NCBI GenBank assembly: GCA_963746845.1 | Contig: CAVVCZ010000007.1 | Location: 60,488 to 124,487, forward strand | Direction of reading: 5' to 3' | DNA: 64,000 nt | Source of the DNA: an uncultured Chloroflexia bacterium | Lineage (GTDB): Bacteria; Chloroflexota; Limnocylindria; Limnocylindrales; CSP1-4 | In this document: positions 1 to 64,000 of the stretch, piece by piece | Position numbering within the stretch: the stretch's first letter is position 1 | How the letters are laid out: each line of letters begins with the position of its first letter | The notes under the pieces: generated by a model | Databases searched by the model: none | Told to the model about the DNA's origin: nothing | The model's input: the letters and a program-made list of their open reading frames with translations, nothing else | Position numbers and translations under genes: made by a program

Positions 1-806
1 CGCTCGCGGACCACGACATCACAAACGTGATCCATCTCGCCGCGCTGCAGGTTCCGTCCTGCCGCGCCGACCCACCGCTTGGGGCACGCGTCAACGTTGC
101 CGGCACCGTCAACGTGTTCGAGGCCGTCCGGCGCCGTGGGCCGGGCATGGCCCCAGTCGTCTACACCGGATCCATCGGCATGTACTCGCTGTCGGACGTC
201 AACCCGGTATCCGGTCGTCTCGAGGAGGACGCCGACGCACATCCCGGAAACCACTACGGCGTCTACAAGCGGGCGAACGAAGGCACAGCCAGGATCTATT
301 GGGCCAATTCGGCCGTGCCGAGCGTGGGGATCCGACCGATGACCGTCTACGGTGCGGGGCGAGACCAAGGGTTGACGAGCAGCCCAACAGCGGCGATCGC
401 CGCCGCGGTGCTCGGGACGCCGTTCCGGATCTCGTTCGGCGGGCGGACCCTGTTCCAGTACGCGGGGGATGTCGCGCGCACGCTCATCCTGGCGAGTCGG
501 AGCGCCCCATCAGGGGCCACGGTCTTCAACCTCGGTGGAAACGCCGTCCACATGGACAACTGGGTCCGGGCGATCGAAGACGCGGTTCCCGAGGCGGCCG
601 GGCTCATCAGCGTCGCCTCGACCGAGCTACCGTTTCCAGCCGACATTGCACACGATCGGCTGGCACAGCTCGGTGAGGTGCCGGTCACGTCATATGACAA
701 GGCCATCGCAGAGACGGCTGCGATCTACCGCCGACTTGCCCGCCAGGGTCGACTCGTCGGTGCCGAACACGGGGTCGCCCAAACCCCGGTGCCCGTCGGC
801 AAGTGA
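1..806 (+). CDS. NAD-dependent epimerase/dehydratase family protein, C-terminal part (5' end outside window)
   Basis: Open frame runs in from the window edge. YxxxK motif (YGVYK) and downstream Rossmann/epimerase-like conservation in the translated ORF. Stop at 804-806. Confidence 0.6.
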   Translation, partial: LADHDITNVIHLAALQVPSCRADPPLGARVNVAGTVNVFEAVRRRGPGMAPVVYTGSIGMYSLSDVNPVSGRLEEDADAHPGNHYGVYKRANEGTARIYWANSAVPSVGIRPMTVYGAGRDQGLTSSPTAAIAAAVLGTPFRISFGGRTLFQYAGDVARTLILASRSAPSGATVFNLGGNAVHMDNWVRAIEDAVPEAAGLISVASTELPFPADIAHDRLAQLGEVPVTSYDKAIAETAAIYRRLARQGRLVGAEHGVAQTPVPVGK

Positions 807-830
807 TCCGCGCGCTCTTGACCCGTCGAC

Positions 831-877
831 AGCCTCGCCGTCCCGGCCGGCCTCCTCCAGGTCTGGGCGGCGAGGCT
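831..877. terminator. Inverted repeat (AGCCTCGCCG ... CGGCGAGGCT) in the convergent intergenic region after the epimerase gene; possible terminator/structured element
   Basis: 10-bp perfect inverted-repeat arms at 831-840 and 868-877 seen in sequence. No clear T-tract, which is expected in a high-GC genome. Confidence 0.3.
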
Positions 878-1122
878 CGTTGATCGGCCGGGGCGCCGCG
901 GACATGCCCATTTGAGGCCTCGTCAGGTTTGTTGGTCTGCCGGTCCGGCCTGCCGGATGCGGCGCGGGCGTGCCGCCGCCTCTCAGCACCATGGTCGGTC
1001 GCAGATTTGAGCTCACGGTCCGCGTCGTGACGACTGCGTCGATGCAGGAGCTGCGAGCCTGGGGGCAGGCGACGACCGACCGCCTGCCCGACGTCCCGGC
1101 GGGCGTGCCCTCGCGGCCGGGC

Positions 1123-2223
1123 TCACCCGACCGCGACCCGGCTCTGCTCGGCCCGGAGCCGCGCGTAGCCCGGCTTGACGATCTCGTTGATCAGGCGGAG
1201 GCGCTCGTCGAACGGGGCGAACGCGCTCTTGAGCGCGTTGATCGTCAGCCACTCCATCTCGCCGAGCCCGATCCTGAACGCCTCGTCGAGCGCGGCGAAC
1301 TCCGACGTGAGCGATACACCGCTCATCAGCCGGTTGTCCGTGTTGACCGTGACCCGGAACCGCAGCCGGCGAAGGAGATCGATCGGATGGTCGGCGATCG
1401 TCGCGGCGGCGCCCGTGTGGACGTTCGATGTCGGGCACATCTCCAGGGGCACCCGACGATCGCGGACGAACGCGGCCAGCCGGCCGAGATGGACCGAGCC
1501 ATCGTCGGCGATCGTGATGTCGTCGACGATCCGGACCCCGTGGCCGAGCCGCTCGGCGCCGGCGAACTGGAGCGCCTCCCAGATCGACGGCAGCCCGAAC
1601 GACTCGCCCGCGTGGATCGTGATGTGGAAGTTCTCCCGGCGGACGAGGTCGAACGCGTCGAGGTAGCGCGTCGGCGGGTAGCCCTTCTCCGGCCCCGCGA
1701 CGTCGAACCCGACGACCCCCTCGTCGCGGTGGCGGACGGCGCACTCGGCCACCTCCACGGACCGCGCCGCCTGGCGCATCGCGGTGACGAGCATCTTCAT
1801 CACGATCGGCCGACCCGCCTCCGCCGCGCGCGCCGCGCCGATGCGGAACCCCTCCAGGTTGGCCACGACCACTTCGTCGAGGGTCAGCCCGTGCTCGGTC
1901 GAGAGCTCCGGGGCGTAGCGGACCTCGGCGTAGACCACGCCGTCAGCCGCCAGATCCTCCGCGCACTCCGCGGCGACCCGGATGATCGCGTCGCGCTCCT
2001 GCATGACCCCGAACGTGTGCTGAAACGTCTCGAGATACAGCTCGAGCGACTTGCGGTCGGCGCCCCGCCGGAACCAGGTCGTCAGCTCGTCGACGTTCAT
2101 CGTCGGCAGCTCGTGTCCGTACTCCCGGGCGAGGTCGACGATCGTCGCCGGGCGCAGGCCGCCGTCGAGATGGTCGTGGAGGAGCGCCTTCGGGGCGGTG
2201 CGGATCGTGTCCTGGGTGAGCAT
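1123..2223 (-). CDS. add: adenosine deaminase
   Basis: Translation MLTQDTIRTAPKALLHDHLDGG..., with HxHxDG metal-binding start and the SLNTDDP-like TVNTDN motif. ATG at 2221-2223 identified inside a longer artefactual ORF (565 aa). About 367 aa, typical for Add. Confidence 0.85.
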   Translation of the reverse strand: MLTQDTIRTAPKALLHDHLDGGLRPATIVDLAREYGHELPTMNVDELTTWFRRGADRKSLELYLETFQHTFGVMQERDAIIRVAAECAEDLAADGVVYAEVRYAPELSTEHGLTLDEVVVANLEGFRIGAARAAEAGRPIVMKMLVTAMRQAARSVEVAECAVRHRDEGVVGFDVAGPEKGYPPTRYLDAFDLVRRENFHITIHAGESFGLPSIWEALQFAGAERLGHGVRIVDDITIADDGSVHLGRLAAFVRDRRVPLEMCPTSNVHTGAAATIADHPIDLLRRLRFRVTVNTDNRLMSGVSLTSEFAALDEAFRIGLGEMEWLTINALKSAFAPFDERLRLINEIVKPGYARLRAEQSRVAVG

Positions 2224-2359
2224 GCGTCCTCGACCGCTGCGCGGGTTTGCGGGGATGGTACGACCGCCGCGGCTGGTCGGAGCCATCGTTGACCACGGAC
2301 ACCCCATCGGTTGAACGACCGATGACGCAGCCCATCCCACCGGGCCTACACTGCGCGCC

Positions 2360-5281
2360 ATGAAGCGCGCCGGTTCGATGCTCTGTCCCGTCATCCTCGG
2401 ACGCGACGACTTGCTCGACCTGTTGGACGACTCGATCGCGGAGACACGCCAGGGTCGTGGCAGCACCCTGTTCCTGTCCGCTCCAGCAGGCCTCGGCAAG
2501 ACCCGCCTGATCCGGGCCACCATCAGGAAGGCGGAGGCCGCCGGGCTCCGGGTTGACGGTGGCTCCGTCGCGCCGCAGGACCACCAGGTGCCGCTGGCGT
2601 CGATCCGCGAGATGGCCGTCGGGATGCGCGGCAACGCCGCGTGGGGCACGCTGTCCGAGGACCTCCTCGCCATCGATGGCCACCACGACGGCGATGCGCT
2701 CGGGGCGCGACGGCTGATCGTCCGGGCGGCGGCGGACCGGATCCTCGCGGCGATCGACCGCCCGACGCTGCTCATCTTCGACGACCTCCACTGGACCGAC
2801 GAGATGAGCCTGGAGGTCATCGGCGAGCTCGCGCGCCACAGCGCGGAGCGCGCGCTGTTCCTGCTGGCCGGCTATCGGGCCGACGAGTTCCGGCCGGACA
2901 CGATCCACCGCGAGTGGCGTGCGCGGCTCTTGAGCCAGCGCCATGCGGAGGAGGTCCGCCTCCGGCCACTCACCCGCGAGGAGACCGGAACCGCGACCAC
3001 GCTCATCCTCGGCGGCGAGCTGCCGGCGCCGCGTGAGGTCGTCGACGCGGTCCACGACCGGACAAACGGGATTCCGCTCCACATCGAGGAGCTCCTCGCC
3101 GCGCTGGGCGACGACGAGCGGCGCGACGGTCGGCGCATCCGCGACGCCCATGTGCCGGACACCATCGGCGATGCAGTCCTGGCCCGGCTGGCCCGGCTGT
3201 CCGGCAATGCCCAGCTGGTCGCGCGAGCGGGCGCCGTCATCGGGCGCTGCTTCAGCCCGGACGTGATCGCCGGCCTGCTCGATCGCCCGCTGGTGGAGCT
3301 CGAACCAACGATCGCCGAACTCGTTGACGCCTCGATCCTTTACCCGTTCGACTACATCGACCAGGGCTACTACGACTTCCGTCACCAGCTCCTGCGCGAC
3401 GCGATCTACGGCGCCGTCCCGCCGTCGCAGCTGCGGAAGTTCCACGCCCAGGCCGCCGAGTTCGTGATGACGCTCGAGGGGTCCAGCGTGGTCCACGCAT
3501 CGCGTCATTACGAGCGGGCCGGGCTCCGACCACAGGCCTTCCGCGCGTCGATGACGGCCGCCCAGGCGGCCAGTCGGATCTCCGCGCGGCAGGAGGCCTA
3601 CGAGCTGTACCGGAGGGCCGTCGACAACATGCCGCCGGACCTGCCGATCACCGAACAGGCCCAGCTGTACTCATCGGTCGCCGGAGCCGCGGGGGCGATC
3701 GAGCTGAACCAGGAGTGCTACGACGCCGCGGCCATGGCGCGCGCGCTGTGGCTGGAGGCGGGACGCCCGCTCGAGGCAGCGGAGATGCTTGGCTCGATGT
3801 CCGTTCTCACCGCGCGCGACGGCTCGCCCGCCGATCAGCTCCGCGCGATGGCCGAGCAGGCGCTGGCCGAGATCCAGGACTTGCCCGTGACGCGCGAGCG
3901 GGAGGTCGTGCGGGGATCCCTCCTGAGCTCGGTGGCCGCGAACTTCCTGTGGGCCTCGGATCTCGAGTCTGCCCGGACGACCGCCATGTCCGCGCGCGAG
4001 CTGTCGGACTCGGTCGGCGACCGCGAGACCGCCCTCGAAGCGGAGCTGTGCCTGGCCCGGATCGACATCGCTGCCGGTCGGATCGAGCAGGGCCTGTCGG
4101 ACGGGATGCGCGCGGCTCGGGAGGCGCGCGATGCCGGCTACGAGAGCGTCGGGGTGACCGGCTACCGAAACCTGGCGATCATGGCCGCCCGGGTCATGGA
4201 CCACGGCTCGGCGAAGGTCGCAATCGGAGAGGGCCTCCAGTACGCCGACGCGATCGAGCAATCCCATTGCCGCCAGATGATCGCGACGACATTGGCGATC
4301 CTCGACTGGGCGGCAGGAAACTGGGAAGACGCGGACGCGCGTGCCCGCCAGGAGCTCGTCGACCGCGGCTGCCGTCGGGGGGTCATCGGGGCGCTCGATG
4401 CGATCGGCCTGGTGGCGCTCGGGCACGGCCGATTGGATGAGGCCCGCCGCTGGCTGGACGAGTCGCTGGACACGGGCAAGGGGATCGGCGAGGCGCAGCT
4501 GATCCTCACGCCGTTGTGGGGCCTGGCCGAGGTGGACCTCGCGGCCGGCAGTCCGGCCGACGCCGTCGCCCGCTGCGGGCAGGCGCTCGACATCGTCGGG
4601 CGCGCGGACGAGCGGGCGCTCCTCATCCCATTCGTGGTGACCGGGACCCGGGCGTTGCTCGCCGCCCGGCGGCCGGACGACGCGGAGCGCTGGCTGGCGA
4701 CGATGCGGGACGAGCTGGTGGGCTGGGAGGCCGTGGCGGAGCCGGCCCTCGCCCACGCCGATGGGCTCGTGAAGCTGGCGGCCGGTTCGCTGTCCGCAGG
4801 GCGTGAGGCGTTCGAGATCGCGATCCGCGGCTGGGACGAGCGACGCCGCTTCTGGGAGGCGTCCTGGGCGCGGCTCGACCTGGCCCACGCGCTCATTCGT
4901 TCGAACCGCTACGGCGAGGCGTCGACGCTCGTGGTCCAGGTCCGGACGCGGGCCGAGATCGTCGAGAGCCCCGCCCTCATGGCCCGGGCCGACGAGCTGG
5001 CCCGGATCGGGCGCGGGCGGGGCACGACCGAGGAGCCGTGGCATCCGCTGACCGCCCGCGAATTCGAGGTCGCCCGGCTGATCGCGGAGGGTCTCACGAA
5101 CGGCGAGATCGCCGAACAGCTCGACATCGCGCCGAAGACGGCCAGCTCGCACGTCGAGCACATCCTCGCGAAGCTCGGGGTCACGCGCCGGGCGGAGATC
5201 GCAGCCTGGACGGCGACGGTCAATCGGCCGGTCGCGGCAGACCGCACCGGCGGCGGCACGGCCGTCGCCACCCGCCGCTAG
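2360..5281 (+). CDS. large ATP-binding LuxR-family (LAL/MalT-like) transcriptional regulator
   Basis: 973 aa. N-terminal Walker A (APAGLGKTRL) AAA/NACHT-like domain, TPR-like middle, C-terminal LuxR HTH (LTAREFEVARLIAEGLTNGEIAEQL...TASSHVEHILAKLGV). Confidence 0.8.
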   Translation: MKRAGSMLCPVILGRDDLLDLLDDSIAETRQGRGSTLFLSAPAGLGKTRLIRATIRKAEAAGLRVDGGSVAPQDHQVPLASIREMAVGMRGNAAWGTLSEDLLAIDGHHDGDALGARRLIVRAAADRILAAIDRPTLLIFDDLHWTDEMSLEVIGELARHSAERALFLLAGYRADEFRPDTIHREWRARLLSQRHAEEVRLRPLTREETGTATTLILGGELPAPREVVDAVHDRTNGIPLHIEELLAALGDDERRDGRRIRDAHVPDTIGDAVLARLARLSGNAQLVARAGAVIGRCFSPDVIAGLLDRPLVELEPTIAELVDASILYPFDYIDQGYYDFRHQLLRDAIYGAVPPSQLRKFHAQAAEFVMTLEGSSVVHASRHYERAGLRPQAFRASMTAAQAASRISARQEAYELYRRAVDNMPPDLPITEQAQLYSSVAGAAGAIELNQECYDAAAMARALWLEAGRPLEAAEMLGSMSVLTARDGSPADQLRAMAEQALAEIQDLPVTREREVVRGSLLSSVAANFLWASDLESARTTAMSARELSDSVGDRETALEAELCLARIDIAAGRIEQGLSDGMRAAREARDAGYESVGVTGYRNLAIMAARVMDHGSAKVAIGEGLQYADAIEQSHCRQMIATTLAILDWAAGNWEDADARARQELVDRGCRRGVIGALDAIGLVALGHGRLDEARRWLDESLDTGKGIGEAQLILTPLWGLAEVDLAAGSPADAVARCGQALDIVGRADERALLIPFVVTGTRALLAARRPDDAERWLATMRDELVGWEAVAEPALAHADGLVKLAAGSLSAGREAFEIAIRGWDERRRFWEASWARLDLAHALIRSNRYGEASTLVVQVRTRAEIVESPALMARADELARIGRGRGTTEEPWHPLTAREFEVARLIAEGLTNGEIAEQLDIAPKTASSHVEHILAKLGVTRRAEIAAWTATVNRPVAADRTGGGTAVATRR

Positions 5282-5412
5282 GGACGACCCGCTCCGCCTC
5301 TCGCCGCGACTCGGAATCCGTCGTCCCGAAGACTCCCGCTGCCCGCCCGGAATCGAGATCGGGTGGCGACACCGATGCGCGTCACCACCCGATCCGGACC
5401 CCCCGTCCCCGA

Positions 5413-5661
5413 TCAGACCTCGATCGGGAGCTCGTAGATCTCGGGCGTCGGATGGCCGGCCCGCTCGTGGACGCGCATCACGGCTTCCCTGGACGGGCCG
5501 GTCGCGAGGCAGAACACCTTGCCGGACTCCGGATCGAGCCAGGCTCGCTCGTAGTGCACGCCTTCCTCGCCCTCGAGCTCGAGGTCGCGCTGATGCGCCT
5601 CCAGCAGCTGCTGTCGGGTGACGCCGACAAAGCCGTTGTGGATGTCCATGAACGTCGCCAC
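5413..5661 (-). CDS. DUF4242-family small protein
   Basis: 82-aa ORF MATFMDIHNGFVGVTRQQLLEAHQRDLELEGEEGVHYERAWLDPESGKVFCLATGP..., matching the conserved DUF4242 pattern. Coding-like codon usage. Confidence 0.55.
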   Translation of the reverse strand: MATFMDIHNGFVGVTRQQLLEAHQRDLELEGEEGVHYERAWLDPESGKVFCLATGPSREAVMRVHERAGHPTPEIYELPIEV

Positions 5662-5819
5662 CGCGGATCCTCCGTTCGGTTCAGGCTGATCGACGACCGT
5701 CGATCGATGCCCTGACGATCGCGTCCACCGGGACGTCGGTCATCGGTCAATCGCCCGATGAGCGGTGGGATTCACGCGACCGACGGATGACCGACCGGCG
5801 GGGCCGGTCGCCGTCGGCC

Positions 5820-7274
5820 CTACCCGGCGTCGAGGCGCGCCCGCGCGGCCGCGATCGCCGCCGCCACCCGTCCCGGGGCCGTCCCGCCGGTGATGTCGGC
5901 CGCGGCGAGCGATCCCTCGACGGTCGCCGCGGACAGGAGGCTCGCCCCGATCCCGGGCTCCGCGGCAAGCGTGCGCGCCGTCGCGTCGTCGGAGGCCCCC
6001 AGCAGCGTCTCGAGGGCGGCCGGCGGCAGGTCCGCGAGCCGGCTCACGCCGTCCCGCTCGGCCCCCGCGACCAGCGCCCCCACGACGTGGTGGGCGGCAC
6101 GGAACGGCACGCCGCGCCGGACGAGCGCGTCGGCCAGGGTTGTCGCCGTCGTATAGCCCTCGGCCGCCGCGGACGCCATCGCGGCCCGATCGATCGCGAG
6201 CGTCGTCACAAGCCCGGCCATGACCGCGAGCGATGCCTCCGCCGTCGCGACCGCGGCGAAGAGCGGCGGCTTGTCCTCCTGGAGGTCGCGCTGGTAGCCG
6301 AGCGGCAGGCCCTTGAGCAGGGTCAGGACACCCGCGACGGCAGCGATCGTTGCCGCCGTCCGGCCGCGGACGAGCTCGGCCGGGTCCGGGTTCCGCTTGT
6401 TCGGCATCATCGAGCTCCCCGTCGAGTACGCCTCTGCGACCCGGATGAACCCGAAGCGCGGGTTCGACCACCAGGCGATCTCCTCGGCGAGCCGGCTCAG
6501 GTGGACCATCGCCAACGCGATCGCCGCCAGCGTCTCGACGACGAAGTCGCGGTCCCCGACTGCATCGAGCGAATTCGCGGTGACCCCGTCGAACCCGAGC
6601 TCCGCGGCCGTGGCCTCGCGGTCGATCGGGTAGCCCGCACCGGCCAGCGCCCCGCTGCCGAGCGGGCTCACGTTCAGCCGGCGCCGCGCGTCCGCCAGGC
6701 GTCCGCGATCGCGCTCGGCCATCTCGACGTAGGCGAGCAGGTGGTGGCCGAACAGCACCGGCTGGGCCGGCTGGGTGTGGGTCGATCCGGGCAGGACCGC
6801 GTCCCCGTCGCGCTCGGCGAGCCCGACGAGGGCGTCCTCGAACGCAAGGAGCCCGGCATCGAGCCGGTCGATCGCCCGGCGCGTCCAGAGCCGGAGATCC
6901 GTTGCGACCTGGTCATTGCGCGACCGACCGGTGTGGAGCCGACCGGCGACGGGTCCGATCCGCTCGGTCAGCGCCGCCTCGAGGTTCAGGTGGACGTCCT
7001 CGAGGGCCGGATCCCAGCGCAGCTCGCCGCCGACGACGTCGCGCCGGAGGTCCTGGAGCCCGGCAACGAGCGTCGCCACGTCCGCATCGTCGAGGATCCC
7101 GGCGCGGCCGAGACCGCGGACATGGGCGATCGACCCGTCGAGGTCGTCGAGGGCGAGCTCCGCGTCGACGTGAATCGAGCGTCCGAACGCGGCCGCCCGC
7201 TCGGCGGCGTCGTCGTCGATGCCGTCGCCCCCAGCCGTGAACCGCCCGCCCCACAGTCGCATGGCGGCAATCAT
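5820..7274 (-). CDS. argH: argininosuccinate lyase
   Basis: MRLWGGRF N-terminus, fumarate-lyase signature GSSxMPxKxN (GSSMMPNKRNP). About 485 aa. The ORF track extends 20 codons upstream; the ATGs at 7272-7274 and 7260-7262 are the likely starts. Confidence 0.9.
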   Translation of the reverse strand: MIAAMRLWGGRFTAGGDGIDDDAAERAAAFGRSIHVDAELALDDLDGSIAHVRGLGRAGILDDADVATLVAGLQDLRRDVVGGELRWDPALEDVHLNLEAALTERIGPVAGRLHTGRSRNDQVATDLRLWTRRAIDRLDAGLLAFEDALVGLAERDGDAVLPGSTHTQPAQPVLFGHHLLAYVEMAERDRGRLADARRRLNVSPLGSGALAGAGYPIDREATAAELGFDGVTANSLDAVGDRDFVVETLAAIALAMVHLSRLAEEIAWWSNPRFGFIRVAEAYSTGSSMMPNKRNPDPAELVRGRTAATIAAVAGVLTLLKGLPLGYQRDLQEDKPPLFAAVATAEASLAVMAGLVTTLAIDRAAMASAAAEGYTTATTLADALVRRGVPFRAAHHVVGALVAGAERDGVSRLADLPPAALETLLGASDDATARTLAAEPGIGASLLSAATVEGSLAAADITGGTAPGRVAAAIAAARARLDAG

Positions 7275-7388
7275 GCCGCGATCCGACAGGGTTGGGCGGG
7301 ATGATCGCGTCGAGCCGGTACCGCCGACCTGCAACGGCGGTGCCGGCCGGTGTGTTCCGACGGGTAGAGCGGCCCCTTCCCCTCCGCA

Positions 7389-7414
7389 GGTTGGATCAGT
7401 AGACTAGGCCAACC
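7389..7414. promoter_or_regulatory. Inverted repeat GGTTGG-N14-CCAACC in the argH/eamA divergent promoter region
   Basis: Perfect 6-bp arms at 7389-7394 and 7409-7414, about 20 bp upstream of the eamA ATG (7435) and its GAGGA RBS. Candidate operator. Confidence 0.3.
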
Positions 7415-7434
7415 GCATCGCGAACCGAGGAACC

Positions 7435-8400
7435 ATGACCACGCGCAGCTCCCGGATCGACTGGCTGATCTTCATCGCCCTTGGCTTCTTCTGGGGCAGC
7501 AGCTACCTGTTCATCAAGATCGGGGTCGACCACGGTCTCGAGCCGTTCACGCTGATCATGTTCCGGCTGCTGATCGGGTTCATCCTGCTCGCCTCGGTCG
7601 TCGCGATCGCCCGCCAGCCGCTCCCCCGCGACCCGCGGACGTACGGTCACCTGCTGGTCATGGGCACGATCAACATCGCGATCCCGTTCGCCCTGATCAC
7701 CTTTGCCGAGCAGACGGTCGACTCGTCGCTCGCGTCCGTCATCAACAGCGCCGTGCCGCTGTTCGTGATCGTCCTGGCGGCGATCTTCCTGCCCGGCGAG
7801 ACGATCACCGTCAACCGCCTGGCCGGGCTCGGGATCGGGTTCGTCGGCGTCGCGATCCTCGTCGGGTTCGACGTGTCGGCGCTCGGCGGCTCCAACGTCA
7901 CGGGTGAGCTCGCCCTCATCCTCGCGACGATCTCGTATGCCGCCGGCAACGTCTACGCGAAGCGCAACATCCACGGTCTGCGCCCGATGATCCCGGCCGT
8001 CTTCCAGGTGTTCTTCGGGCTGCTCGTGACGAGCTCCCTCGCCTTCACGACCGAGCGCCCGCTCGCGGTCGACTGGTCGCCCGAGGCCGTCCTCGCCGTC
8101 GTCTGGCTCGGGCTGCTCGGCTCCGGACTCGCCTATCTGTGCTACTTCCGGATCCTCCAGCGATGGGGCGCGACGCGAACCTCGCTCGTCGCCTACCTCC
8201 TGCCGGTCTGGGGGATCGCTCTCGGCTCGATCGTCCTGAGCGAGCCGATCGCCGCGACGACGCTCGTGGGGACGGCGCTGATCATCGGCGGGATCGCGCT
8301 GGTGAACTCCCGGTACGGCACGCGGGCACTCTACGTCCGGGGTGGCCCGGCCGTGCCGGCGACGGCCGTCCACGCTCCGCAGCCGGAGGCGCGGCCCTAG
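7435..8400 (+). CDS. EamA/DMT-superfamily transporter
   Basis: 321 aa, 10 predicted TM segments, two EamA-like repeats (FFWGSSYLFIK ..., ...GLLGSGLAYLCYF). Confidence 0.8.
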   Translation: MTTRSSRIDWLIFIALGFFWGSSYLFIKIGVDHGLEPFTLIMFRLLIGFILLASVVAIARQPLPRDPRTYGHLLVMGTINIAIPFALITFAEQTVDSSLASVINSAVPLFVIVLAAIFLPGETITVNRLAGLGIGFVGVAILVGFDVSALGGSNVTGELALILATISYAAGNVYAKRNIHGLRPMIPAVFQVFFGLLVTSSLAFTTERPLAVDWSPEAVLAVVWLGLLGSGLAYLCYFRILQRWGATRTSLVAYLLPVWGIALGSIVLSEPIAATTLVGTALIIGGIALVNSRYGTRALYVRGGPAVPATAVHAPQPEARP

Positions 8401-8409
8401 CCCGGCCGG

Positions 8410-9552
8410 TCATCCGACCCTGACGATCTCGACGGCCGGTGATTCCCCGCGATCCTCGACCGGGATCGCGCCGAGCGTGGCTCCGCTCGCCTCGGGGATC
8501 GTGTCGTTGATGAACAGCCCGGTCGCGGTCTCGACCGACGCCCGGACCTTCAGGAGGTCGGCGGTCCGGTGGGGCGGGGAGAACTCGATCGAGAGGTGCC
8601 AGTCGTCGGCGCCGTTCGGGGCCTCCTGGACGACCATCAGGTACGGCAGCTCGAACCCGAACAGGCCGTCGTAGCGGAGGACGAGGCGGCGCAGGATCCG
8701 GGCGAGCTCCACGCGCTCGCCGGGGTCCAGGTCGCCGAGCCGGCGGGCGCCGTGCCGGCGGGCCCGGACGTGGACCTCGAACGGCCAGCGCGGGGCGAAC
8801 GGGACGCCCACCGCGAACGCCCCCGAGGCCTCGATCGTCCGGGCTCCGGCGGCCGCGACGTCCGCCTCCGTCTCGCCGGCCGGGCCCGGCTCCGTGAGCG
8901 AACATCCGAGACAGCCGCCCGTCCGCGCCCGGTGACCCGCGAGCGCCTCCACCCGGGCGGCGATGAGCGACGGCACCCGGTCGAACGCGTAGATCTGGCC
9001 GTGCGGGTGCGACAGGGTCGCCCCGACGGCGGCGCCGCGGTTCTCGAAGATCAGGACGAACGCGTGACGCGGATCCGACCAGAGATCGCGCGAGCGGTCG
9101 GCCCAGATCGCGACGAGCCGGGCCAGCGCGTCAGGGTCGAGGGTCGCGAGGGAGCCCTCGTGGCGGTCCGTGTACAGGACGACCTCGCAGCGACCGAACG
9201 ACGGGGCGACGCCGGTCAGGTCCGGCGGCGGCGGCGGGTCCGGCTCGAGCGACGGGAACCGGTTCTCGAAGACCGCGGCGTCGTAGGCGAACGGGACCTC
9301 CGGGCCGCCCGGGCAGAGCGGACAGGCCGGTCCGGAGCCGCCCGGGGCCGCTGAGGCGTCGGGCCGGGTGTTGCGCGCCGGCGAGATCGCGACCCAGCCG
9401 TCCGTCAGCGCGTCGTGGCGCAGGTGGAGGCCGGTCGGGCCCTCCGCTGCGGGCGCGGCCGCCTGGCTCTCGTCGAGCGTGCCGCGAAGGGGGCCGTACA
9501 CGTAGAGGCGGCGTCCGTCCGCATGCCGCAGGAGGTGTCGCTCGACGGTCAC
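8410..9552 (-). CDS. galT: galactose-1-phosphate uridylyltransferase
   Basis: CPLCPG zinc motif and HPHGQIYA (HxHxQ) active-site motif of the HIT-family GalT. Its stop overlaps the galK start. Confidence 0.85.
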   Translation of the reverse strand: MTVERHLLRHADGRRLYVYGPLRGTLDESQAAAPAAEGPTGLHLRHDALTDGWVAISPARNTRPDASAAPGGSGPACPLCPGGPEVPFAYDAAVFENRFPSLEPDPPPPPDLTGVAPSFGRCEVVLYTDRHEGSLATLDPDALARLVAIWADRSRDLWSDPRHAFVLIFENRGAAVGATLSHPHGQIYAFDRVPSLIAARVEALAGHRARTGGCLGCSLTEPGPAGETEADVAAAGARTIEASGAFAVGVPFAPRWPFEVHVRARRHGARRLGDLDPGERVELARILRRLVLRYDGLFGFELPYLMVVQEAPNGADDWHLSIEFSPPHRTADLLKVRASVETATGLFINDTIPEASGATLGAIPVEDRGESPAVEIVRVG

Positions 9553-10763
9553 GTCCCCACCCCGGCCCCGACGGGATCGACGGCGCCCGCCCCACCGGCC
9601 GCGGCCACCACGAAGACTCGCGGGTGCAGCCCGGTCCGCCGCTCGTAGTCGCGCTCGACCGCCTCACGCAGGTCGGCGACCGCGGCGGGCCGCACCAGGT
9701 TGATCGTGCAGCCCCCGAACCCGGCACCGGTCAGCCGGGCCGCGACGACCCCGGGCGTCTCGGTCGCGATCTCGACGAGCGTGTCGAGCGGGATGGACGA
9801 CACCTCGTACAGTCGCCGGAGCGAGTCGTGGCTCTCGGCGAACAGGCGGCCGACCGTCTCCAGGTCGCCGGTGACGAGCGCCGCGCACGTCGCATCGACC
9901 CGCGCGATCTCCCGGACCACGTGCTCCGCCCGGCGCGCGGCCACCCGGTCCGCGGCGGTCAGCTCCGGCAGGACCGCCTCGAGCAGCCCCGGATCGACGT
10001 CCCGGAGCGATGTGATCGCCCGCCCCGTGCCCGCCAGCGCCGCGATCGCCGTCACGGCACGGGCGCACTCCGCCCGGCGATCGTTGTAGGCGGAGCCCGT
10101 GAGGGCACGTGGGGCCCCGGTGTGGCACACGACGAGGACGAGGTCCGCGGGAAGCGGCACCGGGCGCCAGTCCAGCGACCGGCAGTCGAGACGCAGCGCC
10201 GCGCCGGCCACGCCGAACGTGACGGCGAACTGGTCCATCAGCCCGCATTGGACCCCGACGTGCTCGTTCTCGCCGCGCTGCGCGATCCGGGCGAGGGTCA
10301 TCGGGTCCGTCGCCGGCGCCTCCCCGCCGGACAGCGCCCAGGCCGATGCCAGCTCGAGCGCCGCCGACGACGACAGGCCGGCCTGCGCCGGCAGGTCGCT
10401 GCCCACCACGCCAACGAAGCCTCCGACAGGCAGTCCCGCCGCGTCCATCGCCCAGGCGGTGCCCGCCACGTAGTCGATCCAGTGGCCGCGCGCCGGGCCG
10501 AGGTCGTCGAGGTCGATCTCGGCCGTGTCGCCCGCGTCGAGCGAGGTGAGGCGGACGGTCCGCGACACGGTCGGGAGGAGCGCGATCCGGACCTCTCGGT
10601 CGATCGCGGCGGGCAGGACGAGCCCGTCGTTGTAGTCGGTGTGCTCTCCGATCAGGTTGACCCGGCCGGGCGCCCGAACGACCCGGATCGCGTCGCGGCG
10701 CCGGGCCGCGTCGGGCTCGCCGGCGACCAGGGCCCCGATCAACGACCCCGCGAACGCGCTCAT
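9549..10763 (-). CDS. galK: galactokinase
   Basis: GHMP kinase. Galactokinase signature GRVNLIGEHTDYNDG near the N-terminus, GHMP ATP-binding motif (PVGGFVGVVGSDLPAQAGLSSSAA). Confidence 0.9.
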   Translation of the reverse strand: MSAFAGSLIGALVAGEPDAARRRDAIRVVRAPGRVNLIGEHTDYNDGLVLPAAIDREVRIALLPTVSRTVRLTSLDAGDTAEIDLDDLGPARGHWIDYVAGTAWAMDAAGLPVGGFVGVVGSDLPAQAGLSSSAALELASAWALSGGEAPATDPMTLARIAQRGENEHVGVQCGLMDQFAVTFGVAGAALRLDCRSLDWRPVPLPADLVLVVCHTGAPRALTGSAYNDRRAECARAVTAIAALAGTGRAITSLRDVDPGLLEAVLPELTAADRVAARRAEHVVREIARVDATCAALVTGDLETVGRLFAESHDSLRRLYEVSSIPLDTLVEIATETPGVVAARLTGAGFGGCTINLVRPAAVADLREAVERDYERRTGLHPRVFVVAAAGGAGAVDPVGAGVGT

Positions 10764-12150
10764 CCGCGAGCGCCCTGCCCGTCGGCCACCCCGTCCGCGA
10801 CGGAGGCGATGAAGGGCTCGATCGGAGACGCGGCGAGGAGCCGGCGGGTGGTGGTCAGCCCCCAGTCGTCGAGGTCGGCGAGGCGATCGGAGGAGCCGCG
10901 AAGCCCGCCGTAGCGCTCCACGTGCGCCGCCAGGGCTTCACGGTGCTCGACGGCGGGCCGGGCAACGATGCAGTCCGGGTCGTTGACCCAGAACCGGCCA
11001 TGCTGGAACGCCCGCCCGGCGCCTGTCACGACCGCGGACCGGCCCCCCGGCTTCGAGAGGTCGCCGTCGTCCGGCTCCCAGTGCGGACCGGTGTCGGGGC
11101 TGATCCGCATCGCGTCGACGAGCCCGACGCTCGGCAGGATCGGTGCCCCGCAGCCGAGCAGGTACGCGTCACCGATCGCGCCGCGGATCAGCTCCATTCC
11201 GCTCCGGTACGCCTGGATCTCGGTGAGGGACCGATCCTGCCGCCGCCCGGGCATCGCGCCCGCGTACAGGAAGTCGATCTTGAAGTAGTCGAACCCGAGA
11301 CCGCACAGCGTCTCGAACACGCCGGCGAGCCACGCCCGCGCATCCGCGTGGGTGGTGTCGAGAACCAGCAATCGCTGGTCCCAGTTGTGGCCGGCGTCGA
11401 CGGGCGCATCGGTCGCGAGGTCGCGGACCAGCCAGTCGGGATGGAGCCGGGCCGTCTCGGATCGCTCGCCGACGAGGAAGGGCGCCACCCAGATCCCCGC
11501 CCGCCGACCGGCCCCATGGATGCGCCGGACCAGGCCCTCGAGGGACACGAACCGCCCGGACAGCGCCAGCCAGTCGCCGATCTCCGCCTGGTAGCCGTCG
11601 TCCAGCTGGACGACGTCGATCGGCAGGTCCAGCCGGTCCATCGAGGCCAGGTTCTCGTCCATGTCGGCCTCGGTCACGTCCGTGAAGTAGTGGTACCAGG
11701 AGCACCAGACCGTCGGCGCGCGCCGGATCCCCTTCACTCCGGCCCGGACCGCGAACCAGCCGGCCCAGGCGGCCAGGGCGCGATCGATCCCGCCTTCGGC
11801 CGGATGCTGATCGTGGGTCACGTCGCCGTCGGCCCAGACCTGGATCACGTCCCCGTTCTGCTCCAATCGGATCGATGGCACGATCCGGTCCGCGCGCGCG
11901 GCATGGAAGACGTGGATCTGCTCGGAGGGCGTCGGCTGGACCGCGAGCAGGCCCTCGCCCTGGAACACGCCGGGCGGCACGGCGTCCCCCGGTCGGTAGC
12001 CCATGACCCGGCTCACGGCGTGCCTCGGTCGGGGTGGTTGATCCGTGACGGCCCAGGTCGCCGACGGGCTCCACGACTGCCAGCCATGCTCGAACACGCG
12101 CGACGACGCCGGATCCACGTGCAGCTCGGCGATCCGTTCGAAGGCACCCA
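10760..12150 (-). CDS. alpha-galactosidase (clan GH-D, GH36/GH27-like)
   Basis: Translation contains WCSWYHYF, LDDGYQ and DYFKIDFLYAG motifs typical of melibiase-type alpha-galactosidases. ATG at 12148-12150 inside a longer artefactual ORF. Start/stop overlap with galK. Confidence 0.65.
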
Positions 12151-12161
12151 TCCCGGCCACG

Positions 12162-13193
12162 CTATCCGAACGCCAGGAGCAGCGCACCGACCAGGACGAG
12201 CACGGCCGCGCCGATCCGGCGCGCGGCGTCCGCGTTCCCCGTCGCCTCGCGGAGGCGCAACGCACCCCAGCCCGACGCGAGGACGATGGCCGACTCCCGG
12301 AGGGGGACGACCGCCGTCAACGGGGCCACGCCGTAGGCGATCAGGATCAGCAGGTAGGCCGCGAGCGTGATCAGGCCACCGACGGCCGCCCGCGGGACCG
12401 AGAACGCGGGGTCGGGTGGGTCGGGGTCGAGGGCCGGCGTTGCCACGCCGGCCGCCACGCGCGACGCCGCCCATCGGCGATAGATCCACACGTAGCTCCA
12501 CAGGAACGCGACGCAGCTGGCCCAGATCAGCGCGGCGTAGGTCCACGCCTCCGTGCCCCTGACCGCCACCGAGTCCACCGCCGAGTAGCACGCGATCGTG
12601 ACGCCGGTGAGGAGCGCGAAGCCGGCAGCGCCGGAGCCCGCGCGCCCGTCGGCGTGCAGGTACTGCCACGGCCGCTGGAGCGCGAGCATCCCGACGAGCA
12701 GGCACGCGACGCCGAGGAACCCAACGGTGCCGAGACGCTCGCCGAGAATGACGACGCCGATCGCGACGGCCAGCAATGGCGCCGTGCCGCGGGCGATCGG
12801 GTACACGATGGACAGGTCGCCGCGTCGGTAGGCGGACGCGAGGAACGCGAAGTACATCGCCTCGAGCAGGCCCGAGACGACCGACAGCCCGAGCGTCTCC
12901 GCGGGGATCGCGGGCCGGCCGATGACCAGCCAGGCGACGAGCGCCGTCGGACACAGGAGCACGGCGGCGGCCGTCATGCCGACCGCGGCCGCCCGGAGCG
13001 GATCGCCCGCGGTCTTGAGCAGAACGTTCCACGTCACGTGGAGTACGGCCGCGCCCGCGACCAGGACGAAGACGACGGGTCCACGGCCGGATGCTAGCCC
13101 GGCCGACGATCGTGGGACGCGTCCCCGGTCGCAGCTCGTCGCCGGCGCCGGACTCGAAACAGCGGGTGCCGGACGATCCGGCGCCCGCTTCAC
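12162..13193 (-). CDS. DMT/EamA-like membrane transporter
   Basis: The C-terminal ~330 aa of the 710-aa ORF is a 10-TM protein with EamA-like repeats (VSGLLEAMYFAFLASAYRRGDLSIVYPI...). No in-frame ATG; a GTG at 13191-13193 lies 5 nt after the upstream gene's stop. Start uncertain. Confidence 0.5.
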   Translation of the reverse strand: MKRAPDRPAPAVSSPAPATSCDRGRVPRSSAGLASGRGPVVFVLVAGAAVLHVTWNVLLKTAGDPLRAAAVGMTAAAVLLCPTALVAWLVIGRPAIPAETLGLSVVSGLLEAMYFAFLASAYRRGDLSIVYPIARGTAPLLAVAIGVVILGERLGTVGFLGVACLLVGMLALQRPWQYLHADGRAGSGAAGFALLTGVTIACYSAVDSVAVRGTEAWTYAALIWASCVAFLWSYVWIYRRWAASRVAAGVATPALDPDPPDPAFSVPRAAVGGLITLAAYLLILIAYGVAPLTAVVPLRESAIVLASGWGALRLREATGNADAARRIGAAVLVLVGALLLAFG

Positions 13194-13198
13194 GTTCG

Positions 13199-14890
13199 TC
13201 AGCGGGCGATGTCGCGCCGGCTGACCCCCCAGGCGCCGATCGCGATGCCACCGATGGCGATCACCACACAGAGCACCACGCCGACCGGATCCCACTGGCC
13301 GATCATCGGCTGCCCGACATGGGCGGTCAGCGCGAGCTGGTGGACCCAGTCCGGCAGGCCGAGCGGCGGAGCCAGCAGGTCGAGCAGGAACGTCGCGACG
13401 ACGAACAGCGCCGCGATCTCGGCCGCGAGTGAGGTCCGCCACAGCCCGCCGATCGCGACACCGATCCCGACGATGGCGGCGGCATAGAGACCGAGCGATG
13501 CCGAGCCGAGGAGCGCGTCTCCCGCCGTGGAACCGCCGGCTGCGGCGCCGAGGCTGATCCCCAGCGCGAACAGCACGGTCATCAGCGCGACTCCGATGAT
13601 CGCCGCGACACCGCCGGCGACGACCCAGCGCGAGCGAGTCAACGGCGTCGTCAGCACCTCCTCGAGCCGGCCTTCGGTCTCGTCGGACGCCCACTTCGAC
13701 ACGAACGTCGTGGCCGCGAAGCCGGCCGCGATGAAGAACAGCTCGGCGTACAGCTGGAGCCAGCCGCCCGCGGTCGAGAAGTCGTACCCAGGGAAGAGCT
13801 TGCCGAACACGTTCCCCATGTCGGGCGTCTTCGCGATCAGGTCGGAGAACGAGCCCACGAGCGAGCCGAGGAGCGCTCCCCAGAAGGCCATGCCGATGCC
13901 CCAGGACAGCGACCGAGGAAGCTGATCGCCGAACGCCCGCGTGATCGGGCCGCGGACCCCGAGCACGTCCTGCGGGAGCGACGGGAAGGAGAGTCCGGCC
14001 GTCACGCCGAGGTCGCGCCGGTCGAAGACCACGACCCCGAGGGCGAGGAGGACGACGCCGACGATGCCGACGAGCGCGAGGCCGGGCCAGTCGTAGAAAC
14101 CGGCGAGCGGCACGTGGTCGACCGTCCAGTGGAACGGGCTCAAGGCGATCAGCGGTCCCCCGACATCCAGGCCGCTCATCACCCAGAGCGCGATCATCAC
14201 CACACCGGCAACGGCCGCCGAGCCGGCGCGGCCGAGAACCGGAGCCAGCACGAATGCGACGCCGCCGAAGAACATCGCGATGAACCCGACCCACAGCCCG
14301 AATCCGATCGCCGAGCCGAGCGGGATCTGGTCACCCAGCGATGCGTCGCCGAAGGCGTACGAGCTGATCGTGAGCATGATCGCGAGGATGGCCACCGCCA
14401 GCCAGAGCATCGTCAGGTGAGCGGCGAGCTTCTCGACCGCGATCCGGCGCTTGCCGAAGGGCGACGTGGCAACGAGGTCGAGGCTGCCACGGGCCGCTTC
14501 GCCCGCGAGCGTCCCCGACAGCGCGAGGATCGACCACAAGGCCGTCCCGAGGGCAAACGTCGCCCCGTACTTCCAGGTCACATACCCGCCGAGCGTCCCG
14601 AGCTTGGCGCCCATCAGGGTCGTGTTGCCGAAGAGGTTGACCATCTGGGCGGGCATGCTTCCCACGAGGGCGTTCAGGTCGAGTCGGGTCTGCGAGGTCG
14701 GAAACACGGTTCCGATGGCCGCACCCAGGACGAGGGACAGGCCGGCGAGCATGCCGGCCGCGATGATGAAGGCAAGCCGGGAATCGCGGATCGTCTTGCC
14801 GTAGATGCTCCCGAACCCGTAGATCCGGCGCCGGAGCGGGATTGACGGATAGACCGCCGCCCCCTGCGGCGCCTGTGCGCCGGCGCTCAT
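13199..14890 (-). CDS. ABC-2 type transporter permease (large, about 12 TM)
   Basis: 563 aa, highly hydrophobic, with an ABC-2 permease-like repeat organisation. Stop overlaps the start of the downstream ATPase gene (ATGA). Confidence 0.7.
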   Translation of the reverse strand: MSAGAQAPQGAAVYPSIPLRRRIYGFGSIYGKTIRDSRLAFIIAAGMLAGLSLVLGAAIGTVFPTSQTRLDLNALVGSMPAQMVNLFGNTTLMGAKLGTLGGYVTWKYGATFALGTALWSILALSGTLAGEAARGSLDLVATSPFGKRRIAVEKLAAHLTMLWLAVAILAIMLTISSYAFGDASLGDQIPLGSAIGFGLWVGFIAMFFGGVAFVLAPVLGRAGSAAVAGVVMIALWVMSGLDVGGPLIALSPFHWTVDHVPLAGFYDWPGLALVGIVGVVLLALGVVVFDRRDLGVTAGLSFPSLPQDVLGVRGPITRAFGDQLPRSLSWGIGMAFWGALLGSLVGSFSDLIAKTPDMGNVFGKLFPGYDFSTAGGWLQLYAELFFIAAGFAATTFVSKWASDETEGRLEEVLTTPLTRSRWVVAGGVAAIIGVALMTVLFALGISLGAAAGGSTAGDALLGSASLGLYAAAIVGIGVAIGGLWRTSLAAEIAALFVVATFLLDLLAPPLGLPDWVHQLALTAHVGQPMIGQWDPVGVVLCVVIAIGGIAIGAWGVSRRDIAR

Positions 14891-15798
14891 GACTTCACCT
14901 CGACCGCTTGCTGGCCGTACTGCGCCAGGAACGTCTCCTCGAGGCTCGGCTCGCGGCTGACGAAGTCGGAGAGCTCGTAGGCCGCGGCGGCGCGGACGAC
15001 CGGGGTGATCGAGCCGAAGACCCGCATCCGGAGCGTGTGATCCTCGACGGCCACGTCCGAGACGCCGGGGAGGGATCGGAACGCGTCGACAGGCACGTTC
15101 GCACCATCGACGAAGCGAAGCTCGACCTGGTGGTGGGCCAGGTCACGAAGGGCCTCGGTCCGATCGACCTTGACGAGCACGCCGTCGCGGATGATCGCGA
15201 CCCGATCGCAGGTCCGCTCCACCTCGGAGAGGATATGGCTGGAGAGGAAGACGGTGCGGCCTTCCTCCCGCGCTTCACGAACGAGCGCGTAGAACGACTG
15301 CTGCACCAGCGGATCGAGACCCGACGTCGGCTCGTCGAGGATCAGGAGATCCGGACGATGCTGGAGCGCGACGACCAAGCCGATCTTCTGCTTGTTGCCC
15401 TTCGAGTACTCCTTGAACCGGCGGGTCGGGTCGATGTCGAAGCGCTCGATCAGGCTCTGGCGATAGCCGGGGTCCACGCCGCCCCGCAGGTTGCCGAAGT
15501 ACTCGAGCGTCTGGCCGCCCGTGAGGCGGTCGTAGAGCGTGAACTCGCCCGGGATGTAACCGATCCGGCGGTGGATGGCGACCGGGTCGACCGTCGACTC
15601 GATGCCGAAGACGAGGACCCTGCCGGAGGTCGGCCGGATGAGGTCGAGCAAGGTCCGGATGGTCGTGGTCTTGCCGGCACCGTTCGGCCCGAGAAAGCCG
15701 AAGACCTCGCCCTGCTCGACCGACAGGTCGACGTCGATGACGCCGCGATGCTCACCGTAGGACTTGGTCAGCTTCTCGATCTCGATGATGGCGGTCAT
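14887..15798 (-). CDS. ABC transporter ATP-binding protein
   Basis: Walker A GPNGAGKTTT, ABC signature YSKGNKQKIGL, Walker B LLILDEPTSGLD. Confidence 0.9.
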   Translation of the reverse strand: MTAIIEIEKLTKSYGEHRGVIDVDLSVEQGEVFGFLGPNGAGKTTTIRTLLDLIRPTSGRVLVFGIESTVDPVAIHRRIGYIPGEFTLYDRLTGGQTLEYFGNLRGGVDPGYRQSLIERFDIDPTRRFKEYSKGNKQKIGLVVALQHRPDLLILDEPTSGLDPLVQQSFYALVREAREEGRTVFLSSHILSEVERTCDRVAIIRDGVLVKVDRTEALRDLAHHQVELRFVDGANVPVDAFRSLPGVSDVAVEDHTLRMRVFGSITPVVRAAAAYELSDFVSREPSLEETFLAQYGQQAVEVKS

Positions 15799-15847
15799 GC
15801 CTGTCCTTTCGCCGGTTCCGTGCCGGCATCGCGTTCGTGCCGCGTCG

Positions 15848-16336
15848 TCACGCCGACGCTTCGTTGGTGGGGGCGCCGCGCTCGCCGAGGAACCGGTCGA
15901 TCACGCGGGGCACCTCGACCTCGATGAAGGCCATGACGTCGTGGAACTCCTGCATCCGGGCGCGCGCGCTCGGCGAGTCATCCACCGCCTCGAGCCCGTG
16001 CTCCGCGATGATCCGGAGCTGGCGATAGATGACGCTCGCGCTCGACAGCATCGAGTCGAGCGCCTCCGGCGGCGAGCTGAAGTACTCGCGCCGGTCGCCC
16101 CGGCGGGTCGTCCGGCGGATGAAGCCGGCCGTCGTCAGGATCCGGGCGGCACCGCTCACCGCGCCACGGCTCGCCTGGAGCGCCTCGGCGATGTCCGTGG
16201 CCGACTGCTCCGGTGGGTCGCACAGGAGGAGCCAGCCCCACATCCGGCCGGCCATCGGGGTCATCCCGTAGCCACCGAGGAACTGGCCCATCTCCTCGAT
16301 GAACCGGCTCTGCTCGGGGGTCAGGGTCGTCGCCAT
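15848..16336 (-). CDS. GbsR/MarR-type winged-helix transcriptional regulator
   Basis: 162 aa with the GbsR/MarR-like pattern GMTPMAGRMWGWLLLCDPPEQSATDIAEALQASRGAVSGAARIL. It sits at the head of a minus-strand string of ABC-2, DMT and gal genes. Confidence 0.65.
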   Translation of the reverse strand: MATTLTPEQSRFIEEMGQFLGGYGMTPMAGRMWGWLLLCDPPEQSATDIAEALQASRGAVSGAARILTTAGFIRRTTRRGDRREYFSSPPEALDSMLSSASVIYRQLRIIAEHGLEAVDDSPSARARMQEFHDVMAFIEVEVPRVIDRFLGERGAPTNEASA

Positions 16337-16465
16337 GCGCCGATGCTAGTCCGTTCCGAAGTTTCAGTCAATGCTGAATCGGCGTGACGGTCCGCGGCGG
16401 TCGCAGGCGGGTCGATCGGGTGGGCGTGCGCGGCTACGGGCCGCGCAAGAACGGTCGCGCGGCCG

Positions 16466-17356
16466 TCAGACCCCGATGGGGTGCCAGACGGTCTTCATCT
16501 CCAGCCAGGCCGCGATCCATTCCGGGCGCTCGGCGGCGCGGTCGTCCAGCCAGTCGAAGCGAGCGTCGGTCACGCCGGCCGGCCGGCGCGCGATCCGCTT
16601 GATGTCCTCGGCGGCGAGAAGCTCGGTGTCGCGTCGCAGATCCGGGGGAACGCCCCAGACGTCCAGCGCATCGACGTCCTCGTGGGCCGCGAGGACCGGC
16701 ACCAGCTCCGGCTTCCGCCCCGTGAGGATGTTCACGACCCCACCCGGCACGTCGGACGTCGCGAGCACCTCGGAGAGGGTCACCGCGGGCAATGGCCGCG
16801 TCTCGGACGAGAGCACCACGACCGAGTTGCCCGCGACGAGCGGCGGCGCCAGCCGGGAGACCAGGCCGAGGAGCGACGAGGTCTCGGGCGCGACGATCCC
16901 GACGACGCCGGTCGGCTCGGGGATCGTGAAGTTGAAGTACGGCGCCGCGACCGGGTTCGACGAGCCGAGGACCTGGGCGATCTTGTCGGCCCACCCCGCG
17001 TACCAGACCCAGCGGTCGATCGCCCGATCGACGATCGTCTCGGCCTTCTCGGCGCGCAGCCCCTCGGCCGCCGCGACCTCCGCGACGAACTGCTCGCGCC
17101 GGCCCTCCATCAGCTCGGCCACCCGGTACAGCACCTGGCCGCGGTTCATCGCGGTCTTGTCGGCCCAGGGCTGGAACGCCTTGCGAGCGGCGCGGACGGC
17201 CTCGCGGACGTCCTTGCGCGACGCCCGGACGGCATTCGCGATCGGGTCGCCGGAGGCGGACGACACGACGTACGACCGGCCGCTCTCGGAGCGCGGGAAG
17301 GCGCCCCCGATGTAGAGCTTGTACGTCTTGCGGACGTCGAGGCGGTCCGGCGCCAT
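16466..17356 (-). CDS. truncated aldehyde-dehydrogenase-like protein (N-terminal and NAD-binding region only; no catalytic Cys/Glu region)
   Basis: 296 aa. ALDH N-terminus (YKLYIGG..., DVREAVRAARKAF, W..., IVAPETSSLLGLVSRLAPPLVAGNSVVVLSSE) but no ELGGKSP or catalytic Cys block; divergent C-terminal tail. Start 12 nt after the stop of the full ALDH. Confidence 0.55.
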   Translation of the reverse strand: MAPDRLDVRKTYKLYIGGAFPRSESGRSYVVSSASGDPIANAVRASRKDVREAVRAARKAFQPWADKTAMNRGQVLYRVAELMEGRREQFVAEVAAAEGLRAEKAETIVDRAIDRWVWYAGWADKIAQVLGSSNPVAAPYFNFTIPEPTGVVGIVAPETSSLLGLVSRLAPPLVAGNSVVVLSSETRPLPAVTLSEVLATSDVPGGVVNILTGRKPELVPVLAAHEDVDALDVWGVPPDLRRDTELLAAEDIKRIARRPAGVTDARFDWLDDRAAERPEWIAAWLEMKTVWHPIGV

Positions 17357-17368
17357 CAGCGGGCCACC

Positions 17369-18913
17369 TCAGCGGTCATCGAGCCGGACATAGGCATGCA
17401 GGCCGTGCATCCCGCCCTCGCGGCCGAACCCGGACTCCTTGTAGCCGCCGAACGGCGAGGTCGGATCGAACCGATTGAACGTGTTCGCCCAGACGACGCC
17501 GGCCTTCATCCGCTTGACCATCTGGAGAATCCGGCTGCCCTTGTCGGTCCAGATGCCCGCGGACAGCCCGTACGGCGTGTTGTTCGCCTTCTCTACGGCC
17601 TCCTCGGGTGTCCGGAACGTCAGGACGGACAGCACCGGTCCGAAGATCTCCTCCCGAGCGATCCGGTGGCTCTGGGCCACGTTCGTGAAGAGCGTTGGCC
17701 GGAAGAAGCAGCCGCGATCGGGCAGATCGCAGGCCGGCTGGTACATCTCCGCGCCCTCGGCCCGTCCGGCTGCGACCAGCTCCGTGATCTTCTCGAGCTG
17801 GGCCCGGGAGTTGATCGCGCCGACGTCCGTGTTCTTGTCGAGCGGGTCGCCGACCCGGATCGTCGCCAGGCGGTCCTTCAGCTTCTCGATCAGCGGCTCG
17901 ACGATCGACTCCTGGGCGAGCAGCCGCGACCCGGCACAGCAGACCTCGCCCTGGTTGAAGTAGATCCCGTTGACGATCCCCTCGACCGCCTGGTCGAGCG
18001 GGGCGTCGTCGAACACGATGTTCGCGGCCTTGCCGCCGAGCTCCAGGGTCAGCGCCTTGTCGGTGCCGGCGACCCCCTGGAAGATCTTCCGCCCGATCTC
18101 GGTCGATCCCGTGAAGGCGACCTTGTCGACGCCCGGGTGGGTGATCAGGGCCATCCCGATCTCGCCGGGGCCCGGGACGATGTTGACGACCCCCGGCGGG
18201 AGGTCGGCCTGGCGGCAGACGTCGGCGAAGAGCAGGGCGCTGAGCGGGGTCGTCGACGCCGGCTTCAGGACGACGGTGTTGCCGGCGGCGAGGGCCGGGG
18301 CGATCTTCCACGCGAGCATCAGGAGCGGGAAGTTCCACGGGATCACCTGGGCGGCGACGCCGAGCGGCCGGGCGACCCGTCCGGGGAACGCGTAGTCGAG
18401 CTTGTCCGCCCAGCCGGCGTAGTACCAGAAGTGGGCCGCGGCGAGCGGCACGTCGACGTCGCGCGACTCCTTGATCGGCTTGCCCGAGTCCATCGATTCG
18501 AGGACCGCGAACTCGCGCGACCGCTCCTGCAGGATCCGGGCGATCCGGAAGAGGTACTTCGCCCGCTCCTTGCCGGAGAGGGTCCCCCAGCGCCGGCGCT
18601 GGGCCGTCCGCGCCGCCCGGACGGCCGTGTCGACGTCCTTCGCCGCCGCCTTGGCGACGAGCGCGAGCGGCTCCTCGGTCGCGGGGTTGACGGTCGTGAA
18701 CGTCTCGCCGCCGGTCGCCTGGACCTCGCGGCCGTTGATGAACAGCCCATAGCGGTCCTTGATCGTGACGACGTCGCGCGACTCCGGCGCGGGCGCGTAC
18801 TCCCACGGGATCGCGGCACCGTCGCCGAGCCCCCAGCTCGACGGGTGCCCCCTCGACGCGGGTGACCGCGCCGTTCGTCGCCGCCGGATCGGCCGGGCGT
18901 CTTCGTGGCCATC
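17369..18913 (-). CDS. NAD(P)-dependent aldehyde dehydrogenase with apparent frame disruption(s) in the first ~35 codons
   Basis: Catalytic region intact (ELGGKAANIVF, EVCCAGSRL, EIFGPV, PFGGYKESGFGRE). The frame continues upstream of the track's first Met with clear ALDH N-terminal homology (KDRYGLFINGREV...TFTTVNPATEEPLA...DVDTAVRAARTA...RWGTLSGKERAKYLFRIARIL), but there is no in-frame ATG/GTG/TTG back to the stop at 18923-18925. A continuous N-terminus (MA.MATKTP / ADPAATNGAVTRVEGAPVELG / LGDGAAIPWEY...) is recovered only by removing one base from a CCC run and one from a GGGGG run near 18840-18900. Confidence 0.7.
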   Translation of the reverse strand, partial: DGHEDARPIRRRRTARSPASRGHPSSWGLGDGAAIPWEYAPAPESRDVVTIKDRYGLFINGREVQATGGETFTTVNPATEEPLALVAKAAAKDVDTAVRAARTAQRRRWGTLSGKERAKYLFRIARILQERSREFAVLESMDSGKPIKESRDVDVPLAAAHFWYYAGWADKLDYAFPGRVARPLGVAAQVIPWNFPLLMLAWKIAPALAAGNTVVLKPASTTPLSALLFADVCRQADLPPGVVNIVPGPGEIGMALITHPGVDKVAFTGSTEIGRKIFQGVAGTDKALTLELGGKAANIVFDDAPLDQAVEGIVNGIYFNQGEVCCAGSRLLAQESIVEPLIEKLKDRLATIRVGDPLDKNTDVGAINSRAQLEKITELVAAGRAEGAEMYQPACDLPDRGCFFRPTLFTNVAQSHRIAREEIFGPVLSVLTFRTPEEAVEKANNTPYGLSAGIWTDKGSRILQMVKRMKAGVVWANTFNRFDPTSPFGGYKESGFGREGGMHGLHAYVRLDDR

Positions 18914-18922
18914 GCGGCCATG

Positions 18923-20201
18923 CTACGCGAAGAGCGACTGACCGAGGTACCGGGCGGGATCGGGCACGCCAGGCAGGGTGTAGAAAAAGCCACCGCCGAC
19001 GGGGCGGATGTACTCCTCCAGCGGTTCGCCGGCGAGCCGCGCCTGGACGGCCAGGAACCCCGCCGCCAGATCGCGCTGGTAGCAGACGAAGACGAGGCCC
19101 TGGTCGAGGAGCCCGGCTGCGTCGAAGCCCCGGCTGTACGAGTAGCCGCGGCGGAGGATCCGGTTGCGTTCCGTCGCCGGCGTCCGCGGATTCGCGAGCC
19201 GGATGTGGGCGTCGAGCGGGACGACCTTGCCGTCCGGATCGCGTCGCGTAGTCCGGGATCGACTCCTCGCGCGGGCTGCCGAGAACCGCACCGGTGCGCT
19301 TCGTCCGCCCGATGATCCCTTCCTGCTCGCCGAGCGCGGTCCGGTCCCAGCGCTCGACGAACATCCGGATCGGCCGGACGACGAGGTAGCTGCCGCCCAC
19401 GGCCCAGTCCGGCTCGCCGTCCCGAGGCCCGACCCACACCAGCTCGTCGGCCACGGCGTCGTCTCCGACGGGCGGATTGGCCGTCCCGTCCTTGAACCCC
19501 AGCAGGTTGCGCGTCGTCGTGTGGCCCGGGGTCGCGGCCGGGTCCGGGCGCAGGAACCCGTCGATCAGCCAGCGCAGCCGGAGCGCGTCACGGACGCCCA
19601 TCTGGAGGTAGCGCAGGGCGTGGATGCACGCCTCCTGGTCGACCGCGCAGATCTGGATCAGCAGGTCGCCGTGGCTCAGGGCGGGGTCGATGACGTCCTT
19701 CGGGAAGACCGGCATCGGGGCGAGCTGCCGGGGCTTCCGATCGCCGAGACCGAACCGACCGTCGAACAGCGACGCCCCGACGGACACCGTCACGGTCAGG
19801 TCGGCCGGGCCTGTCGTCGCGCCGAGAATGCCGCTCTCCGGCGGCGGATAGAGCGGATCGCCGCCCTCCGGCGACCAGCCTGCGGCGAGGGTCCGGATCC
19901 GCGTCGTGAGGTCGGTCATCGCCCCGGCGAGGGTCGGACGATCCGGCGCCACGACGTCGAATGCGGCGAAGAGCGAGGCGGCCTGCGGCACGGCCGGGCG
20001 GACGATCCCGGCCTGGTGTGCGCCCTCGAAGGCCACGTGCGAGGCCTCGGCGGGGCGTGCCGCCGCGCCGCCCTGGGACGGGTCGACGGTGCCCGAGACG
20101 AGCACGCCGCCGACGCCACCGGCGACGGCCGCCGCGCCTGCTCCCGCCGCCGCAACGAGGAACCGGCGCCGGCTGAGCGCGGGCGTGGTGATCTCGGTCA
20201 T
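18923..20201 (-). pseudogene. efeB: Dyp-type peroxidase EfeB (Tat-dependent), interrupted by one frameshift near 19240-19250
   Basis: N-terminal twin-arginine signal (SRRRFLVAAAGAGAAAV), GFKDGTANP DyP motif, C-terminal HIRLANPR...RRGYSY...GLLFVCYQ...[10 protein letters not shown]. The N-terminal ~320 codons lie in one frame (inside a 1099-aa artefactual ORF) and the last 122 codons in another. The junction ...IPDYATR|[13 protein letters not shown] needs a 1-nt correction in a CGCG run. Confidence 0.75.
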
Positions 20202-20212
20202 GGCCGGGGCGA

Positions 20213-21376
20213 TCAGGCGAACAGGCCGAGCTTGCCGGGGAGCTCGGCGAGGACCTCGGACAGCTTCGCCATCCGGGCCTGGAGCGCGCCCAGGTCGGCC
20301 TTCGTGATCGCCGAGAACGGCTGGTAGCCCGACCCGTCCGCGTAGCGGCCGATGATCTCGTCGACCGCGCCATACGCCGCGTCGACGCCCGAGAGGTACG
20401 TCGGATCGACGGTCTGGATCGTCGGCCGCATGATGTCGACGATCTTCTTCGAGCCGGCCACGTTCCCGGCGATCGACCACAGGTCGGCCCCGGAGTAGCG
20501 GTCCTCCTCCCCGGTCAGCTTCGACTGGGCGACCTCCTCGATCAGCTCGCCGGCGCCGCGGGCCATGACCCGGGGCTCGATGTCCAGGGTCGCGAGCCGC
20601 TTGCCCAGCTCGGTCGCGTCGGCGCCGAGGCCCGCGGCGATCGGTGCGAGCCCGTTCGTCGTGCCGTCCTTCCACAGCCCCTTCTCCAGGCGGTGCCAGC
20701 CGAGGAACGCCGGATCGTCGACGCCGCCCGCGAAGTCCTCCTCGCGGGCGTCCATCCGCGTGTCGAGGTCCGAGAACAGCTCCGCGACCGGCTCGATCCG
20801 CTCCCAGGCCGGGCGCGACGGCGCGTAGGCGGCCTTCGCCGCATCGAGCTTGCCGTCCTCCACGGCGGTGACGAACGGCGCGAGGTTCTGCGTCAGCTCG
20901 GCGGCCTGCTCGCGGACGTACGTCTCGTATGCGGTCCGATAGCCCGCCAGGGTCGCAGCGTCGATGACCGCGCTGGACGGCCGGGGGGCCGAGCCGCCGG
21001 TCACGGCCAGCTGGCCGCGCGGTGCCTGGAGCGAGTAGCAGATCAGGGCGTAGGTGCCACCGTCGAGGCGGGTCGCGAAGTTGATCACGAACCCGGGGAC
21101 GATGTTCTCGACCTCGTCGACGACACGGGTGCCGGACAGGACCTCGAATTCGGCCGCATCCGGGCCGCCGTTCGTCACCTCGAACACGACCCGGCCCGCC
21201 GTGGCGTTGAGGCTGCCGGGCGTACAGCCGCTCGCCGTCAGCGTCACGGGGATCCGCGCCTCGGCATCACCGGCCGCCGTGCCGGATCCCGCCGGTGACG
21301 CGCTGCACGCGCCGACGACGACGGCGACCAGGGCCGAGGCGGCGAGGCGCGTGGAGCGGCGAGAACGGGTCGTCAT
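20213..21376 (-). CDS. efeO: iron uptake system component EfeO (cupredoxin-like N-domain plus imelysin/M75-like domain), lipoprotein
   Basis: 387 aa. N-terminal signal with lipobox-like VVGAC. Overall match to the EfeO pattern, and immediately upstream of efeB in the same orientation. Confidence 0.75.
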   Translation of the reverse strand: MTTRSRRSTRLAASALVAVVVGACSASPAGSGTAAGDAEARIPVTLTASGCTPGSLNATAGRVVFEVTNGGPDAAEFEVLSGTRVVDEVENIVPGFVINFATRLDGGTYALICYSLQAPRGQLAVTGGSAPRPSSAVIDAATLAGYRTAYETYVREQAAELTQNLAPFVTAVEDGKLDAAKAAYAPSRPAWERIEPVAELFSDLDTRMDAREEDFAGGVDDPAFLGWHRLEKGLWKDGTTNGLAPIAAGLGADATELGKRLATLDIEPRVMARGAGELIEEVAQSKLTGEEDRYSGADLWSIAGNVAGSKKIVDIMRPTIQTVDPTYLSGVDAAYGAVDEIIGRYADGSGYQPFSAITKADLGALQARMAKLSEVLAELPGKLGLFA

Positions 21377-21548
21377 GTCGGCGAGCGTGCCTCCGTGGTT
21401 GGTCGCGATCGGGCGGCACTCCGCGCCGCGCCGCGTCGCTCCGGCGGGCGGAATGGTAAGCCAACCTGCCTCAGCAGGGCAAGGGCACTTGCGTTACGAT
21501 ACCAAGTATGCTTGCTGACCAGCCACCAGCCGGCCCGGGACTCCGGGC

Positions 21549-22385
21549 GTGATCCCGGCCTTCCTGATCACCCTCCGCGAGGGGCTCGAGGCGGCCCTGA
21601 TCGTCGGGATCGTCGCCGCGTATGTCGTCCGCGTCGGCCGGCGCGACGCGCTGCCGAAGGTCTGGTTCGGCGTGGCAGCGGCCGTCGGCCTGTCGATCGG
21701 GATCGGGCTCGTCGTCGTCGCCACGATCGAACGCCTGCCGCTCGTCGTCCAGGAGTCGATCGAGGGCGCGACCGCACTGCTCGCCGTCGCGATCCTGACC
21801 TGGATGCTCTTCTGGATGCGCCGCCAGGGCCGAGCGATGAAGGGCGAGCTCGAGCACGGCGTCGATCTGGCCCTCGCGAAGGGCTCGGTCGCGGCGCTCG
21901 TCGGCCTCGCGTTCGTGGCCGTCTTCCGCGAGGGCATCGAGACGGTCCTGTTCATGGCCGTGGTCTTCTCGGCGACGCAGGTGGGTCCCGGCCCAGCGTT
22001 CGGGGCCATCGCCGGTCTCGCGGTCGCGGTGCTGATCGGCTGGGCGATCTTCGTCGCCGGCGTCCGGATCGACCTGCGCCGCTTCTTCTCGATCACCGGG
22101 GTGCTCCTGATCTTCGTGGCGGCGGGCCTGTGCGCCTTCGCCGTCGGCGAATTCGGCGAGGCGGGGCTGATCTCGAACACCGGCGCCGTCTTCGACCTGA
22201 GCGGGGTCCTGCCGGTGACCAGCGCGCTCGGGAGCGTGCTCGCGGGGCTCTTCGGCTATCGAGCGTCCCCCACCCCGCTCGAGCTGATCGCGTACTTCGC
22301 CTACCTGATCCCGGTCCTGACGCTGTTCCTCCTCGGGGATCGCCGGTCGGCACCGCGGGCGAAGCCGGTCGACGCCGGGGCCTGA
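21549..22385 (+). CDS. efeU: FTR1-family high-affinity iron permease (EfeU)
   Basis: 278 aa, 7 TM, two REGLE/REGIE motifs (LREGLEAALIVG and FREGIETVLFMA) diagnostic of FTR1/EfeU. Divergent from efeO. Confidence 0.8.
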   Translation: MIPAFLITLREGLEAALIVGIVAAYVVRVGRRDALPKVWFGVAAAVGLSIGIGLVVVATIERLPLVVQESIEGATALLAVAILTWMLFWMRRQGRAMKGELEHGVDLALAKGSVAALVGLAFVAVFREGIETVLFMAVVFSATQVGPGPAFGAIAGLAVAVLIGWAIFVAGVRIDLRRFFSITGVLLIFVAAGLCAFAVGEFGEAGLISNTGAVFDLSGVLPVTSALGSVLAGLFGYRASPTPLELIAYFAYLIPVLTLFLLGDRRSAPRAKPVDAGA

Positions 22386-22395
22386 TCCGGCTCCG

Positions 22396-23331
22396 TCAAC
22401 CGCGCGTCGAGAGGTCGGCGAGGGTCGGCGGGTCGGCGCCCGCCCGGCCGACCGTCCAGGACGCGACGCGCACCGCGAACCGGACGGCGTCGAGGACGGC
22501 GTCCGCGTCATGGAGGTCCTCCCGTCCCCGTCCCGAGTGCGTCCAGGCCGCCAGGAACCCGGCCGCGAACGCGTCGCCCGCGCCGACGGTGTCGACGAGC
22601 GGGACCCGCGGGACCGGGATCTCGACCGTGCCCGCGGGGCGGACGATCCGGATCGGCGCCGGGCCGTCCGTCAGCAGGACGATCGCCGGCCCCGCTGCGA
22701 CGAGCCCGCGCGCGGCGGCGATCGCGTCGGCGCCGGGGGCGAGCCAGCGGAGGTCGTCGACGCTGACCTTGACGACGTCGGCACGGCGCACGACCGCCTT
22801 CAGCCGCGCCCGGTAGACCGTCTCGTCGAGGATCGCCGCCGGGCGGATGTTCGGGTCGAGCATCACCAGGACGGCCGAGTCGGCCGCCGCGACCAGATCG
22901 GCGATCGTCGTCGCCGTCGGCTCCAGCACGAGGCCGAGCGTGCCCACGTGGAACACCGCCGCGGTCGGCGGCAGCCCGTCCGGAAGGTCGTCAGAGCGGA
23001 GCCCCGCCGCCGCGGAGCCCGGCGGCTCGAACCGGTAGGTCGCCGCGCCATGGGCGTCGAGCGAGGCGATCGCCTGGAGGGTCGGCTCGTCCGTGTCCCG
23101 GGTCAGCGACAGGTCGACGCCGTCGTCTTCGAGGAGTCCGCGGAGAACACGCCCGTCGGGGTCGGTCGAGAGGCGGCCGAGGAACGCCACCCGGCAGCCG
23201 AGCCGGCCCAGGGCACGCGCGGTCGTGAACGGTCCGCCGCCGGGCACGGCATCGACCCGCCCGTCGGTCCGCGCGATCCGGTCGATCAGGCTCTCCCCGG
23301 CGACGACGATCAGGGGTCGGTCATCGGACAT
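22396..23331 (-). CDS. PfkB-family carbohydrate kinase (fructokinase/ribokinase-like)
   Basis: 311-aa protein starting MSDDRPLIVVAGESLIDRI, with C-terminal PfkB signature DTVGAGDAFAAGFLA. ATG at 23329-23331 inside a longer artefactual ORF. Confidence 0.8.
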   Translation of the reverse strand: MSDDRPLIVVAGESLIDRIARTDGRVDAVPGGGPFTTARALGRLGCRVAFLGRLSTDPDGRVLRGLLEDDGVDLSLTRDTDEPTLQAIASLDAHGAATYRFEPPGSAAAGLRSDDLPDGLPPTAAVFHVGTLGLVLEPTATTIADLVAAADSAVLVMLDPNIRPAAILDETVYRARLKAVVRRADVVKVSVDDLRWLAPGADAIAAARGLVAAGPAIVLLTDGPAPIRIVRPAGTVEIPVPRVPLVDTVGAGDAFAAGFLAAWTHSGRGREDLHDADAVLDAVRFAVRVASWTVGRAGADPPTLADLSTRG

Positions 23332-23385
23332 CGCCGAAGCGTAGGGCGGCCGCCGAGCCGGCGTCCGTGCCGGTAGGCTGCCGCG

Positions 23386-24090
23386 ATGGACCGGCTGACG
23401 AGCGTTGCGGAGCTGCTGGACGGGCCACTCGACGACGAGCGCGCGCTGGTCGGCAACCTGCGCGACCTCGCCCGGCTCAACCGGCTGACCGGTGGAGCCC
23501 GCCTGTCTCAGCGGGCCATCGCGTCGTTGGCGCCAGACCGAGGAGCGCCGATCGCGACGCTGCTGGACGTCGGCACGGGCGCCGCCGACATCCCGATGAC
23601 GCTGCTGGCCGCCGCCCGGCGCGCGGGCACGACCCTCACGATCACCGCGACCGACAGCCGGCCCGAGGTGATCGCCGCGGCGCGCACCGCCCGCCCGGCG
23701 ATCGACCGGGTCGACGGGCTGGAGCTCGCGATCGCCGACGGACGCGGCCTGCCCTGGCCGGATGCCGCGTTCGACGTCGCGCACGCGTCGATGGTGCTGC
23801 ACCACCTCGAGCCGGACGACGCGGTCGCCTTCCTCCGGGAGCTGCGGCGGGTGGCCCGGATCGGGATCGTCGCGAACGACCTGGCCCGCGGGCGGCTCAA
23901 CTGGGTCGGGGCATGGGTGCTGATCCACGCCACTGCGACGAGCCGGTTCACCCGCCACGATGGCCCCCTGTCGGTACGGCGCGCGTACACGCGCCGGGAG
24001 CTGGACGAGCTCATCGCGGCGGCGGGTCTGACGCCCATGCGCACGGTCGTGGGCTTCGCCGGGCATCGGGTCGCGATCGCCGCTCGGTGA
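23386..24090 (+). CDS. class I SAM-dependent methyltransferase
   Basis: Motif I LDVGTGAADIP and a post-I acidic residue pattern. 234 aa. Confidence 0.75.
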   Translation: MDRLTSVAELLDGPLDDERALVGNLRDLARLNRLTGGARLSQRAIASLAPDRGAPIATLLDVGTGAADIPMTLLAAARRAGTTLTITATDSRPEVIAAARTARPAIDRVDGLELAIADGRGLPWPDAAFDVAHASMVLHHLEPDDAVAFLRELRRVARIGIVANDLARGRLNWVGAWVLIHATATSRFTRHDGPLSVRRAYTRRELDELIAAAGLTPMRTVVGFAGHRVAIAAR

Positions 24091-24123
24091 GCCGGCCGCG
24101 TTCCAGCGACTACGCTCCGCGCG

Positions 24124-25314
24124 ATGGAGCGACGCGAGGTCCTGATCGTCGGCGGGGGTCCGGCCGGCGCCGCAACGGCGATCGGGCTGGCGCGGCGCGG
24201 CCGCGACGTGCTCCTCGTCGAGCGCGCTCCCGTGTGGCGCTGGCGGGCGTGCGGCGTGTTCACGTCGCCTGCGACGGTTCGTGCGCTGCGGCGTATCGGC
24301 GTCGCGGACGAGGACCTGGCGCGGGTCGCGCGGCGGGTGCCAGCGATGCGCGTCGAGACGCCGGCGGGGACGATGTTCCGCCTGACCTACGGAGACGACG
24401 GCTCACTCGGCTCGGCGGCGGTCGGGCTCGATCGGTCGACGCTGGATCCGTGGCTCCTCGGCCTTGCCCGGGCGGCGGGTGCCGAGGTCCGCGAGGGCGT
24501 GTCTGTCCGTTCCGTCCGGGAGGGCGGGGCGGTGGCGGCGGACGGAGCGGAGATCGAGGCCCGGGTCGTCGTCGGGGCGGACGGGCTGCGATCCGTCGTC
24601 GCGCGGGACGCGGGCGTCGTTCGAAGGCCGCCACTCGGCGATCGTCCGGCGCTCACCTTCCACGTCGAGGATCCCGGGCCGGACGTCGCACGGGACGCAC
24701 GAATGGTCGTCTTCGACGGCGGCTACGTCGGTCTGGCACCCGTTCCTGGTGGCCGGGTGAACGTCGGGATCGTCCTCGCGACCCGGAGCTGGCGCGATCG
24801 ACTGCGGGCGGAGGGCGCCGCCGCCGTCGCGGCCGCGGTCCTGGCGGCGATCCCGCCGGCCGACGACGACCCGGTCCCGTGGGCGGCGCCGCGGATCCGC
24901 GATGGGTTCGAGGGCGCGTCGCCGGTCGGGACACGCGTCGTGACCCGGGCCGGGGCTCGGTGGCTCCTCGTCGGGGACGCGGCGGGCTTCCTCGATCCGT
25001 TCACGGGCGAGGGCCTCCACCGGGCCCTGCGATCGGCGGAGCTCGCGACGGCCGCCACGGACCGATTCCTGACCGGTGACCCGGCCGCGCTCGGCGCGTA
25101 CGACCGGGCGCTCGCCCGTCGCACGCGATCGAAGGATGCTGTCAGCCTGATCGTCCAGGCGTTCCTCGAGGTCCCCGCGCTCTTCGACTACGCGGCCCGC
25201 CGGCTCGCGGCGCGGTCGACGGTCCGTGAGACGATGGGCCTCGTGATGGGCGACCTCGTCCCGGCGTCGACGGCCTTCGACCCGCGCTTCCTCGTCGGGC
25301 TCCTCCGCCCGTGA
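24124..25314 (+). CDS. FAD-dependent oxidoreductase, geranylgeranyl-reductase family
   Basis: N-terminal dinucleotide fold VLIVGGGPAGAATAIGLARRGRDVLLVER, GDAAGF motif (LLVGDAAGFLDPFTGEG) typical of the geranylgeranyl-reductase/MenJ-like family. 396 aa. Confidence 0.75.
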   Translation: MERREVLIVGGGPAGAATAIGLARRGRDVLLVERAPVWRWRACGVFTSPATVRALRRIGVADEDLARVARRVPAMRVETPAGTMFRLTYGDDGSLGSAAVGLDRSTLDPWLLGLARAAGAEVREGVSVRSVREGGAVAADGAEIEARVVVGADGLRSVVARDAGVVRRPPLGDRPALTFHVEDPGPDVARDARMVVFDGGYVGLAPVPGGRVNVGIVLATRSWRDRLRAEGAAAVAAAVLAAIPPADDDPVPWAAPRIRDGFEGASPVGTRVVTRAGARWLLVGDAAGFLDPFTGEGLHRALRSAELATAATDRFLTGDPAALGAYDRALARRTRSKDAVSLIVQAFLEVPALFDYAARRLAARSTVRETMGLVMGDLVPASTAFDPRFLVGLLRP

Positions 25315-25799
25315 CCGAGCCCGGTCATGTGCCGCCGGACGAGGCGAAGCTCCCGCGGCGGACACGCCTGGGCGGCTACGCGCTCTGCACGGACGAGCAG
25401 GACCGGATCCTGCTCGCCCGCCTGTCCGCGATCGAGGTCGACGTGGGCGCGTGGACCCTGCCCGGCGGCGGCGTCGACTTCGGCGAGCACCCGGACCACG
25501 CGGTGATCCGCGAGCTCGAGGAGGAGACCGGCCTGATCGGGGAGATCGACGGCGTCGCGGGCGTGTTCTCGCACGTCTACCGCCAGTCGCGCGCCGTCGC
25601 GGGCGCCGATCTCCACTTCCTCGGGATCCTGTACGTCGTCCGGGTCGTGGGCGGGCAGCTCCGCGACGAGGTCGACGGGACGACCGACGCCGCCCGCTGG
25701 TTCCGCCGGGACGAGCTGGCCGCGGTTCGCCTCGTCGAGATCGCGCGGTTCGGGGTGGATCTGGCGTTCGAGCGCCTGGCGGACCGGGCCGGGGCATGA
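25311..25799 (+). CDS. NUDIX hydrolase
   Basis: Nudix box GGGVDFGEHPDHAVIRELEEETGL. Start overlaps the stop of the upstream gene. Confidence 0.8.
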   Translation: MTEPGHVPPDEAKLPRRTRLGGYALCTDEQDRILLARLSAIEVDVGAWTLPGGGVDFGEHPDHAVIRELEEETGLIGEIDGVAGVFSHVYRQSRAVAGADLHFLGILYVVRVVGGQLRDEVDGTTDAARWFRRDELAAVRLVEIARFGVDLAFERLADRAGA

Positions 25800-26305
25800 G
25801 GAGCACGATCGGGATCGATGTCGCGGCTCCCGCCGAGCTGGTCTTCCGGCTGGCGCACGACGTGGAGCGCTGGCCGCGGCTCCTCCCCCACTACGTCGCC
25901 GCCACCCGCCTCGCGCCCGAGGACGTCGCAGGTCGGCTCGACGTGCGGTTCGTGGCCCGGCGGGCGTTCGTCCCGGTCCTCGGGCTCGGCATCCCGGTCG
26001 CCTGGCGTTCGCTGACCTGGTCCGAGCCGGAGGCCTGCCGGCTGCGGTTCGTCCATCGCGGCGGGGCGACGAACGGGATGGACGTGACCTGGCGGATCGA
26101 GACCCGCGAGGGCGGCGCCAGCCGGGTCGAGATCGACCACGACTTCCGGCCGCGGGTGCCGGGCTGGGCGTGGGCGATCGACCGGTTCTTCACGCGGCCG
26201 ATCGCCGGCCGAACGCTCGCGACCTTCCGGGCGCTGGCCGAGGCGATGGCCGAAACCACGACCGGGACGTCCGAACGGCCCGCCACGACGAACCCATCCT
26301 CGTGA
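25796..26305 (+). CDS. SRPBCC-superfamily protein (polyketide cyclase/dehydrase-like fold)
   Basis: 169 aa MRSTIGIDVAAPAELVFRLAHDVERWPRLLPHYV..., matching the Bet v1-like/cyclase-dehydrase family pattern. ATG overlaps the NUDIX stop (ATGA). Confidence 0.6.
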   Translation: MRSTIGIDVAAPAELVFRLAHDVERWPRLLPHYVAATRLAPEDVAGRLDVRFVARRAFVPVLGLGIPVAWRSLTWSEPEACRLRFVHRGGATNGMDVTWRIETREGGASRVEIDHDFRPRVPGWAWAIDRFFTRPIAGRTLATFRALAEAMAETTTGTSERPATTNPSS

Positions 26306-27567
26306 GCGATCGTCGACGCGTCTGGATCACCGGGATCGGGCTGATCACCGCGATCGGGACCGGCGTCGACGCCTTCCGGGCAGGCCTGCGCGCCGGCTGC
26401 TCGCCGATCAAGCGGATCGACCGGTTCGATCCGTCGCCGTTCCGGAGCCAGGTCGCCGCCCAGATCGACGACTTCGACCCGGCCGCCTGGATGCCCCCGA
26501 AGACCGCCCGCCAGCTCGACCGGTTCAGCCAGTTCGGGCTGGTGGCCGGTCAGCTCGCGCTCGAGGACGCCGGGCTGCGGCCGGGCGAAGGCGGTGCGGC
26601 CGCCCGCGAGCGGATCGGCATCTTCCTCGGCAGCGCGCTCGGCGGGATCGCCTACGCCGAGGGCCAGCACGAGCGCTATCTCGAGCGCGGGATCAAGGCC
26701 GTCGCACCGAACCTCGCGCTCGCGGTCTTCGGTGGTGCGGCGCCCGCCAATCTCGGCATCGCGCTCGACGTCCGCGGGCCGATCCTGTCGACCGCGAACT
26801 CGTGCGCGTCGGGGGCCGTCGCGCTCGGCGAGGCGCTGAACGCGATCCGGGACGGCGAGGTCGACGCCGCGGTCGCGGGCGGGGCGGAAGTGCCGCTGAG
26901 CGCGCTCGCGTTCGGGGCGTTCGACATCATCCGGGCCCTGTCCGACGGCCGGAACGACGACCCGGCCCGGGCCTGCCGCCCGTTCGACGCCGGCCGCGAC
27001 GGCTTCGTCATGGGCGAGGGCGTCGCGCTGCTCGTGCTCGAGGCGGAGGAGATCGCTCGGGCGCGGGGCGCGGAGCCGTACGCCGAGCTCCTCGGCTACG
27101 GCGCGACGTCGGACGCGTTCCACATGGTCCAGCCGCGGGCGGACGGATCGGAGGCCGGCCGCGCGGCGACGATCGCGCTGCGGGACGCAGGCGTCGCGCC
27201 GGACGAGATCGACTGGGTGAGCGCCCACGCGTCGTCGACGCCGCTCGGCGACATCGCGGAGGCGCGGGCGATCCGGCTCGCCCTCGGGGAGCGGGCCGCG
27301 ACCGTTCCCGTCAGTGGCACGAAAGCGCTCTACGGCCACCCGCTCGGTGCGTCCGGGGCAATCGAGGCCGCGATCTGCGCCCTCGCGATCCGGGACGGCT
27401 GGGTCCCTGCGTCGGCGAACCTGACGGCGCCCGAGCCCGAGATCGACGCCCTGCTGCCGGGTCTGCTCCACGCCGGTCGCGACGGCACGTATCGGCGGAT
27501 CCTGTCGACCTCGTTCGGGTTCGGCGGCCTCAACGGGGCTGTGGTGATCGGCGCAACCGGCGGATAA
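26302..27567 (+). CDS. beta-ketoacyl-ACP synthase (KAS II/FabF-like)
   Basis: GTG start overlapping the upstream stop. Ketosynthase motifs, with the active-site Cys in STANSCASGAVALGEA and the two His regions (SAHASSTPLGD, GHPLGASGA). About 421 aa. Confidence 0.85.
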   Translation: MSDRRRVWITGIGLITAIGTGVDAFRAGLRAGCSPIKRIDRFDPSPFRSQVAAQIDDFDPAAWMPPKTARQLDRFSQFGLVAGQLALEDAGLRPGEGGAAARERIGIFLGSALGGIAYAEGQHERYLERGIKAVAPNLALAVFGGAAPANLGIALDVRGPILSTANSCASGAVALGEALNAIRDGEVDAAVAGGAEVPLSALAFGAFDIIRALSDGRNDDPARACRPFDAGRDGFVMGEGVALLVLEAEEIARARGAEPYAELLGYGATSDAFHMVQPRADGSEAGRAATIALRDAGVAPDEIDWVSAHASSTPLGDIAEARAIRLALGERAATVPVSGTKALYGHPLGASGAIEAAICALAIRDGWVPASANLTAPEPEIDALLPGLLHAGRDGTYRRILSTSFGFGGLNGAVVIGATGG

Positions 27568-27615
27568 GCGGTTCGGCGTAGAGTCGGGTCGAACGACAGC
27601 ACCGGAGAACCCGCC

Positions 27616-28344
27616 ATGGCCGTTGCCTCACCCAGCTTCGCCGGCTTCCGACCGGAGGCCATCCAGTTCCTCGCGGACCTCGCCGAGAACAACGACCGGG
27701 CGTGGTTCCAGCCGCGCAAGGCGGAGTTCGAGCGGCTCCTCAAGACGCCGATGGAGGAGCTCTGCGTCGCCCTCGAGGCGGAGTTCCGCGCCCGCGATCT
27801 GCCGCTCCACGCAGACCCGGCCCGGTCTCCGTTCCGGATCTACCGCGACACGCGCTTCTCCAAGGACAAGTCGCCGTACAAGACTCACGTCTCCGCGAGC
27901 TTCGGCTGGGCCGGCGACGGCGTCGGGGCGGCCGAAGGGCGGTCGCACACGGACAACGTCCATGCGAGCGGCGGGTACTTCCACCTCCAGCCCGGCGAGA
28001 TCTACGTCGGCGGCGGGGTCTGGCACCCGGATTCGGCCTGGCTGGCCGGCTTCCGCCGGCGTGTGGCGGGCGATCTCGATGGCTTCAGGGCGATCGCCGA
28101 GGCGCCGGCGTTCACCAAGGCATTCGGGCGGGTCAGCGACGACGGCGAGTCGCTGAAGCGCGTCCCGCCCGGCTATCCCGCCGATCACCCGGCGGCGGAC
28201 ATCCTCCGCCTCAAGAACGTGACCTTCGGTCGACGGCTGTCGGACGACGAGGCGCTCTCCCCGAAGCTCCCGACCGTGATCGTCGACACGTTCGCCCTCG
28301 GGACGCCGCTCATGCGCTACCTCGCGACGATCGGCGCCGGCTGA
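27616..28344 (+). CDS. DUF2461/TIGR02453-family protein
   Basis: 242 aa beginning MAVASPSFAGFRPEAIQFLADLAENNDRAWFQPRKAEFE, matching the conserved DUF2461 N-terminus. Confidence 0.65.
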   Translation: MAVASPSFAGFRPEAIQFLADLAENNDRAWFQPRKAEFERLLKTPMEELCVALEAEFRARDLPLHADPARSPFRIYRDTRFSKDKSPYKTHVSASFGWAGDGVGAAEGRSHTDNVHASGGYFHLQPGEIYVGGGVWHPDSAWLAGFRRRVAGDLDGFRAIAEAPAFTKAFGRVSDDGESLKRVPPGYPADHPAADILRLKNVTFGRRLSDDEALSPKLPTVIVDTFALGTPLMRYLATIGAG

Positions 28345-28352
28345 GCCGTCGG

Positions 28353-29828
28353 TCAAGCGAGGACGGCCTGGCCGATCTCGTCCTCCTCGACCTGGTGACC
28401 GCCGCGCATGGCCGACACGCCGGCCCCGATCAGGCTGAACACGACGCCCACCGCGAACGCGAGCTGGAGCGCCTCAATGAACGGACCGAGGTCGATCCCG
28501 GCCGAGCCGGTCTGCGCGCCGGAGAACACCGCGAGGAGCACCTCGGGATTCACAACGCTCGTCACGAGGCCCAGCGCCAGGGCGATGCTCACCATGAACC
28601 CGACCTGCGTGAGCATCATCCTTGCGCCCGCACCCATCCCGCGTTTGTCGGCCGGGATCGCGCCCATGACGGCACTGGTGTTCGGTGAGGCAAAGAGGCC
28701 CGAGCCGGCGCCCACGATGAGCTGCCACAGGACGAGCTGCCAGATCGGCGTGTCGACGGCGATCGTGAGCGCCAGCCCGGCGAGCCCGACCGCGGTGACC
28801 AGCATGCCCGCCGTGGCGAGCATCCGCGATCCGGAGCGGTCGGCGAGCGCCCCGCTGATCGGCGACAGCACGAGCAGCCCGATCGCCAGCGGGCTCAGGA
28901 GGATCCCGGCCGTGACCGGATCGAACCCGCGCACGCCCTGGAGGTAGAAGACGAGCAGGAACAGGACGCCGTTCCGGGCGATCCCGTTGAGCAGGCTCGT
29001 CAGGTTGCCCATCGAGAAGAGCCGATTTCGGAAGAGCCCGAGGTCGAGGAGCGGATCCCGGCGGTTCCGCTCGACGAGCAGGAACACCGGGAGCGCGACG
29101 AGGAACGTCACGAAGCCGCCGACGATCCACCACGTCGTCCAGCCGTAGATCCCGCCGAACCCGAGCGCCGCCATCAGCCCGGTGAGCCCCGCGATGCACA
29201 GGACGGTGCCGGGGACGTCGAACCGGCGGCGGGTCTGCGGCCGGACCTGCTCGACCAGGAGGCCCGCCGCGGCGAGCGACCCGACGATCCCGATCGGCAC
29301 GTTGAACCAGAAGATCGTCCGCCAGCCGTAGGTCGTCAGCCAGCCGCCGAGGATCGGCCCGAGAATCTGCCCCGCCCCGATGACCATCGCGTTGATCCCG
29401 AGGGCCCGGCCCAGCTCGCGGCGCGGGAACGCGTCGGTGACCAGCGCGGCGGAGTTCGCCATCAGGAGCGCCCCGCCGACGCCCTGGAGCACCCGGCCGC
29501 CGATCAGCAACAGATCGGTCGGCGCGAGCGCACACCCGATCGAGGCGATCGTGAACACGACGAAGCCCGTCGTGTACGAGCGGGCCCGGCCGATCTGGTC
29601 GGCGATGGTGCCGGCGTTCAGGACGAGGACGGTCGCGACGAGCGTGTAGCCGATGACGATCCAGAGCAGCGCGAACAGGGTCGTCTGGAGGTCCCGGAGG
29701 ATGTCCGGCAGGGCGATGATCAACGTCCCGGAGGTCAGCGAGGCGAGCAGCGCGCCCAGGCTCGTGACCGCGAGAACGACCCAGCGGTAGTTGTCGCGGG
29801 TCTCGCCCGCCGCATGCCTAACCTTCAC
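28353..29828 (-). CDS. MFS transporter, DHA2-type (14 TM) drug:H+ antiporter family
   Basis: 491 aa, 14 predicted TM helices, MFS motif A-like GRV.QG.GGAL region. Confidence 0.85.
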   Translation of the reverse strand: MKVRHAAGETRDNYRWVVLAVTSLGALLASLTSGTLIIALPDILRDLQTTLFALLWIVIGYTLVATVLVLNAGTIADQIGRARSYTTGFVVFTIASIGCALAPTDLLLIGGRVLQGVGGALLMANSAALVTDAFPRRELGRALGINAMVIGAGQILGPILGGWLTTYGWRTIFWFNVPIGIVGSLAAAGLLVEQVRPQTRRRFDVPGTVLCIAGLTGLMAALGFGGIYGWTTWWIVGGFVTFLVALPVFLLVERNRRDPLLDLGLFRNRLFSMGNLTSLLNGIARNGVLFLLVFYLQGVRGFDPVTAGILLSPLAIGLLVLSPISGALADRSGSRMLATAGMLVTAVGLAGLALTIAVDTPIWQLVLWQLIVGAGSGLFASPNTSAVMGAIPADKRGMGAGARMMLTQVGFMVSIALALGLVTSVVNPEVLLAVFSGAQTGSAGIDLGPFIEALQLAFAVGVVFSLIGAGVSAMRGGHQVEEDEIGQAVLA

Positions 29829-29876
29829 GTTGACGTGAAGGATAATCCGACGTCTCGATCCGTGCTGTCGATGGCC

Positions 29877-30872
29877 TCAGTCGATCGGCTTGCGGAAGGT
29901 CGCGCTCCGGCCGACGACACGGAACCCGCAGCCCTCGTAGACCCGGAACGCGCCCGACTCGTTCTCCGAGTCCACGTTGAGCGCGGCCTCGGTCATCCCG
30001 CGGGCCCGGAGCAGGGGGAAGCTCGCGGCGATCAGCGCACGCGCCAGGCCGCGTCGGCGCCACGGCGCGCGGACGCTGATGTTCTCGACGTAGCCGCGCT
30101 TGCGGCGAAACTGCTCGTTCTGCTCGTCGTGGATGAACGAGCGGACCTGGCCCGCGACCTCGTCACCGTCCCAGGCGATCCGCCACAGGGTGGTGTCGCT
30201 CGTGACCGGATCCGTCCGGAACCGCTCGAAGTCCGCCTCGTCGCCGGGCTCGTTGCCCCACGTCCCCGCGAACGCCTCCTGTCCCGCGTCCCAGATCGCG
30301 CGGAGGTGCTCCGGCTGGACCTCGCGGATCTCGAGACCGTCGGGCAGCGGCGCGTCGGGCAGGTCGTCGACCGACGGCCGGACCATCGCGAACCAGTACC
30401 GGATCGGGGTGTAGCCGCGCTCGAGCAGGATCGCGCTCCGCTCGGGCGCCTCGTCGCCGCCGAACGTATCGAGCACGTTCCGCCCGGGCTCCCGCTCGGC
30501 CGCGATCTCCCGCGCCCGCGACTCGAGTGTCTCGATCAGCCCCCGGAGGACGGCACCACCCGCCTCGTCGGCGGACGCGAACGGGTTGAGCTCGTACCGC
30601 CCCAGCCCGTCCGGATCGCGACGGAACCCGACCCGGCCGTACGCGACAAGCCTGCCGTCCCGCTCGGCGACGTACACGTCGCGCGCAGGGTCGGAGTCCG
30701 GCAGGTGGTCGTAGAACGCCGCGAACTGCTCGTCGGTGGTCGTGAAGTTGTGGCCCTCGGCCCGCCGGATCGCGTTCGCGATCGCGTTCATCGCCGGGTA
30801 GTCCTCCGGGGCCCGAAGCCGACGAAGCACGACACCGACCGCAGGGTCGTTCGTGGCCGACGGGCTCGTCAC
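29877..30872 (-). CDS. two-domain GNAT-family N-acetyltransferase (MshD-like architecture)
   Basis: 331 aa with two GNAT folds; the second carries the acetyl-CoA binding motif RRRGLARALIAA. Assignment to mycothiol synthase is only by architecture. Confidence 0.6.
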   Translation of the reverse strand: MTSPSATNDPAVGVVLRRLRAPEDYPAMNAIANAIRRAEGHNFTTTDEQFAAFYDHLPDSDPARDVYVAERDGRLVAYGRVGFRRDPDGLGRYELNPFASADEAGGAVLRGLIETLESRAREIAAEREPGRNVLDTFGGDEAPERSAILLERGYTPIRYWFAMVRPSVDDLPDAPLPDGLEIREVQPEHLRAIWDAGQEAFAGTWGNEPGDEADFERFRTDPVTSDTTLWRIAWDGDEVAGQVRSFIHDEQNEQFRRKRGYVENISVRAPWRRRGLARALIAASFPLLRARGMTEAALNVDSENESGAFRVYEGCGFRVVGRSATFRKPID

Positions 30873-30873
30873 G

Positions 30874-31872
30874 TCAGTCGATCGTGAAGTGGTCCGGGCC
30901 CTGGTAGCGGCCGGTCCGCTCCTTCTCGATCTGCATGAGGACGTCGTTGAGCAGCGATGACGCCCCGAACCGGAACCAGTCCGGGCTCATCCAGCGCGGC
31001 CCGAGGGTCTCGTACAGGACGACGAGGTACTGGATCGCCTCCTTGGCGACACGGATCCCGCCCGCGGGCTTCATCCCGACCTGGCGGCCCGTCTGGCGCT
31101 CGAAGTCCCGGATCGCCTCGAGCATCACCAGCGTCACGGGGAGCGTCGCGGCGGGTACGACCTTGCCGGTCGAGGTCTTGATGAAGTCGGCGCCGGCGGC
31201 CATCGCCAGCACGGAGGCCCGGCGGACGTTGTCATAGGTCTCGAGCTCGCCCGTCTCGAGGATCACCTTCAGGTGGGCCTCGCCGCAGGCGTCCTTGACG
31301 TCGACGATCTCCTCGAACACGGTCAGGTAGTCGCCCCGGAGGAACGCCCCGCGGTCGATGACCATGTCGATCTCGTCGGCGCCCGCCTCGGAGGCCGCCC
31401 GGGTCTCGGCGATCTTGATGTCGCGGAAGGTCTGGCCGGACGGAAAGCCCGTCGCGACCGAGGCGACCTTGACGGTCGAGCCCTTCAGGGCGTCCTTCGC
31501 GTCCTCGATCATCGTCGGGTAGACGCAGATCGCCGCGACCGAGGGGATCGTCGGGTCACCCGGCTGGGGGTGGATGCCCTTTGCGCAGAGCGCGCGAACC
31601 TTGCCCGGGGTGTCCTTCCCCTCGAGGGTCGTCAGGTCGATCATCCGGATCGCGAGGTCCAGCGCCCACAGCTTCGAGGCCTTCTTGATCGAGCGCTTCT
31701 TTAGGCTGTCGACCCGCTCCTCGACGCCGACCTGGTCGACGCTGCTGACCCGTCCGAGGAGGCTGCCGAGCGCGCCCGGCCGGCCGTCCCACGAGCGGAC
31801 GAGCTCATGGGCGCGTTCGCGGGCGAGCGTGTCCGGGCGATGGACCGTGGCCATGGGACGGTGAGGATACAC
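30874..31872 (-). CDS. deoC: deoxyribose-phosphate aldolase (long form)
   Basis: DeoC motifs SVATGFPSG and FIKTSTGK (Schiff-base Lys region), with an N-terminal extension. 332 aa. Confidence 0.75.
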   Translation of the reverse strand: MYPHRPMATVHRPDTLARERAHELVRSWDGRPGALGSLLGRVSSVDQVGVEERVDSLKKRSIKKASKLWALDLAIRMIDLTTLEGKDTPGKVRALCAKGIHPQPGDPTIPSVAAICVYPTMIEDAKDALKGSTVKVASVATGFPSGQTFRDIKIAETRAASEAGADEIDMVIDRGAFLRGDYLTVFEEIVDVKDACGEAHLKVILETGELETYDNVRRASVLAMAAGADFIKTSTGKVVPAATLPVTLVMLEAIRDFERQTGRQVGMKPAGGIRVAKEAIQYLVVLYETLGPRWMSPDWFRFGASSLLNDVLMQIEKERTGRYQGPDHFTID

Positions 31873-31907
31873 CGGCCCCGACGAGCCTCAGGGACGGGCC
31901 CGCGCCC

Positions 31908-34082
31908 TCAGCGGCCGGCCCGGATCTTCGGCAGCGGCGGCAGGGCGCGCTTGCCCTCGACCAGGAAGTGCCGGAACCAGTCCCGGACGACCTTCAGGTT
32001 CTCGGCCCGACGGAACGGCGTGCCGGAGCGCGTCAGCTCGTGGGTCTCCTCGGGAACCCGGAGCAGGCGGACCGGCCGCTTGTGTGAGCGGAGGACCGTG
32101 AACAGCTCCTCGGCCTGGCCGATGGTCGTCCGGATGTCGTTCTCGCTGTGCTGGATGAGAAGCGGCGTCGTGATCCCGTCGGCATGCGTGATCGGCGAGA
32201 TCTCGCGGAAGTACGCCGCGTCGTCCCATGGCACGGCCTTGAACTCGTAGCGCGGCCAGAACCCGCTGCTGATGTCGCCGGTCAGGAACAGGAGCGACAT
32301 GTCGCTCACCGATCGGCAGGTCATCGCCGCGGCGAACCGGCCGTCCTGACCGAGGATCCAGTTCGTCAGGTAGCCGCCGTACGAGCCGCCGGTCAATCCG
32401 AGCCGGGCCGGGTCGGCCAGACCGTCGGCGACCAGCGAATCGATCCCGGCGAGGACGTCTCGCATTGGTCCGGGGCCCCAGTCGCGGATGTTCGCCTCGT
32501 TGAACGCGCGACCGTAGCCCTCGGAGCCGCGTGGGTTGCAGAAGAAGACCCCGATCCCGGTCGCGGCGAGCAGCTGGAACTCGAGCATCGGCGACCAGCC
32601 GTACAGGGTGTGCGGCCCGCCGTGGATCTCGGTGACGAGCGGCGCGGGTGCGGGGCGACGCCGACCGGTCCCCTTCGAGCCGTCGGTCGTCGCCGGGGCC
32701 GGCGCGAGGTACCACCCCTGGATCCGCCGGCCGTCGACGGTGACCCAACGCTCGACGGGCTCGCGCAGCTCGACCTCCGCGTGGAACTCGTGGTTCAGGT
32801 CCGTGACCCGGCGCGGCTCGCCCCGGGCGCCGTCGCGGACCCACACGTCGCTCAGCTCCGTCGGCGACGACTGGAGCCAGGCCGTTCGAGTGCTCCCGGA
32901 CCCGGTCGACTGATCGAACGCGCTGATCCCGTGGTGGCCGGTCGTCAGCCGCTCGACGCGGCCGTCCGCGGCCGACACGCGATACAGCTCCTGGCTCCCC
33001 TCGGCGGGTGCGAGGAACGTGATCCAGGCCCCGTCGGCGGAGGCGACCAGCCGCGCCGGCTCACCGGGGACGATGTCGCTGTTGAGGGTCGACGCCGGCA
33101 TCAGGTCGTGGGCGCCGGTCAGGTTGCGCCCGCCGCGTGGCACGGCGGCATCCGACCCGTCGGCGGCGATCAGCCAGACATCACTGCGGTAGAAGTTCCC
33201 GGGCAGGTACCCGCCGAGCGCCGCGACCGCCGAGCCGTCGGGCAGCCAGGTCGGGTTGAACAGGATCGCGGGGTCGCCGGTCAGCCGGGTGCGCCGGCCG
33301 TCCGCGATGTCCAGGGCCACGAGATGCGAGCGGGTCTCGAGATCGTGGTCGCGGCGGAGGTTCGTTGCGTAGACGATGCGGCGGCTGTCGGGCGACCAGG
33401 CCGCGCCCCCGACGCCCGCGTGCTCGGACGTGAGACGGCGCGCCTCGCCCGTTCGCGCGTCCACAAGCCACAGCTGGGCGATCGTGTGGTAGACGAAGCC
33501 CGCCCCGTTGAACAAGTAGCCGAGTCGGTCGACGAAGTGGTAGTCGGACTCGGGCTCGTCACCCGGCTTCGGCGTCGGGGTCGTGCCGCGCAACCGGCGG
33601 TCCTCGACGCGCGTCGAGCCGCGGGACGAGCTCGACGCCAGGAGCCAGCGACCGTCCGGCGACCACTCGAAGCTGTCGACGCCGCGCGGCAGGTCCGTGA
33701 GCCGGCGCGCCTCGCCGCCGTCGAGCGACAGCAGGTGCACCTGCTGGGCATCCTCGCGCGTCTTCGGGTCGCCGGCCGTCGGCTCCTCCTCGACCTGGAG
33801 CCGTCGATCCGACAGGAACGCGAGCGTCCTCCCGTCGGGCGAGAAGCGGGGCGACCGATCGTGCCGGGATCCGATCGTCAGACGACGCGGCTCGCTCGCC
33901 CCGTCCGCCTCGACGGCCCACAGCGCGTGGCGGTAGCCGTCCATCGTCGGGGCGACGGTCTGGACCGTGAAGACCGCCAGCCGGCCGTCCGGCGAGAGAC
34001 GCGGCTCGGTCGCGATCCGGAAGCGGTACAGGTCCTCCGGCCGGAACGAACGCCGTACGGGCTTCGAGGTTCGGGTGGACAC
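31908..34082 (-). CDS. S9-family serine peptidase (prolyl oligopeptidase/acylaminoacyl-peptidase type) with N-terminal beta-propeller
   Basis: 724 aa. Repeated WSPDG/FSPDG propeller motifs, C-terminal catalytic GGSYGGY (Ser nucleophile), and the Asp/His region. Confidence 0.85.
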   Translation of the reverse strand: MSTRTSKPVRRSFRPEDLYRFRIATEPRLSPDGRLAVFTVQTVAPTMDGYRHALWAVEADGASEPRRLTIGSRHDRSPRFSPDGRTLAFLSDRRLQVEEEPTAGDPKTREDAQQVHLLSLDGGEARRLTDLPRGVDSFEWSPDGRWLLASSSSRGSTRVEDRRLRGTTPTPKPGDEPESDYHFVDRLGYLFNGAGFVYHTIAQLWLVDARTGEARRLTSEHAGVGGAAWSPDSRRIVYATNLRRDHDLETRSHLVALDIADGRRTRLTGDPAILFNPTWLPDGSAVAALGGYLPGNFYRSDVWLIAADGSDAAVPRGGRNLTGAHDLMPASTLNSDIVPGEPARLVASADGAWITFLAPAEGSQELYRVSAADGRVERLTTGHHGISAFDQSTGSGSTRTAWLQSSPTELSDVWVRDGARGEPRRVTDLNHEFHAEVELREPVERWVTVDGRRIQGWYLAPAPATTDGSKGTGRRRPAPAPLVTEIHGGPHTLYGWSPMLEFQLLAATGIGVFFCNPRGSEGYGRAFNEANIRDWGPGPMRDVLAGIDSLVADGLADPARLGLTGGSYGGYLTNWILGQDGRFAAAMTCRSVSDMSLLFLTGDISSGFWPRYEFKAVPWDDAAYFREISPITHADGITTPLLIQHSENDIRTTIGQAEELFTVLRSHKRPVRLLRVPEETHELTRSGTPFRRAENLKVVRDWFRHFLVEGKRALPPLPKIRAGR

Positions 34083-34117
34083 GACGGCGACGAGTCTAGC
34101 GCTACCATCCCTCGACG

Positions 34118-34888
34118 ATGCGCGACCAGCTGTCGCTGCCGCTGGAGCCCGACGTCCAGCCGCTGCCGAACCTTCCCGACGGGCTGCGGCCGATGCTCCC
34201 CCGGATGATCGCCGAGCCCTTCGACTCCGCGGTCCACCTGTTCGAGCCGGCCTGGGGCGGGACCCGGGCGCTGGCGTTCATCGGGCCGGCCGAGGACCCG
34301 GGCGCCGGCGAGGTCCGGATCCTCGACGGCGAGGGTCGCGACCTGGGCCCCGCCCTGCCGGAGCTCGCGGGGATGGCGGTGCGCGTCGACGCGCGGTCCG
34401 CGGTGCTCGACGGGGAGCTCGTTGCGGTCGACGAGGCGGGCCGCGCGGACCCGGCCGAGCTGGCACGCCGGATCGGCGGAGGCGCCGGCCGGCCGGTGGC
34501 GTTCCTGGCATTCGACCTCCTCCACATCGATGGGCGGTCGCTGCTCTCGACGCCGCTCCACAAGCGACGCAACCTCCTGCGCCGGATCCTGCACCCGGGC
34601 GACGAGGTCCTCGCGGTGCCCGCGATCGCCACCGAGGGCCGGGCCCTCCACGCCGCGGCCGCGGCGCAGGGGATCGCCGGGGTGATGGCGCGCCAACGGA
34701 CGAGCCCGTACCTCCCGGGCACGATCTCGCGGCTGTGGCGGTTCATCGCAACGGAGCCCAACCCGACCCCGGCGGCCGCGGCGAACCCGGATCTGGGCCT
34801 GGGGCTGGAGCTGACCGAGCCGAGCGCGACGGCCGCGGCCCCGGTGGTCGCCTTGATCCGGAGACTCCCCCTGCTCTTCGACGAGTAG
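34118..34888 (+). CDS. ATP-dependent DNA ligase adenylation-domain homologue lacking the motif I lysine
   Basis: 256 aa. Ligase motifs III (AVLDGELVAV), IV (FDLLHIDG) and a V-like motif (GIAGVMARQ) are present. Motif I reads FEPAWGGTR instead of EPKxDGxR (K to A, D to G). No OB domain. Confidence 0.55.
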   Translation: MRDQLSLPLEPDVQPLPNLPDGLRPMLPRMIAEPFDSAVHLFEPAWGGTRALAFIGPAEDPGAGEVRILDGEGRDLGPALPELAGMAVRVDARSAVLDGELVAVDEAGRADPAELARRIGGGAGRPVAFLAFDLLHIDGRSLLSTPLHKRRNLLRRILHPGDEVLAVPAIATEGRALHAAAAAQGIAGVMARQRTSPYLPGTISRLWRFIATEPNPTPAAAANPDLGLGLELTEPSATAAAPVVALIRRLPLLFDE

Positions 34889-34964
34889 CCCGTTTCGCAC
34901 TCGACTGCGTTCGTCGCGCATGGGCGTCGCTGGCAAGGCGGCGGGGAGGACAGAGCGAGCGCCT

Positions 34965-36344
34965 TCAGGGTGCGTGAGCGAGGACCGCAGCCGCCAACGC
35001 AGTCCAGCGGCGTTCAGGCGCGACAGCGCTATCCCCGGCGGGCGCCGTCACGTAGGCGCGGATCCCGGGGCGCTGGCCGTAGAGGAGCACGCCGGCGCCG
35101 TAGATCCGGACCGCGATGACCGCGGTCACGAGGATCGTCAGGACGAGGATCGAGATCGAGACGACGAGCTCCATCGGATCGACCCGCCCGACGGCCAGCC
35201 GGGTGAGCATCACGAACGGGCTCCAGAACGGGATGTACGAGGCGAGGCGGATGAACCAGGTGATCCCGCCGGTCAGGGCGAGGATCGCCTGGAGGTAGCC
35301 GAGGATCGCGATCAGGCTGAGCGGCAGGGCGATGATCTGGAGGTCCTCGGGCCGGCTCACGAGGGACCCGGCCGCCGCGTAGATCAGCGAGTACAGCGCG
35401 AAGCCCAGGACGTAGTAGACGGCAAACGCGGCGAGGAGTGTCGGCGTCAGGGCCGCGAGCGACGGCGCGATGCCGGCCGACGGACCGAGGACGGCGTTCG
35501 CGATCCGATCCTCGAGGAGCAGCACGAGGATCGCCGGCGTGAGCACGATCGCGACCTGGGTCGCCCCGGCCAGCCCGATCCCGAGCGCCTTCCCGATGAC
35601 GAGCTGGCGGGGCGACGCGGCGCTGATCAGCAGCTCCATGACCCGTGACGACTTCTCCGCGACGACGCCCGCCGCGACCCACATCCCGTAGATCACGATC
35701 GTCAGGAAGATCAGGATCCCGAAGACCGCGCCGACGATCAGCCGGCTGGCATACGCCGAGGCGCCGATTGTCGAGGTCCCGCCGCCGCCGGCGGCGCGCA
35801 GGATCTGGGTGTCCGGCAGCTCGAACCCGCTCGCCGGGTTGCGACTCGCGTAGTCGAGAACCGCGACGCCGAACATCCCGAGCGTGAGCTGGGTGAGCGT
35901 GTCGTTGCCCATCGTCTCGCCGAGCTGGACCTGGGTGACGAGCTGGCCGTTCGGCTGGCGGGTCGTGATGATGGCCGCGTCGTACTGGTGGTCCCCGACG
36001 CCGTTCACCGCCTCGCCGCCGCTCGGGACGCGGACGACGTCGAAACGGGTGCCACCGTTCTGGTTGAGGATCGCCAGCAGCGTGGAGGCGGTCCGCTCGG
36101 CGAGCGCCGGGTCCGTGGCGACGACGGCGATCCGCGTCGAGCCGCCGCGCTCGACGAAGCGGGCCGCGATCGGCAGCAGCGCCACGATCAGGGCGATGAT
36201 CGTCAGGGTCACCGTCGACACGTGGAAGATCCGCGAGCGGACGAGCTCGCGGTACTCGCGCGTCGCGACGTGGGTCGTGTTCGGGAAGGCCGGCTCGTCG
36301 CGCTCCGGGACGTCCCCCGTGCTCGGCGTCGACGTGCCGTTCAT
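34965..36344 (-). CDS. ABC-2 family transporter permease
   Basis: 459-aa protein starting MNGTSTPSTG..., with an N-terminal TM plus large extracytoplasmic loop and a C-terminal 5-6 TM ABC-2 core. ATG at 36342-36344 overlaps the ATPase stop. Confidence 0.75.
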   Translation of the reverse strand: MNGTSTPSTGDVPERDEPAFPNTTHVATREYRELVRSRIFHVSTVTLTIIALIVALLPIAARFVERGGSTRIAVVATDPALAERTASTLLAILNQNGGTRFDVVRVPSGGEAVNGVGDHQYDAAIITTRQPNGQLVTQVQLGETMGNDTLTQLTLGMFGVAVLDYASRNPASGFELPDTQILRAAGGGGTSTIGASAYASRLIVGAVFGILIFLTIVIYGMWVAAGVVAEKSSRVMELLISAASPRQLVIGKALGIGLAGATQVAIVLTPAILVLLLEDRIANAVLGPSAGIAPSLAALTPTLLAAFAVYYVLGFALYSLIYAAAGSLVSRPEDLQIIALPLSLIAILGYLQAILALTGGITWFIRLASYIPFWSPFVMLTRLAVGRVDPMELVVSISILVLTILVTAVIAVRIYGAGVLLYGQRPGIRAYVTAPAGDSAVAPERRWTALAAAVLAHAP

Positions 36345-37333
36345 GCTGCGTCCTCCGCGGTCGACGGCCGGGCGGTCGCGGGGTCCGTCGCCGCGCGCCC
36401 GGCCGCCTCGACCGGCGGCTCCTCGGCGTCGACCGGCCGACCGACGTGGTCGATGAAGATCTGCTCGAGCGACGGCTCGGCGACCTCGAAGTGGCTGACC
36501 CGCGTCCCGGCGGCCATCGCCGCCGCGAGGATGGTCTCCGGCTCGACGCCGGCGTCCAGCTCGATCTCGGACCGATCGATCCCCGGTCGCAGGATCCGCG
36601 CGCCCGGGACGCCGGCCAGCCAGCCGAGGCGATGGTCGCCGTCGACCGAGAGGCGGACCAGGCGCCGGCCGCCGGCTCGCTTGATCTGGCGGAGGGGCCC
36701 GCCCACCACGACCCGGCCGTGATCGACGATCGCGATCAATTCGCACATCGCCTCGACCGTCTCCATCTGGTGGGTCGACAAGATCAGCGTCCGGCCGCCG
36801 TCGCGGAGCTCGAGCAGCGCCTCCCGCAGCAGCGCGACGTTGACCGGATCGAGCCCCGTGAACGGCTCGTCCATCAGGAGCACGGGCGGCTCGTGGAGGA
36901 CCGCGGAGATCAGCTGGATCTTCTGCTGGTTGCCCTTGGACAGCTCCTCCGCCCGTCGCTCGGCGAGGTCCGAGACCCGCAGCCGGCGCAGCCAGTCGAG
37001 AGCCGCCTTGCGCGCGACGTCGCGGGTCATCCCGTGGAGCGACGCGAAGAACACGAGCTGGTCGAGGACGACCATCCGCGGGTAGAGCCCACGCTCCTCG
37101 GGCAGGTAGCCCCAGGTCCGGCGCGGCAGCCCGCGCGTGTCGGCGCCGTTCCAGTCGATCCGGCCGTGATCCGCGGCGAGGACGCCGAGCGCGATCCGCA
37201 TCGTCGTCGTCTTGCCGGCGCCGTTCGCGCCGAGGAACCCGAAGATCTCGCCGCTCGGGACCTCGAACGTCAGCCCGTCGAGGGCCACGACCGAGCCGAA
37301 GTGCTTGTGCAGATTCTCGATGCGCAGGCTCAC
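36341..37333 (-). CDS. ABC transporter ATP-binding protein (with C-terminal extension)
   Basis: Walker A GANGAGKTTT, signature LSKGNQQKIQL, Walker B LLMDEPFTGLD. 330 aa. Confidence 0.9.
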   Translation of the reverse strand: MSLRIENLHKHFGSVVALDGLTFEVPSGEIFGFLGANGAGKTTTMRIALGVLAADHGRIDWNGADTRGLPRRTWGYLPEERGLYPRMVVLDQLVFFASLHGMTRDVARKAALDWLRRLRVSDLAERRAEELSKGNQQKIQLISAVLHEPPVLLMDEPFTGLDPVNVALLREALLELRDGGRTLILSTHQMETVEAMCELIAIVDHGRVVVGGPLRQIKRAGGRRLVRLSVDGDHRLGWLAGVPGARILRPGIDRSEIELDAGVEPETILAAAMAAGTRVSHFEVAEPSLEQIFIDHVGRPVDAEEPPVEAAGRAATDPATARPSTAEDAA

Positions 37334-37496
37334 CGCGCCTCACCGATCCGGACGCTCACCGGCGGAGGATAGCCCGCGATCCCCCCGACCGTCCCCGGAC
37401 GATGGTCCCGGGCCATGCGATGATGACCCGGTGACCGCGCAGCGTGAAACCACCGAATCACCCGCCGGGAGCGGCTCGCCGACGGCGCCCGTCCGG

Positions 37497-37841
37497 ATGC
37501 ACGCGGATCGCGCCGCCCGCACGTTCGCGATCGACTGGGCGGACGGCCACACGACCGTCTACGACTTCACGCCGCTGCGCTGGCTGTGCCCATGCGCGTA
37601 CTGTCGGGGCGAGGCCGGGCTGCCCGGCTGGCTGGACTCCGCGCCGACCCTGACCGACGAGCAGACACGGATGACCGACATCCATCTCGTCGGCAACTAT
37701 GCGGTCTCGCCGCACTGGGGCGACGGCCACTCGACCGGGTTCTACACGTTCCGCCTGCTCCGCGACCGCTGTCCGTGCCCGGAGTGCACGGCCCGCCGCG
37801 CGGCCGACACCGAGCAGGGCGTCCACCACCAGCACGCATGA
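37497..37841 (+). CDS. DUF971-family protein
   Basis: FAIDWADGHTTVYDFTPLRWLCPCAYCRGE ... IHLVGNYAVSPHWGDGHSTGFYTFRLLRDRCPCPEC, matching the DUF971 pattern including two Cys clusters. Start could also be the GTG at 37431. Confidence 0.6.
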   Translation: MHADRAARTFAIDWADGHTTVYDFTPLRWLCPCAYCRGEAGLPGWLDSAPTLTDEQTRMTDIHLVGNYAVSPHWGDGHSTGFYTFRLLRDRCPCPECTARRAADTEQGVHHQHA

Positions 37842-37851
37842 GGGAGCTCCG

Positions 37852-38199
37852 ATGATCGTCGCCACGACCCCGTCCATTGCCGGCTACCGCGTCGTCGAGA
37901 CGAAGGGCCAGACGTTCGGGCTCGTCGTCCGCAGCCGAGGCTTCTCCGGCAACCTGATCGCCGGGCTGCGCTCGCTCGGCGGCGGCGAGATCCACGAGTA
38001 CACGTCGCTCCTCGAGGACACCCGACGCCAGGCCCTCGACCGGCTCGTGAAGAACGCGACGCTGATGGGCGGCAATGCCGTCGTCTCGATGCGCTTCGAC
38101 AGCTCGGAGCTGGCCGGGACGATGTCCGAGATCGTCGCGTACGGCACGTCCGTGGTGATCGAGCCCGATTCCGCCGCGCCCCAGGCGACGGCCGAGTAG
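37852..38199 (+). CDS. YbjQ/UPF0145-family protein (heavy-metal-binding domain fold)
   Basis: MIVATTPSIAGYRVVETKGQTFGLVVRSRGFSGNLIAGLRSLGGGEIHEYTSLLEDTRRQALDRLVKNATLMGGNAVVSMRFD..., the classic UPF0145 sequence. GAGGGA RBS upstream. Confidence 0.75.
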   Translation: MIVATTPSIAGYRVVETKGQTFGLVVRSRGFSGNLIAGLRSLGGGEIHEYTSLLEDTRRQALDRLVKNATLMGGNAVVSMRFDSSELAGTMSEIVAYGTSVVIEPDSAAPQATAE

Positions 38200-38221
38200 C
38201 GGGCCGCCCGCAGAACGCCCG

Positions 38222-38563
38222 ATGCTCAGCCCGACGGTCCGGATCGTCGCCGCGGCGATCGCGGTCCTGCTGCTCCTCGGCGGCCTGATCGCGACGCCGT
38301 TCGCGGGGTTCAGCGGGATCTGGGCAACCGTGATCGGCGCGGTGATCCTCATCGCCCTCGTGATCGAGCGGAACCGCTACCGATCGGAGGCGGCCGATCG
38401 ATCGTTCGACGGGGCCGGTCCGGGCGGCGGCGAGCCGATCGGCACGCTCGAGCCGCGTTTCCGGCCGACCGAGGAACGGTTCGTCGACCCGACGACGCGT
38501 CGCCGCATGCGCGTCTACCTCGACAACCGCTCCGGCGAGCGGCGCTACGTGGCGGAGGATTGA
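38222..38563 (+). CDS. small hypothetical membrane protein (2 TM)
   Basis: 113-aa ORF with two hydrophobic helices followed by a charged tail. Co-oriented with ppk1 immediately downstream. No recognisable family. Confidence 0.35.
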   Translation: MLSPTVRIVAAAIAVLLLLGGLIATPFAGFSGIWATVIGAVILIALVIERNRYRSEAADRSFDGAGPGGGEPIGTLEPRFRPTEERFVDPTTRRRMRVYLDNRSGERRYVAED

Positions 38564-38673
38564 GGGAGGGACAGGACGTTCGACCGGGTGGTTTCCGAAC
38601 AGGGGCGTGCTATCCTCGCCCGCCCGAGCGAGCCGCTGAGGCCCGCCGCCCACGGGAGTCCGACTCCGTCCCG

Positions 38674-40899
38674 ATGACCGCGCTCCCCGCGTCCTCCGCC
38701 AGCCCCGAACCGTCCGAAACCCGACGGTCGGGTGCGGTCGCCACGGGCAGTGCCCCCGCGGCGAAGCCACGGACGCCCCGCGAGAGCCGACGCGCGACGA
38801 AGACCGCGTACGTCAACCGCGAGCTGTCCTGGCTGGACTACGCGGGCCGGGTCCTGTACGAGGCGCGCGACGAGCGGAACGCGGTCCTCGACCGGGTGAA
38901 CTTCCTGACGATCTTCGCGAGCATGCTCGACGAGTTCTTCCAGATCCGGGTCTCGGGGCTCCGCCAGCAGGTCCACGCCGGCTCGACCACCACCTCCCCG
39001 GACGGCCTGACCGCCGGCGAGCAGCTCGCCGCGTCGCGGGAACAGGTCCTCGCGCTCGTCACCGAGCACAGCGCGGCATGGGCGGACGTCCGACGAGCCC
39101 TGGCGGCGGCCGGGATCGAGATCGTCAAGTACAACTCGATCCCCGAGCACCACGAGAGCCTCCGCCAGCGGTTCATCGACGAGATCTATCCCGTGCTGAC
39201 CCCGCTCGCGGTCGATCCGGGCCACCCGTTCCCGTACATCTCGACGCTGAGCCTGTCGATCGCGGTCGGGCTGCGCAACCCGGAGACCGGCGACCTGCAG
39301 TTCGCCCGGGTCAAGGTGCCGCAGATCCTGCCGCGGCTCTACCAGGTGGAGCCGAACCGGTTCGTCCTCCTCGACTCGATCATCGGCGCGAACCTCGACC
39401 TCCTGTTCAGCGGCATGGAGGTCGTCGAGCACCACCTCTTCCGGGTCACCCGCAACGCGGACCTGGCGCTCGAGGAGGACGAGGCCGACGACCTGCTGCT
39501 CGCGATCGAGGAGGAGCTCCGACGGCGGCGCTTCGGCGAGGCGGTCCGTCTCGAGGTCGAGCGATCGATGCCCGCCGGAACCCGGGCGATCCTTCTGAAC
39601 GGGCTCGGCCTCGGCGAGGACGACGCCTACGAGGTCCGGGGCATGCTCGACCTGACGGGTCTGCGTGACCTCGTCGACCTCGATCGCCCGGACCTGAAGG
39701 GCGAGCCCTGGACCCCGGTCACGCCGCCCCGCCTGGTCCCGCCCGACGAGGACGAGCCGGCCGACGTCTTCGCCGCGATCCGTCTCGGTGACCTCCTCGT
39801 CCACCACCCGTACGAGAGCTTCTCGGCGTCCGTCGAGCGGTTCATCGGGCAGGCCGTCGACGACCCTGAGGTCCTGACGATCAAGATGACGCTCTACCGG
39901 ACGTCGGGCGACTCGCCGATCGTCCGGGACCTGATCCGCGCGGCGGAGCGCGGCAAGCAGGTCGTCGTCCTCGTCGAGATCAAGGCCCGCTTCGACGAAG
40001 AGGCGAACATCGTCTGGGCCCGCCGACTGGAGCAGGCGGGCGCCCACGTCGTGTACGGCCTCGTCGGGCTGAAGACGCACTCGAAGGTCTGTCTCGTCGT
40101 CCGGCGCGAGGGCTCCGGGCTCCGCCGGTACGTCCACATCGGGACCGGCAACTACAACCCGAAGACCGCCCGCCTGTACACGGATCTCGGCCTCCTGACG
40201 ACCCGGCCGGAGCTCGGCGCGGACGTGACGGACCTGTTCAACGTCCTGACCGGGCTGTCGCGCCAGCGGACGTTCCGGCGGCTGCTCGTCGCGCCGCACG
40301 GCCTGCGGTCGCGGTTCCTCGAGCTCGTCGACCGGGAGATCGAGCACGCCAAGCTCGGCCGCGAGGCGCGGATCGTCGTGAAGCTCAACGCGATCGTCGA
40401 CCAACCCTCGATCGAGGCCCTCTACCGCGCGTCGCGGGCAGGCGTCGCGGTCCAGGTGATCGCCCGCGCGGCGTGCTCGCTCCTGCCCGGTGTGAAGGGC
40501 CTGTCCGAGACGATCTCCGTCCGCTCGATCCTGGGTGAGTTCCTGGAGCACTCCCGGATCTGGGGGTTCGCCAACGGCGGCGACGCGGACTGGTACATCG
40601 GCTCGGCCGACCTGATGGACCGGAACCTGGACCGGCGGGTCGAGGCGATGGTCCCGGTCGAGGATTCCGACGCCCGCAACCGGCTGGCCGAGATCATCGA
40701 GGTCATGCTCGCCGACGACCGGCGCTCCTGGCAGCTCGGACCCGATGCGGTCTGGCGCCGGACCGAGGACATCACCGGCCATCCGGGGACGTGCGACACG
40801 CACCGGGAGCTGAAGGCGCGAGCGCTCGGCGCGGTGCAGGTCGCGACCACGCCGCATCGACCGCGCGCCGGTGTCGGGTCGCTGGACCCACGCGCCTGA
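38674..40899 (+). CDS. ppk: polyphosphate kinase 1
   Basis: PPK1 N-terminal motif RELSWLDYAGRVLYEA...RVNFLTIFASMLDEFFQIRV, two PLD-like HKD regions, about 742 aa. ATG at 38674 inside the longer tracked ORF. Confidence 0.9.
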   Translation: MTALPASSASPEPSETRRSGAVATGSAPAAKPRTPRESRRATKTAYVNRELSWLDYAGRVLYEARDERNAVLDRVNFLTIFASMLDEFFQIRVSGLRQQVHAGSTTTSPDGLTAGEQLAASREQVLALVTEHSAAWADVRRALAAAGIEIVKYNSIPEHHESLRQRFIDEIYPVLTPLAVDPGHPFPYISTLSLSIAVGLRNPETGDLQFARVKVPQILPRLYQVEPNRFVLLDSIIGANLDLLFSGMEVVEHHLFRVTRNADLALEEDEADDLLLAIEEELRRRRFGEAVRLEVERSMPAGTRAILLNGLGLGEDDAYEVRGMLDLTGLRDLVDLDRPDLKGEPWTPVTPPRLVPPDEDEPADVFAAIRLGDLLVHHPYESFSASVERFIGQAVDDPEVLTIKMTLYRTSGDSPIVRDLIRAAERGKQVVVLVEIKARFDEEANIVWARRLEQAGAHVVYGLVGLKTHSKVCLVVRREGSGLRRYVHIGTGNYNPKTARLYTDLGLLTTRPELGADVTDLFNVLTGLSRQRTFRRLLVAPHGLRSRFLELVDREIEHAKLGREARIVVKLNAIVDQPSIEALYRASRAGVAVQVIARAACSLLPGVKGLSETISVRSILGEFLEHSRIWGFANGGDADWYIGSADLMDRNLDRRVEAMVPVEDSDARNRLAEIIEVMLADDRRSWQLGPDAVWRRTEDITGHPGTCDTHRELKARALGAVQVATTPHRPRAGVGSLDPRA

Positions 40900-40930
40900 T
40901 GGCCCAGCGCCGGACCGCGAGCCCGCGCCC

Positions 40931-42850
40931 GTGAGCACGACCTCGCGCGAAGGGCGGCCGGTCGAGATCGAGCTGAAGTACCGCGTCATCGATCGGCCGG
41001 CGGGTGATCACTACCTCGGCGCGGACGACGTCGCCGGGTTCGTCCCCGCGTCGGCGGTCCGCTCGGCCCAGGTCGAGGATCGCTACATCGACACGGTCGA
41101 CGGCGCCCTGGCCCGTGCCGGATTCGCGGCGCGGATCCGCCAGACGGCCAAGACGACGACCGTCGCGGTGAAGTCCGCCATCCGCCGGCGTGACCGGGGC
41201 GGCCTCCATCGGCGCGAGGAGCTGGAAGGTCCCGCCGACCGGACCTCGCCGCCGCGCGACTGGCCCCCGTCCGATGCCCGCTCCCTGATCCTCGAGCAAT
41301 GCGGCGACGCGCCGCTCGTCGAGGTCGTCACGATCCGTCAGCTTCGCCGGAAGCGGATCCTCGAGCGCGACGGGACGGCCGTCGAGGTGAGCCTCGACGA
41401 GGTGGATGCGGTCACGCGGAGCCGGGTCGTCGGCCGGTTCGTCGAGCTCGAGTTCGAGCTGGTGCGCGGCGACGAGGCCGCCCTCGTCGACATCGAACGG
41501 ACCCTCGCCGCCGACCCCGGGCTGGCACCGGCCGATTCGTCGAAGCTGGAGTCCGCGCTCCGCGCGGTGACCTCGACCGAATCACGCCGCGCCCGGAAGG
41601 GCGACCGCCTCCTGCCCCCGGTCGACGTCGACGACGCCGACGGCGAGGCGGATGCGGACGGCGAGCGCTTCGACGACGGCCAGGACGTCGGCCGGATCGT
41701 CGCGGCGGCGCTGGGCGAGGCTGCCCGTACCGCCGAGCCCGCCCCTCCCGCGAGCGGCGGAGCCACGCCGGCGGCGGCGGCGGCGAAGCGACGCACGGCA
41801 CCACGGACGGAGCCGGACGTCACACCGGTGATGGCGGGCGCATCCGTGCCCGAGGCAGCCCCGCCGAAGCCGGTCGCGACGACGCCGGACGATCCGGACG
41901 AGCGGCCGCGCCTCGTCGTCGGCAAGACGCCGGGCGTCCTCGCCGACGACCACCTCGCCGAGGCAGGCCGGAAGGTGCTCCGCTTCCACCTGGCCCGGAT
42001 GATCGCCCGCGAGGCCGGCACCCGGACCGGTGACGACCCCGAGGACCTCCACGCGATGCGCGTGGCGACCCGTCGCCAGCGGGCCGCGTGGCGGATCTTC
42101 GGCGAGGCGTTCCGCGACCGGCGCACGAAGGCCCATCGACGGCGCCTCCGCGAGGTCGCGTCGCGACTCGGGGCGGTCCGCGATCTCGACGTGCTGCTCG
42201 AGGCGATGGACGTCTATCGGGCGGACCTGCCGGTCGTCGAGCAGCGCGCCCTCGAGCCGCTGGTCGCGGCGTGGCGCGTCCACCGCGACGACGCGCGGGT
42301 GCTCCTCCTCCGCGAGCTCGATTCCGACGGATACCGTCGCTGGCTCGACGACTACGCGGAGTTCGTCCGGCACGAAGGCCTGGGCGCGCGACCGGTCGCC
42401 CCGACCGAGCCGCATCGGGTGCGAGACACCGCCGCGTCACGGGTCCAGGCCGCCTACGAGCAGGTCCGGGCCTACGAGCCGGTCCTGCGCTGGGCGGATG
42501 TCGACACGCTCCACGAGCTCCGGATCGCCGGGAAGTGGCTGCGCTACACGCTGGAGTTCGTGCGCGAGGCGCTCGGGCCGGACGCGGACGCCCTGATCGG
42601 CCGGGTCACGGCCCTCCAGGACCATCTCGGGCTCATGCACGACGCCGACGTCGCCGCGCACCTGGCGCGCGACTTCCTCCTTGACCACGCAGGCGACCTC
42701 AGCGACCTCGAGAGCGGCGCGATCGGGCGCTACCTCGTGAGCCGCGAACGGGAGGTCAACCGTCTGCGCCGGACCGTCGGCCCGACCTGGCGCGGCGTGA
42801 GCGGGATCGGGTTCCGGCGCGGCCTCGGACGGGCGCTCGCGGGTCTCTAG
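40931..42850 (+). CDS. CYTH-domain plus CHAD-domain protein
   Basis: N-terminal CYTH (EIELKY...E.E.E acidic pattern), C-terminal CHAD (HAMRVATRRQRAAWRIFGEAF...LREVASRLGAVRDLDV). Start is the GTG at 40931 or the upstream GTG at 40871, which overlaps the ppk1 end. Confidence 0.8.
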   Translation: MSTTSREGRPVEIELKYRVIDRPAGDHYLGADDVAGFVPASAVRSAQVEDRYIDTVDGALARAGFAARIRQTAKTTTVAVKSAIRRRDRGGLHRREELEGPADRTSPPRDWPPSDARSLILEQCGDAPLVEVVTIRQLRRKRILERDGTAVEVSLDEVDAVTRSRVVGRFVELEFELVRGDEAALVDIERTLAADPGLAPADSSKLESALRAVTSTESRRARKGDRLLPPVDVDDADGEADADGERFDDGQDVGRIVAAALGEAARTAEPAPPASGGATPAAAAAKRRTAPRTEPDVTPVMAGASVPEAAPPKPVATTPDDPDERPRLVVGKTPGVLADDHLAEAGRKVLRFHLARMIAREAGTRTGDDPEDLHAMRVATRRQRAAWRIFGEAFRDRRTKAHRRRLREVASRLGAVRDLDVLLEAMDVYRADLPVVEQRALEPLVAAWRVHRDDARVLLLRELDSDGYRRWLDDYAEFVRHEGLGARPVAPTEPHRVRDTAASRVQAAYEQVRAYEPVLRWADVDTLHELRIAGKWLRYTLEFVREALGPDADALIGRVTALQDHLGLMHDADVAAHLARDFLLDHAGDLSDLESGAIGRYLVSREREVNRLRRTVGPTWRGVSGIGFRRGLGRALAGL

Positions 42851-43797
42851 CTGATCCAGCCGTGGGCCAGCTCCTCGAGCCGGTCCCGCCAGCCCGTCCC
42901 GGCCCGGTCCGCCGCGATGATCGCGCCCTCCCGGATGCCGGTGTCGACGACGCGACCGGACGGCACGCCGACCCGGTCCAGGATCGCCTCGATGATCGCG
43001 GCGCCTCCGGCGAGCAGCCGGATCCGCGCCTCGCGCAGGCCGTACGTGGCCGCGAGCAGCTCCGCCGGGCCGGACGCCACGATCTCCCGCGCGGTCTCGA
43101 GCGCCGCGCGGTCGAGGACGTCGTTCCGCTCCGGGTCGCGGGCGCGGCGCAGCAGCTTCAGCAGGTTCGTCGCGGTGCCCCCGACGAAGATCACCTCGGT
43201 CGGCGGCCGACTCGGCGTCCAGTCGAAGGCCTCCGCGGCGGCCACGTTCAGCGCCGTGAACTGCTCCAGCGTGGGCGGGTCGCGATCGACGACCCGACGG
43301 GAGAGCCGACCCGCCCCGAGCTGGATGCCGGCGGCGCGAGCGAGACGTCCCGGGCCGATCTCCACGAGTTCGCTCGAGCCGCCGCCGATGTCGACGACGA
43401 GGAGATCGCTCTCGACGGCCCGACCGGCCGTCAGTCCGACGAGCGTCAGGAGCGCCTCCTCCTCGTGCTCGAGGACGCTCAGGGGCGTCCCGGTGCGCGA
43501 CGAGACCTCGGCGACGATCCGGGTCGCGTCGGCCAGGCGGCGGAGCGGCTCGGTGCCCATGACGATCGGCTCGCCGACCCCGAGGTCGCGGGCGAGGTCG
43601 ACATAGGCGCCGACGGTCGAGGCGAGGGTCGCCCGTCCGGCGGGCCCGAGCGATCCGGAGCCGTCCACGGCGGCGCCGAGCCCGAGGAATGTCGATTCGT
43701 CGTCGAGGACGACCAGCCCCGCCCGCTCCGGCCGGGCGATCAGCAGGTGGACGGACGTGGAGCCCAGGTCGATGGCGGCACCGGGACGCCGGGACAC
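42847..43797 (-). CDS. ppx: exopolyphosphatase / guanosine pentaphosphate phosphohydrolase (Ppx/GppA family)
   Basis: ASKHA-fold motifs AAIDLGSTSVHLLIA and DIGGGSSELV. 316 aa. Confidence 0.85.
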   Translation of the reverse strand: MSRRPGAAIDLGSTSVHLLIARPERAGLVVLDDESTFLGLGAAVDGSGSLGPAGRATLASTVGAYVDLARDLGVGEPIVMGTEPLRRLADATRIVAEVSSRTGTPLSVLEHEEEALLTLVGLTAGRAVESDLLVVDIGGGSSELVEIGPGRLARAAGIQLGAGRLSRRVVDRDPPTLEQFTALNVAAAEAFDWTPSRPPTEVIFVGGTATNLLKLLRRARDPERNDVLDRAALETAREIVASGPAELLAATYGLREARIRLLAGGAAIIEAILDRVGVPSGRVVDTGIREGAIIAADRAGTGWRDRLEELAHGWIS

Positions 43798-43812
43798 GGG
43801 TGGGCTGCCCCC

Positions 43813-44262
43813 TCAGGGGGTGGTCCGGGGACCGAACGCGGCGGCGTGCGCGCTCAGGACGAGCTGCTCGTGCCGCCGGCCGAGCGTCGTCGGCCGGTCG
43901 CCGCCGGGGCCGGGGCCCGCTTCCCCATCGGGACCCTCTTTGCCGCCGGGGCGGCCTTCGATGCTCGCGGTCGCGCCGCCGGAGCGCGCCGGCCGGGCCT
44001 GCAGCTCGCGGATCGCGTCGAGCAGCGCGCTGAGCTCGGTGATCTCGTCCCGGACCTCCGCCAGCCGGGTCGCCCGCTTGTCGCGGTTCCGTTTCGTCGC
44101 CTTCTCGAGTCGCGATGCGCGCCAGGTCTCCTCCGATCGGGCGGCGCCGAGGGCGAACTCGAGCCACTCGACGTGACGGGCGAGCGCCGCTGCGGGCGTC
44201 ATCACGGGCGCCGGCGCGGCGGCTGCGGTCTCGGATGCCGGCGTCGCCGGTTGCTCGGTCAT
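43813..44262 (-). CDS. hypothetical protein (coiled-coil plus Gly/Pro-rich segment)
   Basis: 149-aa ORF MTEQPATPAS... immediately upstream of ppx on the same strand. ATG at 44260-44262. No family recognised. Confidence 0.35.
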   Translation of the reverse strand: MTEQPATPASETAAAAPAPVMTPAAALARHVEWLEFALGAARSEETWRASRLEKATKRNRDKRATRLAEVRDEITELSALLDAIRELQARPARSGGATASIEGRPGGKEGPDGEAGPGPGGDRPTTLGRRHEQLVLSAHAAAFGPRTTP

Positions 44263-44360
44263 CGTGCCTCCTCGTCGGGCCCCCTGCGCATTCTCGCCGA
44301 CCGGGCGCCGCGGAGTCTCGGGCGCCCGGGTTAACGCGAGGTTATCGGCACGGGACACCC

Positions 44361-45068
44361 CTACAGCGCCAGGAACACCCCCATGACGATGAGCCAGAGC
44401 GACCAGGCGATGTAGGCGATCGGCACGATCGTCCCGGCCAGCGGCCAGCCATCGCGCTCGTTCGGGCCGACGAACTCGAGCGTGCCGACGAGGAGCGCGA
44501 GCCCGATCGGGACGGCCAGCCAGCCGAGCCATGCCGGCAGCGGTGTCGTCGTGACGATCGAGGCGGCCACGGCCAGGGTCCACAGGCCGGTGAACAGGTA
44601 CCCGAGGTGCTCGCCGATCCCCACGCCGAGCAGGCGATGGAGCGTCGCGAAGATCGTCTCGACCGTCCGGCGCTCCGCCGCGGCGTCAGCGGGCGATCGA
44701 TCGGGCGCGTCCGCCGCAACGTACCGTCGCGCGAGCTCGGGGACCGCGAACGGCCAGCGCACCAGTCCGAGCGCCTGGACCAGGGCCGCGGCGGCGCCGA
44801 GCGTGATCGCGAGGGCCGTCCAGACCGGCGCGGCGCCGAGCGCCACCGCGAGCAGGACCGCGAGCGGCAGCATCGCGAGCGCGCTCACGAGCAGCGCCTC
44901 CCAGCGGAGGATCAGCCCCGACCCGCCGGCATGGAACCGGCGAAGGATCTCGTCCGGTGCGCGACGGAGGATGTCCGGGTAGTCGAACGCCCGGCCCAGC
45001 GAGAAGAACGCCAGGTTGAACGCGATCGGCACGACGATCAGCAGGACGGCGGTCACGGTCTCGACCAT
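44361..45068 (-). CDS. DUF4386-family membrane protein
   Basis: 235 aa starting MVETVTAVLLIVVPIAFNLAFFSLGRAFDYPDILRRAPDEILRRFHAGG, matching the DUF4386 N-terminus. 6 TM. Confidence 0.5.
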   Translation of the reverse strand: MVETVTAVLLIVVPIAFNLAFFSLGRAFDYPDILRRAPDEILRRFHAGGSGLILRWEALLVSALAMLPLAVLLAVALGAAPVWTALAITLGAAAALVQALGLVRWPFAVPELARRYVAADAPDRSPADAAAERRTVETIFATLHRLLGVGIGEHLGYLFTGLWTLAVAASIVTTTPLPAWLGWLAVPIGLALLVGTLEFVGPNERDGWPLAGTIVPIAYIAWSLWLIVMGVFLAL

Positions 45069-45280
45069 CGCGGGAGTGTATCGGCCGGCCTCGGCCCCGT
45101 GTTGTTGACCCGCTGCAAACATCGCGGAAATCCGCGCCCTCGACGCTCTCGGGGGACCTCGATTCCGATCCGGCGGTCGTGCTCGGAGCGACGGCCGGTC
45201 CCTCCTCCTGGCCGGTGTGCTGCTCGGGCACACCGGCCAGCCTCGTTTCCGGGTAAGCGGACGTCGCGGAACCCCCGACC

Positions 45281-45372
45281 TGTTAATCGATGCTTAACAC
45301 CGTACAAAGCGACGGTTGACCCACGCTCGGCACGGTTCAGCCGTTGTCACGAGGCCGAGTCACGCCGTGACC
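45281..45372 (+). promoter_or_regulatory. pst promoter region: palindrome TGTTAA-N7-TTAACA (45281-45299) followed by PHO-box-like direct repeats (GGTTGAC, GGTTCAG, TGTCACG, AGTCACG; 45314-45364)
   Basis: Seen in sequence. Repeats resemble actinobacterial PhoP PHO-box units (GTTCACC-like at roughly 11-nt spacing). Located 40-130 bp upstream of the pstS TTG/RBS (GGAGAGGAGG). Confidence 0.4.
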
Positions 45373-45412
45373 GAACACCGTCGGCTCCCCAGGCCGGCGG
45401 AGAGGAGGACAC

Positions 45413-46652
45413 TTGATCGCGAGATCCCGCGTCGGCGCCGCCCTGACCGTCGCCAGCCTGTTCGTCGTCGCCGCCTGCAGCGGCGGTACCCTCAGTCCAT
45501 CACCGTCCGCCGCAGCCCCGTCGACGGTAGCAAGTGCTCCCGCAGACACTGGCGCTCCCTCTGGAGGAGCTCCCTCCGCATCGGTGGCAGCGCCGTCGGC
45601 CCAGGCAATCTCCTACCGCTGCTCGAAGGGCGACGGCCAGCTGAACGGCGCCGGATCGACATTCATCTTCCCGCTCATGCTCGAAGTGGGGCGACGACTA
45701 CAACACCAAGTGCGGCGTCAAGACTCAACTACCAGTCGATCGGCTCCGGCGGTGGCGTCGAAGGGCTGGACGCAGAACACCGTCGACTTCGGTGCCTCCG
45801 ACGCCTACCTCCAGGACGAGCGAGATCGCGGCCGCGGCCAAGAACGGCGAGCCGGTCGAGATCCCGGTCACCTTCGGGGCGGTGGTGGTCGCCTACAACC
45901 TGAAGGGCCTGTCGGCGCCGCTCAAGATGACGCCGGACATCGTCGCGAACCTGTTCCTGGGCAAGATCGCGAAGTGGAACGACCCTCGATCGCCGCGGCG
46001 AACCCGGGCGTGAACGCTGCCGGACATGGATGTCAGCGTCGTCCACCGCTCGGACGGGTCGGGCACCACGAGCATCTTCACCAACGTACCTGACGAAGGT
46101 CGAGCCCGGACTGGGTCACGACCGTCGGGGCCGGCGACCCGAAGAAGTCGGCCGGGCAAGACGGTCGGAATGGCCGACGGGTCTCGGGCGCGAGCGGCAA
46201 TGAGGGCGTCACCCAGGGGATCACCCAGACCGAGGGCGGGCGTCGGGTACATCGAGCTCGCGTACGCTCTGAAGAACAAGATCCCGTTCGCGGATGTGGC
46301 GAACAAGTCCGGCGCGTTCGTCACGCCGTCGCTCGACTCGGTCGAAAGCGGCCGCCGACCTGCCCGAGCTACCCGGCCGACCTGCGGTTCGACCTGGTCG
46401 ACACTCGACTCCCCGCACGGGCTATCCGATCACCGGGCACGACCTGGCTGATCATCTACAAGGACCTGTCGAAGGTGCTCAAGACCCAGGATCGAGCGAC
46501 CTCGTTGGCCGACTTTCTCTGGTGGGCGATCCACGAAGGCCAGGACAGTGCCGCGCCACTCTTCTATGCGGCGATCCCGGCAGGCCTGCTTCCGCAGGAC
46601 GAGGCGGCCGTGAAGTCGCTCAACTGGGGCGGCCAGGCGCTGCTGCCATAGT
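45413..46652 (+). pseudogene. pstS: phosphate ABC transporter substrate-binding protein PstS, broken into at least 4 frames
   Basis: N-terminal signal plus lipobox (VVAACSGG) and LNGAGSTFIFPLM in the first frame. Recognisable PstS segments then appear in shifted frames (SIGSGGGVEGL..., EIPVTFGAVVVAYNLKGL...KWNDP, VVHRSDGSGTTSIFT..., C-terminus ...KSLNWGGQALLP). Apparent stop at 46650-46652. Confidence 0.7.
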
Positions 46653-46761
46653 CTTCGATCCTCCTGTCACGACGCCGGCCCCCGGCATCCCGCGACGCCC
46701 GGGGCGGCGTCATCATTCCGGGAACCTACCCACTACATCGGGACGTGAGACGCTGCCGCAG

Positions 46762-47729
46762 ATGACGACCGTCGGTCAGGGCTTCGAGCAACGGCGATTG
46801 ACCAAGCGTTCCGTCGTGACCGGGGACCTCGTGTTCCGCGTGTTCACCGCCGCGCTGACATTCGCGGTTGTGCTCTTGATCAGCTTGATGGTCTACAAGA
46901 GCGTCGTGACCACCGTCCCGGTCTTCGACAAGTTCGGCGTTGTCGGCTTCGTCACCGGGACGCGATGGTCCCCGTCATTCGGAATCTACGGGGCCTTGCC
47001 GTTCATCTACGGGACGGTCCTGACCAGCGCAATGGCGCTCCTGATCGCAGTTCCGATCGCGCTTGGGATTGCGCTCCTCGTCACGGAGATGCTACCGCGA
47101 CGGATCGCCGGGCCCGTGGCCGTCGCCGTTGACCTGCTGGCCGCCATCCCGTCGGTCGTCTGGGGCCTGTGGGGGCTGCTCGTGCTCGTCCCGTTCCTGA
47201 GACCAATCGAGACGGCGATCGCCGGAAGCATCGGCCAGCTCATCCCGTTCCTTGGACCGCCCACGCCGGGACCCAGCTACTTCGCCGCCGGCGTCATCGT
47301 CGCGTTCATGATCATCCCGATCGTCGCCGCCGTCACCCGGGAGGTCTTCGCGGCCACCCCGCGGCTCCAGCGGGAGGCAGCCCTCGCCCTGGGCGGGACT
47401 CGCTGGGACGTCATCCGCCACGTCGTCGTCCCGATCGGGCGAACCGGCATCCAGGCGGCGGTGATCCTCGGGCTCGGACGGGCGATCGGCGAGACCATCG
47501 CGGTCACGCTCGTGATCGGGAACTCAACGAAGATCGGACCTCGATCTTTTCGCCAGGATTCTCGCTGGCCTCGGTCATCGCCAACGAGTTCAACGAAGCG
47601 ACCGAGCCGCTCCATCCGGAGTCGCTCATCACGCTGGGGGTCGTTCTGCTCGCGATCGCGGTGATCGTGAACGGTGCAGGTGTCGCCGTGCGTAGGCGCT
47701 TCGAGCAAGGTTCTGGCCGTGCTGGCTGA
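46762..47729 (+). pseudogene. pstC: phosphate ABC transporter permease PstC with a frameshift near 47530
   Basis: PstC TM core in one frame up to ...TLVIGNSTKIGP. The conserved C-terminus (IFSPGFSLASVIANEFNEATEPLHPESLITLGVVLL...) continues in another frame to the stop at 47727-47729. Confidence 0.7.
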
Positions 47730-47757
47730 TCCGACGCTCGTGTTCCGGCCGACGGGC

Positions 47758-48620
47758 CGCAGTCGCCTGGCAAGAGCCCGGCTGGTCTAGGTTCTCGCCG
47801 TCATCGCGCTGGTCGCTGCCCTGATCCCTCTGGTTTCCATCTTGACATTCCTCATCAGCCAGGGCATTGGCGTCATCCGGCTCGAGTTCCTCACCGAGGA
47901 CCCGCCAGGGCGATCTGAGCCAGGTCGGCGGCGGGATCCGGAATGCGGTTGTCGGCTCGCTCATGATGACCGGGCTTGCGACGATCTTCGCAGTGCCAGC
48001 CGGGATCCTCATCGCGGTCTTCAACCGGGAGATTGGAGGACGGCCGGCCGTCGCCATCCGCTTCCTGATGGACGTGCTCGTGGCGCTGCCGTCGATCGTG
48101 GTCGGGATCTTCGTCTACGAACTCGTCGTCGTCGCCCAGGGCCACTTCTCGGGGTTTGCCGGCTCGGTCGCTCTCGCGATCATCATGCTTCCGATCATCG
48201 TCATCTCGACCGAGGAGATGCTGCGCCTCGTTCCCGGCCCGGTTTCCGAAGGCGTCCGCGCCCTTGGGCTGACACGCTGGCGTTCGTACCTCGTCGGTGA
48301 TCATTCCGACGGCGCTGTCGGGGATCTTCACGGGCATCCTGCTCGCGGTCTCGCGCGCCATCGGCGAGACGGCGCCGCTGATCTTCACGGCGCTCGGCAA
48401 CAACTTCTTCACCCTGGACTTCAGCGAGCCCATGCAGGCGTTGCCGCTGTTGATCTATCGGAATGCGCTCAATTCCGCATTCCCGCGGCGCGCGACCGTG
48501 CGATGGGCGCTGCCCTTGTCCTCGTGGTGATCGTGCTCATCTTCAATCTTGTTGGCCGGTGGCTGGTGAGCAGACGTCTCGCCGAGCGACCGGCGCCAGT
48601 GAGCGGAACTGAGGTGCAGA
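47758..48620 (+). pseudogene. pstA: phosphate ABC transporter permease PstA with at least 3 frame breaks (approximate bounds)
   Basis: PstA segments alternate between frames: ...FLISQGIGVIRLEFLTEDPPG / ...GIRNAVVGSLMMTGLATIFAVPAGILIAV...ISTEEMLRLVPGPVSEGVRALGLTRW / IIPTALSGIFTGILLAVSRAIGETAPLIFTALGNNFF... / ...AMGAALVLVVIVLIFNLVGRWLVSRRL. Confidence 0.6.
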
Positions 48621-49470
48621 TGATCGCCGAGCTTGAACCCGATCCCGCTGACGTGTCCGCCGCCGTCCCGCAGGCGGCCATCGAGGTGGCGCCCAGGGAT
48701 ACGGACAATGTCCTGACCCTCGAGCATCTCGATGCCTATTACGGCAGCCGAAAGGTCGTCCGTGACGTGACGCTCGGCGTTCGGACGAACGCGATCACGG
48801 CGATCATCGGCCCGTCAGGAAGCGGCAAGTCCACGATGCTTCGATGCATCGACCGGATGCACGAAGTCATTCCGGGAGCCAGCGCGACCGGCACGATCCA
48901 GTATCGCGGAATCGACTCTATGGAGATGGGATCGATCCTGCAGCTGTTCGCCGGACGATCGGCATGGTCTTCCAGCAGCCGAACCCGTTCCCGACAAGTC
49001 GATCTTCGACAATGTCGTGGCCGCTCGGTTCAACGGCCTGGTCAAGGGCAAGACAGCGCGACGAGCTCGTCGAGACGAAGCCTTCGTCAGGCCGCCCTCT
49101 GGGACGAGGTCAAGGACAAGCTCAAGCAGAGCGGGCTCTCCCTGTCGGGCGGACAGCAACAGCGTCTCTGCATCGCGCGCGCGATTGCACGGAGCCGGAG
49201 ATGCTCCTGATGGACGAGCCGTGCTCGGCCCTCGATCCGCGCGCCACGCTTCAGATCGAGCAGCTGATGACCGAGCTCAAGGCCCGCTACACGATCGTCA
49301 TCGTGACCCACAACATGCAGCAGGCTGCCCGTGCATCGGACCGGACGGCGTTCCTGACGATGGGCGAGGATCGAGCAGGCTACGTCGTGGAGGAGGGTCG
49401 GACGGCCGACATCTTCACGAACCCGAAGCACCAGCTCACCGAGGACTATGTGTCGGGCCGATTCGGATGA
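48609..49470 (+). pseudogene. pstB: phosphate ABC transporter ATP-binding protein PstB with at least 3 frame breaks
   Basis: Walker A IIGPSGSGKST, TIGMVFQQPNPFP, signature LSGGQQQRLCIARAIA, Walker B MLLMDEPCSALDP and the C-terminus ...TEDYVSGRFG are all present but spread over alternating frames. Start is probably the ATG at about 48609 (MIAELEP...). Confidence 0.65.
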
Positions 49471-49627
49471 GCGAACGAGAGGCTGAGGACTGACCCATGA
49501 CCGACGATCCGAACGCCCAACGCTCGTCCCATGCATCTCCCGTCATCGCGGCGGCGATGACGGTTGTGCGGAAGCGGCCGATTCATACAACGAAGCCCAT
49601 CCGCCGCGTCCGAGCCTCGACCTGGAC

Positions 49628-50257
49628 ATGCGCGAGATCAAGGACGACATCCTCCGGATGGGCTCCTATGTGGAGGAGGCGATTCGAGCCGCGATGGCCG
49701 CCCTCGTTGCGCACGACGCGGCGTCCGCGACGGCCGTCATCGTCGCCGACGCGAAGATCAATGAGATGCAACGGGAAGTCACGGGCCTGATCACCCGGAC
49801 GATCGCGATGCAGTCGCCCGTCGCGCGCGATCTCCGGTTCCTGCTCGCGCTCGACCACGTCAGCTACGAGCTCGAGCGGATGGGCGACCACGCCGCTTCT
49901 GTCGCGAAGCAGGTCCGCAAGCTCGCCCCCTACCCGCCCCTGAAGCGCTATGTCGACCTCCCGGCAATGGGCGACCTCGCCGCGACGCTCGTCGGCAACA
50001 TCCTCCTGGCGCTGGTCGACGTCGATGTCGATGCGGCACGGCGCGTCGCGGCGCGCGACGACGAGATCGACGACCTCTACCACAGGACCTTCGCCGAGGT
50101 CGTCGAGCTGATGCGGGCGGACCCGGACAACGTCGAACGCGGCACCCGGATCCTGTTCGCCTCGCACTACGTCGAGCGGATCGGCGACCGGGTCACGAAC
50201 ATCGCCGAGGACGTGGTCTTCCTCGCGAGCGGCGAGATCGAGGACCTCAATCCATGA
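49628..50257 (+). CDS. phoU: phosphate signalling complex protein PhoU (5' end uncertain)
   Basis: Two PhoU repeats (PVARDLRFLLALDHVSYELERMGDHAASVAK and HYVERIGDRVTNIAEDVVF). In-frame homology extends about 10 codons upstream of the first ATG (...EAHPPRPSLDLDMREIKDDILRMG) with no canonical start, so the true start may lie upstream or be affected by another indel. Confidence 0.75.
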   Translation: MREIKDDILRMGSYVEEAIRAAMAALVAHDAASATAVIVADAKINEMQREVTGLITRTIAMQSPVARDLRFLLALDHVSYELERMGDHAASVAKQVRKLAPYPPLKRYVDLPAMGDLAATLVGNILLALVDVDVDAARRVAARDDEIDDLYHRTFAEVVELMRADPDNVERGTRILFASHYVERIGDRVTNIAEDVVFLASGEIEDLNP

Positions 50258-50700
50258 CGGAACCGACCAGGGTCCTGTTCGTCTCGACCGGCGGTGCCTG
50301 CCGGGCGATCTTCGCCCAGGCCCTCCTCCGGCACGTCGGCGGCGGGGCCTTCGACGCCTGGGCGTGCGGGACCGATCCGGCCCCGATCGATCCGCTGACG
50401 ATCCAGGTCCTCCAGGAGGCCGGGATCGACGGTTCCGGGCTCGAGCCGAGGGCCCTGAGCGAGGTGCTCGGCAAGCCGTTCGACTACGTCATCACGGTCT
50501 GCGACGACGCCCGGCTCGCCTGTCCGGTCTTCCCCGGCGCCGACCACTCGATGCATTGGGGCTACCCGAGTCCGGCGAAGGTCCAGGACCCCGCGGAGCG
50601 CAGGGCGGCGTTCGAGCGCGTCTTCATCCTCCTCGGCGAGCGGATTCGCCAGTTCGTTCTGCTCACCGAGCGGATCCAGCCCGCGGCCGCGGCGCACTAG
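50254..50700 (+). CDS. LMW-PTP/ArsC-fold protein with Ser in place of the nucleophilic Cys (variant paralogue)
   Basis: P-loop reads VSTGGACRAI instead of CTGNSCRS. The distal Cys pair of Trx-coupled ArsC (ITVCDDARLACPVFPG) is retained. Start overlaps the phoU stop. Confidence 0.55.
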   Translation: MTEPTRVLFVSTGGACRAIFAQALLRHVGGGAFDAWACGTDPAPIDPLTIQVLQEAGIDGSGLEPRALSEVLGKPFDYVITVCDDARLACPVFPGADHSMHWGYPSPAKVQDPAERRAAFERVFILLGERIRQFVLLTERIQPAAAAH

Positions 50701-50703
50701 GCG

Positions 50704-51144
50704 ATGGGGCCGGTCGCCGCCGATCCGGTCCGGATCCTCGTCCTCTGCACCGGGAACTCGTGCCGGTCGATCCTCGCCGAGGCGCTGTTCCGCGAGCTCG
50801 GCGGGGCCCGGGTCGCGGTGGAGTCGGCGGGAAGCCATCCCGCCGGCCGCGTCGACCCGCGCACGATCCGCGTCCTCGATGAGGCGGGCATCGATCACGC
50901 CTGGGCCCGATCGAAGTCGATGACCGAGCTCTTCGACCGGCCGTTCGACCATGTGATCACCGTCTGCGACGACGCAGCCGAGGCATGCCCCGTCTTTCCG
51001 GGCCCGGCCGTGCGGACCCACTGGAGCATCCCCGATCCCGTCGACGCCACCGGGAGCGACGAGGAGCAGCTCGCCGTCTACCGCGCGACGATGGCCGATC
51101 TACGCGAGCGGATCACCGCGTTCGTCGCTACCCTCGACACGTGA
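50704..51144 (+). CDS. arsC: arsenate reductase, LMW-PTP family (thioredoxin-coupled type)
   Basis: Canonical P-loop LVLCTGNSCRSILAEA plus the second and third Cys (ITVCDDAAEACPVFPG). Confidence 0.75.
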   Translation: MGPVAADPVRILVLCTGNSCRSILAEALFRELGGARVAVESAGSHPAGRVDPRTIRVLDEAGIDHAWARSKSMTELFDRPFDHVITVCDDAAEACPVFPGPAVRTHWSIPDPVDATGSDEEQLAVYRATMADLRERITAFVATLDT

Positions 51145-51641
51145 GCTCCGATACGCTCCAGCTGTACCTCCTTCGCCACGCCGACGCGGGCGATTCGGCG
51201 GCGTGGGATGGCGACGACGCCCATCGGCCGCTCAGCCCGAAGGGCGAGGCCCAGGCCGAGCGCCTCGCGACGTTCCTGCACGGGATCCGGTTCTCGACCG
51301 ACGCCCTGATCACGTCGCCCAAGGTGCGGGCGCTGCGCACCGCGGAGATCGTCGCCGACGGTCTCGGCGCGACGGTTCGGGTGGACGATCGCCTGGGGCT
51401 GCCGTACGAGCTGGCCACGATCGACGAGATCCTCGCCGATGCCGGATCGCCTGAGCGGCCCGTGCTGTCAGGCCACGACCCGGAGTTCAGCCACGTGCTG
51501 TCGGTCCTGGCCGGCGCCGGTGACCTGATCATGAAGAAGGGCGCGTTCGCGCGAATTGACGTCCGCGGCCGGGTCGCCGACGGGCGCGGCACGCTGCGCT
51601 GGCTGATCCCACCGGACCTGCTGAATCGGGACCGCCGCTGA
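51141..51641 (+). CDS. sixA: histidine phosphatase family protein (SixA-like phosphohistidine phosphatase)
   Basis: GTG overlapping the arsC stop. RHA motif LYLLRHADAG with a following His region. 166 aa. Confidence 0.65.
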   Translation: MSSDTLQLYLLRHADAGDSAAWDGDDAHRPLSPKGEAQAERLATFLHGIRFSTDALITSPKVRALRTAEIVADGLGATVRVDDRLGLPYELATIDEILADAGSPERPVLSGHDPEFSHVLSVLAGAGDLIMKKGAFARIDVRGRVADGRGTLRWLIPPDLLNRDRR

Positions 51642-51971
51642 GGGTCGACCGGACTCGACGGATGTCCATGCCGCCGTGAACCCGCGTCCATGTCCCGCGC
51701 CACCCCTCGGGACGACGATGGCCCCACCAGTTGCCATTCGCCCAGAGGATCGTGACCGTCATGCAGCCACTCGCCGCCTACTACGTCTTCCTCGCGAACG
51801 AGGAGGCCCGCCAGGCCGACGCTCGTCCGCATTACCGCACCCAGACGCCGCGCCGCTCGACCCGATCCCGGTTCAGCGCCGCCGTCGCCACCCTCGCCCG
51901 GCCCGTTCGCCGGAGCGCGGGATCACCCGCCTGACCGCCCCTCCGATCCGCCGGCCTGATCCGTTCCGCGG

Positions 51972-53227
51972 TCAGCCGGCTCCCGTCGGGACGACGAGCG
52001 GCTCGTCGTCCTCCGCGTCGATCGGGAACGGCAGCGCGATCGGATCGGTCGCCAGCCGGCTCCGGCCGGCGGCATCGAACCGATCGAGGCCGAGATCGCC
52101 GACGTCGACGACGTCCGTCGATCCGGTCATAGCCAGGTCCGCGGCGACGCGCGCCACGCCCGGTCCCCACATCATCCCGTGACCGCCCGCCGAGGCGATC
52201 GTCACGCCCGAGATCCGCTCGCCGGCCGCCGACAGGCCCGGCCCGAGGATCGGCAGATGGTCGGGCGTGAAGTCGATCGTCGCGGCCCAGATCTTCCGGA
52301 GGCCGAGCCCGCGGGTCACCGGCACGAACCCCGCCAGGCGATCGCGCATCGCCTCGTACATCGCCCAGTCGATGGCGCGGGCCTCGCCGGGCCGATCGCT
52401 CGGGTCGCTCCAGCCGAACAGCAGCCCGCCCTCCTCGAGGCGCCAGTACAGGCCCGCCCCGATGTCGAACACCATCGGCTGGCGCTCGACGGCGAACGCC
52501 TCGTGCGGCTGCGAGGACCGCGACCGTGTGGCGGACGGCGCCCGCCGGGATCCGGATGCCCGCCAGCCGGCCGACGGCTCGCAGCCCGGGACCGCCGGTG
52601 AGCAGCACCCGCTCCGCCGCGATCGGTCCGTGGTCCGTCACGACCCCGACGACCCGTGACCCGCCACCGGGGAGCGGCTCCGTCCGGAGACCCGTGAACG
52701 CGGTGTGCTCGCGCAGCTCGACGTCGGCGCGGTCCATCGCGAGCGAGTAGGCGCGGACGTTGCGGGGCGGGTCGATGTGGCCGTCCGTCGCGAGGTAGCT
52801 GCCGCCGCGATGCCCGTCCGGGCTCAGGGTGGGGTTCAGGGCGACGGCCTCGGACGGCGAGACCCAGCGGACGTCGAGGCCGGCCGCTCCGCTGCATCGC
52901 GACGCGCTCGCGACCGGACCGCTCGTCCTCGTCGGTGACCGCGAGGATCAGGTAGCCGAGCTCGCGGAAGCCGCTGTCGGTGCCGAACGTCGCCGACTGA
53001 CGACGGTAGAAGTCGATCGACCAGCGGCCGAGGGCGACGGTTGTCGGCGTCCCGCCCTGGGCCCGGACGATCCCCGCCGCGCGGCTGCTCGCGCCCTGGC
53101 CCGGCGATCGCCGCGCTCGACGACGACGACCCGCCCGGCGCCGTCCATCGCGGCGAAGGTGCTCGCCCAGCCGCCGATCGTGCCCGCGCCGACGACGACG
53201 AGATCCGCGCGTTCCGTGCTGCTCACG
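51972..53227 (-). pseudogene. DAO-family FAD-dependent oxidoreductase (glycine/sarcosine-oxidase-like) with at least 2 frame breaks
   Basis: N-terminus VSSTERADLVVVGAGTIGGWASTFAAMDGAGRVVVVERGD in one frame, the middle part (...DVELREHTAFTGL...VVGVVTDHGPIAAERVLLTGGPG) in a second, and the C-terminus (...IASAGGHGMMWGPGVARVAADLAMTGS...) in a third. Confidence 0.6.
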
Positions 53228-53982
53228 TCGGGAGGATAGGCCGGGGCCGGGCGCCGCCGGTCGGCGCGTCGCGATGGTCGGGCCGGGTGAGCCGTCGAGG
53301 ACCGATCAGCCGTCGAGGGCCGCGGCCTCGCGCAGATCGCGACGACGCCGAGACGCTCGAAGCGCCGGTAGGTCGCCCGGCGGCGGACGGTCCAGGTCGC
53401 GACCTCCAGGCCCGCGTCGCGGGCGCGCCCGATCCCGGCCGGATCGAGCGCGTGCCACTCGATCGAGACGCCGCGGCACCCCAGGTCGACGGCACGGCCG
53501 ATCGTGTGCGGCGAGGCGTCACGAGAGTTGAGCCAGCGCGGCCAGGTCGGCGCCCAGTCCGCGATCCGCGCGAGCGTGGCGTCCCAGAAGGACGACACGA
53601 CGGCTCGCTCGAGACCCGGACCACGGCCGGCGACGATCGTCTCGAACGCGCCGCGTCCGGGGTCACCCTTCAGCTCGATGTCGAGGAACGCTCGGCGCGG
53701 GGCAGTCGCGAGGACCTGCTCCAGGCTCGGCACCCCGAGCCGCTCCAGCTCGTCGGCCGTCAGGTCGGCCACGCGGTCATGCAACCCATGGACCCGTAAC
53801 AGCGTGTCATCGTGGTAACAGACGGCCACGCCATCGCGGGACGCCCGCACGTCGAACTCCAGGCCGTCACAGCCCGGAACGTCCAGGGCGGCCAGGAACG
53901 CGGCGATCGTGTTCTCGGGGGCGCGTCGCCAATCGCCGCGATGGGCGAGCCGGAGCGCCCGCGGCGACAGGGGCTCGATCAT
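53228..53982 (-). CDS. glycerophosphodiester phosphodiesterase (GDPD family); 3' end unclear (no in-frame stop before the DAO-like N-terminus)
   Basis: ATG at 53980-53982 (overlaps the stop of the upstream EEP gene). GDPD motifs LAHRGDWRRAPENTIAAF and DGLEFDVRASRDGVAVCYHDDTL. After about 220 residues the frame becomes Arg-rich with rare codons and runs without a stop into the DAO-like GxGxxG segment. Confidence 0.65.
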
Positions 53983-54728
53983 CCGCCCACCGAGAGCCGG
54001 GCGGACAGCCCGAAGTGGTCGGACGGATAGAGCGTCGGATCGCCGACCGCCGGCCGATCGAACGCCAGCCGGCAACGCTCCACCCGGACCGGGCCGCGGA
54101 CCCAGATGTAGTCGAGGCAGCCGTCGAACCCGTCGTCGTCCTTGGCCGGCGCATCGAGGCCTGACGGCCACGTGACGGGGGGCTCGAACCCGTTCGCCTC
54201 GAGGTGGGCGGAGCGGAACCCGGCGTCGGTCATCCGCGCGTAGGTCGGCTCGTCCGGCTCGGCGTTGAAGTCACCGACGACGATCAGCGCGTCGGTTCCA
54301 TGCGCCGTGTCGAGCCACTCGATCAGCTGGCGCGCCTGGTCGTCCCGGTGGGCCTCGTGGGCCGTGACGTGGTGGAGATGGGTCACGACCATCCGGACCG
54401 CCTGGCCGCCGGCAAGCCGCACCGTGGTTCGGAGGGCGGAGCGGGCGATCCCGAGGTCCAGACGCTCGGGTTCGGCGGCCGCGAGTGGCTGACGGATCAG
54501 AAGCGCGTTCCCGTATTCCGGTCGCCCGGCCCACGCCCGGACGCTCTCATAGCGACCCTCGCCGGCCGCCCCGATCAGGCGGTCCTGCTGGAGCGGGTAG
54601 ACAACCTCCTGGAGCCCCAGCAGGTCGGGCTGGAGTGCGGCCATGTCGGCGAGGAGCAGTGGCAGGCGCTCGTCCCAGCGGTCGGCCAGGTTCCGGATGT
54701 TCAGGGTCGCGACGTGGACGGATTCCAT
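53979..54728 (-). CDS. endonuclease/exonuclease/phosphatase (EEP) family protein
   Basis: 249 aa. EEP signatures (ATLNIRN..., LLGLQEV, VVGDFN, SDHFGL). Confidence 0.75.
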   Translation of the reverse strand: MESVHVATLNIRNLADRWDERLPLLLADMAALQPDLLGLQEVVYPLQQDRLIGAAGEGRYESVRAWAGRPEYGNALLIRQPLAAAEPERLDLGIARSALRTTVRLAGGQAVRMVVTHLHHVTAHEAHRDDQARQLIEWLDTAHGTDALIVVGDFNAEPDEPTYARMTDAGFRSAHLEANGFEPPVTWPSGLDAPAKDDDGFDGCLDYIWVRGPVRVERCRLAFDRPAVGDPTLYPSDHFGLSARLSVGG

Positions 54729-54772
54729 GGGTGCAGTGTGCCGTGCGGGCGACGGATCGTCCGCGGCGCGCG

Positions 54773-56182
54773 TCAGCTGGCGCCGATCGGCGACGCCGCT
54801 CGCGACGACACGGGAAGGGCGAAGGTGAACGTCGAGCCTCGACCCTCCTCGGACTCGACCCAGATCCGGCCGCCGTGCTGCTGGATGACGTGGCGGGCGA
54901 TCGCCAGCCCGAGACCCGTCCCGCCGCCGCGCACGCGCACCCGATCGACCTTGTAGAAGCGCTCGAAGATCCGGTCCTGGTCGCTCGTCGGGATCCCGAC
55001 ACCATGGTCTTCGACGGAGAGCGTGATCTCGTCGCCGTCGTTGCGCACCGTGACGCGGACCTCGTCGGGCGTCCCGTCGCCCCGATCCGATCGAACCGTC
55101 ATGGGCTCGTCGTCTTCGAGGCCGCCCGGGCGGCCGAACTTCAGCGCGTTGTGGACCAGGTTGACCACGACCTGACCGAGACGCGCCTCGTCGCCGCGCA
55201 GCGCCGGCACGCGTGGCGGCACGTCGACGACCAGCCGCAGGCCCTGTCGATCCGCGAACACGCGGAGACGGTCGGCGGCCTCGATCGCGACCCGCCCGAG
55301 GTCGACCTCCTCCAGCAGGAGCGGCCCGCCGCCCTCGATCCGGGCGAGATCCAGCAGCTCGTTGACCATCTGGACGAGGTGCCCGGTCTCGACCTCGATC
55401 TTCCCGATCCGGTCGCGCATCTTCGGTGGGACGCCGTCACCTGCCGCCTCGGCCTCCCGGACGAGCGTCTCGGCGAGAAGGCTGACCGTGGACAGCGGCG
55501 TCCGCAGCTCGTGGGACAGGTTGTCGACGAACTCGGTGCGGATCTGCTGGAGCCGCCGGAGCTCCGATACGTCCTCGAGGACGACCCACACCCCGAGCGT
55601 CGGCGAGTGACGTGCACGGATCACGAGGATCGGTCCGTCCGGCCCCGGCAACCGGTACTCGCCGGACGATCCGCCGGTTCGCCCGGCGATGGCGATCAGA
55701 TCCTCGACCCGGGCGTCGACGAACGCCTCCAGCGCGGTCCTGCCTCGGAGCGAGCGGGGCGGGCGCCGCAGGAGCGCATGCGCTGCGGCATTCGCCAGAT
55801 CGATTCGGCCCGATTCATCGAAGCGGAGGATGCCGACGCCCATCAGGTCGGCCAGGTACGACGCATTGCGGACCTGCTGATCGAGCTCGAACTCCGACGC
55901 GGCCAGGCGATCGCGTAGACGGCGCGCGAGCGTCGGCAGATCGGCCTCCGCATCACCGTCGACGGGAGCCGGAACCAGAGAGCGTCCTGCGGCGACCGGC
56001 TCGCTGGCGTTGGAGACCGGGATGGCGCGTGTGGTCGTTCCACCGGCCCGGACCAGAGCGTCGCGTGCGGCCCTGATCTGGCGGCCCCGATCCAGTGCGA
56101 CCCCGACCGCGATCGCAAGGGCGATCCCGAGGAGGGCGACGAGGGCGACGGCGATCCCATCCATGCCGCCCGAGCATCGCAC
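54773..56182 (-). CDS. sensor histidine kinase with PAS domain (SenX3-like architecture); no adjacent response regulator
   Basis: N-terminal TM, PAS-like region, H-box FVDNLSHELRTPL, and a C-terminal HATPase_c domain (conserved Asn, NxxxNAxK, in VVNLVHNALKFG; G1/G2 box region in DHGVGIPTSDQDRIFERFYKV...GGTGLGLAIA). GTG start at 56180-56182; the inner ATG at 56162-56164 is an alternative. Confidence 0.8.
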   Translation of the reverse strand: MRCSGGMDGIAVALVALLGIALAIAVGVALDRGRQIRAARDALVRAGGTTTRAIPVSNASEPVAAGRSLVPAPVDGDAEADLPTLARRLRDRLAASEFELDQQVRNASYLADLMGVGILRFDESGRIDLANAAAHALLRRPPRSLRGRTALEAFVDARVEDLIAIAGRTGGSSGEYRLPGPDGPILVIRARHSPTLGVWVVLEDVSELRRLQQIRTEFVDNLSHELRTPLSTVSLLAETLVREAEAAGDGVPPKMRDRIGKIEVETGHLVQMVNELLDLARIEGGGPLLLEEVDLGRVAIEAADRLRVFADRQGLRLVVDVPPRVPALRGDEARLGQVVVNLVHNALKFGRPGGLEDDEPMTVRSDRGDGTPDEVRVTVRNDGDEITLSVEDHGVGIPTSDQDRIFERFYKVDRVRVRGGGTGLGLAIARHVIQQHGGRIWVESEEGRGSTFTFALPVSSRAASPIGAS

Positions 56183-56216
56183 ACGCGGCGACCGTCGGCC
56201 GCCGCGTGGCGTCCCG

Positions 56217-57209
56217 CTAAGGCGTCAGCCAGACCCGGTAGTCGCGGATCGACTGGGGCGAGCCGTCCTTCTCGGACGGGTCGTAGACGTGGAGGGTCCC
56301 GTACTGCGCCTTTGAGACCGTGTAGGCGATCGACGTGTCGAACGTGCCGCGGCAGCCGCTGCCGCACGTCGCCATCACCGGCTTGTCGGCGATCGCCTTG
56401 CCGGACCCGTCGAGGATCGAGATCCGGAACTGCGCCTCGAACACGTCCGCCGACCCGGTGACGTGCGCGGGGTTCCCGATCGCCGCGTTCCACGCGGGCC
56501 GGTCGACCCAGATCGCCGGGAGGAGCGAGACGAAGTCGGCCCGCCCGAGCGCCTTGGCCGGGGCAACACCCTCGACCTGGATCGCGACGGACTTCACCGT
56601 CGGGAACTGGGTGAGCGTGTAGACGACCTGGCCCGCACGGGTCTGGACGCCGCTCGCGTCGCCCCCGGCCGCGAACTCGCTCGAGAGGTTGACGGTCGCG
56701 ACTCCGCTCGCGATCGACAGGCCGAGGAGCTGCGTCCCCGACGGCACGGCCGTCGAGATCGAGTTCCGGGTCTCCATCGCGGTGGGTCCGGCCAGCAGGG
56801 CGTTCAGGGCTGCCGTCGCGACGGCCTTCGTCGAAGGCACCTCACGGAGCGTCGCCACGAGTCCCGCGCTGCCCTCGCCGCCACCGAGCCAGAAGTAGGT
56901 GCGGAGGATCGTGGTCCCACCCGGTGCGGGCGTTGGAGACGGGGTGGCGAACGGCGTCGATGGCTCGGTCGTCGGCTGACCGGTCGGCTCGCTCGATGGG
57001 GTCTCGCTCTGGCTCGGCGACGGGGCCGGCGTGACGTCCGGGCTGCCGAGCGCGACCGACGGCTCGGGCGAGGCCGAGACCACCGGCACGGAGCCGAGCG
57101 GGCCGCTGCCGCCGCACGCGACGGCGAGTGCCGCGATCACGAGAAGGACGAGGATGGTGGGCGCTGAGCGTCGGGTCGTCATCGGGATGGCCCTCGGATA
57201 CGGGTTCAT
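56217..57209 (-). CDS. GerMN-domain lipoprotein (short LpqB-like)
   Basis: Signal plus lipobox (LAVACGGSG), Pro/Ser/Thr-rich linker, GerMN-type domain. Immediately downstream of the mtrB-like kinase with start/stop overlap. Confidence 0.65.
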   Translation of the reverse strand: MNPYPRAIPMTTRRSAPTILVLLVIAALAVACGGSGPLGSVPVVSASPEPSVALGSPDVTPAPSPSQSETPSSEPTGQPTTEPSTPFATPSPTPAPGGTTILRTYFWLGGGEGSAGLVATLREVPSTKAVATAALNALLAGPTAMETRNSISTAVPSGTQLLGLSIASGVATVNLSSEFAAGGDASGVQTRAGQVVYTLTQFPTVKSVAIQVEGVAPAKALGRADFVSLLPAIWVDRPAWNAAIGNPAHVTGSADVFEAQFRISILDGSGKAIADKPVMATCGSGCRGTFDTSIAYTVSKAQYGTLHVYDPSEKDGSPQSIRDYRVWLTP

Positions 57210-58639
57210 CGACCTTCAGCGTCGGCGTTCGGGGTCGCAGGGGCATCGCCGAGCGGTAACGGTATGGTCACGGGCAGGACGAGATCGAGCGCGAGGCCGC
57301 CGCTGTCGCGGTTGCGGGCATGGAGCACCCCGCCGATCAGGGCCGCGTGCTCCGCGGCGATCGCGAGGCCGAGGCCGCTCCCCCCGCGACGCGACGGATC
57401 GGCCATGTAGAACCGATCGAAGATCCGCTCCAGGCGGTCCGGCGGAACGCCAGGCCCACGGTCGGCGACGGTGATCTGGACGCGGTCGGCCGAGGCACGC
57501 ATCGCCACGACCACGAGGGCGCCGGGCGCGTGCTCGCGGGCGTTGTCGAGCAGGTTGCCGAGGATCCGCTCCAGACGCCGAGGATCGGTCTCGATCACGA
57601 CCCGTTCGTCCGGCAGCTCGAGGACAGCGTCCCGATGGCGGGCCCCGGCGGTGTCCCGGATCAGCCGGTTGAGGTCGACCGGCTGGCTGCGGACCTCCTC
57701 GCCGGCCGCGTCGAACCGCGACAGCTCCATCAGGTCCTCGACGAGCACCCGCATCCGTCCGACGTCCTGGACGACCAGCTCACCCGCTCGCCGCGCGTCC
57801 GGTGGCAGCGCGTCGAGGTGGTCCCGCAGGATCGAGACTTCCGCGACGAGCGCGGCGACCGGCGTCCGCAGCTCGTGGCTGACGTCGGCGACGAACCGGC
57901 GGTTCTGGGTCTGGGCGGACTCGAGCCGGACGATCGTCTCCTGGAGCGTGTCGACCATCTCGTTGAACTGCTGCGCCCAGACCCCGAACTCGTCGTCGGA
58001 GGTGAGCGGAACGCGCGCGGCGAGGTCACCGTGGGCGATCCGCTGCGCGGTCCGGGCGGCCTCGTCCACGGGCGCGAGCACGCCCCGGGCGACGACCCGC
58101 GACGCGACGAGGGCGATGATCACGAGGACGATCGTGCCGGCGGCGAGCGCATACCGGAGCTGGAGCAGCGTGTCCTCGATCGCGGTTTCGTCGCGGATGA
58201 ACCAGATGGCGGGACCCGTGCCGGACACGCGACCGCCGACGATGAGGCTCGACCGTCCGGTCACCGGCTGCCACGAATAGGCGATCTGGCCCTGGTCGAC
58301 GAGCGTCCGTACGTCGGCCGGGATCGTCTCGAGGGTGCCGCGCAGGGTCGCCGGACTGTAGAAGGCGTCGCCGCCCTGCGGGACGATGATCGTGTCGAGA
58401 CGGCGGCGCTGGAACGCGTCGGCGAGGTCCTGGACCTGGGCCCCGGTCGGCGGCTCGTCGAGCCGGCCCGGAGCGAGGATCGACAGGTCGAACGCGGCCT
58501 GATCGGCGGCCTCGTGGAGGGCCTGCTCGTGGAGGCGGCTGTCGACGAAGACGTAGGCCGCGACCCCGAGGACGACGGCGGTCAGGACGACGAGGGCGAC
58601 GATCGTGACCGTCAGCCGGCCGCGAACGCCGCTCAGCAT
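57206..58639 (-). CDS. mtrB: sensor histidine kinase MtrB-like (HAMP plus HisKA plus HATPase_c)
   Basis: Two TM, HAMP (FNEMVDTLQETIVRLE), H-box FVADVSHELRTPVAAL, G-boxes (ADRGPGVPPDRLERIFDRFY...GGSGLGLAIA). Confidence 0.85.
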   Translation of the reverse strand: MLSGVRGRLTVTIVALVVLTAVVLGVAAYVFVDSRLHEQALHEAADQAAFDLSILAPGRLDEPPTGAQVQDLADAFQRRRLDTIIVPQGGDAFYSPATLRGTLETIPADVRTLVDQGQIAYSWQPVTGRSSLIVGGRVSGTGPAIWFIRDETAIEDTLLQLRYALAAGTIVLVIIALVASRVVARGVLAPVDEAARTAQRIAHGDLAARVPLTSDDEFGVWAQQFNEMVDTLQETIVRLESAQTQNRRFVADVSHELRTPVAALVAEVSILRDHLDALPPDARRAGELVVQDVGRMRVLVEDLMELSRFDAAGEEVRSQPVDLNRLIRDTAGARHRDAVLELPDERVVIETDPRRLERILGNLLDNAREHAPGALVVVAMRASADRVQITVADRGPGVPPDRLERIFDRFYMADPSRRGGSGLGLAIAAEHAALIGGVLHARNRDSGGLALDLVLPVTIPLPLGDAPATPNADAEGR

Positions 58640-58667
58640 CCGGCTCGTCGATCGTCCGGCGGCCGGG

Positions 58668-59357
58668 TCACCGGACGGCCTTGTAGCCGGCGCCTCGGAC
58701 CGTCTGGATCAGCTCCGGCGTGGCCGGGTCCGCCTCGACCTTCGAGCGGAGGCGCTGGATCGCGACGTCGACGAGCCGGGAGTCGCCGAGATAGTCGTAG
58801 CCCCAGACCCGATCGAGCAGGACGTCTCGCGTCAGCACCTGGCCGGCATGCCGGACGAGCTCGAGGAGGAGGTCGAACTCCGTGCGGGTCAGCGGGACGT
58901 CGGCGCCGTCCCGGGTGACGGTCCGGCCCGCGACGTCGATCGCGAGCGGGCCGAGCCGCAGGGCCGCCGGCTCGTCCACGCCCGAGCCGGCACGCCGCAG
59001 GGCGGCGCGAAGCCTGGCAATCAGCTCCGGCAGGTCGAACGGCTTGCGGACGTAGTCGTCGGCGCCGGCCTCGAGCCCGACCACGACGTCCATGGTGTCG
59101 GCGCGGGCGGTGAGCATGACGATCGGGATCGTCGAGACCTTCCGGATCTGGCGGCAGACCTCGTAGCCGTCGAGCCGCGGCAGCATGATGTCGAGGAGGA
59201 CGAGGTCGAACGGCCCGGCCCGGAAGCGCTCCAGGCCCTCGACGCCATCGGCGGCGGTGACGACCTCGAAGCCCGCGGCGCCCAGCCCGATCGCCGTCAC
59301 CTCGCGGATCGACGGGTCATCCTCGACGAGCAGGATGCGAGCGTCGGGGGGTGGCAT
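58668..59357 (-). CDS. mtrA: OmpR-family response regulator MtrA-like
   Basis: Receiver domain (ARILLVEDDPSIRE...LVLLDIMLPRLDG) plus winged-helix output (GAGYKAVR C-terminus). ATG at 59355-59357 inside a longer tracked ORF. Confidence 0.85.
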   Translation of the reverse strand: MPPPDARILLVEDDPSIREVTAIGLGAAGFEVVTAADGVEGLERFRAGPFDLVLLDIMLPRLDGYEVCRQIRKVSTIPIVMLTARADTMDVVVGLEAGADDYVRKPFDLPELIARLRAALRRAGSGVDEPAALRLGPLAIDVAGRTVTRDGADVPLTRTEFDLLLELVRHAGQVLTRDVLLDRVWGYDYLGDSRLVDVAIQRLRSKVEADPATPELIQTVRGAGYKAVR

Positions 59358-59505
59358 CCGGACGTCCACCACGGCGTGCGCTGCCTCCGGTCGTGACGGC
59401 CGGCCGGTCGGCCGGGCTCGGCCGCAGGATACCGCCGGGCCGACACGCGATGAACAGGGCGCGGAGCCGGATCGGGTCACCGTTGTGTCGCAACGTCCCA
59501 TCTCC

Positions 59506-59545
59506 CACTAGGCTATTGACATTAGCCTTCAAGGCTATACCATGT
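59506..59545 (+). promoter_or_regulatory. Putative promoter plus palindromic operator (AGGCTA-N7-TAGCCT overlapping a TTGACA -35 box; second AAGGCTATA copy at the -10 region) upstream of the DUF4260-tetR operon
   Basis: AT-richer island ...CTAGGCTATTGACATTAGCCTTCAAGGCTATACCATG... about 35-70 bp upstream of the ATG at 59579. Inverted repeat arms aggcta/tagcct seen directly. Confidence 0.45.
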
Positions 59546-59578
59546 AGCCATCATCCCTGGTTGCACGAGGAACACGCC

Positions 59579-60025
59579 ATGACCACGCCCACAAGCACCT
59601 TCCAGAACTCCGCCGTCGGCACGACGACGGCTCCCCTCCCCGCGGCCGGCATGACGTACGGGGCCGTCCGCACCTGGCTGCGGCTCGAGGGCGTCGCGGC
59701 GTTCTTCTCCGGACTCGCCCTGTTCGCCCTGACGGGCGGGAACCCCCTCTTCGTGATCCCGCTCCTGCTCGTCCCGGACATCTCGGCCGTCGGGTATCTC
59801 GGCGGACCACGGATCGGAGCCTTCACCTACAACCTGGTCCACAACTGGTCGTCGGGCCTGTTGGTGCTCGGACTCGCGGTCGCGGCCGGATCGCCGGGCC
59901 TCCAGCTCGCGGCCGCGATCCTGATCGCCCACGTCGGCATGGACCGAGCGGTCGGCTATGGACTGAAGCTACCGACCTCGTTCCAGGACACGCATCTCGG
60001 GCGCATGGGACGATCGAAGGCGTGA
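59579..60025 (+). CDS. DUF4260-family membrane protein
   Basis: 148 aa, 4 TM; sequence pattern (...WLRLEGVAAFFSGLALFAL..., ...AHVGMDRAVGYGLK) matches DUF4260. Confidence 0.55.
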   Translation: MTTPTSTFQNSAVGTTTAPLPAAGMTYGAVRTWLRLEGVAAFFSGLALFALTGGNPLFVIPLLLVPDISAVGYLGGPRIGAFTYNLVHNWSSGLLVLGLAVAAGSPGLQLAAAILIAHVGMDRAVGYGLKLPTSFQDTHLGRMGRSKA

Positions 60026-60612
60026 GCCCAGCCCGAGCCCGGACCTCGCTGCCCGAGATCGTCGCCGCCGCGCGAGACCTGCTCGAAGCCGACGGCCCCG
60101 AGGCCGTCACGATGCTCGTTGTCGGGGAGCGGGTCGGCGTGCGGGGTCCGTCCCTCTACAAGTGGATCCCGAGTCGCGGAGCGCTGCTGGCCGAGATCGG
60201 CGCCGCGACGCTGGACGACCTCGCGCGGGAGATCGACCCACTGAGCCGCAATCCGGATCCCGCAGCCGGGCTCCGCGCGATCGCCACCGCGTACCGGGCA
60301 TTCGCCCACGCCCATCCCCGGTCGTACGAACTGCTGTTCCTGAACCAGCCGACCGGCGCTCGACCACCAGTCGAGCGCTTCGCGATCGCCGCCGACCCGG
60401 TCATCGCACTGGCGGCGCAGCTCGTCGGGACCGAACGCGCCCTCGAGGCCGCGCGCCTGATCACGGCGTTCGCACACGGGTTCGTCTCGATGGAGCTCAC
60501 CGGGGCGTTCCGACTGGGTGGCGATGTCGACCGGGCATACGACTACGGCGTCAGCGTCCTGGTCGAAGCCCTCGTGAGAGAAGGTTCGAGCGGTCGACCG
60601 TCATCCGGCTGA
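60022..60612 (+). CDS. TetR/AcrR-family transcriptional regulator
   Basis: N-terminal TetR HTH (LPEIVAAARDLLEADGPEAVTMLVVGERVGVRGPSLYKWIPSRGALL). Start overlaps the DUF4260 stop (ATGA). Confidence 0.8.
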   Translation: MSPARARTSLPEIVAAARDLLEADGPEAVTMLVVGERVGVRGPSLYKWIPSRGALLAEIGAATLDDLAREIDPLSRNPDPAAGLRAIATAYRAFAHAHPRSYELLFLNQPTGARPPVERFAIAADPVIALAAQLVGTERALEAARLITAFAHGFVSMELTGAFRLGGDVDRAYDYGVSVLVEALVREGSSGRPSSG

Positions 60613-60627
60613 TCGCGACGACGCGCG

Positions 60628-62253
60628 TCAGTCGCGGCGCTCCGCACGGGCGAGTCGCTCGCCGGGAAGCGCCTGGACGCCTCGTGGACCCGCGTCCGAG
60701 GGGCGGCCCTGGCCGGAGCCGGGATTGCCGCCCGGGCCACGGCCGCGGTCGTCGCGCGGGCGGTCGCGGCGGACGCGCGGATCGCCGTAGCGGTCCGTCC
60801 GCTCGCCGCCGCCGGCCCAGCCCGAGCGGGCTCCCGCGCCGTTGCCGATCCCCACCCCGACCGGAGCCGGACGACGAGGCCCGCTCCGGCCCGGTCGCGG
60901 GCCGTGATTGGCGGGGATGGGGGTGCGATCGCGATGGGCGCCCGGGCCGCCGCGAAACGCGGACGGGATCGGTCGCGACCCGACGCCGCGCGCCGGACTC
61001 GCGAAGCGCTGGCCGCCCGAGCGCTGGCGGATCGGCTCGGGGCGGATCGACCGGTCAGGCTCGAAGCCGGCGATCACCTCGGTCGGGATCGGGTGGCCGA
61101 GCAGCCTCTCGATCTCGCGAAGGAGCGGCGCCTCGTCGACGCAGACGAGCGAGATCGCGTCGCCGGTGGCGCCGGCGCGGCCCGTCCGTCCGATCCGGTG
61201 GACGTAGTCCTCGGCGACCATCGGCAGCTCGTAGTTCACGACGTGGGGCAGGTCCTCGATGTCGAGCCCGCGCGACGCGACCTCCGTCGCGACGAGGATG
61301 TTCGCCCGGCCGGCCTTGAAGTCGTCGAGGGCCCGGACCCGCTGGCCCTGGCTCTTGTTGCCGTGGATCGCGGCGGCCTTGATCCCGTCGCGACCGAGCT
61401 GCTCGGCCAGGCGGTTCGCACCGTGCTTCGTTCGCGTGAACACGAGCGCCTGCTCGATCCGGCCGCTCCGGATCAGCGTGCTGAGGAGATCCCGCTTGCG
61501 CTCACGATCGACCGGGAAGACGACCTGGGTGACGAGCTCGACCGCGGAGTTGCGCGGGGTGACTTGGACGGTCGCCGGGTCGCGCAGGATGCCGCCGGCG
61601 AGCTGCCGGATCTCGTTGGAGAACGTCGCGCTGAACAGCAGGTTCTGCCGGTCGACCGGGAGCAGCGCGATGACCTTGCGGATGTCGCGGATGAAGCCCA
61701 TGTCGAGCATCCGGTCGGCCTCGTCGAGGACGAGGATCTCGAGCCGGGACAGGTCGATGTGGCCCTGGGTGATGTGGTCGAGCAGCCGGCCGGGCGTGGC
61801 GACGACAATCCCAGGACCGGCCCGCAGTGCCCGGTTCTGGGGCTCGTAGCCGACGCCGCCATAGATCGCGACGGACCGGATCCGGCGATGGGCGCCGTAG
61901 GTCCGGACGCTCTCCTCGATCTGGAGGCAGAGCTCGCGGGTCGGGGTGAGGATCAGGGCGCGGACCGGCGAGTGGGCGGAGCGGCGCGGATCACGCTGGT
62001 CGCGTTGGTCGCGGCCGGGCTCCGTGGCGCCATTGGACTTCCAGCCCGGCGTTCGCTCGGCATTGAGGAGCTGGAGCATCGGCAGGACGAACGCGGCGGT
62101 CTTGCCGGTGCCGGTCTGGGCGCCGGCGAGAATGTCGCGACCGGCGAGCACCAGGGGGATGGCTTCGCGCTGGACGGGGGTGGGCTCGGTGTAGCCCTGG
62201 TCCGCGACGGCGCGGAGCAACTCGGGCGTCAGCCCGAGATCAACGAAGGACAT
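60628..62253 (-). CDS. DEAD-box ATP-dependent RNA helicase with C-terminal Arg/Gly-rich tail
   Basis: Q-motif, motif I AQTGTGKT, motif II DEAD ([13 protein letters not shown]), [16 protein letters not shown] at 62251-62253 inside a longer tracked ORF. About 541 aa. Confidence 0.85.
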
Positions 62254-62421
62254 GGGAGACGGAACTCCTGACGGGGCCCTCCCGCACGCTTGCGGGGCCC
62301 GGTCAGGGCACGAGTGGATCGGGTCGTCGGTTTCAGGGACCGGGGCGCTGACCGGAGCGCCCATCGAACACGAGAGACCCATCCTATCCGATGCGGAGGG
62401 GTTTCGTCGCCACGCGTGTCG

Positions 62422-63501
62422 TTATCGGCGCGGGTGCGTGTCGGCCCGGATGCCCGCACGCGGCTCGGCGGCAACGTGGAGTGCGGCCCGCCACGGCCCC
62501 ACGAGTGTCTCGAACTGGGCGGGCGCGAATGCGTGCCGGAGGACGATCGCGTGGATCGCGCGATCAAGCGACCGCCGCGCGGCCGGCGGGATCGGACCAG
62601 GGAGCGCGGCGGTGGCGTCACGCCGGGCGAGCTCCGAGGACACGCGGAGCGCATCGTTCTCGTCGGGTCGGAGGCCGGGTGGCCACGGCGGTCCGCCGCG
62701 TCCGGCCGGGGTCGCTGCCGCGAGCATCCCGATCCGGCGGAGCTCGTCCGGGGCGAGGCGGGGGAGCGCCTGGATGGCGGCCGCGACGGCCTGGCCGTTC
62801 GGACCGTAGCGGGGCTGGTCCACGGCCGCCATCCAGCCGCGGGTCAGGCGCTCCTGGACGCGCTCGCGGAAGTCGCCGGAGAGATGCTCGTCGAGGAATG
62901 CCGCGAGCACGATCTCCTGGCCGTACCCGACGGCGGAATCCCGGACACCCGGGTTCCAGCGGACCGCCCGGGGCAGCCGCTCGTGGACCCGCCGTTCGAC
63001 GGACTCGAGTGATGCGAGGAGCTCCGGCGAGAGGAACCGGGCAATGGACGCGACGAAGGCGATCGGCGGCGTCTCGGCGAGGGTCAGGCGGTCGATCTCG
63101 TCGGGCGTGAGCCGCTCGATCCGATCGAGGTGACGGGCAAGGGCCTCCTCGGCGTCGACCGGCCGGCGACGATGGACACGCGCCGGGGATGGCCGCGGCC
63201 GCCCGTCGGTCGGTGGGTGCCAGCCGCCCTGGCCGCGCGGACCCGAGCGCGAGGGCCGGGCCGGTCGCGCGCGTCGCTCGCGGTCGTAGCGAGCGCGGAG
63301 CTCCGGGTCCGACAGCCAGTCGTGGGCGACATTGATCCGCTTCGCCCGCTCGTCGGCATCGGCGCCACCGCCCGCGACGTCCGGGTGGTGGCGCTTGAGC
63401 AGGGCCCGCCAGGCGACCTCGACCGCCTCGAACGACGCGTCGGCGGGCAGCTCGAGGCGCGCGTACAGATCGTCGGTGGGAAGGAGCGGACGGGCGGGCA
63501 T
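62422..63501 (-). CDS. J-domain (DnaJ-like) protein with uncharacterised C-terminal region
   Basis: N-terminal J domain with HPD motif (DLYARLELPADASFEAVEVAWRALLKRHHPDVAGG...RAKRINVAHDWLSDPELRARYD), followed by about 270 aa without a recognisable family. ATG at 63499-63501. Confidence 0.65.
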   Translation of the reverse strand: MPARPLLPTDDLYARLELPADASFEAVEVAWRALLKRHHPDVAGGGADADERAKRINVAHDWLSDPELRARYDRERRARPARPSRSGPRGQGGWHPPTDGRPRPSPARVHRRRPVDAEEALARHLDRIERLTPDEIDRLTLAETPPIAFVASIARFLSPELLASLESVERRVHERLPRAVRWNPGVRDSAVGYGQEIVLAAFLDEHLSGDFRERVQERLTRGWMAAVDQPRYGPNGQAVAAAIQALPRLAPDELRRIGMLAAATPAGRGGPPWPPGLRPDENDALRVSSELARRDATAALPGPIPPAARRSLDRAIHAIVLRHAFAPAQFETLVGPWRAALHVAAEPRAGIRADTHPRR

Positions 63502-63530
63502 CGCCGGCCCATCGTATCGGCCGGTCGCGC

Positions 63531-64000
63531 CTACGAGCCGCGGATCAGCGCCTCGACGTCCTCGATCGAGCGGGTGGAGCGCTCCCCGGTCGCCCGGTTC
63601 GTGACCTCGACCCCGCCGGCCGCGAGCGAGCGGGGCGACACCGTCAGGATCCACGGCATCCCGAGCAGCTCGGCGTCGGTGAACTTCACGCCGGGCGACT
63701 CGTCCCGGTCGTCGTACAGGATGTCGCGCCAGTGTCCAGCGCCCTGGGCGACGTCGTGCAGGCGCTCGGCGACCTCCGTGACCCGCGGCTCCTTCGCCGC
63801 GCCGATCGCCACGAGATGGGCGGCATACGGCGCGACCTCCTCGGGCCAGACGATCCCCTTCTCGTCGTGGTTGGCCTCGACGACGCAGGCGACGTTCCGG
63901 CCGACCCCGATCCCGTACGAGCCCATGATGATCGGGTGCTCGGCGCCGTCCTCGCCCAGGTACGTCGCGCCGAATGCGTCGGTGTACTTCGTGCCGAGCT
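63531..64000 (-). CDS. proS: prolyl-tRNA synthetase, C-terminal (anticodon-binding) part; gene continues beyond the window end
   Basis: MGSYGIGVGRNVACVVEANHDEKGIVWPEEVAPY...ILYDDRDESPGVKFTDAELLGMPWILTVSPRSLAAGGVEVTNRATGE, matching the class II ProRS C-terminal domain. The frame is open to position 64000. Confidence 0.7.
   Translation of the reverse strand, partial: LGTKYTDAFGATYLGEDGAEHPIIMGSYGIGVGRNVACVVEANHDEKGIVWPEEVAPYAAHLVAIGAAKEPRVTEVAERLHDVAQGAGHWRDILYDDRDESPGVKFTDAELLGMPWILTVSPRSLAAGGVEVTNRATGERSTRSIEDVEALIRGS

Follow-up and report, generated by a model that had tools for sequence, protein, structure and literature searches.

The locus analysed here raises the question of whether a gene that resembles an ATP-dependent DNA ligase, but has no catalytic lysine, is still a working gene, and if so what it might do. 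The gene, which we call psiLig, lies at 34118..34888 on the forward strand of the window, the whole 64,000-nucleotide stretch of DNA that was analysed (72% GC); all psiLig features given below are on the same strand. Its product, 256 aa followed by a stop codon, is a paralogue of the LigD ligase NTase domain that has neither the Lys nor an OB domain, and the GC3 of the gene, 0.95, is as in the real genes of this window. Pfam matched PF01068 (DNA_ligase_A_M) to residues 66-207 (E=1e-14), and the NCBIfam models for ligases of non-homologous end joining (NHEJ) matched residues 18-207 with a best E of 5.6e-30, the score of 101.6 bits falling well short of the cut-off of 227.75. The closest solved structure was the Mycobacterium tuberculosis (Mtb) LigD ligase domain (1vs0/6nhz, E=3e-17), in which FEGKWDGYR aligns above FEPAWGGTR of psiLig.

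The AlphaFold2 model of psiLig had a pLDDT of 87 overall and of >95 across residues 21-211 (34178..34750), the span of the NTase (adenylation-domain) fold. All top 50 Foldseek matches to this model were DNA ligases, with ATP-dependent NTase domains leading (4eq5 at E=1e-14; 6nhx and 1vs0 at 30-31% identity; probability 1.0 for LigD LIG). The ligase NTase core thus delimited comprises approximately residues 20-211; beyond residue 211 the model has no more than a disordered linker and a single short helix, and no PF04679 match, the Pfam sign of an OB domain, was found in psiLig. The Ala/Pro-rich linker (residues 212-238, 34751..34831; pLDDT <50 at 218-235) is variable, with a mean column identity of 0.40 in the orthologue alignment vs 0.82 for the core, and it also varies in length. 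The initial annotation, made from the sequence alone, had described a stand-alone adenylation domain of LigD/LigC type without an OB fold and had proposed structure prediction as a check; Pfam, AlphaFold2 and Foldseek agree with this description, the prediction having returned a ligase NTase fold at high confidence. Its statement that the protein aligns with such ligases over its whole length holds for the core, but not for residues 1-17 and 212-256, which are family-specific extensions.

We then compared the catalytic motifs of psiLig with those of LigD LIG (Mtb Rv0938 residues ~449-759; 1VS0, 6NHZ) and stand-alone LigC, ATP-dependent DNA ligases (EC 6.5.1.1) with which it shares the NTase fold and the motif order. 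Conservation was scored over 81 orthologues, namely the window gene and those of 80 further species-representative genomes of Limnocylindria (Chloroflexota). The alignment pairs K481, D483, R486, E530, E613 and K618 of Mtb LigD with A45, G47, R50, E100, A187 and R192 of psiLig, respectively. In the motif I remnant AWGGTR (residues 45-50, 34250..34267), Lys is replaced by Ala and Asp by Gly, with Gly and Arg retained; position 45 is W, S, A, N or T in the orthologues and K in 0/81, position 47 holds G throughout, and R50 does not vary. The missing lysine corresponds to K481, the nucleophile of Mtb LigD (PMC8656161). Motif III, LDGELV (residues 97-102, 34406..34423), is intact, with D98, G99 and E100 invariant, and motif IIIa, FLAFDLL (residues 129-135, 34502..34522), is likewise intact and includes the adenine-stacking aromatic residue (F132 93%, D133 100% conserved; motif roles after PMC7470946).

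The remaining motifs have diverged. Motif IV is left as GIAGVMAR (residues 185-192, 34670..34693), with Glu replaced by Ala (A187, 95%) and Lys by Arg (R192, 100%), and motif V as LWRFI (residues 206-210, 34733..34747), where R and I take the place of the WxKxK lysines (W207 100%, R208 90%, position 210 I or V; W.K.K in canonical LigDs). Motif VI is absent together with the OB domain. True ligases use the two lysines of motif V, and the OB domain that bears motif VI, to orient phosphates and clamp DNA (PMC7470946). What psiLig has in common with LigD LIG is therefore motifs III and IIIa and the Gly and Arg of motif I; what sets it apart is the loss of the motif I Lys and Asp, of the motif IV and V catalytic residues and of the OB domain with motif VI, as well as additional N- and C-terminal peptide motifs. 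Because the motif I Lys and Asp are missing and there is no OB fold, psiLig should not self-adenylylate: the sequence predicts that it cannot form ligase-AMP, and neither self-adenylylation nor nick sealing would be expected of it. The absence of the AMP-accepting Lys and the neighbouring Asp from AWGGTR had been recognised at the outset, and both the LigD alignment and all 81 orthologues bear it out. Motifs III, IV and a V-like motif had also been listed as present, which is correct for III, whereas IV and V are present only by position because their catalytic residues have been replaced as well.

The psiLig reading frame is intact in 81/81 orthologues, all at one syntenic position. These proteins share 63-88% amino-acid identity with a median dN/dS of 0.28, and dozens of positions are invariant, including some in the non-catalytic terminal peptides. 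The motif I Lys is missing from all 81 and also from 120/120 closest database homologues. We conclude that psiLig, a paralogue of the LigD NTase domain, has been passed on vertically and kept by selection after losing catalysis. An orthologue search had been recommended in the initial annotation, and the Lys and Asp replacements do recur in every orthologue; among the options offered there, "pseudoenzyme" or "regulatory partner" fits best.

The gene order around psiLig is conserved as DeoC-S9, psiLig, ABC2-GBBH_N-YbjQ-PPK1. In the window, the flanking genes are an S9 peptidase (31908-34082) and an ABC-2 permease with its ABC ATPase (34965-37333), all on the reverse strand, and these ORF positions agree with the earlier description of a gene sitting alone between an S9 peptidase and an ABC-2 operon with no adjacent Ku. 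Neither Ku nor a LigD PE or Pol domain was found anywhere in the window, or within +/-10 kb of the 80 orthologous loci. The window has no dnaN gene either. Full-length LigD is encoded elsewhere in some Limnocylindrales MAGs.

Upstream of the gene lies a conserved element, GTCTAGCGCTACCAT (34094..34108, forward strand), for which the window has a single occurrence against 0 expected. Its final six bases, TACCAT (34103-34108), form a TANNNT -10-like hexamer whose first base is 15 nt before the ATG, with nine bases between hexamer and start codon. TANNNT is found at -13 to -17 in 79/81 orthologous loci and at -15 in 67, a pattern that suggests a promoter-like element. There is no Shine-Dalgarno sequence upstream of psiLig, and its leader is therefore probably very short. 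A generic scan of 33700-35200 for sigma-70 promoters and intrinsic terminators returned nothing. SOS control was considered and rejected: no LexA box (GAACN4GTTC) lies near the gene, and matches occur at chance level. PADLOC returned no anti-phage defence matches for psiLig or for the proteins P0203 and P0162, and the window contained no Rfam family matches and no tRNAs. Reading frames in the pst region of the window are broken.

Two conserved terminal peptides, N-terminal QLSLPL and C-terminal PV(V/L)ALI(R/S)RLPL, had been overlooked in the initial annotation. The N-terminal peptide (MRDQLSLPLEPD), with DQLSLPLEP at residues 3-11 (34124..34150), contains QLSLPL at residues 4-9 (nt 34127-34144), which fits the beta-clamp-binding hexapeptide QLxLxL; the consensus across the psiLig family is QLSLRL. 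In the 81 orthologues Q4, L5 and L9 are 100% and L7 99% conserved across synonymous codon changes, and the QLxLxL peptide extends to psiLig relatives as distant as ~40% identity. Residues 1-20 have a pLDDT of 55-69, and the N-terminus is therefore probably disordered. The background of the loose clamp motif was 9 per 377,002 residues, and QLxLxL of any kind was absent from 116/120 LigDs.

QLSLPL serves E. coli Hda as its tight-binding motif for the beta-clamp, the general consensus being QL[S/D]LF (PMC12309361). Hda, an AAA+ protein that acts in the regulatory inactivation of DnaA, carries the identical hexapeptide on a flexible N-terminus; as the two proteins share only this short motif, the likeness reflects convergence, not homology. 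LigB-type ATP ligases with QLSLF at their end were also found, so clamp motifs do occur on ATP-dependent ligases of bacteria. By analogy with the motif characterised in E. coli, the QLSLPL peptide would dock psiLig on the beta sliding clamp. Inheritance of the peptide from the LigD PE-LIG linker was considered and set aside, since the likeness is weak (TRVDLSAA vs DQLSLPLE) and QLxLxL is so rarely present in LigDs.

The C-terminal conserved tail, AAAPVVALIRRLPLLFDE (residues 239-256, 34832..34885), follows the pattern P-V-(V/L)-A-L-I-(R/S)-R-L-P-(L/F) and then continues with acidic residues; the C-terminal peptide reads APVVALIRRLPLLFDE. P242, R249, L250 and P251 are 100% conserved in the 81 orthologues, and a helix is modelled at 240-248 with a pLDDT of ~79. 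The tail resembles the extreme C-terminus of LigD, GDLFAPVLALRQELPDL, over only 10-13 residues, and the likeness may have arisen by convergence or by chance. The segment that ends the LigD Pol domain may itself belong to the fold and not hang free as a peptide. A MAFFT alignment suggested that the tail is a vestigial OB strand. This was rejected: in two relatives described below, P0162 and the L088 gene, the tail stands after an OB-like domain, so that both are present in one protein and the tail is not an OB remnant.

The genomic contexts of Lys-less relatives connect the family to NHEJ. psiLig belongs to a wider Lys-less clade, and wherever the context of its OB-retaining relatives was examined (6/6, in Dormibacterota and Chloroflexota), the gene was part of an NHEJ gene cluster or next to one, in the arrangements psiLig-LigD, Ku-psiLig and Ku-psiLig-LigD. 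One such relative, P0162 (362 aa, FEPSWDGLR), keeps the OB domain together with the N- and C-terminal motifs of psiLig; it stops 5 bp ahead of a canonical 932-aa LigD and occupies the same DeoC...GBBH_N slot as psiLig. L088 has the same psiLig-LigD arrangement, L091 and L092 are Ku-psiLig, and L093, a Dormibacteria contig, is Ku-psiLig-LigD with the LigD Lys intact; in P0264 the psiLig gene is two genes away from LigD in convergent orientation. LigD beside Lys-less relatives has kept its Lys in 3/3 sequences checked. The Ku-linked Lys-less proteins P0179 and P0184 are missing both terminal motifs, and the clamp link, if real, is therefore confined to one lineage.

In an NJ tree, which is crude and includes fragments, nearly all Lys-less sequences were apart from canonical ligases; three KWGG sequences that do have the Lys fell within the Lys-less group. 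Given the OB-retaining relatives beside Ku and LigD, the isolation of the window gene reads as a secondary relocation, not a puzzle. The Limnocylindria form of psiLig has kept the ancestral chromosomal slot and lost the OB domain, with LigD elsewhere. D522, K579 and L580, reported as Ku contacts in the ligase domain of Mtb LigD, correspond to A92, N152 and L153 of psiLig and are thus only partly conserved. Literature searches on ATP-dependent ligase homologues that are inactive or lack the Lys, and on DNA repair in Limnocylindria, returned nothing relevant and no description of psiLig.

Taken together, the relatives in Ku/LigD operons and the clamp-type peptide indicate that psiLig probably assists or regulates DNA repair without acting as an enzyme. 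The fuller reading, that it is an NHEJ-derived non-catalytic pseudo-ligase serving as an adaptor or regulator of repair and possibly tethered to the clamp, has in our judgement an even chance of being right. Under this reading psiLig would act as a non-catalytic adaptor, scaffold or regulator in DNA-break or nick repair: QLSLPL would dock it to the beta sliding clamp in the manner of Hda and of ImuB, a dead polymerase; a nick, an end or an adenosine-containing ligand would be bound by the NTase core; and the PVxALIxRLPL tail would engage the partner of LigD's own tail, be it Ku, LigD or another factor, an engagement that could bring in the ligation machinery or set up competition with it. A more ambitious version, in which NHEJ of Chloroflexota and Dormibacterota has a third dedicated part, a dead ligase (Ku-psiLig-LigD), and the NTase-only form of Limnocylindria couples the repair machinery, or DNA nicks and ends, to the clamp by way of its Hda-type QLSLPL motif, is offered tentatively, as a possibility that we would not expect to hold in full; psiLig would then be a bacterial counterpart to the non-catalytic scaffolds of eukaryotic NHEJ.

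The same data could be read with the opposite sign, psiLig being an anti-NHEJ decoy that competes with LigD for Ku, ends or the clamp and so lowers end joining, for example on replicating DNA. A tail that mimics the LigD C-terminus, homology to the Ku-contacting domain of LigD and a fold kept after its catalytic residues were lost would all suit a competitor, and the clamp motif would put it at replication-associated DNA. These data fit the adaptor reading alike; however, sharing one operon with Ku and LigD is more typical of a cooperating subunit, and the Ku-contact residues are poorly conserved in psiLig. We regard a decoy as unlikely.

Conservation within the NTase pocket raises another alternative, a nucleotide or adenylate sensor or a residual enzyme. 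The adenosine-contact positions are kept (E43 96%, R50 100%, E100 100%, F132 93%, R192 100%) and losses are restricted to those for phosphate, metal and nucleophile, so that the pocket might bind ATP, AMP, NAD or 5'-adenylylated DNA and, for instance, protect or hand over abortive AppDNA without a lysyl-AMP step. However, both motif V lysines, the OB domain and motif VI are gone, no alternative nucleophile is conserved at the variable position 45, and the conserved positions may serve fold stability. We consider this quite improbable.

It is more doubtful still that the fold has been repurposed outside repair, for example as a partner of the GBBH-like_N, YbjQ or polyphosphate proteins, with its ligase ancestry merely historical. 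The S9 peptidase, GBBH-like_N, YbjQ and PPK1 neighbours are constant in Limnocylindria and around relatives of 40% identity, and in L083 a GBBH_N gene lies 18 bp downstream of a psiLig relative on the same strand. This constancy, however, amounts to broad chromosomal collinearity, and in the window's lineage the opposite-strand ABC-2 operon separates psiLig from the GBBH_N genes. Across the clade, functionally coherent neighbours are limited to Ku and LigD, seen in all six OB-retaining contexts, and the QLxLxL motif suggests DNA transactions.

The loss of several catalytic motifs and of a whole domain might suggest a decaying, functionless relic, the "decayed NHEJ ligase" of the initial annotation, but intact frames in the same slot in every orthologue, purifying selection, invariant sites and the conserved promoter-like element effectively refute it, and we attach very little credence to it. 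Errors of sequencing or assembly in the codons for the motif I Lys and Asp, a doubt raised earlier for the Lys codon, deserve practically none: the broken frames of the pst region do indicate that the assembly is not flawless, but 120 closest proteins and 81 independent genomes agree, the other motifs and the OB domain are gone too, and indel-type errors would not give K to A plus D to G.

The adaptor reading has a parallel in ImuB, a catalytically dead Y-family polymerase that links the beta-clamp to partners in the ImuA'-ImuB-DnaE2 mutasome (PMC10421592, PMC11791113). The likeness to psiLig is one of logic only: a dead enzyme fold, a clamp motif and a partner-binding C-terminal region. ImuB is a Y-family polymerase of translesion synthesis, whereas psiLig is a ligase NTase with a proposed role in end joining or nick repair, whose clamp and partner binding is putative.

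In eukaryotes, DNA ligase IV, XRCC4, XLF and PAXX contribute to synapsis and recruitment in NHEJ independently of catalysis, and accessory factors of the pathway dock via short terminal peptides. psiLig shares this concept with the eukaryotic scaffolds, but no sequence relationship past the ligase superfamily. Bacterial NHEJ is described as a minimal, two-component system of Ku and LigD. If the adaptor reading is true, psiLig would be a third part of this system and an unrecognised accessory factor. It would also provide the first suggested tie of an NHEJ-derived protein to the beta-clamp, in one large soil and freshwater class, and would give the covalent nucleotidyltransferase superfamily a clean, naturally occurring pseudoenzyme.

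Protein databases automatically label proteins of this type "bifunctional non-homologous end joining protein LigD" or "ATP-dependent DNA ligase", and these genomes are consequently credited with a larger ligase and NHEJ repertoire than they have.

The open reading frame at 34118-34888 (+ strand) is real: it encodes 256 aa with a GC3 of 0.95 in a window of 72% GC. Residues 66-207 of its product, the Lys-less pseudo-ligase psiLig, match the Pfam domain DNA_ligase_A_M (PF01068, E=1e-14), and residues 18-207 match NCBIfam NHEJ-ligase models at E-values down to 5.6e-30, far under the trusted cut-offs (TIGR02779: 101.6 bits versus 227.75 bits). The closest solved structure is the Mycobacterium tuberculosis (Mtb) LigD ligase domain (1vs0/6nhx/6nhz, E=3e-17), and alignment of FEPAWGGTR in psiLig with FEGKWDGYR in Mtb LigD confirmed the motif I substitutions reported in the initial annotation. 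An AlphaFold2 model built from a family alignment of 31 sequences reached a mean pLDDT of 87, exceeding 95 over residues 21-211, and the top Foldseek matches of this model in the PDB were all ATP-dependent DNA ligases (4eq5, E=1e-14; Mtb LigD, 30-31% identity). Taken together, the domain, structural-alignment and model results demonstrate that the ligase likeness proposed from sequence is not spurious, and psiLig is homologous to both LigD-LIG and LigC.

psiLig residues were then mapped onto Mtb LigD, with motif roles as summarised in PMC7470946. The AMP-accepting nucleophile K481 (PMC8656161) corresponds to A45 and the motif I Asp, D483, to G47. Motifs IV and V, listed as present in the initial annotation, persist in position only: E613 and K618 of motif IV are replaced by A187 and R192, and motif V WxKxK reads LWRFI, without either lysine. 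The reported absence of an OB-fold domain was borne out by Pfam and AlphaFold2, which place nothing beyond residue 211 except a disordered linker and a single short helix; motif VI is likewise missing. The adenosine-contacting residues E43, R50, E100, F132, an aliphatic residue at 190 and R192 are kept and highly conserved. Judged by these residues, the pocket has lost its phosphate/metal/nucleophile half and kept its nucleoside half. Ligases are defined by the motif I Lys, the catalytic residues of motifs IV and V, and an OB domain carrying motif VI. psiLig has none of these and should not be classed as a ligase, despite the name 'LigD' that databases give to proteins of this type.

Conservation analysis demonstrated that these losses are shared. 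In each of the 120 closest database proteins (~250 aa, 72-100% identity) motif I reads [A/S/W/T]WGGxR, and Lys occurs in none. Scanning a single genome for each GTDB species retrieved 80 orthologous loci, nearly all labelled Candidatus Limnocylindrales, Chloroflexota or uncultured Chloroflexia, in which the slot is constant: DeoC(-) S9(-) / psiLig(+) / ABC-2 permease(-) ABC ATPase(-), followed by GBBH-like_N(+) YbjQ(+) PPK1(+). The gene is intact in 81 of 81 copies, including that of the window, with a median pairwise dN/dS of 0.28 (interquartile range 0.23-0.33), which contradicts the suggestion of a decayed NHEJ ligase. The motif I Lys position is occupied by W, S, A, N or T and is thus unconstrained; Gly alone occurs at the Asp position, and R50, D98-G99-E100, D133, R192 and W207 are invariant. 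Four contigs with orthologues at 64-76% identity bear other labels (L004 and L023, Verrucomicrobiia; L010, Methylomirabilota; L045, Sulfomarinibacteraceae); Limnocylindria gene order surrounds the gene in all except L010, which at 2.4 kb is too short to show it, and the four are probably mis-binned Chloroflexota sequence.

psiLig is a protein of NTase fold, maintained by selection and non-catalytic, whose ancestor was a paralogue of an NHEJ ligase; it bears two conserved terminal peptides on flexible extensions. The N-terminal M-x-D-Q-L-S-L-x-L-E is near-invariant across the 81 orthologues (Q4, L5 and L9, 100%; L7, 99%), while the codons beneath it vary synonymously (L5 is CTC, CTG, CTT or CTA), indicating selection on the peptide rather than the DNA. 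With an AlphaFold2 pLDDT of 55-69, this segment is presumably disordered. The window motif, QLSLPL, exactly matches the beta-clamp-binding motif of E. coli Hda, a tight binder used as a positive control, the general consensus being QL[S/D]LF (PMC12309361). Members down to ~40% identity retain QL[S/T/A/D/E/P][L/F]x[L/I/M] at the N-terminus. In 377,002 residues from ~960 other ORFs, encoded in the window and in related loci, a loose clamp motif occurred 9 times versus 8 expected from composition, and 4 of 120 canonical LigDs contained one, as sporadic internal matches only. Separately, two LigB-type bacterial ATP-dependent ligases, P0512 and P0513 ('DNA ligase-1', ~580 aa, PF04675+PF01068+PF04679), carry canonical clamp-binding pentapeptides near the C-terminus (…SSQLSLFDDPKTPAR and …NQLSLFGDDES), which suggests that some accessory ATP ligases are clamp-tethered.

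At the other end, residues 212-238 form a variable linker rich in Ala and Pro (mean identity 0.40, pLDDT <50) that leads to a conserved tail, A-P-V-(V/L)-A-L-I-(R/S)-R-L-P-(L/F) and then acidic residues, in which P242, R249, L250 and P251 are 100% conserved. A MAFFT-based reading of this tail as a vestigial OB strand was dropped because OB-retaining relatives bear the same tail beyond their OB-like domain. The tail resembles the extreme C-terminus of same-clade PE-LIG-Pol LigDs, nearly all of 120 of which end in GDLF...L...Q.LP.L; at locus L088 the gene upstream of LigD ends RPVLALLQRLPLGDD and LigD itself GDLFAPVLALRQELPDLA. This resemblance may signal a common partner. The fuller LigD pattern, GDLF-x-P/A-x-L-x(3)-Q-x-LP-x-L, occupies the last ~20 residues of nearly all of P0271-P0390; its aligned counterpart in the solved Pol-domain chains 5op0 and 6sa0 is '...DPWADIDSVQQSLGPL'.

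Among 1.84 billion representative proteins searched, 53 representatives scored E<1e-30, clearly canonical Lys-bearing ligases beginning at ~E-30. One relative, P0162 (362 aa), has FEPSWDGLR at motif I, an OB-like domain that contains a motif VI-like LIRPRPVAVRDEL, an N-terminal DQLTLQL and the tail LLALLQRLPLPED, and can be aligned over its whole length to the LigD LIG domain (33% identity). Its gene stops 5 bp before a canonical 932-aa LigD (KWDG intact), the pair lying between DeoC/HTH and GBBH-like_N, the chromosomal slot of the window gene; the psiLig-LigD tandem recurs in L088. It is not universal even among close relatives, since at L086 (3656-6454; masked bases in this locus) and L087 (889-3687) a LigD 75% identical to that of L081 lies in this slot, upstream of GBBH_N and YbjQ, preceded by unrelated small ORFs and no psiLig. 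P0198 and P0254 (~40% identity) show S9 / psiLig GBBH_N YbjQ PPK1, lacking both the ABC-2 insertion and LigD.

Another Lys-less group retains NTase and OB domains, with motif I FEV[L/I/N]W[D/G/A]G and frequent loss of the motif III Glu. In L091 (2-1674) and L092 (671-2502) the Lys-less gene begins 4 bp inside the Ku gene end, and P0203 (Candidatus Dormibacteria) belongs to a Ku-psiLig-LigD operon (L093, 5137-9763) with FEVNWAGLR in psiLig and the Lys retained in a full LigD; the Lys-less LigC-like proteins of these three loci span 330-355 aa. For P0264, a convergent LigD lies two genes away on the opposite strand. Of the genomic contexts examined for OB-retaining Lys-less members, 6 of 6 were NHEJ gene clusters. 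A profile search with Lys-less relatives gave 27 non-Lys sequences among the best 110 scorable matches, several from Dormibacteria with tails ...TVLxTLP[F/L/I]..., and a rough NJ tree separated nearly all Lys-less sequences from canonical ligases; three KWGG sequences that do have the Lys branched within the Lys-less set. Neither Ku nor LigD PE/Pol domains occur in the window or in the 80 orthologous 20-kb loci; Limnocylindrales MAGs encode full-length LigD in another neighbourhood, with no adjacent Ku.

From these computational results, on which every functional statement here depends, we infer that psiLig would act as an adaptor, scaffold or regulator that may promote or restrain end joining: QLSLPL would dock on the beta-clamp, the core could bind a nick/end or an adenosine-containing ligand, and the LigD-like tail may engage the partner of LigD's own tail. 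Published work places Ku in contact with the Mtb LigD ligase domain; psiLig shares the specific residues involved only in part. The same anatomy with its sign reversed would make psiLig a decoy or inhibitor of end joining, which we consider unlikely. The kept adenosine pocket would suit a nucleotide/AppDNA sensor or residual enzyme, but the motif V lysines and OB domain are gone and no alternative nucleophile is conserved, making this distinctly improbable. More doubtful still is a role outside repair tied to the syntenic GBBH_N/YbjQ/polyphosphate genes, because this synteny looks like general collinearity and is broken in the window by the opposite-strand ABC-2 operon. A functionless relic and a sequencing error are both ruled out by the conservation data.

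The adaptor, scaffold or regulator reading recalls Hda in its N-terminal clamp motif and, in logic only, ImuB, a catalytically dead polymerase that carries a clamp motif and bridges partners. In the literature we searched, neither ATP-dependent ligase homologues lacking the Lys, nor a third component of NHEJ operons, nor a connection between LigD-type proteins and the clamp is described, and 'clamp' is absent from the text of a LigD review. psiLig appears to represent a pseudoenzyme lineage within the NHEJ ligases, distinguished by new putative docking motifs; this reading challenges the view of bacterial NHEJ as a two-component system and lends itself to direct testing.

Immediately upstream of psiLig, at 34094-34108 and equivalently in L001-L080, lies a conserved element, GTCTAGCG(N0-2)CTACCATCG, which includes an inverted repeat, TAGC..GCTA, and, overlapping it, a TANNNT hexamer that stands at -15 in 67 of 81 loci. 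Loci without the divergent S9 gene lack the AGTCTAG half of the element. psiLig is not preceded by a Shine-Dalgarno sequence, so the mRNA is probably near-leaderless. Further downstream, 37212-51144 forms a dense phosphate/polyphosphate neighbourhood including GBBH-like_N, YbjQ and pst genes, PPK1 (38560-40899), CYTH+CHAD (40871-42850), Ppx/GppA (42847-43797, minus strand), PhoU (49628-50257) and two tandem LMW phosphatases (50254-51144). Within it, the pstS-pstC-pstA-pstB-like transporter region (~45300-49500) has a GC of 0.63-0.68 versus 0.72-0.78 in its flanks. Its reading frames break and resume in other frames, the PstB N-terminus, for example, being fused to the PstA ORF (47867-49210) and the PstB C-terminus lying in 48844-49470; these are either assembly indel errors or pseudogenes.

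Follow-up and report, generated by a model that had tools for sequence, protein, structure and literature searches.

Single-base breaks in the pstSCAB-phoU operon of an uncultured soil Limnocylindria most likely stem from consensus errors of a long-read assembly rather than from decay of the genes

Can a soil bacterium lose its phosphate importer while keeping the regulatory partner PhoU? The question is raised by a 64-kb stretch of DNA (hereafter the window), in which the coding sequences of PstS, PstC, PstA and PstB are fragmented across the three frames of the plus strand between positions 45413 and 49470. The original prediction had read this arrangement, provided that the breaks are real and pending verification against reads, as a pstSCAB system in decay next to a retained phoU. 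The organism is an uncultured soil Limnocylindria (Chloroflexota), and the operon product is a phosphate ABC importer together with the PhoU signalling protein.

Gene content of the operon

The genes lie on one strand in the order pstS-pstC-pstA-pstB-phoU, which is the same in L081, the closest intact relative, and in L059, L037, L040 and L021. The operon comprises the following features:

45413..46651, plus strand: pstS, lipoprotein phosphate-binding protein (frameshift-aware alignment to L059 and L081)
46671..46711, plus strand: pstS-pstC intercistronic stem-loop, GACGCCgGCCCC...GGGGCGGCGTC (folding and comparison with L081)
46764..47729, plus strand: pstC, permease (corrected protein against L081 and TIGR02138)
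47719..48602, plus strand: pstA, permease (GTG start; overlaps the 3' end of pstC)
48620..49470, plus strand: pstB, ATPase (corrected protein against TIGR00972)
49497..50257, plus strand: phoU (alignment to relatives and TIGR02135)

After frame correction, all five products score above the NCBIfam equivalog cut-offs: PstS with 335.6 bits (TIGR00975, cut-off 205; 90.6% identical to L081 PstS), PstC with 280.3 bits (TIGR02138, cut-off 196.45; 96.0% identical), PstA with 246.6 bits (TIGR00974, cut-off 193.45; 95.1% identical), PstB with 354.9 bits (TIGR00972, cut-off 343.2) and the 253-aa PhoU with 186.9 bits (TIGR02135, cut-off 130.25). In gene order and in these matches the operon resembles pstSCAB-phoU of E. 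coli; unlike the E. coli-type system, the genes as written each carry one-base indels, and none of the five has an uninterrupted frame in the sequence as given. The motifs by which the four pst genes had originally been recognized are all readable, namely the PstS lipobox VAAC (Cys codon at 45476-45478; a lipoprotein PstS as in Gram-positive bacteria), the permease cores of PstC and PstA, and, in PstB, Walker A (GPSGSGKST), the LSGGQQQR signature and Walker B (LLMDEP). Likewise, the proposed ribosome-binding site was confirmed: the Shine-Dalgarno-like GGAGAGGAGGA at 45399..45409 (plus strand) stands 3 nt 5' of the pstS TTG start at 45413, and both elements are identical in L081.

The operon holds a hairpin between pstS and pstC and is adjoined by ppk1, ppx and a CYTH-CHAD gene. 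These three neighbours align to L081 over their full length with zero frameshifts, as had been predicted, but the same claim of intactness does not extend to phoU. In relatives, PhoU has 243-256 aa (252 in L081), starts with MTD about 20 nt after pstB and, in the lineage of the window, carries a poorly conserved N-terminal extension of ~40 residues. The window has an ATG at the matching position (49497, MTDDPNAQ...), and a -1 shift near 49560-49572 cuts this start off from the ORF at 49628-50257, the part of phoU that had been taken as the intact gene. The conserved residues HPPRPSLDLD stand in frame upstream of this ORF without a start codon.

Searches for further copies returned no second pstS, pstC or pstA within the 64-kb window, where the other matches to pst queries were unrelated ABC ATPases (27-29% identity). 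A search for PstS of the same species gave nothing above 90% identity among 5.8 billion proteins, and no Rfam family matched the region. Exact-protein queries with the PhoU ORF and both LMW phosphatases, meant to locate a further copy of the strain, matched no record.

Distribution of the breaks and selective constraint

Shifts were counted with a frameshift-aware dynamic programme against L081 and L059. The HSPs of tblastn are unfit for this count, because the frame is regained after three +1 shifts in a row; pstS was returned as a single HSP of 54% identity, and PstC and PstA match each other. Across pstSCAB-phoU we found ~29 one-base indels, including one in the hairpin, plus one nonsense codon. 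The bulk falls within pstS, where 17 one-base shifts (sixteen +1, one -1) occupy 756 nt (45680-46435) without an in-frame stop. Four shifts were mapped in pstA, at 47908 (+1), 48293 (+1), 48486 (-1) and ~48580 (+1), and five in pstB, at ~48911-48917 (-1), 48997 (-1), ~49059 (+1), 49075 (+1) and 49190 (-1). Removal of the last insertion in pstA leads to its true stop, TGA at 48600-48602. The original estimate of several frame corrections per pst gene thus holds for these three genes but not for pstC, which has a single -1 shift near 47539-47542. The nonsense codon is a TAG at 47788-47790 in pstA, where L081 has CAG. Every indel in the operon is 1 nt long, and the ~28 shifts in the genes lie in non-repetitive, non-slippery contexts. 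The non-coding hairpin is hit as well: it forms a perfect 11-bp stem in L081 (-32.3 kcal/mol, z = -3.45) and has one extra G in its 5' arm in the window (-30 kcal/mol with a bulge).

Breaks also occur beyond pst, with three in a DAO gene, one in a GDPD gene, two each in a histidine kinase and an aldehyde dehydrogenase, and ~1 in a Dyp peroxidase. Eight genes between 35.0 and 43.7 kb are clean, as are four at 50.2-51.93 kb. Two further candidates were discarded: a break at ~13.1 kb, suggested by a codon-usage Viterbi map, is a normal gene boundary (the EamA and ABC genes are intact compared with L082), and a 296-aa aldehyde dehydrogenase-like ORF is a natural short gene that is present in a JGI contig too.

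Next, we compared the corrected genes with L081, to which their proteins are 85-96% identical. For PstS, dN/dS was 0.146 over the whole gene and 0.112 within the densely broken stretch; PstC gave 0.076, PstA 0.062 and PstB 0.156, and intact neighbours showed 0.07-0.42. Second codon positions were 98.4% identical in the dense pstS stretch and 96-99% identical over pstS, pstC and pstA. Measured by the two features used here to recognize pseudogenes, the genes do not qualify: constraint is not relaxed, with dN/dS the same as or below that of the intact neighbours, and in place of a mixed spectrum of stops, substitutions and variously sized deletions there are only 1-nt indels, most of them +1, with one nonsense codon. 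The GC content of the pst genes is low (0.64-0.67), and the same values in L081 indicate that it is native; an explanation as foreign DNA or as a by-product of errors was rejected on this ground.

Origin of the breaks

The same pattern is found in L014 (CAVPYV010000001.1) and L035 (CAWEAL010000003.1), independent Nanopore MAGs from the Microflora Danica (MFD) project that represent other species. Their pstSCAB genes contain 12 and 16 shifts, respectively, most of them +1. The flanks are almost clean, with four shifts in the CYTH-CHAD gene of L014 and one in the HisKA gene of L035. Among related loci, pstB is split in 7/34 MFD (Nanopore) loci and in 0/44 others (Fisher p = 0.002), and one-base fragmentation within the clade was seen only in long-read MAGs. 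The MFD MAGs were built from Nanopore reads alone, using Flye for assembly and a single round of Medaka for polishing (PMC12313526). The intact reference L081 also has Flye-style contig naming, and long-read assembly alone is therefore not sufficient for the pattern. From these relatives we assume that the window, too, probably derives from a long-read (Nanopore-type) metagenome assembly.

On the basis of these comparisons we consider it most likely, at a probability of roughly 0.85, that the operon is a normal pstSCAB-phoU and that the ~29 indels and the nonsense codon are long-read consensus errors and not mutations of the organism. The grounds for preferring an artefact over decay are the 1-nt size of the indels, the constraint that is kept, the hits in unrelated genes and in the non-coding hairpin, and the recurrence in Nanopore MAGs; we regard this as a strong inference, not as proof. 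The closest parallels are frameshift-fragmented Nanopore-only genomes and MAGs, in which one-base indels split otherwise conserved genes (PMC9262707), and collapsed-strain consensus contigs from metaFlye (PMC8302730). Classically, Nanopore errors affect the length of homopolymers and are scattered along the genome, whereas those in the window are clustered, mostly insertions, non-homopolymeric and situated beside synonymous sites.

This last property suggests how such errors may have arisen. At 17/22 insertions in the window, and at 34/43 over the three assemblies, either of two differing adjacent bases can be removed to yield the same peptide. In simulations, 46% of random insertions lie beside a synonymous site (p = 0.003 for the window, 8e-6 for the three assemblies), and unambiguous homopolymer extensions account for 0 insertions versus 27% expected. 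Reads of closely related co-occurring populations, or of paralogous copies, would have been piled onto one contig, and wherever these differed, mostly at synonymous positions, the consensus would have written both alleles in succession, giving +1 insertions such as GTC/GTG to GTCG, GGG/GGC to GGGC or ATC/CTC to ACTC; less often, it would have lost a base. The CAG-to-TAG change at 47788 is a substitution and lies outside what such double calls explain. The idea that errors track nucleotide conservation was set aside: local nucleotide identity to L081 is 0.872 at shifts versus 0.858, which is weak support, the conserved region at 35-38 kb is clean, and pstC, the most conserved gene, has one shift.

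A simpler artefact would be very low depth at 43.7-56 kb, with one or a few bridging reads whose raw random errors outlived polishing. The confinement of errors to a stretch of about read length between clean flanks fits this idea, and a near-finished Nanopore consensus needs ~40x coverage (PMC9262707). Nevertheless, we consider it rather unlikely, as raw errors would bring many substitutions and deletions, whereas the pstS cluster is nearly purely insertional without an excess of non-synonymous changes. Random insertions would also fall beside synonymous sites in 46% of cases, not in the observed 77-79%, and would extend homopolymers in 27%, not in none; moreover, low depth leaves unexplained why pst is a hotspot in three independent assemblies.

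True pseudogenization, with phosphate entering via another system, appears very improbable. It takes the sequence as given, with its breaks and one nonsense codon, at face value, agrees with the lack of a second pst copy in the window, and would make the pst-centred breaks in three lineages, L014 and L035 included, a case of parallel loss, in which high-affinity uptake was given up repeatedly where soils are rich in phosphate. In neutral decay of bacterial pseudogenes, substitutions far outnumber indels, and the process is deletion-biased. Here, by contrast, sixteen +1 shifts stand in 756 nt without excess substitutions (second positions 98.4% identical, dN/dS 0.11), and insertions are enriched beside synonymous sites, a preference for which mutation has no reason. 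The prediction of a decaying pstSCAB with phoU kept is further opposed by the hits in phoU itself and in unrelated genes, by the recurrence in MAGs of other species and by the restriction of split pstB to Nanopore-derived loci, with 0/44 among the non-MFD loci. To the related possibility that the breaks are real and that the organisms of the window, of L014, of L035 and others inactivated pstSCAB independently, through an unusual mutational process that adds single bases beside synonymous sites, we give similarly little credence. In a weaker variant of this possibility, pst would be a hotspot of population-level diversity, or of exchange between co-occurring lineages, strong enough to break the long-read consensus specifically there. 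Finally, the genes might stay functional through programmed or tolerated recoding, either by ribosomal frameshifting or by phase variation at simple repeats. This reading has in its favour only that the peptide sequence is conserved on both sides of the breaks, and it is effectively refuted by ~28 shifts in four genes in non-repetitive, non-slippery contexts, by the absence of such shifts from the 44 non-MFD loci and from L081, and by the lack of an RNA family matching the region.

Candidate Pho box and meaning of the locus

In addition, we analyzed the region upstream of pstS, for which a PHO-box-like promoter had been predicted from a palindrome and neighbouring repeats. Two elements are relevant here:

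45282..45321, plus strand: Pho-box-like array (alignment of 18 pstS upstream regions; 44 relatives)
44330..44346, no strand assigned: second TTAAC pair GTTAACgcgagGTTATC, 5' of a divergent minus-strand hypothetical gene (hyp182 homologue)

The array consists of units in an 11-bp register, GTTAAT (45282-45287), TTAACA (45294-45299), a degenerate CAAAGC and GTTGAC (45315-45320), of which the last doubles as a -35-like TTGAC. In the alignment of 18 pstS upstream regions, the TTAAC and GTT.A columns are invariant, and each unit has its TT in register, in columns 21-22, 32-33 and 54-55, the gap being filled by a degenerate unit; what is conserved is thus an array of direct repeats, GTTAAC-N5-TTAAC-N5-nAAAn-N5-GTTGAC. 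When conservation was checked in orthologous pst promoters, TTAAC was found 60-180 nt upstream of pstS in 40/44 related loci, versus 0.3% of background 120-nt windows, and two copies in the 11-bp register (TTAAY-N6-TTAAC) in 17/44 relatives. Within the 64 kb, TTAAC/GTTAA occurs only at the array and at 44330; at the place matching the latter, L081 has a perfect GTTAAC-N5-GTTAAC.

The predicted promoter repeats are therefore conserved, but as 11-bp direct repeats and not as the palindrome. TGTTAA (45281-45286) and TTAACA (45294-45299), separated by 7 nt, are palindromic in the window and L081 only, because the first unit there is GTTAAT, which differs from the conserved array. The ACGGTTGACCC/ACGGTTCAGCC and GTCACG copies are also present in the window, and the downstream GTTCAG/GTCACG repeats are conserved in L081 only. 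No match to a sigma-70-type promoter and no -10-like element were found in the region. In many relatives, L059 among them, the pstS upstream region directly follows a gene for an OmpR-family regulator; within the window, no cognate regulator was identified. The PhoP site of Bacillus subtilis consists of TT(A/T/C)ACA direct repeats spaced ~11 bp apart. The array resembles such Pho boxes of the OmpR/PhoB family in its (G)TTAAC(A) hexamer direct repeats with an 11-bp period and up to four units, in the overlap of its last unit with a -35-like TTGAC and in its lineage-wide retention upstream of pstS. Judged by this sequence comparison, the TTAAC repeats are a genuinely conserved, lineage-wide candidate Pho box for Limnocylindria.

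Almost certainly, the organism has an ordinary, constrained pstSCAB-phoU operon beside ppk1, ppx and CYTH-CHAD; consequently, there is no phoU-without-pst genotype to explain. The biological import of the breaks is small, and their main value is a caution on long-read MAGs. Annotation of such MAGs from this clade would call pstSCAB pseudogenes in a notable fraction (pstB is split in 7/34 Nanopore loci), and these false pseudogenes would skew inferences on phosphate metabolism in soil Chloroflexota. Since the errors are not of the homopolymer type, homopolymer-aware filters would miss them. The candidate Pho box, with TTAAC repeated at an 11-bp period, may serve as a basis for predicting Pho-regulon genes in the uncultured class Limnocylindria.

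Layout of the pstSCAB-phoU locus

The window has about 72% G+C, and the pstSCAB-phoU operon in it is of the standard type: PstS is a lipoprotein, a hairpin lies between pstS and pstC, and polyphosphate genes adjoin. All pst motifs named in the original prediction were found (lipobox, Walker A and B, signature), as were the RBS ahead of the TTG start, the GTCACG copies and the TGTTAA/TTAACA pair. The prediction that ppk1, CYTH-CHAD and ppx are intact holds as well. Every relative returned by a PhoU-based search is a Chloroflexota MAG from the Limnocylindria/Limnocylindrales group. The Microflora Danica project (MFD) contributed many of these; its MAGs are Nanopore-only and were obtained by Flye assembly with one Medaka polishing round (PMC12313526). 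The nearest relative with an intact operon, L081 (ENA ERZ25039520 contig_160177), was located via a PstS 90% identical to the frame-corrected PstS of the window, and is syntenic with 35037-56849 at ~85% nucleotide identity. Both share the order ABC exporter genes, ppk1, CYTH-CHAD, ppx, hyp182 (a 182-aa hypothetical protein of L081, encoded divergently from pstS), pstSCAB and phoU, followed by two LMW phosphatases, a histidine phosphatase, DAO, GDPD, an endonuclease/phosphatase-family gene and a histidine kinase. A DUF4386 membrane-protein gene (44361-45233, minus strand) between the hypothetical gene and pstS is missing in the otherwise syntenic L081, an insertion/deletion difference of ~0.8 kb.

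The pst-phoU genes have 64-67% G+C versus 71-75% in the flanks, both in the window (45413-50257) and in L081 (10001-14829). Compared with L081, pstS, pstC and pstA are within the four most nucleotide-conserved of 22 genes (90-93%; YbjQ 89.8%), and their dS is low (0.24-0.36, below most neighbours at 0.29-0.82). The G+C and the low dS could stem from codon usage, or from lineages having exchanged the operon.

One-base shifts within and beyond pst

Shifts in the pst genes and phoU were counted by frameshift-aware protein-to-DNA alignment against L081 and a second reference locus, L059.

Features of the window and their one-base shifts (coordinates, strand, feature)
17372-18921, minus: aldehyde dehydrogenase; two +1 shifts near the 5' end (18897, 18845) versus L082, a JGI contig
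~19250, minus: Dyp-type peroxidase next to the aldehyde dehydrogenase; C-terminal domain match lost there
43715-44262, minus: hyp182 homologue, 64% identity; four putative shifts, possibly alignment noise in a low-complexity protein
45413-49470, plus: PstS, PstC, PstA and PstB coding fragments, in all three frames
pstS: 17 shifts, all within 45680-46435 (16 +1, one -1)
46671-46711: GC-rich pstS-pstC stem-loop, conserved (L081 ~11247-11286); one extra G in the 5' arm
pstC: one shift, -1 near 47540
pstA: four shifts (47908 +1, 48293 +1, 48486 -1, ~48580 +1)
pstB: five shifts
49628-50257, plus: PhoU ORF, 3' of pstB
51975-53226, minus: DAO-family oxidoreductase; three shifts versus L081, near 53109, 52888 and 52512
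53309-53967, minus: GDPD phosphodiesterase; one shift versus L081, near 53331
54779-56164, minus: PAS/HisKA histidine kinase; two shifts versus L081, 56047 and 55968

The expectation that every pst gene needs several frame corrections holds for pstS, pstA and pstB; for pstC, one suffices. A TAG at 47788 in pstA corresponds to CAG in L081, and pstA seems to run into pstB because its last insertion masks the stop (TGA, 48600-48602). Contrary to the original prediction, phoU is not intact: a -1 shift near 49560-49572 parts the ATG at 49497 from the ORF at 49628, upstream of which conserved residues continue without a start codon. This ATG is the counterpart of the PhoU start in the relatives, whose proteins (243-256 aa; 252 in L081) begin with MTD shortly 3' of pstB.

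The errors are not confined to pst. Between 35.0 and 43.7 kb, eight genes are free of shifts, as are four between 50.2 and 51.9 kb. We take the pstS-pstC stem-loop, which in L081 pairs perfectly over 11 bp (-32 kcal/mol), to be a probable intercistronic mRNA element; its extra G in the window means that +1 errors reach non-coding DNA, too. The aldehyde dehydrogenase is very conserved, and many soil metagenome proteins, 510-522 aa long, match it at 92-97% identity; together with the Dyp peroxidase, it forms a second, small break cluster.

Origin of the shifts

We regard the breaks in the window as consensus artefacts, with a probability of about 0.85. Every indel in pst of the window is exactly 1 nt. 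The insertions are no homopolymer slips; most of them read as one codon position written twice in a row, with a different base each time. In five cases, relatives have GTG or GTC where the window has GTCG; further forms are GGG versus GGGC, CTG versus CTGC, ATC/CTC versus ACTC, CTC/GTC versus CGTC and AAC/ACG versus AACG. The related loci L035 and L014 show the same forms (TAC versus TATc, GGG versus GGCg, GAC versus GATc, GTG versus GTCg, TCG versus TCCg). Deleting either of two different adjacent bases restored the same peptide for 17/22 insertions in the window (binomial p = 0.003) and 34/43 across three assemblies (p = 8e-6), compared with 46% for simulated random insertions in the same genes. 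Unambiguous homopolymer extensions amounted to 0, versus 27% expected.

This pattern fits a consensus of mixed, closely related sequences. metaFlye collapses related strains to a consensus (PMC8302730), and indels in Nanopore consensus are a known source of fragmented genes (PMC9262707). Co-occurring populations or assembler-collapsed paralogues would be merged into one consensus, in which, we infer, both alleles of a polymorphic site would be emitted. If the breaks are artefacts, we lean towards this double-call mechanism. Simple low read depth is an unlikely cause: with it, substitutions and deletions should be frequent and synonymous sites should not be favoured, and it fits less well than a mixed consensus.

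The frame-corrected proteins match those of L081 at 90.6% (PstS), 96.0% (PstC), 95.1% (PstA), 85.0% (PstB) and 81.3% (PhoU) identity, with well-aligned intact neighbours at 77-94%, and 5/5 pass the NCBIfam equivalog cut-offs. The dN/dS values (0.146, 0.076, 0.062, 0.156 and 0.173, respectively) compare with 0.07-0.42 for neighbour genes. Under neutrality, sixteen indels should bring a heavy substitution load at all codon positions, but none is seen in the densest pstS stretch (248 codons, 16 indels), with a dN/dS of 0.112 and 98.4% identity at second codon positions. Local identity to L081 and error positions correlate weakly.

The same pattern recurs elsewhere: pstB is split in 7/34 MFD Nanopore loci versus 0/44 other loci (Fisher p = 0.002). 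L014 (MFD04944.bin.2.33) and L035 (MFD01299.bin.2.25), Nanopore MAGs of different Limnocylindria species from different samples, carry 12 and 16 mostly +1 shifts in pstSCAB (5800-9850 and 5850-9900). Their flanking genes are nearly clean, the exceptions being CYTH-CHAD in L014 with four shifts and HisKA in L035 with one. Their pst insertions adjoin wobble positions. A split pstB also occurs in L026, L069, L072, L079 and L080, and a split phoU in L052. Real pseudogenisation, originally proposed as decay of pst with phoU kept, is highly improbable given the 1-nt spectrum with its 16:1 ratio of insertions to deletions in pstS, the intact constraint, the shifts in unrelated genes (DAO, GDPD, histidine kinase, aldehyde dehydrogenase), the restriction of split pstB to Nanopore loci and the recurrence in other species.

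A conserved array upstream of pstS

The proposed PHO-box-like promoter was borne out as a conserved array upstream of pstS (45282-45321), but its palindrome and GTTCAG/GTCACG repeats are not lineage-wide. An alignment of 18 relatives gives the consensus GCGTTAACC-N-CCTTAACA-N-GCAAA-N-CCGTTGAC, with invariant TTAAC and GTT.A and a unit spacing of 11 and 22 nt. Of 44 relatives, 40 carry TTAAC at 60-180 nt ahead of pstS, versus 0.3% of background 120-nt windows, and 17 carry a pair of copies in 11-bp register. The palindrome TGTTAA-N7-TTAACA is particular to the window and L081, whose first unit, GTTAAT, gives rise to it; the downstream repeats are conserved in L081 only. Neither a sigma-70-type -10 element nor an Rfam element was found in the region.

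In many relatives, an OmpR-family response regulator gene ends directly before the array. Based on the conserved 11-bp-spaced units and this adjacent gene, the array is best read as putative direct repeats for a winged-helix regulator, similar to the TTAACA-like repeats of the PhoP site in B. subtilis. The preceding gene ends in ...RGVGYRLD in L043, L047, L063, L046, L028, L045, L062, L073, L025 and L059; in L059, it scores as an OmpR/PhoB-family response regulator, though below the equivalog cut-offs. In the window and L081, this gene is absent from the position before the array.

Within the 64-kb window, TTAAC/GTTAA occurs only in the pstS array and at 44330-44346 (GTTAACgcgagGTTATC). This second pair, in 11-bp register, precedes by ~70-85 nt the hypothetical gene that runs on the minus strand, divergent from pstS, and L081 has a perfect GTTAAC-N5-GTTAAC at the matching place (9609-9625). 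The pair makes the divergent gene another candidate for the same regulon. Altogether, this analysis has two by-products: a candidate Pho box for Limnocylindria, and a warning that in this clade a non-homopolymer class of errors in long-read MAGs concentrates in the pst genes.

Follow-up and report, generated by a model that had tools for sequence, protein, structure and literature searches.

ORF calls, profile searches and tblastn searches identified the locus described here, within a window of 64,000 nucleotides (the whole stretch of DNA that was analysed), as the distal part of a pstSCAB-phoU-LMW1-LMW2-HP operon, with all genes on the plus strand. The upstream part of the operon (45413..49467, +) encodes the high-affinity phosphate ABC transporter and contains several frameshifts. 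The pst genes were located by tblastn with the intact proteins of the related contig L002, whose matches are split over frames: pstS at 45413-46636, followed by pstC (46816-47550 and 47541-47726), pstA (47719-47910 and 47909-48580) and pstB (48620-49189 and 48916-49467). The phoU gene (49497..50257, +) is an uninterrupted ORF from the ATG at 49628, and its product scores 185.4 bits against the full-length PhoU equivalog model (TIGR02135, phoU_full; cutoff 130.25). Its true start is probably the ATG at 49497, and the reading frame seems to shift by 1 nt near 49565; PhoU proteins of relatives contain 252 residues, and the N-terminal segment "MTDDPNA...AAAMTV" of the window lies in a different frame.

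Three genes follow phoU. ORF1 (LMW1; 50254..50700, +; 148 residues) and ORF2 (LMW2; 50704..51144, +; 146 residues) both belong to the LMWPc superfamily (PF01451; 58.8 bits, E=9e-16 and 75 bits, E=9e-21, respectively, against a gathering cutoff of 23.2). ORF3 (HP; 51141..51641, +; 166 residues), with a GTG start at 51141, encodes a short SixA-like histidine phosphatase (PF00300, His_Phos_1, E=7e-13). The tandem of LMW-PTP-fold genes and the SixA-like gene behind phoU, as described in a first-pass annotation, are thus borne out by the ORF calls, Pfam and TIGR02135. That annotation also had each gene overlapping its neighbor, which holds for the phoU/ORF1 (4 nt, ATGA) and ORF2/ORF3 (4 nt, GTGA) junctions, but not for ORF1 and ORF2, which are separated by a 3-nt spacer (TAG-gcg-ATG); as judged from the sequence, this spacing is close enough to allow translational coupling. 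The GC3 of the plus-strand ORFs is 0.89-0.93 (0.93 for ORF1), which favors this strand, and two antisense ORFs (50167-51021 and 51128-51832) were dismissed as high-GC artifacts. A promoter and terminator scan returned three terminator-like matches versus 1.9 expected, one of them within ORF1 (50635-50650), and these were attributed to chance.

A conserved 57-residue ORF (51761..51934, +) lies 3' of HP. Small ORFs at the equivalent site share 77% (L002) and 58% (L001) identity with it, and a family search with the L002 copy gave no match. The next genes form a convergent phosphate-scavenging and signaling block on the minus strand (51975..56182), located by tblastn with L001 and L002 proteins and labeled from the Pfam assignments of these relatives. 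The block comprises a frameshifted DAO gene (glycerol-3-P-dehydrogenase-like), GDPD, an Exo_endo_phos phosphatase and a HisKA/HATPase_c sensor kinase (54773-56182, -).

ORF2 contains the full catalytic set of the thioredoxin-coupled arsenate reductases (S. aureus pI258, B. subtilis and D. indicus ArsC2), namely C15, N18, C20, R21, S22, C88, C95 and D111 (pattern CTGNSCRS / CC / PDP). The CTGNSCRS P-loop and distal Cys pair ascribed to it earlier (C15, C20, C88 and C95) are therefore correct. Among PDB entries it is most similar to D. indicus ArsC2 (E=1e-34; 40-45% identical), a characterized three-Cys arsenate reductase (PMC10483234), and its TIGR02691 score of 96.9 bits is under the equivalog cutoff of 174.3. 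Its residues, fold family and context indicate that ORF2 is most likely a working thioredoxin-type ArsC.

ORF1 departs from this pattern at the active site. Its P-loop (S11-T-G-G-A-C16-R17-A18; 50284..50307, +) has a serine, encoded by TCG at 50284-50286, in the position of the nucleophilic Cys10 of pI258 ArsC, and the general acid Asp105 is replaced by Ser106 (AGT; 50569..50571, +). In addition, Asn13 is changed to Gly (Gly14 in ORF1), Ser14 to Ala, and Ser17 to Ala (Ala18). The oxyanion-binding Arg16 (R17) and the Cys82/Cys89 pair are retained, the latter in the redox loop C83-D-D-A-R-L-A-C90 (50500..50523, +). The STGGACR P-loop with serine and the preserved distal pair (S11, C83 and C90) had been noticed in the first-pass annotation, and both observations stand. 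Thus, among the residues that define thioredoxin-coupled ArsCs, ORF1 lacks the Cys10 nucleophile, Asn13, Ser17 and Asp105 (in the D-P motif), and has the distal Cys pair. It does not qualify as an LMW protein-tyrosine/arginine phosphatase (Wzb, YwlE, PtpA) either, being without the catalytic Cys and the D-P Asp and carrying an ArsC-type Cys pair, which LMW protein-tyrosine phosphatases do not have. Its TIGR02691 score (67.1 bits) is far under the cutoff.

The AF2 model of ORF1 (pLDDT 90) is closest to the structures of D. indicus ArsC2 (8p5n/8p6m, TM 0.86-0.94), to which the sequence is about 40% identical. All top structural matches have the LMW-PTP/ArsC fold, with thioredoxin-type ArsCs the best among them, and the best match outside Deinococcus is 1jf8, the inert, engineered C10S/C15A variant of pI258 ArsC. 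For both ORFs, Wzb and YwlE models and structures match with E-values of 1e-4 to 1e-6, versus 1e-20 to 1e-35 for ArsC. The engineered C10S pI258 enzyme reportedly served for crystallization in an inert form (1jf8, 1jfv). As in ORF1, a serine occupies the nucleophile site in the C10S and C10S/C15A proteins, and the fold and Cys82/Cys89 are intact; however, the engineered proteins retain Asn13, Ser17 and Asp105, whereas ORF1 arose in nature, is under selection and carries further changes that go together.

The active-site substitutions are a stable feature of a clade. The 36 cluster representatives closest to ORF1 (the STGG clade) all match the pattern ST[GS][GAC]A.R[AS], with both S11 and R17 present in 36/36, C83 and C90 invariant, and the surrounding loop, CDDARxxCPxFPGAD, invariant as well. 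The general-acid site is Ser in 97% of the clade, versus Asp in 97% of the Cys-type proteins in the first LMW position. Overall, Ser11, Ser106, R17, C83 and C90 are 97-100% conserved in proteins that are only about 55-60% identical, and the Cys82/Cys89 pair is invariant in all groups compared. Two further cysteines were considered as a third As(III) ligand and set aside as features that are not conserved, since 63% of the clade has Cys16 and about 17% has Cys38. Within the Ser clade, dN/dS is 0.17-0.52 for LMW1 and 0.12-0.34 for LMW2, which indicates purifying selection on ORF1, and the LMW1/LMW2 dN ratio is similar in Cys-type and Ser-type lineages. The complete conservation of Ser11, together with the conservation of the new P-loop motif itself, argues for selection rather than drift.

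A neighbor-joining tree recovered the STGG clade as monophyletic (bootstrap 52) and as sister to a group with the motif STSNASRS (34), although support for the key nodes is weak throughout (34-63). The STSNASRS proteins retain Asp105, Asn13 and Ser17. More remote Ser variants (P0158, P0219, P0224 and P0055) show that loss of the Cys recurs across the wider family. Among the matches listed for the GTDB species representatives, there was no Ser-type genome, and the best listed match is 57% identical.

The order phoU-LMW1-LMW2-HP is found in all Ser-type contexts examined (the window, L001, L002, L003/L004, L089 and three further contigs), and ORF1 is full-length and free of frameshifts in every one. 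The complete pstSCAB-phoU-LMW1-LMW2-HP arrangement is conserved across metagenome-assembled genomes (MAGs) of Limnocylindria type, and the pst gene order of the window matches that of L001-L007. The gene order is the same in every related contig examined and is more than chance. In L005-L008, the LMW1 slot is occupied by a Cys-type protein. Outgroup MAGs contain a single LMW gene behind phoU, which may be of either type, implying that the two copies are redundant.

Several relatives have arsR (NF033788) and arsM (NF008823, 291 bits versus a cutoff of 263) directly downstream of the module, which supports a role in arsenic handling. The window locus itself showed neither arsR nor arsM and no gene for arsenite efflux. 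The first-pass annotation connected arsenate handling with the Pho system, and this connection is supported by the gene order behind phoU in many Limnocylindria-type MAGs and by the downstream arsR-arsM of relatives. Thioredoxin-coupled ArsCs are encoded in arsRBC operons, whereas ORF1 and ORF2 are part of a pst-phoU operon. Linkage between phosphate acquisition and arsenate detoxification has been described in arsenic islands of Proteobacteria, where pst/phoU lie beside aio/ars genes (PMC3834237), and in SAR11, where LMWPc_ArsC is linked to P-limitation (PMC6426599). In contrast to these systems, which have pst/phoU beside aio/ars or a separate arsC, the ArsC-like genes of the window are inside the pst-phoU unit and one of them is Cys-less. 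The literature searched yielded general ars-pho linkage only; neither a phoU-arsC-sixA operon nor an ArsC that naturally lacks the Cys was found described there.

We propose, with roughly even confidence, that ORF2 reduces arsenate and that ORF1 is a non-catalytic pseudo-reductase paralogue in a phosphate-starvation operon of a soil Chloroflexota of Limnocylindria type. ORF2 would act on arsenate that enters together with phosphate. ORF1 is its tandem paralogue and, in the lineage of the window, no longer has the residues for the first half of the mechanism: the nucleophile Cys10, the residues supporting the thiolate and P-loop (Asn13, Ser14 and Ser17) and the general acid Asp105 have disappeared, with the oxyanion-binding Arg, the Cys82/Cys89 disulfide loop and purifying selection being maintained. 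Since these catalytic residues are lost, ORF1 is most likely unable to reduce arsenate or to hydrolyse phosphoesters by a known route. It may survive as a redox-responsive partner or regulator, much like the Cys-to-Ser pseudophosphatases. The ATGA overlap presumably keeps its synthesis at a constant ratio to that of PhoU, and its gene always lies next to an intact LMW2. ORF1 is thus viewed as probably a non-catalytic redox-responsive partner that keeps only the redox loop. A non-catalytic binder, one of two roles suggested in the first-pass annotation, fits better than a phosphatase, but that suggestion did not emphasize the most conserved part of the protein, the Cys83/Cys90 redox loop.

All neighboring genes are phosphate or polyphosphate genes (CYTH-CHAD, Ppx-GppA in relatives, pstSCAB, phoU, GDPD, the EEP phosphatase and the HisKA kinase), so the module could serve phosphate signaling instead of arsenic handling. 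LMW2, LMW1 and the SixA-like protein would then be phosphatases, of proteins or of small molecules, that tune Pho signaling (a PhoR-type kinase, PhoU) or polyphosphate metabolism, with LMW1-Ser as a substrate-trapping or regulatory subunit. The absence of arsR and arsM from the window locus agrees with such a role, as do the phosphate islands of marine HIMB59, in which SixA, an LMW phosphatase ("WzB"), ppx and pst are similarly drawn together (PMC10734472). However, the Cys82/Cys89 pair, a hallmark specific to ArsC, is present in the two LMW proteins, ArsC models and structures match them far better than Wzb, YwlE or LMW-PTP, and arsR-arsM abuts the module in relatives. This explanation is unlikely, although it deserves to be considered first among the alternatives.

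The strict conservation of R17, C83, C90 and the whole redox loop could also reflect retained catalysis. A shortened mechanism would need two cysteines: with arsenate bound to Arg17 and the amides of the P-loop, Cys83 would attack it directly and Cys90 would resolve the adduct, with thioredoxin recycling the disulfide. Every P-loop substitution introduces a small residue (Gly, Ala or Ser), and the space gained might accommodate Cys83. Against this, no ArsC of the LMW fold is known to us to function when the P-loop Cys is missing, the C10S variant of pI258 ArsC was reportedly used for inert crystals, the general acid is lost too, and residues 64-66 of the active-site loop have lost constraint. 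A reductase of this type seems slightly less likely still.

ORF1 might alternatively be a redundant duplicate in slow decay, functionless and persisting by virtue of its place in a translationally coupled operon. The non-synonymous rate of LMW1 is 1-2.4 times that of LMW2; single-LMW relatives show that one copy is dispensable, and the loss of arsR and arsM is progressing in the same lineages. The dN/dS values well below 1, the full-length reading frame without frameshifts in any context and the 97-100% conservation of the five active-site and redox residues listed above are at odds with decay, which we regard as doubtful.

A more specific extension of the pseudo-reductase reading, equally doubtful, makes LMW1-Ser a dedicated sensor subunit of the Pst/PhoU machinery. 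Its remodeled P-loop pocket (Arg17) and Cys83/Cys90 switch would inform PhoU of arsenate, arsenite or thiol-redox stress, and PhoU would relay this to PstB or a PhoR-type kinase, such that phosphate uptake is throttled during arsenate co-import. If so, this would represent pseudoenzyme-based discrimination between phosphate and arsenate at the level of transporter control.

The other role offered in the first-pass annotation, a hydrolytic phosphatase with Ser11 as the nucleophile, is improbable. Ser11 is strictly conserved, the P-loop Arg is retained, and Asp105, Asn13 and Ser17 are still present in the STSNASRS sister group, but in the clade of the window Asp105 is Ser, and Asn13, Ser14 and Ser17 are Gly, Ala and Ala, so that the machinery required of a phosphatase is missing too. 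Furthermore, Cys-to-Ser variants of CX5R phosphatases are classically inactive substrate traps (compare the pseudophosphatases STYX and MK-STYX). A pseudo-reductase is preferred over a Ser-phosphatase because these four sites change together with the nucleophile, whereas Arg16 and Cys82/Cys89 are invariant. STYX and MK-STYX/STYXL1 likewise lost the catalytic Cys and kept the fold and phosphate-binding Arg under selection, and their use in binding rather than catalysis offers an analogy for how ORF1 might act. They differ in being eukaryotic, in having the dual-specificity phosphatase fold instead of that of LMW-PTP, and in lacking a redox Cys pair.

Finally, a sequencing or assembly error at the Ser codon, conceivable in a window with many frameshifts (in pstS, pstC, pstA, pstB, phoU and DAO, with ORF1 intact), is practically refuted, since TCG is two substitutions, not the single base change feared earlier, from TGC/TGT, is identical in four independent assemblies (L001, L002, L003/L004 and L089), and the Ser state occurs in at least 46 protein clusters with correlated changes at four other sites. 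With neither a single-base error nor a lack of conservation in related genomes being found, the Ser variant is real and conserved.

Database entries label these LMW proteins as "arsenate reductase ArsC" or "protein-tyrosine-phosphatase", and both labels are probably wrong for the Ser clade; in soil Chloroflexota, arsC numbers from metagenomic surveys would then be too high. In terms of enzyme evolution, the locus offers a case of redundant tandem ArsC paralogues of which either copy can be lost and, in one lineage, of a copy that sheds its nucleophile, general acid and P-loop supports in concert, with the redox loop kept under selection. An ArsC/SixA-like module hard-wired behind phoU in a widespread uncultured soil class also provides a testable handle on how cells deal with arsenate that is taken up by their high-affinity phosphate transporter, and the module may bear on the interaction partners of PhoU.

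The HP protein is a constant third member beside the LMW ArsC-like genes behind phoU. ORF3 shares the short histidine-phosphatase fold family, the RH motif (R12-H13) and the second catalytic His (G-H111-D) with its best PDB matches, cyanobacterial Alr0221 (3f2i) and E. coli SixA (1ujb). It differs from SixA in scoring under the equivalog cutoff (TIGR00249, 56 bits, E=4e-15, versus 74.5) and in having an LMW ArsC-like gene as its invariable companion behind phoU. LMW-LMW and LMW-HP fusions were considered as a hint of physical association and discarded; they occur in distant lineages, their domain order is not orthologous, and some may be frameshift artifacts, as one of them (P0130) clearly is.

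Four tightly packed genes occupy the forward strand of the window between 49.5 and 51.6 kb. The first, phoU, ends at 50257 and matches TIGR02135 with 185 bits (cutoff 130). It is followed by ORF1 (50254–50700, 148 residues; Pfam LMWPc, E=9e-16), an ArsC-like protein with serine at the nucleophile site, ORF2 (50704–51144, 146 residues; LMWPc, E=9e-21), a canonical ArsC-like gene, and ORF3 (GTG at 51141 to 51641, 166 residues), which has intact catalytic motifs of a SixA-like histidine phosphatase and matches His_Phos_1 (E=7e-13) and, below cutoff, sixA TIGR00249 (E=4e-15). GC3 of the four frames is 0.89–0.93 in a window of 72% G+C, and the long antisense ORFs opposite them were rejected as high-GC artefacts. 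The first-pass annotation described each LMW gene as overlapping its neighbor; 4-nt overlaps are present at the phoU/ORF1 (ATGA) and ORF2/ORF3 (GTGA) junctions, but ORF1 and ORF2 are separated by a 3-nt spacer (TAG-gcg-ATG). The motifs it quoted are correct: ORF1 contains S11-TGGA-C16-R17-A18 with C83 and C90, and ORF2 contains C15-TGNS-C20-R-S with C88, C95 and D111. Just 3' of ORF3 is a conserved 57-residue ORF (MQPLAAYYVFLANEEARQ...SPA; 51761–51934, + strand). Small ORFs occupy the equivalent place in the related loci L002 and L001 and share 77% and 58% identity with it, respectively, and an 85-residue ORF in L003 resembles it weakly; the L002 copy has no family match.

The order pstS-pstC-pstA-pstB-phoU-LMW1-LMW2-HisPhos is found in every examined contig that carries an ORF1-type (position 1) protein, followed by convergent genes for DAO, GDPD, an Exo_endo_phos phosphatase and a HisKA kinase. 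Position 2 in these contigs is always CTGNSCRS/CC/PDP, while position 1 is STGG-type in the window, L001, L002, L089 and two JGI contigs, STSN-type in L003/L004 and Cys-type in L005–L008. Among the GTDB representative matches listed, pstB-phoU-LMW-HP occurs in at least about 15 further Limnocylindria-type MAGs, most of them with a single LMW gene, which may be of one type or the other; L011 has both, and a PhoU-LMW pair is also present in an Eisenbacteria MAG and an unclassified MAG. This pattern of paired and single genes suggests ancient, redundant paralogs that were lost differentially, with copy 1 remodeled in one lineage.

In L003–L008, an ArsR-family regulator directly follows the histidine phosphatase, succeeded by a 64–67-residue ORF and an arsenite methyltransferase (arsM; NF008823, 291 bits, cutoff 263), with the three genes located before DAO at, for example, 7466–9058 in L005, 7412–8976 in L003 and 7748–9328 in L007. 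The small ORF is conserved and ends in (C/G)CPA. The arsR and arsM genes support a function of the ancestral module in arsenic handling, and the link between arsenic and the Pho system proposed from the sequence holds, as the module lies behind phoU in the examined contigs. One STGG contig retains arsR alone, and both genes are absent from this locus in the window, L001 and L002, which shows that loss of the arsenic genes parallels the degeneration of the LMW1 P-loop. The alternative given most weight, a module purely for phosphate signaling, has these arsenic genes against it and the surrounding genes in its favor. Upstream of pstS is a CYTH-CHAD protein (40871–42850, + strand), a triphosphate tunnel enzyme with a polyphosphate-granule-associated domain, where relatives have Ppx-GppA; thus, the whole neighborhood is concerned with phosphate and polyphosphate metabolism, and the region is a phosphate/polyphosphate supercluster. 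Two close HisKA/HATPase_c sensor kinases (54773–56182 and 57206–58639, both − strand) flank a Germane/Gmad2 protein (56217–57209). The first kinase is the conserved PhoR-like neighbor of the operon, and no receiver-domain regulator was identified adjacent to the kinases in the part examined.

ORF1 was mapped to the numbering of S. aureus pI258 ArsC, in agreement with the PDB mutant names C10S, C15A, H62Q and C89L. Compared to its Cys-type orthologs, the window's clade displays five changes (Cys10 to Ser, Asn13 to Gly, Ser14 to Ala, Ser17 to Ala and Asp105 to Ser), each 86–100% conserved within the clade, and constraint is lost in an active-site-adjacent loop (ORF1 residues 64–66; pI258 63–65). 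Arg16, Cys82, Cys89 and the entire CDDARxxCPxFPGAD segment are invariant. Therefore, the residues for step 1 (arsenate binding and attack) have been dismantled, while those of the disulfide cascade are retained; ORF1 is without nucleophile, general acid and P-loop supports, yet is conserved. In the STSNASRS group, Cys10 is gone and Asn13, Ser17 and Asp105 are kept. Second in weight is a reductase working with two Cys residues, Cys83 making the direct attack on arsenate; this reading has the invariant cysteine pair on its side and the dismantled step-1 site against it.

The AlphaFold2 model of ORF1 (78-sequence alignment) is confident (pLDDT 90, pTM 0.87), with a canonical strand-loop-helix at the P-loop. 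Its top structural match is D. indicus ArsC2 (TM 0.86–0.94), a characterized three-cysteine, thioredoxin-family reductase (PMC10483234), and further best matches include pI258 ArsC, B. subtilis ArsC and the engineered C10S/C15A pI258 enzyme. Within the Ser clade, dN/dS (Nei-Gojobori) is 0.17–0.52 for ORF1 and 0.12–0.34 for ORF2. A redundant copy in slow decay, the third alternative, might be read from this difference; in Cys-type and Ser-type lineages alike, however, evolution is somewhat faster for ORF1-type than for ORF2-type genes, so the loss of Cys brought no collapse of constraint.

We favor a role for ORF1 as a non-catalytic, redox-responsive partner acting through Arg17 and the Cys83/Cys90 loop. 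The protein would be incapable of ArsC step 1 or of phosphatase action, and the ATGA overlap would keep its output in fixed proportion to PhoU, with an intact ORF2 always adjacent. ORF2 is probably an arsenate reductase of the thioredoxin type that is expressed together with the high-affinity phosphate transporter and would remove arsenate entering as a phosphate analog; ORF3, a putative SixA-like histidine phosphatase, is a constant member of the module. The non-catalytic option initially raised for the Ser variant thus stands. Its other option, a hydrolase with a Ser nucleophile, ranks fourth and is not supported: the serine is conserved, but Cys10, Asp105 and the P-loop supports are gone. 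The significance would be greater if ORF1 were a sensor acting on PhoU.

The window is error-prone. A tblastn search with intact proteins of a 90%-identical relative found frame-split genes for pstS, pstC (near 47545), pstA (near 47910) and pstB (48916–49189) in region 45413–49640, the phoU N-terminus (near 49565; true start probably ATG 49497) and DAO (near 52540; region 51975–53226), a pattern suggestive of either indel errors in long reads or true pseudogenization of the phosphate transporter. ORF1–ORF3 align with the same relative over their full length without frameshifts. The Ser11 codon, TCG, lies two substitutions away from TGC, the homologous Cys codon of relatives, rather than the single base change considered in the first-pass annotation, and the identical TCG is present in four independent assemblies (L001, L002, L003/L004 and L089). 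Conservation of ORF1 in relatives was also confirmed: among the 120 best of 2649 homologs, all 36 closest cluster representatives (~55–90% identity) have ST[GS][GAC]A.R[AS], a second group of at least 10 has STSNASRS, and the remainder have CTGNSARS. Ser11 is real, and a sequencing error is refuted.

ORF1 belongs to the LMWPc superfamily and the ArsC fold family, but is missing Cys10 and Asp105, both of them defining for thioredoxin-coupled arsenate reductases, and should not be classified as ArsC. No defining residue is absent from ORF2, although its score is under the NCBIfam equivalog cutoff. The Ser clade is a conserved, probable pseudo-reductase subclade that is mislabeled by current annotation, and its closest functional analogy is with the eukaryotic Cys-to-Ser pseudophosphatases. 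Linkage of ars and pst/pho genes in general has been published (PMC3834237), LMWPc_ArsC is selected and mildly induced under phosphate limitation (PMC6426599), and marine HIMB59 phosphate islands combine SixA, an LMW phosphatase, ppx and pst (PMC10734472). Neither a natural Cys-less ArsC nor a phoU-arsC-sixA operon was found described in the literature searched.

Ser at the nucleophile site also appears sporadically in P0219, P0224, P0055 and both domains of the two-domain P0158, all from remote ArsC-like lineages, indicating that loss of the catalytic Cys is a recurrent event in the family. Distant lineages additionally contain LMW-LMW fusions (P0122, P0123, P0126, P0128, P0131 and P0206) and fusions of ArsC-like and SixA-like domains (P0138 and P0140), some with degenerate Cys sets; each domain of P0123, for instance, has Tyr in place of Cys82. 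Such fusions could reflect physical association of the module parts, or frameshift artefacts.
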